15,894 bases of DNA from Candidatus Iainarchaeum sp. (lineage in GTDB: Archaea; Iainarchaeota; Iainarchaeia; Iainarchaeales; 0-14-0-20-30-16): the NCBI GenBank assembly GCA_903916665.1, contig CAIWXP010000176.1, positions 1 to 15,894 on the forward strand. The letters are read 5' to 3'. A model generated the notes under the pieces. It saw nothing but the letters and a program-made list of their open reading frames with translations, made no database searches and had not been told where the DNA came from. Numbering within the stretch: the first letter of the stretch is position 1; every line of letters starts with the position of its first letter. Positions 1-15,894 of the stretch are shown here, piece by piece. Made by a program: the position numbers and the translations under genes.

Positions 1-294
1 AACGGAATGGCAACATTTATTCCTGTCTATGAAGGAACCTATAAATTAGCTGTTCCCTATGAAGGTAAGAATCTTTCCGGTGAATTTGATGTTATTGCTG
101 GATATACTAGTAATAATAGTGATTTTGTTGAAATAGTAAGTAGTGATAAAACAGCTGGAATGAGCACAGCAACAAAAACAACATTGATTGTTGGTGCAGT
201 AATAATTGGATTAATAGGATTTGCAATTTTATTATATTTTTTGATAGTTAGGCCAAAGAATCCTTTGCAATACGAATTTAAGCCAATTAATTAA
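1..294 (+). CDS. 3' end of an ORF cut by the window edge: C-terminal fragment of a probable surface protein (beta-strand-rich tail, S/T linker, C-terminal TM anchor)
   Basis: The frame is open from base 1 (N-G precedes the listed Met at 7), and the stop is TAA at 292-294. 'GTYKLAVPYEGKNLSGEFDVIAG' resembles the end of the beta-sandwich modules in the downstream giant proteins. It is followed by 'SSDKTAGMSTATKTT' and a hydrophobic helix 'LIVGAVIIGLIGFAILLYFLIV', then 'RPKNP'. Confidence 0.55.
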   Translation, partial: NGMATFIPVYEGTYKLAVPYEGKNLSGEFDVIAGYTSNNSDFVEIVSSDKTAGMSTATKTTLIVGAVIIGLIGFAILLYFLIVRPKNPLQYEFKPIN

Positions 295-647
295 TTCCAA
301 TCCAATTGGTCATTTAATTTTATCCTTTTGTCATAGTCCTTTGGTAATTCAATTAGGTAGTTACAATTTTTCTTAGGAATATACAACGGACAATAGGGTT
401 TCAATACTTTTTTGTCAACCACTATCTTTTCATTGTTTAAAAAAACAGCACAGATGGGAAAATGAACAAAAAACATATGAATTGAGTTTAAAAACCTAGA
501 ATTTTGACCAAAATAAAACACTAGGCCATAGTTGAAGTTCTTGGGCTTTTCAAACATTAGCCCCCTAGTTTGTTCCTTTAAACTACGAGCATGCCTGATT
601 TCTATAGAATATTTCTTTTTGCTTTCTCCACAACCTACGATTAACAT
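291..647 (-). CDS. DUF192 (COG1430) family protein, function unknown
   Basis: 118-aa ORF. By eye it matches the DUF192 pattern: 'A(R)SxxExxRGLMF' then 'GLVFxF', a hydrophobic core 'HMFFVHFPICAVFLN', 'KIVVDKKVLKP', and 'NYLIELPKDY...IKLNDQL'. No in-frame start exists upstream of ATG 645-647 before the stop at 780-782. Its stop overlaps the stop of the convergent ORF at 291-294. Confidence 0.8.
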   Translation of the reverse strand: MLIVGCGESKKKYSIEIRHARSLKEQTRGLMFEKPKNFNYGLVFYFGQNSRFLNSIHMFFVHFPICAVFLNNEKIVVDKKVLKPYCPLYIPKKNCNYLIELPKDYDKRIKLNDQLDWN

Positions 648-668
648 AGAGAAATAAAAAACAGAATG

Positions 669-676
669 TTTATAAA
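669..676 (-). promoter_or_regulatory. Candidate archaeal TATA box for the DUF192 gene (would give a leaderless or near-leaderless mRNA)
   Basis: The palindromic TTTATAAA at 669-676 lies 22-29 nt upstream of the minus-strand ATG at 647. That spacing fits archaeal TATA-to-TSS distance. AT-rich background makes chance matches likely. Confidence 0.3.
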
Positions 677-741
677 TGTACTCTACATTATTTATGAGTT
701 TATATTTATATATAAATAAAAGCGAAATTAATCCTTTGAGT

Positions 742-758
742 AAAAGGTTTATATATTT
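742..758 (+). promoter_or_regulatory. Candidate BRE + TATA box for the giant-gene operon
   Basis: Purine-rich 'AAAAGG' (742-747) is immediately followed by 'TTTATATATTT' (748-758), about 45-50 nt upstream of ATG 801. A second TATA-like 'CTATATATAG' at 766-775 would give a leaderless transcript. These are sequence pattern matches only. Confidence 0.35.
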
Positions 759-800
759 AATGCATCTATATATAGATAATTAGGGTAGTGGGGCATCATT

Positions 801-3800
801 ATGGGTTTGTCAGATTTATATTACAAACTAGAGGAAAAATATTATACTAGCTTAGACTGGTTTGATTCAAAAGGCATACATGTTTTTTATAAAATTGATG
901 AGTGGCTACAAAGCAAAAATATACCCTCATTTCCTGTTGTAACTATTTTTAATATATTACTTTTAGCAGTAATTGTATTATTGATATTGTATTTCACAGG
1001 AGTATTTGGTACTAATTATGTTAATGTTACAATGCAATTTGTTGATGTTACAAATAATGCCTCTGTATCAGCATTGCCAGTTTCATTAAGTTTTGATAAT
1101 GGTTCACAGGTTGGAACAACCAATGATACTGGAACATTGGAAGTGTCTTTGCCCAAGGATGCTTTGGTTCAAGTAACAATAGAATCAGATAAATATATGT
1201 TAGATAAAACTAGTTTTTCAGCAACTGATGGTGTACCAATTAAATTTGAATTAAGTGATAAAAGTAATTTGTTAGGAAATAAATTATTAAAATTATTTTC
1301 TGATTTAGATAATAAAGTATTGTTTTCAGGAAGTGTTGATGTTGATTTGACATGTAGTGGAGATGCTAATTATATAAAAAAGAAAACTGTTGTTGATGGT
1401 ACATTGGATTTGTCAGATTTACCAGATGATTGTGGTAATTTAACAGTTACTTCCTATGATCCTGAAATTTCAAAAACAATTGCAGTTACAAAAGATAGTT
1501 TAGAATTAGCAATTGATGCAAAACAAGTAACTGGAACATTAAGAGTAATAGTTCAAGATGATTCTAATAATGTATTACAAAATATGGCAGTAAGTGTTTA
1601 TTCTCAAGATTCTGTTTTGAAAGGTTCTCAAACAACAGCAGAAACTGGATTAACCGAATTTAAATTAAATTTAGGAAACTATTATGTTAGCGTTTCTGAT
1701 TCAGGTTCTGGAGAATATTCTTTTATTTCAACAAAAGATTTAAATGATTCTAGTTGTAATGATCAAATAACTGAAGCAACTCCAATTGTTTGTACTGTAA
1801 CAATGCAAAAATTAAATATTGGAAAAATAAATTTAAAAATATTAGATATTTCTGGTAAACCAGTTAGCACTGCAATAGTAGAAGTGTATAAAGGAGATTT
1901 AGAATTATTTAATGATACTTTACAACAGGATTCAAATGGATTATTTGTAAGAGGCGTTGCAGAACAAGGTCCCTACAGAATAGTTGTTGATGCTCCTCAA
2001 TATATGATTTATGATAACCCAAGTGTAATGATTTCTGATACCCCACAATCAATTACATTGGAACCAGTAAAAAGTTCACCAGTACTAAGTGTTTATGTTA
2101 CTGCAAATGATGATGTTGTTGCAAACGCAACTGTTCAATTATTTAAAGAAGGTAATTTATTATTAACAAAAACAACTGGTGCAGATGGTATTGCTTTTTT
2201 TGATAGATTAGAAACTGGAAAAGTATATAATGTTAAAGTTGTAAAAGGTGAATATTCAACAACATCTAATACAATTTCTTTAGATGCAAGACAACAAAAT
2301 AAATTAGAAGTTAAAATGGTTATTGGAAAAGGAAATGTTGATGTTGTAGTTTTAAATAAAAATGAAGAACCAGTTTTAGCAAGTGTTGAATTATTTAATG
2401 TCTATGATGATAAATCTTTGGGAACTGCAAATCAAACAGATTCAACAGGTACAGCACATTTTTATGGTATAGGTGCCGATAAAACTGTTTATGCAAAAAT
2501 TATAACAGATGCAGGAACAAGTTATAGTTTATCAAGTGATGTAATTGCAAGTCAAACTATAACATTGAATGCATATAGTATTGATGATTCAACAACATTA
2601 AATATGGAATTAGTTGGAGTTTACAATGGTGATGGTTCACAAATAAGTACATTACCCTATAATGTTGTTCCTAGTGGAGAATATTATGCAATGTTTTTAT
2701 TGCAAGTACCAAAAGGAAAATCATTTAACTCAGGAAATATATTTTTTGTTGGAGATGGAAAAACTCAAGCAGAATCAAGTATATTAATTAAAAGCACAGA
2801 AGTTTTGAATGGTCAAGAAACAAAAGGATTAACCTATACTGCTCCTTTGGGATATGCAGAAGATATGTTAAATAAAACTTCAGATAATGGTCTATGGAGT
2901 TCAGTAAATTTATCAAAAATAAATTCTGGATCAAGCTTAGTTAAAGTTGATTTTATTGTAAGTGGCGAACCTAAAAATGATTTATTTAAATTAGGATATA
3001 GAGCTAGTTTGAAAAGTGGAAGTTCAATAGTTAGAACACCAGTAGATAATATTTTGGGACAAAATGAAAGTGTTTCAGAAAAATTAGGATTCTATGCAGA
3101 AACAAGTGGATTATCATTTAAATCTGGAGATGCTATTTGTTCAGATATTGCCTGTGTTGAATTAACTGCTTTAGATTCAACTGGCTATACAACAAAATTA
3201 GGTCAAGATGCAGTATTATATTCTCAATTTAATACTGATACTGTTTTAAAATTCAAAATAGTTTCAGCAACAAAAACAGCATTAACAAATTTAAAATTAA
3301 ATATTGAATCAAAGAATTTAGGATTAAATATTTCTAATGTTAGTGTTAATGGAAAAGAATTAACAGGAAAAGGAAAATATACTTTAAATGTAGATAGTTT
3401 TAGTTCTGCTAATGGTATTTTAGGTAACATTGGTTTTACAACTGAAAAAGAAGGAGATACATTATTAACAATAACTTTATCTTCTGACAAAGAAGTTTTA
3501 TTTTCAAAAGAAATAAAAGTTAGTGTAAATAGTCCAAATAATTTAATTGTAGAATATTTGCCCACTACTATTATACCCTATGTTTTGAATTTAGGTGCAG
3601 TAGTTGTTAGTGATGCAAATGAAAAAATGCCAATTAGCGATATTTTAGTAAATGTTTATTTGAATGATAATTTAGTAACTTCTGGAAAAACAGATGGTGA
3701 CGGAACATTACCTGTTCAATTGGATAAACCAAATGCTGGTGATGTATTAAAAATTGTTGCTACTGGTCCAGGATATAATAGTGTAACAACAACAACAAAA

Positions 3801-6800
3801 ATAACCGAAAATATTTTAGTACCAAACAAACCAGAAATAGTAATTAATGTTGATAAAACAGAAAAAGAATTAGTAACAACAGATATTTCTTTAGCAACAC
3901 ATTTATTATCTAAATTGAAAATTAAAAAAGTAAGTTTTTCAACAAATAATTTTTCTGAATTTATAGATGTAAAAACAAGTATTTTACAAAACACAGAAAT
4001 TGATAGAAATATAGATGTCAATATTAGTGCACAATTAACTGATTTAGGAAAATCATTATTGGAACCAAAATCATTTAACACAAATTTAGAATTGGTTGTT
4101 AGATCCGATGAATTAGATAGACAATGGACTGTTGAAATTCCAATACAAATTTATATTAGAATGTTTGATTCCATTGATACATTAAATTGTTTACAATTAT
4201 TAGGTGATCAAAATGGAACATCTAGTTTTAAAATTGTAAATAATTGTATGTATCAAAATTCACCAATACAATTATACAATCCAACAATATTTGTTGAATG
4301 GGATGGAACTCCTTTAGGTGATTATTCTTATAATAATGATAAAATAACTGAAGATGGATTATTATTAAATAAAGAATTAAAACCTAAAACAACAACATTT
4401 TCTTTGGCCTTTACAAATAGTACAAGTATTGCTTCTGGTCAATCAAAAGTAAATATGACTTTGAAAGCCTATTTCCCAACAGAAACTGGTTTGCAAGAAT
4501 TAACTGCAAGCAAAGAGGGAGTAGTAACAGTAAGCGATTTGAAAAAATGTTTATTTATTATTGATCCAAATGGTAATCCATTAAACGCAGACACTGTTTT
4601 AATGAATCCAATAACTTTAGGAGTAGCTCAACAAACTTTGGGTGGTGGATTATTAGGTGGATTATATGGTGCACAATTAACTGCTTCAAATGGTTCTGCA
4701 TTGGGATCTCAATATGGGGGCGGCGCAACCTATTATCAAGCAGGTGCAGGTGGCACAACCAATAACTTTGATGCTGTTTTACATACAACAAGTGCTCAAG
4801 ATCCTAGTTTACTTTGGAGCGGATTACAATCACAGGCAACTGCAACTCCGGGCTATGGCACAACAGCAAGTAGTAGTACTACATCAACAGCAAATAATGG
4901 CTTTGATTCTTTAATTAGAACAGATTCATATAATTATAATATAGAAGATAATAGTAATACAATATTATTTGATGTTTATCCTTATACTCAAACTCCTGCT
5001 ATGGTAGGTGGATTAAGTACAGGTTTAACTCAACAACAATTAATGCAACAACAATTAATGTATGGTGGCCAACAAAGTCTTTATGGTGCTGGACAATATG
5101 GTGCACAACAAGCAGGTATGCTTTTACCATCAATAAACCAAATCACATTTTGGAATAAATGTAATGAACCTGTTGATATAGAAATAAGATCAGTACCTCA
5201 ATTATTTGTAAGTCCAAATACAATTTCAATTCCAGGAAATAATGCAAAGAGCCAAGTAAATATTATGTCAACTTCTTTACCAGGTAATTATCAAGTAACT
5301 GTTTTGGCAGGAACTCAGGGTAATATTTTACCTTTGATGACCATACCAGTAAATGTAATTGACTACGCTTCAAATACTGCAACGGATGATTGTTTCAAAT
5401 TATCTGATGAGCCAGTAATTAACATGAGCGATGTTTGGAAAAGAAATAAAATGATAAAAGTTTACAATTATTGTTATTCAAAAGGAGTAATTTTTGATGA
5501 TGCAACTCCTATTGCATTGCATAACTTATATTCAAGACAACCGGTTGTTGCAAAAGCAAAGGTTGGAGATTTAAATGATTTACGTATTGAACAAAATACA
5601 CCCTACGTTCAAGCAGTTGCATTGGGAGTACCAAATGTTCAAAGCAGTGCAACCTATGGTCAATACCAAGAATTAACTGTAATGTTAGAAAAAGATCCAA
5701 CAATACAAAGATTAGCAACAGAAAATCTTTCAAGAAATAATTCTGCTGGTGATTGGGTAAGTACAATAAGTTCAGTAAGATCTTCATTGGCTGATATTTA
5801 TAATAATGTTGAATTCCCTGCAATATTTGTAATCAATGCAAGAATTGGTTATGGTGCAGCAGGAATTAGAAAGAGTGTACAAAGATTAGTAACAGTAAGA
5901 GATATGTGGAATTTATTGGGTGCTGTTGATTTATATGAAAACCTAATTGGTGGAGATAAATCCTGTGTACCTAGTGATAAGTTAACTGATAAAGATAAAA
6001 ATAATAAATTCACTAGTTGGACTCCAAATATTGAAGTAACTAATGGTGAAATCTACACTTTGAAATGTAGTGATTTTAAACAATCAGAAATTAGAGTACC
6101 TTCAAGTGATTCTTTTACATTATTGAAAAAACCTTGTTTTGGAAAAGGAGATAGTGTAAAATTCAAAGATGATAAAATAAAAGCAACTGATAAAATAAAT
6201 GGAACAGATATTGAATTAGAAATAACACCTAATTTCGATTCTGGAAATATTTATTTTACAGTAAAACCAAAAACTAGTTTACCAAAAGGAACATCTGGCA
6301 CTATTGAAGTACCTGTAAATTATACTGTTCAATCATATTATCATAGTGATGCAGGTTATGATGCATTAAATAGAAAATATACTTTGAAATTAAAATTAGA
6401 TTTAGATTGTACAATTGATGGGTCAACAGCAACAACACCTGCAGATACTACAAAAGTATTATCAAAGGAAGATAGTTGGTGTGTTACAAACTTTGGTGAT
6501 AATTGGTATTCATTAAACACCTATGGATTTGGTGACTATAACAATTTATCATTGGGAAATATGTTAGCCTATAATTATCCAACAAGTAAAGCAACAGCAA
6601 AAGATTGTACAAAATACTTTTGTGATGCAGAACAATTAAAATTATTTTTAGATGGTAAATTTTCTGGATTAGGTTTTACAATAGCAACTACTCCTGTTGT
6701 ATTTAAAGATAAAAATTTAGTAACATTTGTTAGTCCTAGTACAAGAGGATTTGATCTATTACAATTAACTCCAAATGATGTATTAGATCCATTAAGTAAA

Positions 6801-7724
6801 TTTTTCTTAGATAGAGATTTAAGAACATTTGTTGATACAAATTCTGGATTGGCAGAATTTAAAAAATTAGTTGCAAACATGCCAGACTTATATTTGAAAG
6901 TAATTAATTTTAAATGTAATTCTGATGCAAATAATAATGTTGCATTTGAAGATAGTAATAATTGTTATTACAATGCAAAAATGTTATCTGAACATGTTAA
7001 AGCAGAACAAATAATGAGATCAGATTTAAACAAACCCTATGAGATTGTATTCTTAGTAGATTCAAAAACAACTCCTGGATTGGTATTGTTTAATGGTTCA
7101 TATTCTGGAAAGGGTACAATAAATAAAGTTTATTTGAAACCCGATGATTATAATAGAGTATTTAATACTGGTTTCTTAAGTTATAATGCAGAATTATTGC
7201 AAGCAACAAAAATAACAAAACCTGGTGCATATGTTGCAATAAGTTTAGAATTAGGTCCAAGCGGAAAGAAATTAATTTTATATCCTGGAAACTATTATTT
7301 AGGATCATCGGAAGATACAGTAAAAACATTGGATAAATTATTTTATAATTTACCAGTTGATCCTAGTGAAAGACCAAGCTATGCCGGACAATATGGTTTA
7401 TGTATTTCTACTGGGCAATTAAAAGTAGATGATAAAACAATATCAAGTAATTCCTGTGGATCAACTGAATTTGCAAAAGCAAAGACAGAAATATCTACTG
7501 ATAATTATTTGAGCATTGTTGGAACAAATGATTTGAAAAATTTAATAATTAAATATCCTAAATGTGATACTTCTGGTTGTGAAGTAACAATTAAAGATAA
7601 TAAAAAAGTTACAGTTCCAAAAGAAGGATATTTATTAAATGCAATATTTGATAAATCTAATGAATATTGTTATAAAGAAGAATCGAATACAATTAATATT
7701 AAATATTCTGGTGTAAAGAATTAA
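801..7724 (+). CDS. Giant (2307 aa) N-terminally anchored surface protein P1: conserved cytoplasmic N-module + TM, ~6 tandem beta-sandwich modules, Cys-pair modules, low-complexity G/Q/Y insert, P3-like C-terminal module
   Basis: Uninterrupted 6.9-kb ORF in an AT-rich sequence where stop codons are frequent. The single TM 'VVTIFNILLLAVIVLLILYF' lies after ~45 polar residues. Repeated ~85-95-aa units have the carboxypeptidase-regulatory-like pattern, for example 'GTLRVIVQDDSNNVLQNMAVSVY...TAETGLTEFKL..GNYYVSVS'. N-x-S/T sequons are dense (NVT, NAS, NGS, NDT within ~40 aa after the TM). Cysteines occur in pairs. Confidence 0.93.
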   Translation: MGLSDLYYKLEEKYYTSLDWFDSKGIHVFYKIDEWLQSKNIPSFPVVTIFNILLLAVIVLLILYFTGVFGTNYVNVTMQFVDVTNNASVSALPVSLSFDNGSQVGTTNDTGTLEVSLPKDALVQVTIESDKYMLDKTSFSATDGVPIKFELSDKSNLLGNKLLKLFSDLDNKVLFSGSVDVDLTCSGDANYIKKKTVVDGTLDLSDLPDDCGNLTVTSYDPEISKTIAVTKDSLELAIDAKQVTGTLRVIVQDDSNNVLQNMAVSVYSQDSVLKGSQTTAETGLTEFKLNLGNYYVSVSDSGSGEYSFISTKDLNDSSCNDQITEATPIVCTVTMQKLNIGKINLKILDISGKPVSTAIVEVYKGDLELFNDTLQQDSNGLFVRGVAEQGPYRIVVDAPQYMIYDNPSVMISDTPQSITLEPVKSSPVLSVYVTANDDVVANATVQLFKEGNLLLTKTTGADGIAFFDRLETGKVYNVKVVKGEYSTTSNTISLDARQQNKLEVKMVIGKGNVDVVVLNKNEEPVLASVELFNVYDDKSLGTANQTDSTGTAHFYGIGADKTVYAKIITDAGTSYSLSSDVIASQTITLNAYSIDDSTTLNMELVGVYNGDGSQISTLPYNVVPSGEYYAMFLLQVPKGKSFNSGNIFFVGDGKTQAESSILIKSTEVLNGQETKGLTYTAPLGYAEDMLNKTSDNGLWSSVNLSKINSGSSLVKVDFIVSGEPKNDLFKLGYRASLKSGSSIVRTPVDNILGQNESVSEKLGFYAETSGLSFKSGDAICSDIACVELTALDSTGYTTKLGQDAVLYSQFNTDTVLKFKIVSATKTALTNLKLNIESKNLGLNISNVSVNGKELTGKGKYTLNVDSFSSANGILGNIGFTTEKEGDTLLTITLSSDKEVLFSKEIKVSVNSPNNLIVEYLPTTIIPYVLNLGAVVVSDANEKMPISDILVNVYLNDNLVTSGKTDGDGTLPVQLDKPNAGDVLKIVATGPGYNSVTTTTKITENILVPNKPEIVINVDKTEKELVTTDISLATHLLSKLKIKKVSFSTNNFSEFIDVKTSILQNTEIDRNIDVNISAQLTDLGKSLLEPKSFNTNLELVVRSDELDRQWTVEIPIQIYIRMFDSIDTLNCLQLLGDQNGTSSFKIVNNCMYQNSPIQLYNPTIFVEWDGTPLGDYSYNNDKITEDGLLLNKELKPKTTTFSLAFTNSTSIASGQSKVNMTLKAYFPTETGLQELTASKEGVVTVSDLKKCLFIIDPNGNPLNADTVLMNPITLGVAQQTLGGGLLGGLYGAQLTASNGSALGSQYGGGATYYQAGAGGTTNNFDAVLHTTSAQDPSLLWSGLQSQATATPGYGTTASSSTTSTANNGFDSLIRTDSYNYNIEDNSNTILFDVYPYTQTPAMVGGLSTGLTQQQLMQQQLMYGGQQSLYGAGQYGAQQAGMLLPSINQITFWNKCNEPVDIEIRSVPQLFVSPNTISIPGNNAKSQVNIMSTSLPGNYQVTVLAGTQGNILPLMTIPVNVIDYASNTATDDCFKLSDEPVINMSDVWKRNKMIKVYNYCYSKGVIFDDATPIALHNLYSRQPVVAKAKVGDLNDLRIEQNTPYVQAVALGVPNVQSSATYGQYQELTVMLEKDPTIQRLATENLSRNNSAGDWVSTISSVRSSLADIYNNVEFPAIFVINARIGYGAAGIRKSVQRLVTVRDMWNLLGAVDLYENLIGGDKSCVPSDKLTDKDKNNKFTSWTPNIEVTNGEIYTLKCSDFKQSEIRVPSSDSFTLLKKPCFGKGDSVKFKDDKIKATDKINGTDIELEITPNFDSGNIYFTVKPKTSLPKGTSGTIEVPVNYTVQSYYHSDAGYDALNRKYTLKLKLDLDCTIDGSTATTPADTTKVLSKEDSWCVTNFGDNWYSLNTYGFGDYNNLSLGNMLAYNYPTSKATAKDCTKYFCDAEQLKLFLDGKFSGLGFTIATTPVVFKDKNLVTFVSPSTRGFDLLQLTPNDVLDPLSKFFLDRDLRTFVDTNSGLAEFKKLVANMPDLYLKVINFKCNSDANNNVAFEDSNNCYYNAKMLSEHVKAEQIMRSDLNKPYEIVFLVDSKTTPGLVLFNGSYSGKGTINKVYLKPDDYNRVFNTGFLSYNAELLQATKITKPGAYVAISLELGPSGKKLILYPGNYYLGSSEDTVKTLDKLFYNLPVDPSERPSYAGQYGLCISTGQLKVDDKTISSNSCGSTEFAKAKTEISTDNYLSIVGTNDLKNLIIKYPKCDTSGCEVTIKDNKKVTVPKEGYLLNAIFDKSNEYCYKEESNTINIKYSGVKN
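1020..2585 (+). repeat. Protein-level tandem array of ~6 divergent beta-sandwich (CarboxypepD_reg/PEGA-like) modules in P1
   Basis: The recurring pattern is: hydrophobic strand, D/N, 'xxxPVxxAxVxL/V', 'T(T)DxxGxxxF', 'GxYxVxV', then a final strand. Examples are 'KILDISGKPVSTAIVEVYKGD...DSNGLFV...GPYRIVVDAPQY' and 'VYVTANDDVVANATVQLFKEG...TGADGIAFF..LETGKYNVKVVKGEY'. The repeats are too divergent to see at nucleotide level. Confidence 0.6.
4621..5120 (+). other. Low-complexity G/Q/Y/S/T-rich (probably disordered) insertion inside P1
   Basis: The translation is 'GVAQQTLGGGLLGGLYGAQLTASNGSALGSQYGGGATYYQAGAGGTT ... ATATPGYGTTASSSTTSTANNG ... GGLSTGLTQQQLMQQQLMYGGQQSLYGAGQYGAQQAGM'. Local G+C is visibly higher than the flanks. 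The paralog P2 has no counterpart at the equivalent position. Confidence 0.8.
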
Positions 7725-7737
7725 AGTGGTGGATATA

Positions 7738-10700
7738 ATGGGTATACAAGATATATATTACAAATTAGAAAATGGCTATTATAGTATTTTAGATAAAATA
7801 GATAAGGCCGGATTACATGTCTATGCAATTGTTGATCCAATTGATAAAGTAGTTCCAAGTTTTGCATTAATTCTTGGTTTATTTGGATTGATAATTTTAG
7901 CATTAATATTCTATTTTGCATTTATGTTTGGTTCAGTAGGCCCAAGTACACCCGTAACTTTTTATTTTGTAGATAAATCTGGAAATCCAGTAGCAGATGC
8001 AAATGTTGAAATGTTATTAAATAGTACACCCTATAGTTACACCACAACAAAATTGGGAACCATTGCATTCGATGCTTACCAAGGAGATGTTGTTGATTTA
8101 AATATTAGCGCAGGAACTGAAACTGAAAAGATAAATGAAGTTATTTCTGATAAAACAGAATATAAATATTCATTAAGTTTTTCTTTAGAGCAGGATACCA
8201 TAAGATTTAGTGTAAATACAAATGATGGTTCGCCATTAAAAGAAATTAATATTGAATTTTTGTGTAGTAATACAACCATTGCAGCACCCAGTGCAATTTA
8301 TAGTTCTACTGCAACTGATTATTCTGTTAGTGTTGATCCACAATGTGGTAATTTAACAGCAACAGTAAAATCTAATTATTATGCAGAAGTATCTGTAACT
8401 TCTTTAACAGATTTACAAGCAATAATTGTGCAACCATTAAACTATGGTGGAAATAATTCAATAGTATTAGTTGTTTTTGATAAGGATACCAATGATTCTA
8501 TTAATGATTATTCTGCAACGGTAAGTCAAACAGGAATTGTGTTAGATAATCAAACTTCTATGAGTACTGATACAATAATGTTTTCTGGTTTATCAACAGG
8601 TTCATTTGTTGTTAGTGTAAGTAAAACAGGATATCTTCCTGCAAGTACTTCAGTAACATTACAAAGTGGTACATCAAGCGCAGTAGTTTATATGCAAAAA
8701 GATTATGCAAATATTGGTGGAAATTTATTGGTAACTGTTGTGGATGGTAGTTCAACAAGTTTGCCAAATTTATTTGGTGCAACAGTAAGTGTATACAAAT
8801 TAGATGGTGATAAACAAAGTGTTATAATTAAAAGTGCAGCAACAACATCAGATAATAATGCAACAGTAACTATTCCTGTTGATGATATGAGTTTGAATTA
8901 TTGGGTTCAAATTACAGATTCAGGATATATAACTCAAAATAAAAAATCAGTTAATCCAAGACAACCATTGGTGGTTGCATTAAATAAATTGGGGTCTCAA
9001 AGAAATGCAGTTATACAAGTATTAGATGCAGATAAAACACCAATAGGAAATGCAACAGTTGCTTTGTATGATGAAAAAGATAATGTTGTTGATCCAAATT
9101 TTGGAATAACTGATGCAAATGGTATTGCAGCAGATAAAAGTTTAGAAGAAGATGCAAAATATAAAGCCTATATTTACAAAGGACAATATAATGGTACAGG
9201 TGAATTATTTACCTATAACTCATCAACTTTACCTGCAAATGGTATTGATAGCACAGTAACATTAACATTGCCAAAATCAAGTTGGGAAATTACTTTGGTA
9301 GATAAATTTAATGCTCCTGTTCCAAATGCATTGGTAGAAATATATGATGCATACACAGGATTTCCAAATGCAGATCCAATTGAAGTAGGAACAAAATATG
9401 CGTCGCCTCAAGGTGTTTTTAGTGTATCAAATTTAAGTACAGATAAAAAATATTTTGCAGTAATTAAAGCACCAAGCTATGAAAATTATGTTAGTATTGC
9501 AAAATTTTTAGAACCAAATTCAAATGTTCAAGAAACTTTTGTTTTGGAAAAAGAAAGATTAAATAAAAAACCAGTAATAGAACAATTAGGTATTGAAGAT
9601 ACAGAAGGAAAACAGGTAATGAAATTAGGTCCTGGAAATTTATATAAAGTAAAATTTAAAATTACTTTGCCTGCTGGTGTAAAATATGATACTTTAACTG
9701 CAAATTTTTTAGTTGGTGCAGAAGATTCTTTTGTTGAAAAAGATGCAGGATATATTGATAGAGTTAATATTAGTGCGTCTGGAGTTTTAGCAAAAGGTAG
9801 AGCTTATTTGAATGGTGATTTCCAAAAAAGTATTAGTGAATCACAGACAGGAAAAGAAACAAGAGCTTTCGAAAATGATATTGTTGAAGGTACTCCATTC
9901 CAAGATGAAACTAAATGGGTTCAATTGACTTGGAATTTAAATAAATTTAATATCGAAAGTGGACAAATGTTTGTTGATTTATATTTACAAGTTAGACCAG
10001 GAACATTGGAAGGAACAACAATTCCTGTAGAATATAATATAGTTACATCTGGTGTTGATAGCCAAGGTGATGATCAAACTTATTTAGATCCTCTTGATAG
10101 TGCAACCTATGATAAAGAACACAATAGTTTGTTTAATAATAAAAAACCATTAATATTAAATGTTGGTGATGGTCAACAAATTTGTGATGATAAATTTTGT
10201 TTTGAAATGACAATATTTGATACTAATGATGAATTAAAAACAAGTGTTTCTGGAGATACTCCCTATATTGCAACATTGGGAAAGAATTATAATATGAAAT
10301 TTAATTTAATGAATAATAATATTGTTCCATTAACACACTATAGAATTGTTATTGAAAACCCACAACAAAATATTAATATGAAATCTGGAGTAATATATTC
10401 TGCAGATAATAATGCAGAAACAATGCCTCAACCAAGCAACTTTGATGACTATTTTAAATATACTTTTAGAGCAGAATCAGAAAATGATGTTTTGTCTCAA
10501 AACAGTGTAATTAAAGGGGATATTAATTTTGTTCCTATTGTTGAAGGTTCGGGTTCAATTAAATTAACAGTAATAGAAGATATGACAATAATTTACACAA
10601 AAGAATTATATGTTAGTGTTAATGCAAATAAAGAATTAAGAGTGGTTATAGAACCAGAAGTTATACCATCTTACGTAAATTTAACTGATATAAATTTTAC

Positions 10701-12471
10701 AGTTTATGATGGAAATAGCAGTGCATTTATAGATGGTGCAACGGTTAGAGTTGTTGATGTCTATAAAAATGTTTTAGCTGAAAGCGATACCAATGAATTG
10801 GGTGTTGCAAAATTAACTTTAAAATCTCAATTACCAAATATTGATTTGAAATTAAAAGTATATAAAGAAGGATTTAAAGCCTATGAAAAAATATTAAAAA
10901 CAAATGATAAATTTGTTACAATAAATCCAGAAGAATTAAAAATATCAGCAAATATTGCAGATAAATTAGGTACTGCAAAATTAACATTAACAAATACAAG
11001 TGAATTACCAGTTAAAATTACTGAATTAAGTTTAGAAGGTAATTTTGATGAGTATGTTAATTTAAGAGAAGCAAATAATTATTTATCAAATAGTAGTTTG
11101 AATAAAACAATTGATAAGAATCATTCAATTATTGTGCCGGTAAATGTTAATTTAACAACCATTGCAGAAAGTTTACAAACCAATAGAGAATATTCTGCAG
11201 ATTTAATTGTTAAAATAAGACCAGATAGTAATACAATATCAAGTACAAAAGATTGGGAATATAAAATTCCTGTTACATTGAGTATTACTTTAGGTAAAGG
11301 ATTAGATAATTTAGATTGTTTAGGTGTGGATGTTCAAAAATCTGCTTTGGTATCAACTGGTGGAAAGAATGATGAAGACACAGTAAACATTGTTAATGGA
11401 TGTACAGTAGATTCACAGCCAGTAAATTTAACAAATTTAGAAGCTAAAGTAACTTGGAAAGGAAACGCTTTGGGTAGTTTAACATTTAATAGAAATGAAC
11501 AAAGTGCAAGATTACAAAATGCATACTATGTTACATTAAATAATAAAATGACAACCCACGAGGAAGATAATTACATTGTTGATTTAGCACCAACAAATGG
11601 AAGAATCGCAGGTGTAGGTACAGTTGAAGTTTCTGTTAGAGCCGGTTATTTTGCAGACTCAGGTGTTCAATTTGTTGAAAAGAAAATTACCTATTCTGTG
11701 GATGTAATTAATATGGGAGCTTGTATAAGCTATGTTTTTCCAGATAATGAAGTTGATTTGATGACAGTTCCAAGAAATGCAAAAGGAACTTTTACAGTAA
11801 AGAACGAATGTGATACGGATATTGCATTGAAATTAGATGTATTGCCAGATCAATTTATTGATATAAGACCATTGGAATTAACAGTTCCTGCAAAGGGAGA
11901 AAAAGCAGTAATAATTGATCCAAAGAATTCTCCTGTTGGAATATATTTATTAGAAGTTAGAGGACAGGTTCCTAAACAACACTTTGAAGGAATTAAAGTT
12001 GGAAATGAAGCATTAAGAGTTTTCATTGCTCCTTTGGCCGATGATTGTTTAGTATTGGATAACTATGAATTTAATTTAATGGACACAAATGGGGGCGACG
12101 CAGAGCGTTATACTTATTTGATTAATAGATGTTATTTCAAAGATATTAAAGCAGTTTACAAATTAGATTTATTAAGAAATGATGGTTGTAAAATGGAAAA
12201 CTTTAACGGTTGGCTAACTAGCCTAGCTGGTTCAATGGTTGCGGGTGTAACCATTGGTTCAGCAATTGGTAGTGCAGTTGGTGGCGGTTGTGGTGCCTTA
12301 AACAATAGTGAAAGCTATGTTTCTGTTGATAAGAAAAAATGTATGGATGCGGCAGATCAAAACAAAGCAGATGCAAAAGCTGCTGCTGATAAAGCCGCTG
12401 CCGCAGCTGCCGCAGCAAAACCAGCAGCAACTGCAGCTTCTGCTGCTGTTCCAGCTATAACTGTTACATAG
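7738..12471 (+). CDS. Giant (~1577 aa) surface protein P2, paralog of the first ~1550 aa of P1, with C-terminal glycine-zipper helix and Ala-rich tail
   Basis: I prefer ATG 7738 to the tracked GTG 7726 for two reasons. 'MGIQDIYYKLENGYY' then aligns residue-for-residue with the P1 start 'MGLSDLYYKLEEKYY'. 'GGTGGA' (7728-7733) also sits 4-5 nt upstream as an RBS. Only 13 nt separate it from the P1 stop. Motifs are colinear with P1, for example 'CGNLT' with 16 identical nt at 8344-8359 versus 1431-1446. Confidence 0.9.
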   Translation: MGIQDIYYKLENGYYSILDKIDKAGLHVYAIVDPIDKVVPSFALILGLFGLIILALIFYFAFMFGSVGPSTPVTFYFVDKSGNPVADANVEMLLNSTPYSYTTTKLGTIAFDAYQGDVVDLNISAGTETEKINEVISDKTEYKYSLSFSLEQDTIRFSVNTNDGSPLKEINIEFLCSNTTIAAPSAIYSSTATDYSVSVDPQCGNLTATVKSNYYAEVSVTSLTDLQAIIVQPLNYGGNNSIVLVVFDKDTNDSINDYSATVSQTGIVLDNQTSMSTDTIMFSGLSTGSFVVSVSKTGYLPASTSVTLQSGTSSAVVYMQKDYANIGGNLLVTVVDGSSTSLPNLFGATVSVYKLDGDKQSVIIKSAATTSDNNATVTIPVDDMSLNYWVQITDSGYITQNKKSVNPRQPLVVALNKLGSQRNAVIQVLDADKTPIGNATVALYDEKDNVVDPNFGITDANGIAADKSLEEDAKYKAYIYKGQYNGTGELFTYNSSTLPANGIDSTVTLTLPKSSWEITLVDKFNAPVPNALVEIYDAYTGFPNADPIEVGTKYASPQGVFSVSNLSTDKKYFAVIKAPSYENYVSIAKFLEPNSNVQETFVLEKERLNKKPVIEQLGIEDTEGKQVMKLGPGNLYKVKFKITLPAGVKYDTLTANFLVGAEDSFVEKDAGYIDRVNISASGVLAKGRAYLNGDFQKSISESQTGKETRAFENDIVEGTPFQDETKWVQLTWNLNKFNIESGQMFVDLYLQVRPGTLEGTTIPVEYNIVTSGVDSQGDDQTYLDPLDSATYDKEHNSLFNNKKPLILNVGDGQQICDDKFCFEMTIFDTNDELKTSVSGDTPYIATLGKNYNMKFNLMNNNIVPLTHYRIVIENPQQNINMKSGVIYSADNNAETMPQPSNFDDYFKYTFRAESENDVLSQNSVIKGDINFVPIVEGSGSIKLTVIEDMTIIYTKELYVSVNANKELRVVIEPEVIPSYVNLTDINFTVYDGNSSAFIDGATVRVVDVYKNVLAESDTNELGVAKLTLKSQLPNIDLKLKVYKEGFKAYEKILKTNDKFVTINPEELKISANIADKLGTAKLTLTNTSELPVKITELSLEGNFDEYVNLREANNYLSNSSLNKTIDKNHSIIVPVNVNLTTIAESLQTNREYSADLIVKIRPDSNTISSTKDWEYKIPVTLSITLGKGLDNLDCLGVDVQKSALVSTGGKNDEDTVNIVNGCTVDSQPVNLTNLEAKVTWKGNALGSLTFNRNEQSARLQNAYYVTLNNKMTTHEEDNYIVDLAPTNGRIAGVGTVEVSVRAGYFADSGVQFVEKKITYSVDVINMGACISYVFPDNEVDLMTVPRNAKGTFTVKNECDTDIALKLDVLPDQFIDIRPLELTVPAKGEKAVIIDPKNSPVGIYLLEVRGQVPKQHFEGIKVGNEALRVFIAPLADDCLVLDNYEFNLMDTNGGDAERYTYLINRCYFKDIKAVYKLDLLRNDGCKMENFNGWLTSLAGSMVAGVTIGSAIGSAVGGGCGALNNSESYVSVDKKKCMDAADQNKADAKAAADKAAAAAAAAKPAATAASAAVPAITVT
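7951..9560 (+). repeat. Protein-level tandem array of ~6 beta-sandwich (CarboxypepD_reg/PEGA-like) modules in P2
   Basis: Examples: 'PVTFYFVDKSGNPVADANVEML', 'LLVTVVDGSS..LFGATVSVYKLDG', 'AVIQVLDADKTPIGNATVALYDEKD...TDANGIA', 'WEITLVDKFNAPVPNALVEIYDAY...SPQGVFSVSNL..DKKYFAVIKAPSY'. The order and module count match P1 1020-2585. Confidence 0.6.
12208..12468 (+). other. P2 C-terminal glycine-zipper hydrophobic segment followed by K/D/A then poly-Ala/Pro tail
   Basis: The translation is 'GWLTSLAGSMVAGVTIGSAIGSAVGGGCGAL ... DQNKADAKAAADKAAAAAAAAKPAATAASAAVPAITVT*'. The small-xxx-small (GxxxG/AxxxG) periodicity is typical of glycine-zipper membrane helices. The stretch is a GC-rich codon island (GCN runs) in an AT-rich gene. 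Confidence 0.7.
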
Positions 12472-12498
12472 GTATTTTATTTTTTACGGTGATTTTTT

Positions 12499-14988
12499 AT
12501 GATTAATTATAGAGAAGGGAAAAATATGAGAAATAAAATATTAGGATTTATGTTTTTATTATTCTGCATGACTTTGTTTTTTAGTCAAATATATGCAGAA
12601 GCAGCAGCATCAGGTATTGGGGGAATGCTTTCAGGTGTCGGAGGACAAACTCTAATGACTGGTGGATTAATGGCCGCTGGTTATTTAGGTGGGCAATACT
12701 TAACTAAAGCATTAGGTGGAGATAATGAAATGGCAAAAGCTAGTGGAGGTATGGCCTCAGGATTAGCAACATTAGGTGGTGCTTTAGGTGGAATTTTAGG
12801 TGGAACTGGTTGGGGTGCAATTGCAGGTATTATTGGTTCGGCTGTTGGAAGTACAGTTGGTGCAATTATGTTCGCAGCATCAAAGGATCCCTTAACAACA
12901 GTGGACCGAGGAGTTTTAACAAGAATTATTTCTTTGGATGCAAATAATGCAAGAGTATTTTCTGCAAATTATAAAGTTGCAGGTAGCGACACAGAATCAG
13001 ATTATTATGGCGCAGAATACAAAGCAGATAAAAACTTTATTAAAAAAGATAAAGATACTTACTTTGAATATACTCCTGTAAAAATAACAACTAAAAGACA
13101 ATTAAATGGCTCAGGATCAATACCAAAGGAAGTTGACACAGCAGTGTTAGTTTTTGATACAAGAGGATTACCAGATTATTTGTATAAAAGTACAGGAAAT
13201 CCCGGTGCATTAAATCCTTTAGCAGCAGGTACTCAAACACCAGTAAATGGTGCAGCAACTTCAGTATATTCTGGATCAACAACAGATCCATTTGCAGGTG
13301 CATTAGAATTGAGTGATGATTCAAGACAGGAAATGGGTTGGTGTAAAGCCAATGATCAAAGTGAATTAGAAGCAGTGGATAAAATTGTATCAAAGAATTG
13401 GGTACAAAAATTAGCTGAAGATGAAAAACAATCAAACCAAGAATCATTTGTTTTATTATTGAAATATTTAAAGCCTCAAGAAGAAGCTATTCAAATACCT
13501 TCATATAATTGTTTAGGTCCTAATGGATTATTAGGTGTAACTGGCGCAGATAATGCTCCAAAAGTATTATATGATTGGTCATGGAATACTGTAGGTGGAG
13601 TAAATACTGATTTTTGTAGTTCGGGAAATTATTATTGTGATTCAACACAATTTATGATATTCCTATTAAAAAGATTAGAAAAATATAATACTTTAGCAGC
13701 AAGTATTGATGGAAATGTATCAAGCACTGCTGATTTAAATGGAAATAGCACAGGTTACCAAAAACAAATATATGATAATTTAAATTTTAAAACATATATG
13801 ATGTTAGATGGTTTTACTCAAGACTTTTTGAAAGATTTTAAAGACTATGCAGTTAATACAAGTTATTTGGGATTTCCTTCTGATGAACAGGAAAAGTTTT
13901 CAGCAATGTTACCAGATAAAGTATCATTTAGACCTTTAAGTGGAGAAACAGTAAATCCCGAAGGTTATAGATTACCTCAAGCTGGTGCATACAATGTTGT
14001 AATAGAAGTAACCTATAAAGATGGTACAACAAACTATGAATTATTTAATAATAATAAAATATCAGATAACGTAAGTAATATCTATGTTTATTTTGAACCA
14101 GTTTCACAGGAAGTAAATCCAATTTATAATATGCCTTTGGATGCAACTGTGGGTGTGGATAAACAAGTTATAGATAGAATTGGCTATGGTGTAGATTATT
14201 CAGGAGATTCTATTTGGTTTAAAATGGACCCAAATAATAGTATGTTATTAGATCCTACTATGAGATCTAATTCAACACCAATAGTTCATTTAGACATGGT
14301 AACAAAAGCAGATACTCAAAGTCTAAATGGTTTTATGAAAGGCACAGTATTGCAAATAATTCCTAAATCAGGAGCAAATGGTGTTGCCTATGCAGTAACA
14401 AAATATAAATCATTGCCAACCTATGTTGATTTAACAATTAATAAAAAAACAGAGGGCGGAGCCTATGCTTATTATTCAATAGACTTTGGAGATAGCGGTG
14501 CACCACAGAATGCAGGTAATTCTTTTATATTGTGGAATTTAATATGTACAAAAGACAATCCAGGTTGTGAAAGTTTTAATGGTGCAAAAGAAACTGATGA
14601 TATGTATTTATCAGATAAATTGGGAGTAAATGCCAAGGTTGCACCAACTGGGCAAGTACAAGGTTTTGTCTACGGATTAGAATGGGATAAAGATTCTATA
14701 ATAAGAGATGGAAAACATAATTCTGTAAATTACAGAGGTATGGTATATATGCCCGATGATTTAGGCTCAGTAAATTTTAATGTGGTTATTGCAAGTGATA
14801 GTTCAGTTCCTGCAGTAGGTTCAACTCAAATATTAACTTCTAAAGTTGATGGAAAATTAGAAGATATAGCTGGTATATTTGATAGAATGAAAAACAATGA
14901 AATTTGTATGAGCAAAGATGGTTCAGGTATAAGATTCTGGTGGAACCCTGCAAAGGTAATGGGTTTAGCAGAAGCACCTACAAATTAA
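12499..14988 (+). CDS. Secreted/membrane-associated protein P3 (829 aa; 820 aa if ATG 12526): Sec-type signal peptide, ~95-aa Gly-rich glycine-zipper region, large Cys-containing domain resembling the C-terminal extension of P1
   Basis: 'GGTGAT' (12488-12493) lies 5-6 nt before ATG 12499. The alternative ATG 12526 yields a canonical signal peptide, 'MRNKILGFMFLLFCMTLFFSQIYA|EAAASG'. The Gly-rich block runs 'GIGGMLSGVGG...GGALGGILGGTGWGAIAGIIGSAVGSTVGAIMFAAS'. Motifs are colinear with P1 6470-7724 (see findings). The ORF is followed by a hairpin plus oligo-T. Confidence 0.9.
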   Translation: MINYREGKNMRNKILGFMFLLFCMTLFFSQIYAEAAASGIGGMLSGVGGQTLMTGGLMAAGYLGGQYLTKALGGDNEMAKASGGMASGLATLGGALGGILGGTGWGAIAGIIGSAVGSTVGAIMFAASKDPLTTVDRGVLTRIISLDANNARVFSANYKVAGSDTESDYYGAEYKADKNFIKKDKDTYFEYTPVKITTKRQLNGSGSIPKEVDTAVLVFDTRGLPDYLYKSTGNPGALNPLAAGTQTPVNGAATSVYSGSTTDPFAGALELSDDSRQEMGWCKANDQSELEAVDKIVSKNWVQKLAEDEKQSNQESFVLLLKYLKPQEEAIQIPSYNCLGPNGLLGVTGADNAPKVLYDWSWNTVGGVNTDFCSSGNYYCDSTQFMIFLLKRLEKYNTLAASIDGNVSSTADLNGNSTGYQKQIYDNLNFKTYMMLDGFTQDFLKDFKDYAVNTSYLGFPSDEQEKFSAMLPDKVSFRPLSGETVNPEGYRLPQAGAYNVVIEVTYKDGTTNYELFNNNKISDNVSNIYVYFEPVSQEVNPIYNMPLDATVGVDKQVIDRIGYGVDYSGDSIWFKMDPNNSMLLDPTMRSNSTPIVHLDMVTKADTQSLNGFMKGTVLQIIPKSGANGVAYAVTKYKSLPTYVDLTINKKTEGGAYAYYSIDFGDSGAPQNAGNSFILWNLICTKDNPGCESFNGAKETDDMYLSDKLGVNAKVAPTGQVQGFVYGLEWDKDSIIRDGKHNSVNYRGMVYMPDDLGSVNFNVVIASDSSVPAVGSTQILTSKVDGKLEDIAGIFDRMKNNEICMSKDGSGIRFWWNPAKVMGLAEAPTN
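12598..12880 (+). other. Glycine-zipper / Gly-rich membrane-interacting region of P3
   Basis: About 95 aa with roughly one third Gly and repeated GxxxG/GxxxA spacing. The last segment, 'GWGAIAGIIGSAVGSTVGAIMFAA', is long and hydrophobic enough for a TM helix. Confidence 0.7.
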
Positions 14989-15001
14989 TAATTAAATGAT
15001 A

Positions 15002-15039
15002 ATCTAGGTTAAATACCTAGATCTTTTTTTTCTTTTTTT
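15002..15039 (+). terminator. Operon terminator: perfect 8-bp hairpin followed by long oligo-T
   Basis: ATCTAGGT (15002-15009), loop TAAAT, ACCTAGAT (15015-15022), then C-T8-C-T7 (15023-15039). It starts 14 nt after the P3 stop. It is compatible with both bacterial intrinsic and archaeal oligo-T termination. Confidence 0.65.
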
Positions 15040-15042
15040 AAA

Positions 15043-15066
15043 TTTTTATAGTATAATTTATATATT
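15043..15066 (+). promoter_or_regulatory. Candidate promoter (TATA-rich) for the downstream two-gene cassette
   Basis: 'TTTTTATAGTATAATTTATATATT' lies 40-60 nt upstream of ATG 15106/15112. It contains TTTATATA-type (archaeal TATA) and TATAAT (bacterial -10) matches. The two are not discriminable in this AT-rich context. Confidence 0.3.
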
Positions 15067-15105
15067 GTTTGGTGACTAATTATTATTAGTTGATAACTTT
15101 TAGTG

Positions 15106-15375
15106 ATGAATATGTTAGAAAAAAGAAAAACCATGCCTACATTGAATACTGTTATTATGGTTGAAAATACCATAAAGAACAGCCCCTGTAGTGTGATAAA
15201 AATATCTGAAATTAAAAGAGCTTTACCTAAACAAATTAATCATAATACTTTAAAAGTTATTTTAGAGTATTTAGAGAAAAGTAATAAGATTGCATTTACT
15301 TCAAAAGGAATTACCTGGATTCATAATGATAATCCCCATTTAAGGGTTGTTATAAATAAAGGTTTAGAAATATGA
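15106..15375 (+). CDS. Small winged-helix-like DNA-binding protein, candidate antitoxin/regulator
   Basis: ~87-90 aa; the start is ambiguous (GTG 15103, ATG 15106, ATG 15112). 'IKISEIKRALPKQINHNTLKVILEYLEKSNKIAFTSKGITWI' has a helix-turn-helix plus beta-wing (wHTH) pattern. Its stop overlaps the next gene's start (ATGA, 15372-15375). Confidence 0.65.
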   Translation: MNMLEKRKTMPTLNTVIMVENTIKNSPCSVIKISEIKRALPKQINHNTLKVILEYLEKSNKIAFTSKGITWIHNDNPHLRVVINKGLEI

Positions 15376-15725
15376 AAGAAGTTAGAGTTATTCTATCTCC
15401 TGATGCAGAAGAGGTATATAAGTATTTAATAAAAGAATCAAAGAATTCTAAGATAGAGAAAACTATTTTTACTGCTTTAATAAAGAAAGTTGAATTAATA
15501 AAGTCAAACATTCATTATGGAAATCCTATTGAAAAGAATTTGATTCCAAAAGAATATGTTGAAAAATATCAAATAAAGAATTTATTTAGAGTTGAATTAC
15601 CAAATTTTTGGAGATTGTTATATTCTTTAGTTGATGGTGAAACAAATGTAGAAATAATTGCATTTGTTTTAGATATTGTTGATCATGATAAATATAATAA
15701 ACGATTTGGTTATAAAAAGAAATAA
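15372..15725 (+). CDS. RelE/ParE-superfamily-like toxin (candidate type II TA toxin)
   Basis: 117 aa. 'NLFRVELPNFWRLLYSLVDGETNVEIIAFVLDIVDHDKYNKRF' fits the RelE/ParE core pattern (xFRxxLxxxxRLIYxV...V.I..I..H..Y), with basic/aromatic residues (H, Y, R) near the C-terminus. The 4-nt ATGA overlap with the upstream small gene implies translational coupling. The family call is by eye only. Confidence 0.6.
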   Translation: MKEVRVILSPDAEEVYKYLIKESKNSKIEKTIFTALIKKVELIKSNIHYGNPIEKNLIPKEYVEKYQIKNLFRVELPNFWRLLYSLVDGETNVEIIAFVLDIVDHDKYNKRFGYKKK

Positions 15726-15730
15726 TATAT

Positions 15731-15894
15731 TTATCCTTTGAAATCAATTCCTAAATCTAATTTTATTTTCTCTTTTCCTTTTTTTGTATACCAATCTTTG
15801 TTCATATTATAAATATCATTTTTAATTTCTTTTAATTGTTCTGCACTTAATTTAGTTAATGAACATTTATATAGTTTTATTTTCTTTGGTAAAT
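15731..15894 (-). CDS. Possible 3' end of a minus-strand ORF running off the window (unknown function)
   Basis: The reverse-strand frame is open from the window edge to the TAA (complement of 15731-15733): '...LPKKIKLYKCSLTKLSAEQLKEIKNDIYNMNKDWYTKKGKEKIKLDLGIDFKG*'. At 54 codons it is too short to assign. It is convergent with the toxin gene. Confidence 0.35.
   Translation of the reverse strand, partial: LPKKIKLYKCSLTKLSAEQLKEIKNDIYNMNKDWYTKKGKEKIKLDLGIDFKG

Follow-up and report, generated by a model that had tools for sequence, protein, structure and literature searches.

The window, i.e., the whole stretch of 15,894 nucleotides which was analysed, represents the forward strand of contig CAIWXP010000176.1 (NCBI GenBank assembly GCA_903916665.1) from a Candidatus Iainarchaeum sp. 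Positions 801–14988 of its (+) strand contain three co-oriented open reading frames (ORFs), designated P1, P2 and P3, all of which are intact under translation table 11. P1 (801–7724) encodes a single chain of 2307 amino acids, while P2 (7738–12471) and P3 (12499–14988) encode 1577 and 829 amino acids, respectively; the database version of P3 has 820 amino acids and starts from an ATG at position 12526. The ATG of P2 is located 13 nt past the stop of P1, and that of P3 is located 27 nt past the stop of P2, which agrees with the tight spacing described in an earlier reading made from the letters alone (the sequence-only reading). A Shine-Dalgarno-like GGTGG (7728–7732, +) lies 5 nt upstream of the ATG of P2. 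The junction between P2 and P3 (12469–12498, +) contains the TAG stop of P2 at 12469, an in-frame TGA at 12487 and a Shine-Dalgarno-like GGTGA (12488–12492), 6 nt upstream of the ATG of P3; P2 and P3 are in one reading frame, with two stops in between. Recoding of a stop codon or a single nonsense mutation at this boundary was dismissed, as the stops are two in number and differ from each other, and as all three long ORFs are intact. With their common strand and short gaps, the three genes are a candidate operon, and the succession of P1 and P2 is kept in five genomes (the window, L001, L002, L009 and L019). Scans of the window for tRNA and Rfam features yielded none.

P1 begins with a conserved motif of ~45 amino acids (MGLSDLYYKLEEKYY...), followed by a strong transmembrane helix (amino acids 46–64; Kyte-Doolittle hydropathy 2.98), both encoded at 801–1010 (+). 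The motif region is the most conserved part of the protein, with 73% identity to the ortholog in L019. An array of beta-sandwich domains, the stalk (1011–4571, +), is homologous to the array of P2 according to BLASTP colinearity and matches to Pfam CarboxypepD_reg (E 1.3e-15); after it comes a low-complexity insert rich in Gly, Gln, Ser and Thr (amino acids ~1262–1440; 4584–5120, +), which is absent from P2, breaks the BLASTP alignment and is 35% identical to the ortholog. A Cys pair marks the final Ig-like domain (DDCFKL...YNYCY; 5121–5510, +), which matches residues 1356–1474 of P2 by Smith-Waterman score and is conserved in P0002, P0003 and L9p1. The following region of ~310 amino acids (1571–1880; 5511–6440, +), with the motifs NARIGYG, TVRDMWNLL and CFG..D.VKF, is conserved among P1-type proteins; hhalign and HMM searches detected no counterpart in P2 or P3 and no match in the P3 family. 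The C-terminal head module comprises amino acids 1881–2307 (6441–7721, +). Orthologs of P1 were found as L019/P0163 (full length), P0002, P0003, P0004 and L9p1. L020 and L021 match residues 1881–2304 (E 3e-44), and in L020 the P1-type head module is the C-terminus of a different carrier, a standalone secreted protein of 842 amino acids. Identity is 37% for the head of P1 versus 56% for the stalk. The abundance of N-glycosylation sequons, which had been taken as a sign of an envelope protein, did not hold as an enrichment, since P1 contains 27 sequons versus ~32 expected from its composition.

Residues 1–1257 of P1 and 5–1340 of P2 are colinear (BLASTP, E 5e-44), with 47% identity in the N-terminal region and 27% in the array. 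The similarity of the last shared domain (DDCFKL..YNYCY in P1, DDCLVL..INRCY in P2) is weak but significant (Smith-Waterman score 53, z 5.2; one of 1000 shuffles reached the observed score). By these alignments P1 and P2 are colinear paralogs with shared features in the same order, as had been proposed. An HMM search, which had also been advised, gave matches to CarboxypepD_reg (PF13620) above the gathering threshold of 32.3 bits in P1 (57.9 bits) and P2 (59.4 bits; E 4.4e-16) and none in P3; other Pfam matches in the stalk domains were sub-threshold (SdrD_B, SpaA, Big_1 and bMG3, with bMG3, SdrD_B and Big_1 in the array of P1).

In P2, the N-terminal motif, transmembrane helix and beta-sandwich array are followed by a hydrophobic Gly-rich segment (GWLTSLAGSMVAGVTIGSAIGSAVGGGCGAL) and a Lys/Ala-rich low-complexity tail (12193–12468, +), which form the upstream side of the proposed fission point. 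The GC content climbs to 0.36–0.39 across this C-terminal stretch. P3 possesses, as judged from sequence and hydropathy, an N-terminal signal peptide (MRNKILGFMFLLFCMTLFFSQIYA; 12526–12597, +), and next to it a Gly-rich segment, which borders the fission point downstream and has GxxxG-type repeats (WGAIAGIIGSAVGSTVGAIMFAA; 12598–12888, +; Kyte-Doolittle hydropathy 1.81). The Gly-rich segments are moderately hydrophobic (1.4–1.8); hydropathy revealed one strong N-terminal transmembrane helix and no further strong hydrophobic segment. The Gly-rich segments could be embedded in the membrane, which would alter the topology; an odd number of transmembrane passes was rejected because P3 needs a signal peptide. 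By eye the segments resemble Gly-zippers, and no Gly-zipper family of Pfam matched those of P2 or P3 at E values up to 1.

The head module of P3 (amino acids ~330–829; 13486–14985, +) consists of a helical subdomain with a YCDxTQF helix, an acidic DG[FY]xxDFxxDF motif and a large beta-rich body; its Cys positions are conserved. The AF2 model (pLDDT 87.4, pTM 0.82) predicts a compact folded module with good confidence. When this model was compared by Foldseek, as the earlier reading had recommended, no relatives were obtained from PDB or BFVD; what came back was noise of a generic kind, jelly-roll or Ig-like, at TM ≤0.14. Sequence searches of Pfam, NCBIfam and PDB with P3, the P1 tail and the N-terminal motif gave no match. 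Neither an enzymatic motif, whose absence had been noticed already from the letters, nor a ligand or structural relative of the head was found in Pfam, NCBIfam, PDB and BFVD.

An exhaustive HMMER search with P3 as query retrieved 404 relatives, mostly proteins of 2,000–3,250 amino acids. P2 is matched over its whole length, in order, by the first ~1,450 residues of giants of 2,200–3,250 amino acids (E down to 1e-100), and P3 by the last ~500, residues ~330–812 of P3 corresponding to their extreme C-terminus. For example, in P0040 (2380 amino acids) P2 5–1576 aligns to 3–1524, and P3 306–812 to 1829–2357. P1 matches the giants over residues 1–1250 (E down to 1e-55). A word-indexed protein search with P3 returned only P3 itself, and one with the P1-tail alignment nothing new. 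Related genomes, which were to be surveyed for fused and split states according to the sequence-only reading, contain both. In L009, a related Ca. Iainarchaeum genome, a fused ORF of 2,609 amino acids directly after a P1-type gene is equivalent to P2 plus P3, with residues 6–1497 matching P2 (E 2e-264) and residues 2181–2600 matching P3 (E 2e-76). The split architecture is conserved in at least seven genomes: standalone P3-type genes with signal peptides, 34–52% identity and intact ORFs are present in the window, L001, L004–L008 and P0005–P0009, and similar signal peptides were seen on the standalone homologs P0005–P0009, P0011, P0013, P0032, P0076 and others. In L006, a P3-type gene occurs without a recognisable P2-type gene directly before it.

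The break can be placed in a linker of low complexity, with a Gly-rich segment on either side. Equivalents of the Gly-rich segment and linker at the C-terminus of P2 are found inside P0040, P0017 and the L009 ORF, all of them fused, and the Gly-rich segment of P3 is 40% identical to the second one of the L009 ORF. Compared with the fused giants, which are without a signal peptide at the equivalent position, P3 gained its own signal peptide and a Shine-Dalgarno-like site. Parsimony on a rough neighbor-joining tree favoured a fused root and counted at least three changes of state, taken as three or more separate origins of the split; the fused ORF of L009 groups beside a standalone form in this tree, and re-fusion at L009 is possible. 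Since fused orthologs and hundreds of fused members exist, and since the root is fused by parsimony, P2 and P3 are best understood, on sequence grounds, as products of the fission of an ancestral single-chain giant, and P1 as a divergent tandem paralog. The earlier suggestion of two versions of one architecture at this locus, the first a single chain and the second a pair of chains, is retained in this form; the derivation of P1 as a fusion of P2 and P3, or of P2 and P3 as a split of P1, is rejected on these grounds.

More difficult to judge was the claim that the C-terminus of P1 shares ordered motifs with P3. Pairwise comparisons did not support it (best BLASTP HSP E 0.47; Smith-Waterman z 1.5–2, not significant). 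An HMM of the P3 family (169–235 sequences) scored P1, P0002 and P0003 no better than shuffles, a three-sequence profile of the P1 tail reached an hhalign probability of ~1% against a two-sequence P3 profile and against the P3 family, and global hhalign modes were uninformative. The structural test with the P1 head failed because the depth of its alignment (7 sequences) was too low; the AF2 model had a pLDDT of 48 and was left out of the fold search. The link became significant only once more P1-type sequences were added. The bridging ortholog L9p1 then scored 21.9 bits with the P3-family HMM (shuffle maximum 7.8), and an HMM from P1-type sequences only gave up to 18.8 bits with real P3-type modules, while none of 2,448 controls scored higher than 5.0; six real modules exceeded this maximum, and 29% were past the 95th percentile of the null distribution. 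The weak matches were all at the same colinear positions. With hhalign, P1-type sequences and the P3 family yielded three colinear local matches (E 3.7e-4, 2.3e-3 and 0.18), with probabilities of ≤59%. Most of the motif pairs are inside these matches: CDAEQ, PGAY and YNLP fall into the two segments that are significant, whereas NEYCY, the terminal pair, lies in the third, which is not significant alone; one further pair is VYLKPDDYNRVF / TYMMLDGFTQDF. The pentapeptide RIGYG, common to P1 (1681) and P3 (560), is not colinear and was dismissed as a chance occurrence. In addition, P1-type and P3-type modules occupy the same place, the C-terminus of paralogous proteins. Weak profile scores together with the bridging sequence thus argue for a real but remote relationship, in which the P1 tail and the P3 head are homologs that have diverged very far.

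The family may be defined by a P2-type N-region combined with a P3-type C-module. Its N-terminal motif, MG[LI]xDxYYxLExxYY, plus a single transmembrane helix, is present in P1 and P2, in the giants (aligned from residue 1–5), and also in L001, L002, L009, L019 and L9g3. The colinear beta-sandwich array of ~1,400 amino acids is shared by P2 and P1 with the giants. The P3-type head (YCDATQF helix, YLMKDGYxxDF, RxGYG, FWWNP) is found in P3, and in P1 only as a remote, divergent variant, and therefore a sub-family of its own seems the best place for P1. All members with an identified source so far come from the Iainarchaeota/Diapherotrites (DPANN archaea), which fits the earlier guess of an episymbiont with a small genome. 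No description of such a family of giant surface proteins was found in the literature searched.

The locus probably encodes two tandem paralogs of giant membrane-anchored surface proteins, of a stalk-and-head adhesin type, one of which underwent fission in its hinge. A canonical member is a single chain of ~2,400 amino acids, composed of a conserved, presumably cytoplasmic motif of ~45 amino acids, one transmembrane helix as putative signal anchor, a stalk of ~1,400 amino acids of beta-sandwich domains (CarboxypepD_reg/Ig-like), a hinge in which a variable low-complexity linker is flanked by two Gly-rich segments, and a globular head of ~500 amino acids. The N-terminus of P1 would be a signal anchor of type II, its motif facing the cytoplasm, and everything after the transmembrane helix should be outside the cell; the sole strong N-terminal helix, the signal peptide of P3 and the Ig-like/CarboxypepD_reg arrays point to such a surface location. 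P1 is a divergent single-chain copy, whose head has changed almost beyond recognition. P2 and P3 are the second copy, which gene fission has divided within the linker of the hinge, with anchor and stalk on P2 and the head on P3; the latter has taken on its own ribosome-binding site and a Sec-type signal peptide, so that it would still be exported. The head of P3 may then rejoin the tip of P2 non-covalently, possibly via the two Gly-rich segments which flank the break. Most likely P1, as well as P2 together with P3, act like fibrillar adhesins, in which a stalk presents a ligand-binding head to a host, a partner cell or a surface; this is an argument from architecture, since no ligand, enzymatic motif or structural relative of the head was found. 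Tandem paralogs with different heads could broaden or alter specificity. The pattern of conservation, with 47–73% identity at the N-terminus and a head less conserved than the stalk, would fit an anchor, a stalk and a variable head.

Should the break between P2 and P3 be due to pseudogenisation or an assembly error (a nonsense or frameshift error in a single giant gene), only a truncated P2 would be made. The two genes are indeed in the same frame, and assemblies of such genes in MAGs are error-prone; the P2 ortholog of L001 is broken into ORFs of 1149 and 368 amino acids with an overlap of 4 nt. Nevertheless, such an origin is extremely improbable and is effectively refuted by the features of the junction, i.e., two stops, a GGTGA in front of the ATG, and a new signal peptide without counterpart in the fused giants, and by the recurrence of the standalone architecture as an intact ORF in at least seven genomes. 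Somewhat less remote, though still quite unlikely, is a replacement of the C-terminal domain, by which P1 would be unrelated to P3 in this part and a paralog over the stalk only; fused and split forms would then be comparable only between P2/P3 and the giants of other genomes. The non-significant results of the pairwise, HMM and three-sequence profile comparisons, the modest hhalign probabilities, the region of 310 amino acids without counterpart and an AF2 model which gave no structural confirmation are in keeping with a replacement; the score of L9p1 above all shuffles, the P1-only HMM above 2,448 controls and the three colinear segments at the same C-terminal position speak for descent from a common head.

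Archaeal S-layer proteins typically have arrays of Ig-like domains anchored in the membrane; S-layers are described as consisting of one or two proteins (PMC5744192), and SlaA/SlaB of the Sulfolobales consist of a membrane-anchored stalk and a separately secreted outer protein, which are encoded by adjacent genes and assemble non-covalently. The giants might by analogy be the structural lattice proteins at the surface of these archaea, with P2 and P3 as stalk and canopy of an S-layer or envelope scaffold, rather than a host-contact adhesin, and the size of the genes and their conservation across the phylum would agree with this; on balance it appears unlikely. Several divergent tandem paralogs per genome, with fast-evolving heads, would suit variable interaction proteins better than one abundant lattice protein. 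For an S-layer protein it would be unusual to combine a signal anchor at the N-terminus with a cytoplasmic motif that is conserved, and PDB sequence and Foldseek searches gave no match to any solved S-layer protein and no homology to SlaA/SlaB. The two-gene state is here derived from a one-gene state, with a single-chain paralog adjoining, and formation of a lattice is not indicated.

The stalk-and-head adhesin proposed here resembles the fibrillar adhesins and giant repeat-rich surface proteins of bacteria (PMC8286594), which carry a terminal adhesive domain on a stalk of Ig-like, SdrD_B, SpaA or CarboxypepD_reg-type domains, in the very long chain, the beta-sandwich stalk, the distal globular module, the surface anchoring and the fast distal divergence. 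It differs in being archaeal (DPANN), in its anchoring by an N-terminal transmembrane helix and a cytoplasmic motif instead of LPXTG/sortase or T1SS, in a head for which Pfam, PDB and BFVD gave no match among known adhesive domains, and in the recurrent splitting of the family into stalk and head genes. The latter recalls "Rosetta stone" pairs, i.e., adjacent genes which are one fused gene in relatives, except that a secreted giant is concerned, that a signal peptide was gained de novo, and that at least three changes of state took place at the same hinge. Since P2 and P3 are adjacent, and fused in relatives, a physical interaction is predicted by this argument; recurrent fission at one hinge marks a site at which the chain can be severed and predicts that stalk and head interact.

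A life in attachment to other cells is generally assumed for DPANN archaea, yet hardly any of their contact molecules are known except in a few Nanoarchaeota and Nanohaloarchaeota that have been cultured. Lineages with ultra-small genomes devote several percent of their coding capacity to a few huge extracellular proteins. Among these, the SPEARE proteins of Nanohaloarchaeota (PMC6642349) and the giant proteins of nanohaloarchaea (PMC10266531) have been reported as huge and extracellular, with a presumed role in host contact. The DPANN context is the same as for these and other DPANN/CPR giant proteins; the present family, from the phylum Iainarchaeota, is without sequence relationship to them, and SPEARE-type domains (protease, nuclease or lectin) were not detected in P1–P3 by Pfam and NCBIfam searches. 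It is tempting, if rather doubtful, to regard the family, found so far only in Iainarchaeota, as a modular contact apparatus of stalks and exchangeable heads, with the Gly-rich hinge as a non-covalent docking joint. Separate coding of heads (P3 and standalone forms of ~1,000 amino acids), their transfer to other carriers (L020) and swaps between stalks would then change the specificity for partners. A functional analogy could be seen in the cassettes of tail-fibre adaptors and receptor-binding proteins of phages; different here would be the head fold, not described before, and the conserved cytoplasmic N-motif, through which the fibre may be linked to a partner inside the cell.

With at least 404 cluster representatives, a large uncharacterised family is defined, whose parts (cytoplasmic motif, transmembrane helix, stalk, hinge and head) are delimited; a confident model is provided for the head, which is without known structural relative. 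The recurrent fission amounts to a natural experiment, in which a signal peptide was gained where this was looked at. The two representatives with source names bear the annotation hypothetical or "carboxypeptidase regulatory-like domain-containing", and "hypothetical" proteins of ~800–1,000 amino acids can be re-annotated as detached heads of giants.

Positions 801-14988 of the window are filled by three long co-oriented ORFs on the forward strand. P1 (801-7724) encodes 2307 aa; P2, the stalk gene, is listed as an ORF from GTG 7726 and has its conserved N-terminus from ATG 7738, giving 1577 aa as in the public collection; P3, the head gene (12499-14988), encodes 829 aa, or 820 aa from ATG 12526 in the database form. 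The gaps reported in a sequence-only reading, 13 nt between P1 and P2 and 27 nt between P2 and P3, were confirmed on the sequence. GGTGG is found 5 nt upstream of the P2 ATG, and P3 has its own SD-like GGTGA 6 nt upstream of its ATG.

A word-indexed protein search with P3 returned P3 itself as the sole match. When 1.84 billion representatives were scanned exhaustively with HMMER, 404 relatives emerged, of which 282 had E <= 1e-10. Five of the 404 were standalone proteins of ~800 aa (39-52% identity); most others were 2,000-3,250 aa long, with P3 ~330-812 aligned to their extreme C-terminus, and by local phmmer the N-terminus of these giants matched P2 over its entire length. Residues 3-1524 of the relative P0040 (2380 aa) were aligned to P2 5-1576 with E 1e-99, and P0027, P0100 and P0025 gave E values of about 1e-98 to 1e-100 against full P2. 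Since the giants match P2 N-terminally and P3 C-terminally, P2 and P3 (1577 + 820 aa) correspond to one chain of ~2,400 aa. In the related locus L009 (Ca. Iainarchaeum MAG JAQTTP010000003) a single ORF of 2,609 aa lies immediately downstream of a P1-type gene and matches P2 4-1526 (E 2e-264) and P3 419-824 (E 2e-76); it is the fused P2+P3 ortholog in the same position.

A species-representative genome scan assigned the family to Ca. Iainarchaeum/Diapherotrites, with the complete AR10 genome among the carriers; the cluster members with names are Ca. Diapherotrites proteins annotated as "hypothetical" or "carboxypeptidase regulatory-like domain-containing". New here is the definition of this giant-protein family; every member identified belongs to the Iainarchaeota. 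A convergent NOG1-family GTPase gene follows the P3-type gene directly or shortly after in loci L001, L004, L005 and L006, which fits an archaeal origin; the equivalent position falls beyond the end of the window. Tandem paralogs are the rule among related loci: two giants each were found in L013, L016 and L018 and three in L009, a further giant lies ~7 kb away in L004 and L006, and the P1-to-P2 adjacency is kept in five genomes.

P2 and P3 are in one reading frame, separated by two stops (TAG 12469 and TGA 12487). Fused giants show the order last Ig-like domain, Gly-rich segment 1, a variable linker (Cys-, Pro/Thr- or Gly/Thr-rich), Gly-rich segment 2, the equivalent of P3 130-330, and the head. 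The P2 C-terminus consists of Gly-rich segment 1 and an Ala/Lys-rich tail, and P3 opens with the signal peptide MRNKILGFMFLLFCMTLFFSQIYA, followed by Gly-rich segment 2, which has 40% identity to L009. The fused protein lacks an equivalent of the signal peptide (forced alignment, 21% identity). Standalone P3-type proteins with signal peptide and intact ORF occur in L001 and L004-L008 and as P0005-P0009 (34-52% identity), and in other clades there are standalone forms of ~1,000 aa, likewise with signal peptides (P0011, P0013, P0032, P0076, P0054, P0031, P0074). On a rough neighbour-joining tree of the last 430 residues, with fused and split states assigned by Fitch parsimony, the fused state was at the root and at least three state changes were required; P3 of the window fell in a clade of standalone forms only. 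The fused L009 ORF stood beside standalone P0011, which, on this tree, may reflect re-fusion or a further independent split.

An origin of the P2|P3 break by misassembly or pseudogene formation was rejected, because there are two stops, a separate SD-like site, a novel signal peptide, a recurrent and conserved standalone form, and the tree. The P2|P3 break is a genuine, old fission. The proposal of P1 as a P2-P3 fusion, or of P2 and P3 as a split P1, had been too literal; its core, fused and split versions as paralogs, stood. P1 is paralogous to the P2+P3 ancestor, and the split arose in the lineage of the latter. Gene fission is already known, as are giant surface proteins of small-genome symbionts; new are the recurrent stalk/head fission beside an unsplit paralog and the gain of a signal peptide in the lineages examined.

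In L001 the P2 ortholog is present as two ORFs (2750-6199, 1149 aa; 6196-7302, 368 aa) in different frames with a 4-nt overlap; in contrast to the clean split between P2 and P3, this break is probably a frameshift, due to assembly error or a pseudogene. In L006 (GCA_053535955.1) the standalone P3-type gene (584-2751) follows an AAA_14 ATPase gene and an AbiEii fragment in place of a recognisable P2-type gene, which suggests that mobile or defence genes were inserted at the fission point, or that the head gene was relocated.

The proposal that P1 and P2 are colinear paralogs was borne out by BLASTP (P1 1-1257 versus P2 5-1340, 24% identity, E 5e-44). P1 carries a specific Gly/Gln/Ser/Thr-rich insert at aa ~1262-1440, and the domain following it matches again (P1 1448-1563, P2 1356-1474; Smith-Waterman z 5.2, score reached by 1 of 1000 shuffles). 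Both proteins have CarboxypepD_reg domains above the Pfam threshold and sub-threshold Big_1, bMG3, SdrD_B and PEGA-type matches. An N-terminal motif of ~45 aa, MG[LI]xDxYYKLExxYYxxLDxxDKxGIxVY, is strongly conserved in P1 (801-935) and P2 (7738-7870), and lies at the same position in all giants. No other part of the family is so well conserved (47-73% identity versus 27-56% elsewhere). The motif has no Pfam match and may serve for docking or targeting in the cytoplasm; this motif and the head, both uncharacterised, are likewise new. A single strongly hydrophobic helix (KD 2.4-3.0) follows the motif in each protein.

Homology between the P1 C-terminus and P3, as claimed from shared motifs, failed in pairwise comparison: the best BLASTP HSP had E 0.47, on YFCDAEQLKLFL / YYCDSTQFMIFL, and Smith-Waterman z was 1.5-2. 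P1 and its orthologs P0002 and P0003 scored no higher than shuffles against a P3-family HMM (235 sequences), and hhalign of a 3-sequence P1-tail profile with P3 profiles gave a probability of about 1%. Remote homology was supported by later tests with an enlarged P1-type set. The bridge sequence is L9p1, from the P1-type gene of L009; it aligns with P1 1167-1950 (E 2e-40), and the P3-family HMM matches it exactly at PkvkldWsW...C...iYCDATQF with 17.7 (domain) and 21.9 (full) bits, against shuffle maxima of 5.4 and 7.8. A metagenome scan supplied a full-length P1 ortholog (L019, 2416 aa) and a standalone secreted 842-aa protein (L020:447-2972/L021:447-2969; P0164/P0165), in which the C-terminal 428 aa match P1 1881-2304 (E 3e-44), delimiting the P1-type head as a discrete module; its Cys-rich N-terminal half is unrelated to P1, P2 and P3, so the head is found here on a different carrier. 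An HMM of P1-type heads alone, the bridge sequence left out, gave 16.4 bits on the head of L9g3, a true giant of the P3 type (232 bits against the P3 HMM), at PGxY...(40 aa)...LYxxPxD...YG, and 18.8 bits on its C-terminal 750-aa segment, the null-test form. The maximum of 2,448 shuffled or reversed controls, 5.0 bits, was exceeded by six real P3-type modules; 29% of real modules lay above the null 95th percentile and 8% above the 99th, and the weak matches all fell at two expected colinear regions. With the bridge, hhalign found three colinear local matches between the heads: the CDAxQ helix (E 2.3e-3), YLKPDNYxxF...PGAY...YNLPIDP versus YLMKDGYxxDF...GxY...YxMPxD (E 3.7e-4) and the terminal NYCY...IKY versus vCv...FWWNP (E 0.18). 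The P1 tail (1881-2307) is thus very probably homologous to the P3 head but highly diverged from it, which fits the head being the fastest-evolving folded region among P1 orthologs (37% identity versus 56% for the stalk). For P1 1571-1880 no counterpart was detectable in P2 or P3. L9p1 (L009:2-4126) carries a ~165-aa C-terminal extension past the head (residues ~1210-1375) that P1 lacks, and its head keeps P3-like motifs lost by P1 (YFCDQYQF, ANLMKGKYSAEF, SIKVWVNDNW).

An AF2 model of P3 255-829 on a 47-sequence alignment (pLDDT 87.4, pTM 0.82) contains a long helix, the YCDxTQF helix, a strand-helix unit bearing the acidic DG[FY]xxDFxxDF motif, and a beta-rich body of >20 strands, FWWNP being the last. 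The P1 head model, from 7 sequences, reached pLDDT 48, and its agreement with the P3 model was limited to local secondary structure around common motifs.

A type II signal anchor is suggested by the one N-terminal TM helix, which follows a conserved motif that is probably cytoplasmic. As the detached head required a signal peptide, everything beyond the anchor would be outside the cell, and an odd number of membrane crossings by the Gly-rich segments is unlikely. The giants would resemble fibrillar adhesins in layout, with anchor, ~1,400-aa beta-sandwich stalk, flexible hinge and distal head; the chief competing function is a role in the S-layer. With the break in the hinge and one Gly-rich segment kept on each side, Rosetta-stone logic predicts docking of P3 onto the P2 tip. 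The tandem paralogs combine similar stalks with divergent heads, which suggests that they differ in binding specificity. N-glycosylation sequons, previously described as many, were not enriched (observed versus expected: P1, 27 versus ~32; P2, 23 versus ~19; P3, 7 versus 8).

The window is AT-rich (GC 0.26-0.31; background ~0.28), with GC of 0.36-0.39 at 11500-13000. The rise coincides with the Ala/Gly-rich P2 end and P3 start; it is the compositional footprint of the low-complexity hinge, and foreign DNA was rejected as its cause. Scans of the window for tRNA and Rfam families found none. A DUF192 (COG1430) gene at 291-647 on the reverse strand (Pfam E 1.8e-10; NCBIfam PRK03760 under its cutoff) is divergent from P1 and has no connection to the giant proteins. 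Just downstream of P3, on the forward strand, two small genes (15103-15375, 90 aa; 15372-15725, 117 aa) overlap by 4 nt; Pfam gave no significant match, DUF2709 alone appearing below threshold. Their arrangement resembles a toxin-antitoxin pair, and HicAB, MazEF, PIN/RHH, AbiEii and AAA_14 genes occupy the equivalent place in related loci.

What the first reader, a model, noticed from the sequence alone, without database searches (positions are those of the whole stretch)
801..1010. Conserved Tyr-rich N-terminal cytoplasmic module plus signal-anchor shared by both giant proteins (second copy 7738-7945)
P1 begins 'MGLSDLYYKLEEKYYTSLDWFDSKGIHVFYKIDEWLQSKNIPSFPVVTIF...'. P2 begins 'MGIQDIYYKLENGYYSILDKIDKAGLHVYAIVDP-IDK-VVPSFALILGLF...'. 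The two share M-G-[LI]-x-D-[LI]-Y-Y-K-L-E-x-x-Y-Y-x-x-L-D-x-x-D-x-x-G-[IL]-H-V-[FY]...D...PSF, immediately followed by a single TM helix. This is far better conserved than the downstream ectodomains, which suggests selection on a ~45-aa cytoplasmic handle. The handle might act as a targeting or insertion signal, or as a docking site for a cytoplasmic partner or cytoskeleton. It is not a Sec/Tat signal peptide, a lipobox or a class III (pilin) signal.
Basis: seen in the sequence. Interest (0 to 1): 0.62.

Follow-up and report, generated by a model that had tools for sequence, protein, structure and literature searches.

The report
Cytoplasmic cap domain of archaeal giants
Both giant surface proteins in this window start with the same small, previously uncatalogued domain that sits inside the cell just before the single membrane helix. 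This domain heads nearly every giant (about 2,000-5,000 residue) surface protein in a whole phylum of tiny DPANN archaea, so it is a good handle for finding out how these cells export and hold such proteins.

Summary
P1 (801-7724) and P2 (7738-12471) share a ~45-residue N-terminal module followed by one ~22-residue hydrophobic helix.

It is a domain family, not a local paralogy:
- It occurs in 206 of 215 Iainarchaeota (Diapherotrites) genomes, including 58 of 58 high-quality ones, at roughly 1-9 copies each.
- It occurs in 41 of 41 sampled genomes of one order of a second DPANN phylum, but in none of 38 other genomes sampled from that phylum.
- A profile search of 1.84 billion representative proteins gave 1,119 hits. 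In the 150 listed, the match was always a single stretch at or within ~60 residues of the N-terminus.
- Short hits are contig-end fragments of giants.

In P1-type orthologues it is the most conserved stretch, and synonymous changes dominate there. Between divergent giant types it is often the only detectable similarity. AlphaFold2 predicts a helical hairpin plus a transmembrane helix (pLDDT ~90) for both copies. No Pfam, NCBIfam or PDB family matches.

Best reading (0.5): a retained N-in/C-out signal-anchor whose folded cytoplasmic cap fixes topology and serves as a docking or bundling handle. A cleavable "extended signal peptide" remains possible. The partner is unknown, and two conserved neighbour genes were excluded as obligate partners.

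This scan had already noted the same domain on another genome (e1-1234947).

The parts
801..923 (+). P1 cytoplasmic cap, residues 1-41. Helix 1 covers residues 3-23 and carries Y7, E11, K13, Y14, Y15, L18 and D19. A turn follows, then helix 2 (residues 28-38) with Y30.
   Evidence: Translation. AF2 with a 92-sequence alignment gives pLDDT 91.7, with helices at 3-23 and 28-38. Column conservation over 92 sequences: Y7 98%, E11 99%, Y15 93%, D19 100%, Y30 97%.
924..935 (+). P1 P-S-F-P hinge (residues 42-45) at the cytoplasm-membrane boundary.
   Evidence: P42 99%, S/T43 92%, F/L44 97% across 92 modules. AF2 starts the membrane helix at residue 43.
927..998 (+). P1 transmembrane helix (residues 43-66), the only strongly hydrophobic segment in the 2,307-residue protein.
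   Evidence: AF2 helix at 43-66. The Kyte-Doolittle scan finds one segment, residues 40-74. Family-wide hydrophobic run is 21.8 +/- 4.0 residues.
7738..7854 (+). P2 cytoplasmic cap, residues 1-39 (B-type variant ending in DPIDKVV). Helices at 3-26 and 29-36.
   Evidence: Translation. AF2 with 34 B-type sequences gives pLDDT 89.7. A4 invariant residues are E11, Y15, D19, Y29, D36 and P40.
7855..7932 (+). P2 P-S-F hinge (residues 40-42) and transmembrane helix (residues 41-65).
801..7724 (+). P1, an A-type giant surface protein of 2,307 residues. The beta-sandwich (CarboxypepD_reg-like) array begins about 5 residues after the helix.
   Evidence: It is colinear with the AR10 A-type giant at E = 2e-85.
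7738..12471 (+). P2, the N-terminal 1,577 residues of a B-type giant.
   Evidence: Colinear with residues 7-1434 of a single-chain B-type giant (L092) at E = 9e-97.
12499..14988 (+). P3, 829 residues. It corresponds to the C-terminal part of the B-type giant, which is split off here. It has no N-module.
   Evidence: P3 residues 368-821 align to L092 B-type residues 2059-2503 at E = 4e-23.

Best explanation
The module is a lineage-specific N-terminal domain made of two parts. The first is a ~42-residue acidic, Tyr-rich helical hairpin that stays in the cytoplasm. It joins through a conserved P-S-F hinge to the second part, a ~22-residue membrane helix that acts as an uncleaved SRP/Sec signal-anchor (N-in, C-out). 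That helix is the only membrane anchor of a 2,000-5,000-residue ectodomain.

Shown: the domain exists, it sits at the N-terminus, it is restricted to giants, it is under strong purifying selection, and it has the phyletic distribution described.

Inferred:
(a) The folded, charged cap cannot cross the membrane, so it locks the orientation while the huge ectodomain is threaded out co-translationally.
(b) Its many near-invariant surface-type residues (Y7, E11, D/E12, K13, D19, D/E34, E/D37) are kept because the cap binds something conserved. That could be the caps of the other giant paralogues (bundling 3-7 giants into one surface assembly) or an unidentified cytoplasmic or inner-face membrane factor.
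For: - Position and carriers. In the 150 listed hits of 1,119 found in 1.84e9 representative proteins, the match is a single stretch that starts at or within ~60 residues of the N-terminus. Carrier frames are mostly 2,000-3,400 residues, with a few up to about 5,200. Short hits are prefixes of giants.
- Distribution. 206 of 215 phylum genomes and 58 of 58 high-quality genomes carry it. So do 41 of 41 genomes in one order of a second phylum, against 3 of 41 genomes sampled evenly across that phylum.
- Selection is on the protein. Synonymous to non-synonymous changes are 17:5 in the module and 102:207 in the ectodomain. Identity is 64-89% against 32-58%. It is the top-conserved window in the orthologue alignment.
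- Between A/B-type, C-type and second-lineage giants, the module is often the only BLAST-detectable similarity.
- Fold. Two independent AF2 runs give the same helix-turn-helix-hinge-helix, with pLDDT 91.7 and 89.7 and pTM 0.63 and 0.60.
- Anchor rather than cleaved signal. The hydrophobic run is 21.8 +/- 4.0 residues with a median of 22. There is no enrichment of small residues at -1/-3 (52% each). In 31 of 43 complete giants this is the only hydrophobic segment, and none has a C-terminal anchor.
- Orientation. K+R average 1.31 in the 15 residues before the helix and 0.52 after it. The ectodomain is built of beta-sandwich repeats.
- The A, B and C paralogue types keep their own module variants across the order. 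That fits specific rather than generic contacts.
Against: - No partner was identified. The prepilin-like neighbour was not detected in the second lineage (0 of 41 genomes). The small 4-TM neighbour was not detected in this genome.
- No experimental or DeepTMHMM/SignalP topology or processing data exist.
- The charge bias across the helix is modest, and the cap is net acidic (K+R 4.5, D+E 7.8).
- The 5-9-residue G/A/S/P-rich linker after the helix could still hold a signal-peptidase site, and the genome encodes a signal peptidase I-like protein.
- AF2 confidence for a 70-residue helical peptide does not prove a stable autonomous fold.
- N-x-S/T sequons are not enriched beyond composition, so they do not help fix the topology.
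Confidence: 0.5

Rival explanations
1. Extended, cleavable signal peptide. The 42-residue cap is an N-terminal extension of a Sec signal peptide, functionally like ESPR of giant autotransporters, YSIRK, or the KxYKxGKxW/accessory-Sec signal. It tunes targeting or slows translocation of very long substrates, and signal peptidase I removes it. The giants are then released or held by other contacts.
For: The module is found only on very large exported proteins. Its layout is extension, then a basic residue (K/R39), then a hydrophobic core, then a short G/A/S/P-rich linker just before the first beta-strand. Many members read P-x-x-A or A-x-A there. A signal peptidase I-like ORF is present on C144.
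Against: The hydrophobic core has a median of 22 residues and a 5th percentile of 17, longer than typical cleaved h-regions of about 7-15 (established knowledge, von Heijne). Small residues at -1/-3 reach only ~52% each, no better than linker composition. P2 has Pro where +1 would fall (GSVG|PST). Without this helix, 31 of 43 giants would have no anchor at all. A cap that is the best-conserved part of the protein, with many invariant charged residues, is unusual for a discarded leader. No ESPR, YSIRK or KxYKxGKxW model matches.
Confidence: 0.25
2. Purely topogenic cap with no partner. The hairpin is conserved only because it must fold quickly and stay inside to force N-in insertion of an otherwise weakly biased helix. 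Nothing else binds it.
For: The charge bias alone is weak, so an extra N-in determinant would be useful. No partner gene was found. The fold prediction is confident.
Against: Any folded or charged N-tail would serve this purpose. That does not explain 100% D19, 99% E11, 98% Y7 and 97% Y30 over two phyla. It also does not explain paralogue-specific variants that stay stable across the order.
Confidence: 0.15
3. Long leader peptide removed at the inner face of the membrane by a prepilin-type (A24) or other peptidase at the conserved hinge. This would leave a pilin-like N-terminal helix that is assembled by the neighbouring type IV pilus-like machinery.
For: The near-invariant P-S-F motif lies exactly at the cytoplasmic end of the helix. 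Some members read [KR]-G-I-P. The genome has three A24 peptidases. In many relatives, giants sit beside a true prepilin-like protein, and in some near a T2SSE ATPase and a polytopic membrane protein. Archaeal precedent for large proteins with class III signals is the Sulfolobus sugar-binding proteins (from memory).
Against: Most A-type modules have N, and B-type modules have V/I, where class III signals need G/A at -1. The leader would be about 40 residues and folded, against the usual 3-15. No class III model matches. The prepilin neighbour was not detected in the second lineage that carries the module.
Confidence: 0.07

Closest known systems
ESPR, the extended signal peptide region of giant autotransporters and two-partner-secretion proteins (Pfam PF13018)
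   Same: It is a conserved N-terminal extension in front of the hydrophobic export segment. It occurs almost only on very large surface proteins. It is thought to affect targeting or translocation kinetics (from memory).
   Different: ESPR is bacterial, about 25 residues long, precedes a normal short cleavable signal peptide, and is removed. Here the module is archaeal, has 42 residues predicted to fold, is followed by a 22-residue helix that looks like a permanent anchor, and shows no sequence match.
YSIRK-G/S and KxYKxGKxW signal peptides of Gram-positive surface proteins (PF04650, TIGR03715)
   Same: These are lineage-specific conserved motifs in the N-region of the signals of large adhesins. 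They route those proteins to a particular site or accessory pathway.
   Different: They are short motifs in cleaved signals. KxYKxGKxW depends on accessory SecA2/Y2 genes, and no dedicated genes were found here. There is no HMM match.
Generic type II (N-in/C-out) signal-anchor membrane proteins
   Same: A single N-proximal helix of about 20 residues or more, a more positive N-flank, a large exoplasmic C-terminal domain, and no other anchor.
   Different: Ordinary signal-anchors have no conserved cytoplasmic domain shared by a protein family across a phylum.
Mycoplasma mobile gliding proteins Gli349/Gli521 and other clustered giant surface proteins, e.g. Apilactobacillus kunkeei Giant1-5 (PMC12863079; 10.1101/823039)
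   Same: Several consecutive genes encode 2,000-8,000-residue surface proteins in a small genome and take up several per cent of it. Here the figure is at least 33 kb, about 3.4%. In M. mobile the giants are coupled to an internal structure.
   Different: The sequences and lineages are unrelated. No internal machinery is known or was found here. Those proteins do not share one common N-terminal cytoplasmic domain.
Archaeal class III (prepilin-type) signals on large exported proteins, e.g. Sulfolobus sugar-binding proteins processed by PibD (from memory)
   Same: A conserved motif lies at the cytoplasmic end of an N-terminal hydrophobic helix on large archaeal surface proteins. Prepilin peptidases are present.
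   Different: The [KR][GA] cleavage consensus is not met, and the leader is ten-fold longer and folded.

Membership tests
ESPR (PF13018) | Match to the ESPR profile in the N-terminal extension | tested here: not met
   hmmscan of 25 modules against Pfam at E <= 10 gave no ESPR hit.
ESPR (PF13018) | The extension is followed by a short cleavable Sec signal peptide | tested here: inconclusive
   The hydrophobic run has a median of 22 residues and there is no clear -3/-1 pattern. Cleavage cannot be measured here.
YSIRK / KxYKxGKxW signal peptides (PF04650, TIGR01168, TIGR03715) | Match to the motif models | tested here: not met
   No hit in Pfam or NCBIfam at E <= 10.
Class III / prepilin-type signal peptide | Short basic leader ending in [KR]-[GA] directly before the hydrophobic helix | tested here: not met
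   The residue before the I/V-P-S-F hinge is N in 35% of modules, G in 23% and V in 17%. B-type modules read D-K-x-x-P-S-F. The leader is about 40 residues. For contrast, the neighbouring PIL proteins do show [KR][GA]-F-T-L-F-T-A-L.
Tat signal / lipoprotein signal | Twin-arginine motif, or a lipobox Cys after the h-region | tested here: not met
   P1 and P2 residues 1-75 contain no RR and no Cys. There are no Tat or lipoprotein model hits.
Type II signal-anchor | A single N-proximal hydrophobic helix long enough to span the membrane, and no other anchor | tested here: met
   The hydrophobic run is 21.8 +/- 4.0 residues. AF2 helices are at 43-66 and 41-65. In 31 of 43 complete giants it is the only hydrophobic segment.
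Type II signal-anchor | Positive-inside charge bias giving N-in orientation | tested here: met
   K+R average 1.31 in the 15 residues before the helix and 0.52 after it. The bias is modest.
Type II signal-anchor | Not cleaved; N-terminus retained in the mature protein | not testable with these tools
   This needs N-terminal proteomics or tagged expression.
PGF-CTERM / Loki-CTERM archaeosortase sorting signals | Motif plus helix plus basic tail at the C-terminus, with a profile match above cut-off | tested here: not met
   Only weak Loki-CTERM similarity: best E = 0.17, and 11.4 bits for P1 against a cut-off of 19.9, in 9 of 25 modules. The element is N-terminal and its motif lies on the opposite side of the membrane.
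Any catalogued domain or solved fold | Significant sequence or structure match | tested here: not met
   The best Pfam matches are noise (Ish1 E = 0.023 in 4 of 25). The PDB profile search gives a best E of 0.59. Foldseek against PDB returns 0 hits. Source names are 'hypothetical' or 'carboxypeptidase regulatory-like'.

The most novel reading that the evidence does not exclude
The cap is the docking element of a dedicated, still unidentified cytoplasmic or inner-face machine in Iainarchaeota and one related order. That machine could be a specialised targeting or assembly pathway for giant proteins (an archaeal counterpart of accessory-Sec or ESPR-type routing). Alternatively, it could be a transmembrane coupling device that ties 3-7 different giants, through their paralogue-specific caps, into one surface organelle controlled from inside the cell.
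Probability: 0.2. Interest if true: 0.8.

Novelty: new variant of a known kind. Interest (0 to 1): 0.58.

Why it matters
- Iainarchaeota and related DPANN archaea are uncultivated. How they contact other cells is unknown, and about 3% of their ~1-Mb genomes goes to these giants.
- A short, easily recognised N-terminal signature (Y-x3-E-[DE]-[KR]-[YW]-[YF]-x2-L-D ... P-[VI]-Y ... P-[ST]-F followed by a helix) finds giant genes even on fragmentary contigs. It also fixes their true start codons.
- It defines a 45-residue peptide that can be used directly as bait or as a fusion tag to ask how archaea insert and retain multi-thousand-residue proteins.
- It would also merit a new domain-family entry in the databases.

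Tried and rejected
- Known signals and domains: Pfam and NCBIfam scans of 25 modules at E <= 10 gave nothing meaningful.
- Solved structures: the PDB profile search and Foldseek found no match.
- HeH/SAP-like DNA-binding idea: prompted by weak Ish1 hits, it was rejected because the E-values are noise and the cap is net acidic.
- 'IPSF mimics the FtsZ C-terminal peptide': rejected, because this genome's FtsZ ends in ...DDDWDIKYTG with no such motif.
- Structural RNA next to the giants: this was suspected from ORFs conserved on both strands, but there were no Rfam hits.
- Partner candidates from gene neighbourhood. The ~155-residue 4-TM proteins between A- and B-type giants occur in 21 loci but were not found in this genome. 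The prepilin-like PIL protein occurs in 34 of 67 loci and on C173 here, but in 0 of 41 genomes of the second phylum, including the three that carry the module. Neither is an obligate partner.
- Sequon density as topology evidence: not enriched over composition.
- Word-index protein searches with the region option found only close relatives. The first genome-contig scan with whole P1 found nothing, and the broad alignment A1 was too diverse for pattern search.
- Literature: four full-text searches and one paper read found no description of this module.
Full report
**Observation**

The window is a 29%-GC contig (C176) of a 975-kb, 83%-complete DPANN genome. P1 and P2 are colinear paralogues, 24% identical over ~1,400 residues. 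Their first 70 residues are 45% identical, and they find each other in the whole genome at E = 4.8e-11. The genome holds five carriers of the module: P1, P2, C162 (at least 1,030 residues, cut by the contig end), C181 (2,930 residues) and C183 (2,430-residue frame). Together they cover at least 33 kb, about 3.4% of the assembly.

**It is a domain family, not a local duplication**

A search with P1 residues 1-70 hit 40 of 41 genomes of the same order, with 2-7 hits each. Nearly all hits lie at the start of open frames of 2,000-3,400 residues, often in tandem clusters.

Record titles of related loci place the lineage in Candidatus Iainarchaeum / Diapherotrites, including the complete AR10 genome CP010424.

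The consensus over 92 modules is xxxKxxYxxLEDKYYxxLDWLDxxGIPVYxxxDxIExxxIPSFP, followed by a hydrophobic helix. The most conserved positions are D19 (100%), E11 (99%), P42 (99%), Y7 (98%), Y30 (97%) and Y15 (93%).

A profile of these 92 sequences was scored against all 1.84 billion representative proteins:
- 1,119 hits at E <= 1e-3, of which 833 are at E <= 1e-10.
- In the 150 listed hits the match is a single stretch. Most start at residues 1-16 and a few as late as residue 63, which probably reflects mis-called starts.
- Of those 150, about half are 1,500-3,600 residues long. The short ones (64-975 residues) align as colinear prefixes of giants, mostly right to their last residue, so they are genes cut by contig ends.
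- In the four genomes assembled into one or two contigs, every carrier frame listed exceeds 1,500 residues.

**Phyletic distribution**

- In the window's phylum, 206 of 215 genomes have the module, including 58 of 58 genomes that are at least 90% complete. The nine without a match are 65-86% complete.
- It also occurs in a second phylum, reached through two MAGs that NCBI labels 'Candidatus Micrarchaeia'. There, all 41 sampled genomes of one order have it, at 1-7 copies on frames of up to 5,182 residues.
- An even sample of that whole phylum gave only 3 of 41, the query genome and two others that all belong to that same order, and 0 of 38 for the rest.
- The total of 1,119 representatives is roughly what these two lineages would supply. 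I therefore see no sign of a large reservoir elsewhere, although hits beyond the best 150 could not be inspected.

**Selection**

- In a MAFFT alignment of P1 with 19 full-length P1-type giants from across the order, the first 45-50 residues form the best-conserved window: 0.71 against a mean of 0.42 and a runner-up of 0.63.
- Against same-genus and same-family orthologues, residues 1-46 are 64-89% identical, the membrane helix 25-54%, and residues 75-570 only 32-58%.
- For the closest pair, codon differences are 17 synonymous to 5 non-synonymous in the module, against 102 to 207 in the ectodomain. The constraint therefore acts on the peptide, not on the DNA or RNA.
- Giants fall into at least three old paralogue types. 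P1 is A-type (...NIPSFP). P2 is B-type (...DPIDKxxPSF[AIL]). C181 is C-type (...GIP[AS]xxF). Each type keeps its own module variant across the order.
- Between A/B-type, C-type and second-lineage giants, BLASTP often detects nothing but the module. Examples are L042-C against P1 (residues 4-53 to 1-46, 44% identity) and L066 against P1 (residues 35-83 to 2-49, 41% identity).

**Anatomy**

AlphaFold2 with the 92-sequence alignment gives P1 helices at 3-23, 28-38 and 43-66 (pLDDT 91.7, pTM 0.63). A separate run for P2 with 34 B-type sequences gives helices at 3-26, 29-36 and 41-65 (pLDDT 89.7, pTM 0.60). Both are a helical hairpin, a P-S-F hinge and a membrane helix.

Over 228 members, the run from the hinge to the first P, N, Q or charged residue is 21.8 +/- 4.0 residues, with a median of 22 and a 5th percentile of 17. 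It is followed by a linker averaging about 5 residues and then the first beta-strand of the CarboxypepD_reg-like array.

In 31 of 43 complete giants this helix is the only hydrophobic segment. The remainder have only marginal internal segments, and none has a C-terminal anchor.

K+R average 1.31 in the 15 residues before the helix and 0.52 in the 15 after it. The cap as a whole is acidic, with K+R 4.5 and D+E 7.8.

**Topology and processing (inferred)**

Three features point to N-in/C-out:
- the charge bias across the helix;
- a 42-residue cap with about 12 charges and a predicted fold, which is unlikely to be translocated without a signal (established knowledge on N-tail translocation);
- an ectodomain made of beta-sandwich repeats.

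I did not re-test that claim.

The length of the hydrophobic run, and the lack of a -3/-1 small-residue pattern (52% at each position), favour an uncleaved signal-anchor over a cleavable signal. However, many members do read P-x-x-A or A-x-A just before the first strand, and the genome has a signal peptidase I-like ORF. Cleavage therefore cannot be excluded. I could not run DeepTMHMM or SignalP.

**Comparison with known signals**

- No Pfam or NCBIfam model covers the module. ESPR, YSIRK, KxYKxGKxW, class III, Tat and lipoprotein models are all silent. The only recurrent hit is a sub-threshold Loki-CTERM similarity to the P-S-F-plus-helix part, with a best E of 0.17.
- There is no PDB sequence match (best E = 0.59) and no Foldseek match.
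- Public names for carriers are 'hypothetical protein' or 'carboxypeptidase regulatory-like domain-containing protein'.
- Four full-text searches and a reading of the DPANN protein-family paper (PMC8204110) found large DPANN lytic-transglycosylase proteins described, but nothing on this N-terminal domain.
- This scan had already noted the same 45-residue cytoplasmic domain on giants of another DPANN genome (e1-1234947). My results agree with that note. They add the global profile search, the second lineage, the selection measurements and the partner exclusions.

**Search for a partner**

In Iainarchaeales the usual gene order is:
1. C-type giant
2. PIL, a 460-800-residue protein with a canonical prepilin signal ([KR][GA]-F-T-L-F-T-A-L)
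3. A-type giant
4. a ~155-residue 4-TM protein
5. B-type giant

A T2SSE ATPase and a ~760-residue polytopic membrane protein lie nearby in some loci.

In this window P1 and P2 are only 13 nt apart. No 4-TM homologue is found in the assembly, and PIL lies on another contig (C173). PIL was not detected in 41 genomes of the second phylum, including the three that carry the module. Neither protein can therefore be an obligate partner of the cap.

The genome has three A24 prepilin peptidases, but the hinge does not fit their [KR][GA] consensus in most members. The idea that the I-P-x-F hinge mimics the FtsZ C-terminal peptide was dropped, because this genome's FtsZ has no such motif.

**Verdict**

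The thing itself is an uncatalogued N-terminal domain, a cytoplasmic helical-hairpin cap plus a signal-anchor helix, that is the shared hallmark of the giant surface proteins of Iainarchaeota and one further DPANN order.

I commit, at about 0.5, to a retained type II anchor whose cap both fixes orientation and acts as a binding handle, either cap-to-cap between the paralogous giants or to an unknown inner factor. The alternatives are:
- a cleavable extended signal peptide, about 0.25;
- a purely topogenic cap with no partner, about 0.15;
- a hinge-cleaved leader, about 0.07.

It works like the N-terminal extensions that mark giant exported proteins in bacteria (ESPR, YSIRK, KxYKxGKxW), but it is not a member of any of those families.

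Noticed in passing
L035-L072 (e.g. L050:8215-9684, L036:8391-9890); own genome C173 minus strand, ORF of 496 aa: A 460-800-residue protein with a canonical prepilin signal ([KR][GA]-F-[TN]-L-F-T-A-L) and several invariant cysteines lies directly upstream of A-type giants in 34 of 67 related loci. It has no Pfam match. It was not detected in the second phylum that also carries the N-module.
   Followed up: partly
L083:8628.., L042:17672.., L045:18018.. (between A- and B-type giants): A family of ~155-residue, four-helix membrane proteins with a conserved D-L-x-G-K-x-N-F motif and no Pfam match sits between the A- and B-type giants in 21 loci. It was not found in this genome, where P1 and P2 are 13 nt apart.
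   Followed up: partly
window 7738-14988: P2 plus P3 together are colinear with single-chain B-type giants of relatives (L092: P2 aligns to residues 7-1434, and P3 residues 368-821 to residues 2059-2503).
   Followed up: yes
window 879-890 (P1 residues 27-30): The P1 cap departs from the family consensus. It has His27 where 84% of members have Pro, and one extra residue (Phe29) before the near-invariant Tyr30. Same-genus orthologues share this, so it is a lineage trait and not an error.
   Followed up: partly
own genome C72:4501-4806, C114:5393-5749, C145:239-595; C144:3693-4277: The ~1-Mb genome has three A24 (prepilin-type) peptidase homologues and one signal peptidase I-like ORF. Three prepilin peptidases is a high number for so small a genome.
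   Followed up: no
L065:5172-7445 (minus), L073, L059: A T2SSE-type secretion ATPase (PF00437, E = 7.5e-18) and a ~760-residue polytopic membrane protein lie a few kb upstream of giants in 6-7 loci. This suggests a type IV pilus-like machine near some giant clusters.
   Followed up: partly
L081 (JAFCBY010000012.1): A bin labelled 'Candidatus Falkowbacteria bacterium' (CPR bacteria) carries five copies of the archaeal module on giant frames. It is most likely a mislabelled or mixed bin.
   Followed up: no
G260:C2:2443 and G269:C8:28464 (second lineage): In the second lineage, frames of up to 5,172-5,182 residues start with the module. That is about twice the usual size.
   Followed up: no

What the first reader, a model, noticed from the sequence alone, without database searches (positions are those of the whole stretch)
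12208..12880. Matching glycine-zipper segments on both sides of the P2/P3 gene boundary, with nucleotide-level similarity, plus a poly-Ala tail
The P2 C-terminus 'AGVTIGSAIGSAVGGG' and the P3 N-region 'AGIIGSAVGSTVGAIM' are near-identical motifs. At DNA level, 12253-12284 (attggttcagcaattggtagtgcagttggtgg) and 12833-12864 (attggttcggctgttggaagtacagttggtgc) share 26 of 32 positions by my count. Glycine zippers (GxxxGxxxG) drive tight helix-helix packing in membranes and occur in pore-forming or oligomerising membrane proteins. Having one at the end of P2 and several at the start of P3 suggests the two chains reassociate in the membrane, non-covalently restoring the P1-like architecture. It could also mean they form an oligomeric membrane pore or anchor. 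P2 would then be tethered at both ends (N-terminal anchor plus C-terminal zipper), with the 'AAAADKAAAAAAAAKPAATAASAAVPA' tail on the far side. The GC-rich Ala/Gly codon island is a strong compositional outlier in this window.
Basis: partly seen in the sequence, partly recalled or inferred. Interest (0 to 1): 0.66.

Follow-up and report, generated by a model that had tools for sequence, protein, structure and literature searches.

The report
Split archaeal surface protein, glycine-rich hinge
Two neighbouring genes of a tiny DPANN archaeon are the two halves of a giant cell-surface protein that most relatives make as one chain; the matching glycine-rich segments on either side of the break are inherited parts of that protein's membrane-proximal hinge, so the finding is real but fairly ordinary.

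Summary
P2 ends with AGVTIGSAIGSAVGGG plus an Ala-rich tail. P3 carries AGIIGSAVGSTVGAIM. The two DNA stretches share 26 of 32 bases, with the second coordinate off by one. GC is 41.5% against 29.5% for the window.

The DNA match is only marginally above what the peptides and codon bias predict (P≈0.04). The GC excess lies entirely at codon positions 1 and 2.

P2 and P3 together are a fission of a family of 2,100–3,200-aa, N-terminally anchored surface proteins of Iainarchaeota (Diapherotrites).

Fused relatives already carry all the Gly-rich segments: A after the last Ig-like domain, and B1/B2 before the C-terminal domain. This contradicts the prediction that fused forms lack them.

The break lies in the variable linker between A and B1, and P3 gained a signal peptide. 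P3's zipper (B2) is conserved, with five invariant Gly. P2's zipper and its poly-Ala tail are not conserved.

B2 is most likely a membrane hairpin that anchors P3. Pairing of P2 with P3 through the zippers is possible but untested. The C-domain fold matches nothing known.

The parts
801..7724 (+). P1, a 2,307-aa paralogue ('type 1'). It has an N-terminal cytoplasmic helix plus a TM anchor, and Ig-like/CarboxypepD_reg repeats. It also has a Q/G/N-rich, non-hydrophobic low-complexity region (aa ~1270-1445). Its C-terminal half is unrelated to P3.
   Evidence: P1 aa 1-1257 aligns with P2 aa 5-1340 at 24% identity (E 5e-44). It has no central hydrophobic segment. There is no similarity to the P3 family. 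P1 orthologues lie upstream of the P2 orthologues in L006 and L002.
7726..12471 (+). P2, the N-terminal fission product of a 'type 2' giant surface protein. The likely start is ATG 7738, preceded by GGTGG. It comprises a cytoplasmic N-helix, a TM anchor (aa ~46-68) and ~1,400 aa of Ig-like domains.
   Evidence: Orthologues are P0003 (58% identity), the 1,602-aa gene in L006, the partial gene in L019 and the 1,537-aa gene in L021.
12208..12300 (+). Segment A: GWLTSLAGSMVAGVTIGSAIGSAVGGGCGAL (P2 aa 1495-1525). It is a Gly/Ala/Ser-rich, uncharged, marginally hydrophobic helix directly after the last Ig-like domain.
   Evidence: Maximum KD over 19 residues is 1.57, against 2.8-3.0 for TM1. It has 4 GxxxG motifs. 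The crude Hessa sum is +3.4. It is positionally conserved as 'ENWxG + ~20 small/hydrophobic residues' in orthologues and fused forms, but the zipper itself is not conserved.
12253..12284 (+). DNA copy 1 of the matching stretch (IGSAIGSAVG), made of three 12-nt units.
12301..12468 (+). P2 tail: a polar spacer (aa 1526-1551) followed by an Ala/Pro-rich low-complexity end (aa 1552-1581). It is a remnant of the variable inter-segment linker of fused relatives.
   Evidence: GCN repeats at 12397-12437. Orthologue tails differ. L006 has a ~130-aa charged, helical and Pro-rich tail. L019 has ~190 aa with a beta domain. L007 has (PAAA)n plus a beta domain. L021 has only 9 aa. Fused forms P0139 and P0110 have ~250-aa Ala-rich linkers.
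12472..12498 (+). P2-P3 spacer. P2 and P3 are in the same frame, separated by two stops (TAG and TGA). The spacer holds an oligo-T run and a GGTGA Shine-Dalgarno sequence (12488-12492) 6 nt before ATG 12499.
   Evidence: The L006 orthologue pair has TAA-AGGTGATT-ATG.
12499..12597 (+). P3 signal peptide: a basic n-region, the h-region ILGFMFLLFCMTLFFSQIY, and a c-region IYA|EA.
   Evidence: All six orthologues have the same design, with sites VSA|DE, VNA|DS, VFA|V, AYA|DT and VAG|G. This was judged heuristically; no SignalP was available.
12610..12702 (+). Segment B1, a Gly-rich and weakly hydrophobic helix (P3 aa 38-68).
   Evidence: KD 0.91; Hessa sum +6.6. It is conserved as LKxAGLxAGxYL... 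in orthologues and is present in the fused form L009.
12751..12882 (+). Segment B2, the conserved glycine zipper (P3 aa 85-128): 44 uncharged residues with 8 GxxxG motifs.
   Evidence: G93, G97, G102, G106 and G110 are invariant in six orthologues. KD is 1.81. It aligns with the strongly hydrophobic double-TM block of the P0006-type fused relatives (KD 2.2-2.9, turn WCPPC; P0014 has CGPGC). There is a 12-nt periodicity at 12768-12807.
12832..12863 (+). DNA copy 2 of the matching stretch (IGSAVGSTVG).
12886..14988 (+). P3 C-terminal domain (aa 130-829). It is beta-rich, carries the family motifs YCDxTQF and FWWNP, and has no known fold relative.
   Evidence: 411 relatives were found in the 50%-identity representative library. 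The AF2 model has pLDDT 76.5, with most of this region above 85. There is no Foldseek match at E<=1e-3 in PDB or BFVD. There is no Pfam, NCBIfam or PDB sequence hit.

Best explanation
P2 and P3 are the products of an old, conserved gene fission in a family of giant surface proteins of Iainarchaeota (Diapherotrites, DPANN).

In most relatives one 2,100-3,200-aa chain holds the following, in order:
- an N-terminal cytoplasmic helix plus a TM anchor;
- ~1,400 aa of Ig-like domains;
- Gly-rich segment A;
- a highly variable low-complexity linker;
- Gly-rich segments B1 and B2;
- a ~700-aa beta-rich C-terminal domain.

The break fell in the variable linker. P2 kept segment A plus a linker remnant, which is the Ala-rich tail. 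P3 kept B1, B2 and the C-domain, and acquired a Sec-type signal peptide so that it is exported on its own.

Inferred, not shown:
- B2 is a glycine-zipper helical hairpin that dips into the archaeon's membrane and holds the exported C-domain at the cell surface.
- Segment A is a juxtamembrane, marginally hydrophobic helix. It may pack against B1/B2 but is not required for anchoring.
- The resemblance between the P2 and P3 motifs is lineage-specific. It arises from 12-nt (4-codon) slippage-prone units of the type (I/V)-G-S-(A/T) written with the same biased codons. It is not a conserved pairing code.
For: Shown by tool results:
1. Collinearity with fused homologues. P2 aligns with the N-terminal part of P0004, P0005 and P0006. 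P3 aligns with the C-terminal part.
2. The split is real and conserved. There are two stops, an SD sequence and a signal peptide. Stand-alone P3 orthologues P0008-P0012 are 39-55% identical. Adjacent P2-like and P3-like genes occur in L006, L019, L021 and the P0013 contig. P1 orthologues lie upstream in L006 and L002.
3. Fused forms carry A, B1 and B2. Examples are L009, P0004, P0005 and P0020 and the P0006 group.
4. B2 is conserved, with five invariant Gly. It aligns with the strongly hydrophobic two-helix block of the P0006-type proteins.
5. The C-module is exported in many independent stand-alone forms. Of 27, 17 have a strongly hydrophobic N-terminal signal. Three or four of those are lipobox-type, and they lack a Gly-rich B segment, as expected if B is an anchor.
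6. Segment A and the tail are poorly conserved.
7. The DNA identity is nearly explained by codon bias. The 12-nt periodicity is documented. A sister strain (P0081) has a poly-Ser expansion in the same region.
Against: - Membrane insertion of B2 is not demonstrated. Its hydropathy is intermediate (KD 1.8; crude Hessa sum +2.2). AF2 gives pLDDT below 35 for aa 27-130.
- The position of the hairpin turn in P3 is ambiguous: TGWG at aa 103-106, or aa ~113 in the MAFFT alignment.
- Other stand-alone clades (P0034, P0077) have short, polar B regions that cannot span a membrane.
- The peptide match between A and B2 is stronger than shuffles predict in the window (P≈0.004) and in fused L009 (P≈0.02). 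Some concerted evolution or selection for matching cannot be excluded.
- The signal peptide was judged by eye, not by a trained predictor.
Confidence: 0.6

Rival explanations
1. Segment A of P2 and B2 of P3 are complementary transmembrane glycine zippers. They re-associate in the membrane and non-covalently rebuild the fused protein. P2 is then anchored at both ends, with its Ala-rich tail in the cytoplasm.
For: - In the P0006-type fused relatives, the helix following the last Ig-like domain and the helix preceding the C-domain are adjacent in one 65-70-aa hydrophobic block. A cut between them would leave two halves of a hairpin.
- P0139 and P0110 have a TM, then a ~250-aa Ala-rich helical loop, then a TM. 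This resembles A plus an Ala tail, followed by B.
- In L021 the P2-like protein ends with segment A plus a 9-aa charged tail, like a C-terminal anchor.
- Tight operon linkage is seen in at least four lineages.
- The A/B2 peptide match is above shuffle expectation in the window and in L009.
Against: - Segment A in the orthologues contains K, E, H or P and has crude insertion sums of +4.5 to +6.7.
- P3 and at least 16 other stand-alone C-modules start with a signal peptide. The chain just upstream of B is therefore exported, which puts the linker outside and leaves segment A non-spanning if topology is conserved.
- The linkers and tails include (PAAA)n repeats, small beta domains and Cys-rich modules typical of extracellular regions.
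- P3 orthologues occur without an adjacent P2 (L003, L005, L018).
- Five of seven A/B pairs show no similarity.
Confidence: 0.22
2. The Gly-rich segments are not membrane-embedded in the producer at all. They are flexible or amphipathic, fusion-peptide-like or stalk elements at the base of the C-domain. They might insert into the membrane of a host cell during DPANN episymbiosis. On this view P2 and P3 are analogous to the receptor-binding and fusion subunits of a cleaved viral glycoprotein.
For: - The composition and crude hydrophobicity of B2b (+2.2) are marginal for autonomous insertion. They resemble Gly/Ala-rich viral fusion peptides; this comparison is from my own knowledge and was not tested.
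- AF2 leaves aa 27-130 unstructured.
- Some clades have short polar B regions.
- The family is specific to a DPANN lineage and sits in tandem arrays of divergent paralogues, as expected for host-interaction proteins.
Against: - The AF2 model shows no heptad-repeat coiled coil after B2 and no C-terminal TM in P3.
- There is no structural match to any fusion protein in PDB or BFVD.
- The P0006-type relatives have unmistakable TM-grade helices at the same position.
- No host association is known for this organism.
Confidence: 0.1
3. The A/B2 match is a recent local sequence transfer (micro gene conversion) or pure chance in low-complexity sequence, and has no functional meaning.
For: - The motif is absent from the P2 orthologues and lies in the less conserved half of B2.
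- Both Ser positions use the same codon family in the same order. This accounts for most of the DNA excess (P=0.037).
- The region is slippage-prone.
Against: - The DNA excess is marginal and the comparison is post hoc.
- A different matching motif recurs in L009, but without DNA-level support (P=0.10).
Confidence: 0.08

Closest known systems
Transmembrane glycine zippers (GxxxGxxxG; small-xxx-small helix packing motifs). The reference I recall is Kim et al. 2005 PNAS; I did not read it here.
   Same: - P3 B2 has 8 GxxxG motifs and 12 small-x3-small-x3-small motifs in 44 uncharged residues.
- Its Gly positions are conserved across orthologues.
- P2 segment A has 4 GxxxG motifs.
   Different: - Membrane insertion is unproven and hydrophobicity is intermediate.
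- There is no match to any Pfam glycine-zipper family.
- The P2 copy is not conserved.
Uncharacterised giant N-anchored surface proteins of Iainarchaeota/Diapherotrites. In NCBI records they are named 'hypothetical protein' or 'carboxypeptidase-like regulatory domain-containing protein'. Examples are P0004, P0006, the L009 gene, and the 2,169-aa AR10 (CP010424) gene in L012.
   Same: The N-terminal motif plus TM, the Ig-like/CarboxypepD_reg repeats, segments A and B, and the C-domain with YCDxTQF...FWWNP.
   Different: Here, and in a clade of relatives, the protein is encoded as two genes and the second half has gained a signal peptide.
Split protein-coding genes of DPANN archaea, for example Nanoarchaeum equitans (PMC3655853 mentions multiple split genes).
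   Same: A protein that is a single chain in relatives is encoded as two ORFs in a reduced-genome archaeon.
   Different: - Here the halves are adjacent and co-oriented. In N. equitans the halves are generally dispersed (my own knowledge).
- Here the downstream half acquired its own export signal, so each half reaches the surface independently.
Two-subunit surface assemblies made from one precursor or operon, such as class I viral fusion glycoproteins (SU/TM) and Sulfolobales SlaA/SlaB. This comparison is from my own knowledge.
   Same: - A large distal part and a smaller membrane-proximal part encoded in tandem.
- A Gly/Ala-rich hydrophobic stretch at the N-terminus of the second part.
   Different: - No sequence or fold similarity.
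- No coiled-coil stalk and no C-terminal TM in P3.
- The membrane anchor of the first part is N-terminal.

Membership tests
Glycine-zipper transmembrane helix | Three or more Gly/small residues at i, i+4, i+8 | tested here: met
   P2 segment A has 4 GxxxG motifs and 8 small-x3-small-x3-small motifs. P3 B2 has 8 and 12.
Glycine-zipper transmembrane helix | The motif lies in a membrane-spanning helix | tested here: inconclusive
   Maximum KD over 19 residues is 1.57 (A) and 1.81 (B2), against 2.8-3.0 for TM1. Crude Hessa sums are +3.4 and +2.2, against -4. AF2 pLDDT is below 35. No trained topology predictor was available.
Glycine-zipper transmembrane helix | Gly positions conserved in orthologues | tested here: met
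   This holds for P3 B2 only: G93, G97, G102, G106 and G110 are invariant in six orthologues. It does not hold for P2 segment A, where orthologues have K, E, H or P at the aligned positions.
Pfam glycine-zipper or related families (Gly-zipper_Omp/YMGG, DUF1269, C19orf12) | HMM score above the gathering threshold | tested here: not met
   The P3 N-region has no family at E<=1. The P2 C-terminus scores 14.6 bits for C19orf12 (cut-off 30) and 13.8 bits for DUF1269 (cut-off 26.9).
Iainarchaeota giant N-anchored surface protein family (unnamed) | N-terminal DxYYxxExxYY...DKVVPSF motif followed by a TM anchor | tested here: met
   Present in P1 and P2, and in P0003-P0006, L006, L009, L012, L013 and L021.
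Iainarchaeota giant N-anchored surface protein family (unnamed) | C-terminal ~700-aa domain with YCDxTQF and FWWNP | tested here: met
   P3 against P0006 gives E 4e-20. 411 relatives were found. The HMM of 124 C-domains scores P3 at E 7e-116. P1 is not detected.
Iainarchaeota giant N-anchored surface protein family (unnamed) | Gly-rich hydrophobic segments between the Ig-like array and the C-domain | tested here: met
   68 of 73 fused forms have at least one segment with KD>=1.0 in that interval. Eleven have a 60-70-aa block with KD 2.2-2.9.
Conserved gene fission (not an assembly or sequencing artefact) | Two ORFs collinear with one fused homologue, with independent translation signals, conserved in other genomes | tested here: met
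   There are two in-frame stops, a GGTGA SD sequence and a signal peptide. The same arrangement occurs in L006, L019, L021 and the P0013 contig.
Sec-type signal peptide on P3 | Basic n-region, hydrophobic h-region, small-x-small cleavage site | tested here: met
   Inspection of P3 and five orthologues. The 11-residue KD peak is 3.4 in the three orthologues scored (P0008, P0009, P0012). This is heuristic only; no SignalP was run.
Class I viral fusion glycoprotein-like two-chain system | Heptad-repeat coiled coil after the hydrophobic peptide, and a C-terminal TM anchor | tested here: not met
   The AF2 model is beta-rich with only one long helix (aa 287-309). There is no C-terminal hydrophobic segment. 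There are no Foldseek matches.

The most novel reading that the evidence does not exclude
The Gly-zipper helices A (on P2) and B2 (on P3) form a specific inter-chain membrane zipper. This would turn the fission products into a two-chain surface machine: a distal adhesin plus a membrane-active C-module. A DPANN episymbiont could use such a machine to engage, or insert into, a host membrane. The recurrent lineage-specific A/B2 matching in the window and in L009 would then reflect co-adaptation of the two helices.
Probability: 0.1. Interest if true: 0.7.

Novelty: new member of a known kind. Interest (0 to 1): 0.3.

Why it matters
The finding itself is modest. It documents a clean, conserved gene fission of a giant archaeal surface protein inside its low-complexity hinge, with the downstream half gaining a signal peptide. 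It also shows that the glycine-rich segments are ancestral family modules rather than an adaptation to the split.

The wider point is that these genes belong to a large, entirely unannotated family: 411 clusters at 50% identity. The members are Iainarchaeota surface proteins arranged in tandem arrays, and their C-terminal domain has no recognisable fold. If these proteins mediate cell-cell contact in DPANN archaea, the naturally split P2/P3 pair would be a convenient two-piece system for expression and dissection.

Tried and rejected
- **P1 as the fused template: rejected.** BLASTP of P1 against P3 gave only chance-level hits (best E 0.47). BLASTP of the P1 C-terminal half against the 150 P3-family representatives gave no hit at E<=1e-3. 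The C-domain HMM did not detect P1.
- **Read-through of one stop codon: rejected.** Two stops separate the frames, and P3 has an SD sequence and a signal peptide.
- **Foreign origin of the GC island: rejected.** GC3 is unchanged.
- **Word-index homologue search with full P3.** It found only P3 itself, probably because Gly-rich words saturated the candidate list. The exhaustive HMMER search with aa 130-829 solved this.
- **Third homologue search with P2 aa 1300-1581.** It returned nothing, not even P2 itself, so it was uninformative.
- **AF2 with a 6-sequence alignment.** The model was unusable (pLDDT 42.6). The 46-sequence alignment gave a good C-domain, but the Gly region stayed below pLDDT 35.
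- **Structure and family searches.** Foldseek against PDB and BFVD, the PDB sequence profile search, Pfam, NCBIfam and Rfam gave no informative hit.
- **Literature searches.** They found no description of this family.
- **Archaeosortase/PGF-CTERM-type sorting signal at the P2 C-terminus.** I considered this and rejected it on inspection, because 56 residues follow the hydrophobic segment and there is no PGF-like motif.
- **Antisense ORF 12218-12430 (70 aa).** I treated it as a by-product of the GCN/GGN repeats.


Full report
**Setting.** The window is a complete 15.9-kb metagenomic contig with 29.5% GC. It carries three large co-oriented ORFs: P1 (801-7724, 2,307 aa), P2 (7726-12471, 1,581 aa) and P3 (12499-14988, 829 aa). 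The closest relatives of P2 come from Candidatus Diapherotrites / Iainarchaeum MAGs, which are DPANN archaea. A TATA-like box precedes P1, and a hairpin plus T-run follows P3. The three genes are separated by only 13 and 27 nt, and GGTG-type Shine-Dalgarno sequences precede P2 and P3.

**Checking the observation.** Both peptides are present: P2 aa 1506-1521 AGVTIGSAIGSAVGGG and P3 aa 109-124 AGIIGSAVGSTVGAIM.
They share 26 of 32 bases.
- Given the two peptides and the window's codon usage, 20.6±2.2 of 30 identities are expected and 25 are seen (P=0.037).
- At peptide level, the 8/10 core beats composition shuffles (P≈0.003-0.01) and shuffles that keep all Gly in place (P≈0.004). 'Near-identical' overstates a 9/16 ungapped match.
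- Both stretches are built of 12-nt units: IGSA-IGSA-VGGG, LGGA-LGGI-LGGT and IGSA-VGST-VGAI.
- A sister strain (P0081) has a poly-Ser expansion nearby, so the region evolves by slippage.
- The GC island is real (41.5%; only a 10-nt-offset overlap of the same region ranks higher). It comes wholly from codon positions 1 and 2, which reflects Gly GGN and Ala GCN codons. GC3 stays at 0.16-0.18.

**What P2 and P3 are.**
- P2 aligns end to end with the N-terminal ~1,400 aa of 2,200-2,400-aa proteins (P0004, P0006) and with a 58%-identical partial orthologue, P0003.
- P3 aa 312-820 aligns with the C-terminal part of P0006 (E 4e-20) and P0004 (E 4e-10).
- An exhaustive HMMER search with P3 aa 130-829 found 411 representative relatives. 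Most are 2,100-3,200-aa fused proteins with the match at their C-terminus. Five are stand-alone P3 orthologues of 783-821 aa (39-55% identity).
- Together, P2 and P3 are therefore a fission of a 'type 2' giant surface protein.
- The split is not an artefact. Two stops (TAG and TGA) separate the ORFs, and P3 has a GGTGA SD sequence and a signal peptide.
- The same P2-like | P3-like adjacency occurs in L006, L019, L021 and the P0013 contig. P1 orthologues lie upstream in L006 and L002.

**P1 is not the template.** P1 shares only its N-terminal 1,257 aa with P2 (24% identity). It has no central hydrophobic segment. Its Gly/Gln-rich stretch is polar and sits before, not after, the last Ig-like domain. 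Its C-terminal 1,050 aa are invisible to BLASTP and to an HMM of 124 P3-type C-domains, although that HMM scores P3 at E 7e-116.

**The Gly-rich segments are ancestral.** I call the P2 segment A (aa 1495-1525) and the P3 segments B1 (aa 38-68) and B2 (aa 85-128).
- The closest fused relative is L009 (2,609 aa, 35% identity to P3). It carries A (GWDYVLGILGGAAGGAVGNKLGG...), then a Cys-rich/GT-rich linker, then B1, then B2.
- P0004, P0005 and P0020 have the same order, with beta-rich linkers of 150-190 aa.
- Eleven fused proteins (the P0006 group) have, at this position, one 60-70-aa block of true TM-grade hydrophobicity (KD 2.2-2.9). It has a 'WCPPC' turn between two helices.
- P0014 has 'CGPGC' at the matching place in B2.
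- The prediction that fused forms lack the zippers is therefore refuted. The fission fell in the variable linker between A and B1.

**Conservation is asymmetric.**
- In six P3 orthologues, G93, G97, G102, G106 and G110 of B2 are invariant.
- Segment A is conserved in position ('ENWxG' plus ~20 small or hydrophobic residues) but not as a zipper. L006 has GIIKAALGGAVTSAIAGASYGEIFG. L019 has GFLSSVMPATLSSATAGYGIGKAIHG. Fused L009 contains K and E.
- The tail after A ranges from 9 aa (L021) to more than 280 aa. Depending on the lineage it is coiled-coil-like, (PAAA)n plus a small beta domain, or poly-Ala as in this window. The poly-Ala tail is a linker remnant, not a conserved feature.
- A/B2 similarity above shuffle expectation is seen only in the window and in L009. 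It is absent in L006, L019, L021, P0004 and P0005. In L009 it has no DNA-level support.

**Topology reasoning (inference).**
- P3 and its orthologues begin with a classical signal peptide.
- Of 27 stand-alone C-modules in the family, 17 have such a signal. Three or four of these are lipobox-type, and they lack a Gly-rich B segment.
- The C-domain and the chain just upstream of B are therefore exported. An even number of spans (0 or 2) must then lie between the signal peptide and the C-domain.
- Together with the P0006-type hairpin, this favours B2 as a two-helix membrane hairpin that anchors the C-module. It leaves segment A as a non-spanning or peripheral helix.
- Simple hydropathy agrees only partly. 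Maximum KD is 1.57 for A, 0.91 for B1, 1.81 for B2 and 2.8-3.0 for TM1. Crude Hessa sums are +3.4 for A, +6.6 for B1, +2.2 for B2b and -4 for TM1. The A segments of the other lineages (L006, L019, L021 and fused L009) give +4.5 to +6.7.
- AF2 with a 46-sequence alignment models the C-domain confidently (overall pLDDT 76.5) but leaves aa 27-130 below pLDDT 35. The structure prediction therefore neither supports nor refutes membrane insertion or a P2-P3 interface.

**Function.** The C-domain has no Pfam, NCBIfam or PDB sequence match. It has no Foldseek match at E<=1e-3 in PDB or BFVD; there are only weak jelly-roll-like hits. I found no paper describing the family. The tandem arrays of divergent paralogues point to a cell-surface, contact-related role, but this is inference. 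Such arrays are seen in this window, in L001, and in the L021 and P0013 contigs.

**Verdict.** The DNA-level echo is mostly codon bias. It is wrong about P1, wrong that fused forms lack the zippers, and unsupported on paired zippers across orthologues. The best model is a conserved gene fission in the hinge of an uncharacterised Iainarchaeota surface-protein family. In that model P3 is self-exported and probably self-anchored through its conserved glycine-zipper hairpin. Zipper-mediated P2-P3 reassociation remains a minority possibility that needs multimer modelling or experiments.

Noticed in passing
L001 9373-9375 (JGI Ga0209542_10007226): The fused-type homologue P0005 (1,801 aa) and the next called gene (566 aa) are one reading frame interrupted by a single in-frame TGA. 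The 'intergenic' stretch encodes the conserved family motifs LPKIEFAWNW and VYCDGTQF in frame. This could be a sequencing error, a pseudogene, or TGA recoding or read-through.
   Followed up: partly
window 4600-5140 (P1 aa ~1270-1445): P1 has a ~175-aa Gln/Gly/Asn/Tyr/Ser/Thr-rich, prion-like low-complexity insert. It is non-hydrophobic and causes the window's second GC bump (0.38-0.39). The P1-like gene in L001 has a similar N/Q/G/Y-rich stretch.
   Followed up: partly
P0081 (196-aa fragment, 92% identical to the P3 N-terminus): A sister strain carries a poly-Ser expansion (AASSSSSSSSSSSGIGG) right after the P3 signal peptide. This shows rapid slippage evolution of the region.
   Followed up: no
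L005 584-2751; L018 122-1588; L003 2682-4069: In some relatives the P3 orthologue is not preceded by P2. L005 has defence-type genes (nSTAND/AAA NTPase and an AbiEii fragment) upstream of P3. L018 has an unannotated 489-aa ORF upstream. L003 carries an AbiEii gene immediately downstream of P3. These look like mobile islands inserted around this locus. In L003 the P3 orthologue has its own TATA-like promoter.
   Followed up: partly
window 15103-15375 and 15372-15725: Two small ORFs (90 and 117 aa) overlap by 4 nt downstream of P3. Their layout resembles a toxin-antitoxin pair. Similar small ORF pairs follow the P3 orthologues in L003 and L006, ahead of a conserved NOG1-type GTPase. The only Pfam match is a weak DUF2709 hit.
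   Followed up: no
window 1-294 and 291-647 (-): The contig starts with the 3' end of another surface-type protein, which has a C-terminal TM anchor (TLIVGAVIIGLIGFAILLYFLIV-RPKN). On the minus strand there is a DUF192 (COG1430) protein.
   Followed up: no
window 12218-12430 (-): A 70-aa antisense ORF lies inside the Ala/Gly codon island. It is most likely a by-product of the GCN/GGN repeats, and nothing supports it as a gene.
   Followed up: no
L009 (JAQTTP010000003.1), protein aa 1465-1474 and 1653-1662: In this fused relative, segment A and B2 share a different lineage-specific motif (VLGILGGAAG / VLGGLGGAVG, with the exact 6-mer GGAVGN). The match is 8 of 10 residues (P≈0.02). This hints at occasional concerted evolution between the two Gly-rich helices.
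   Followed up: partly
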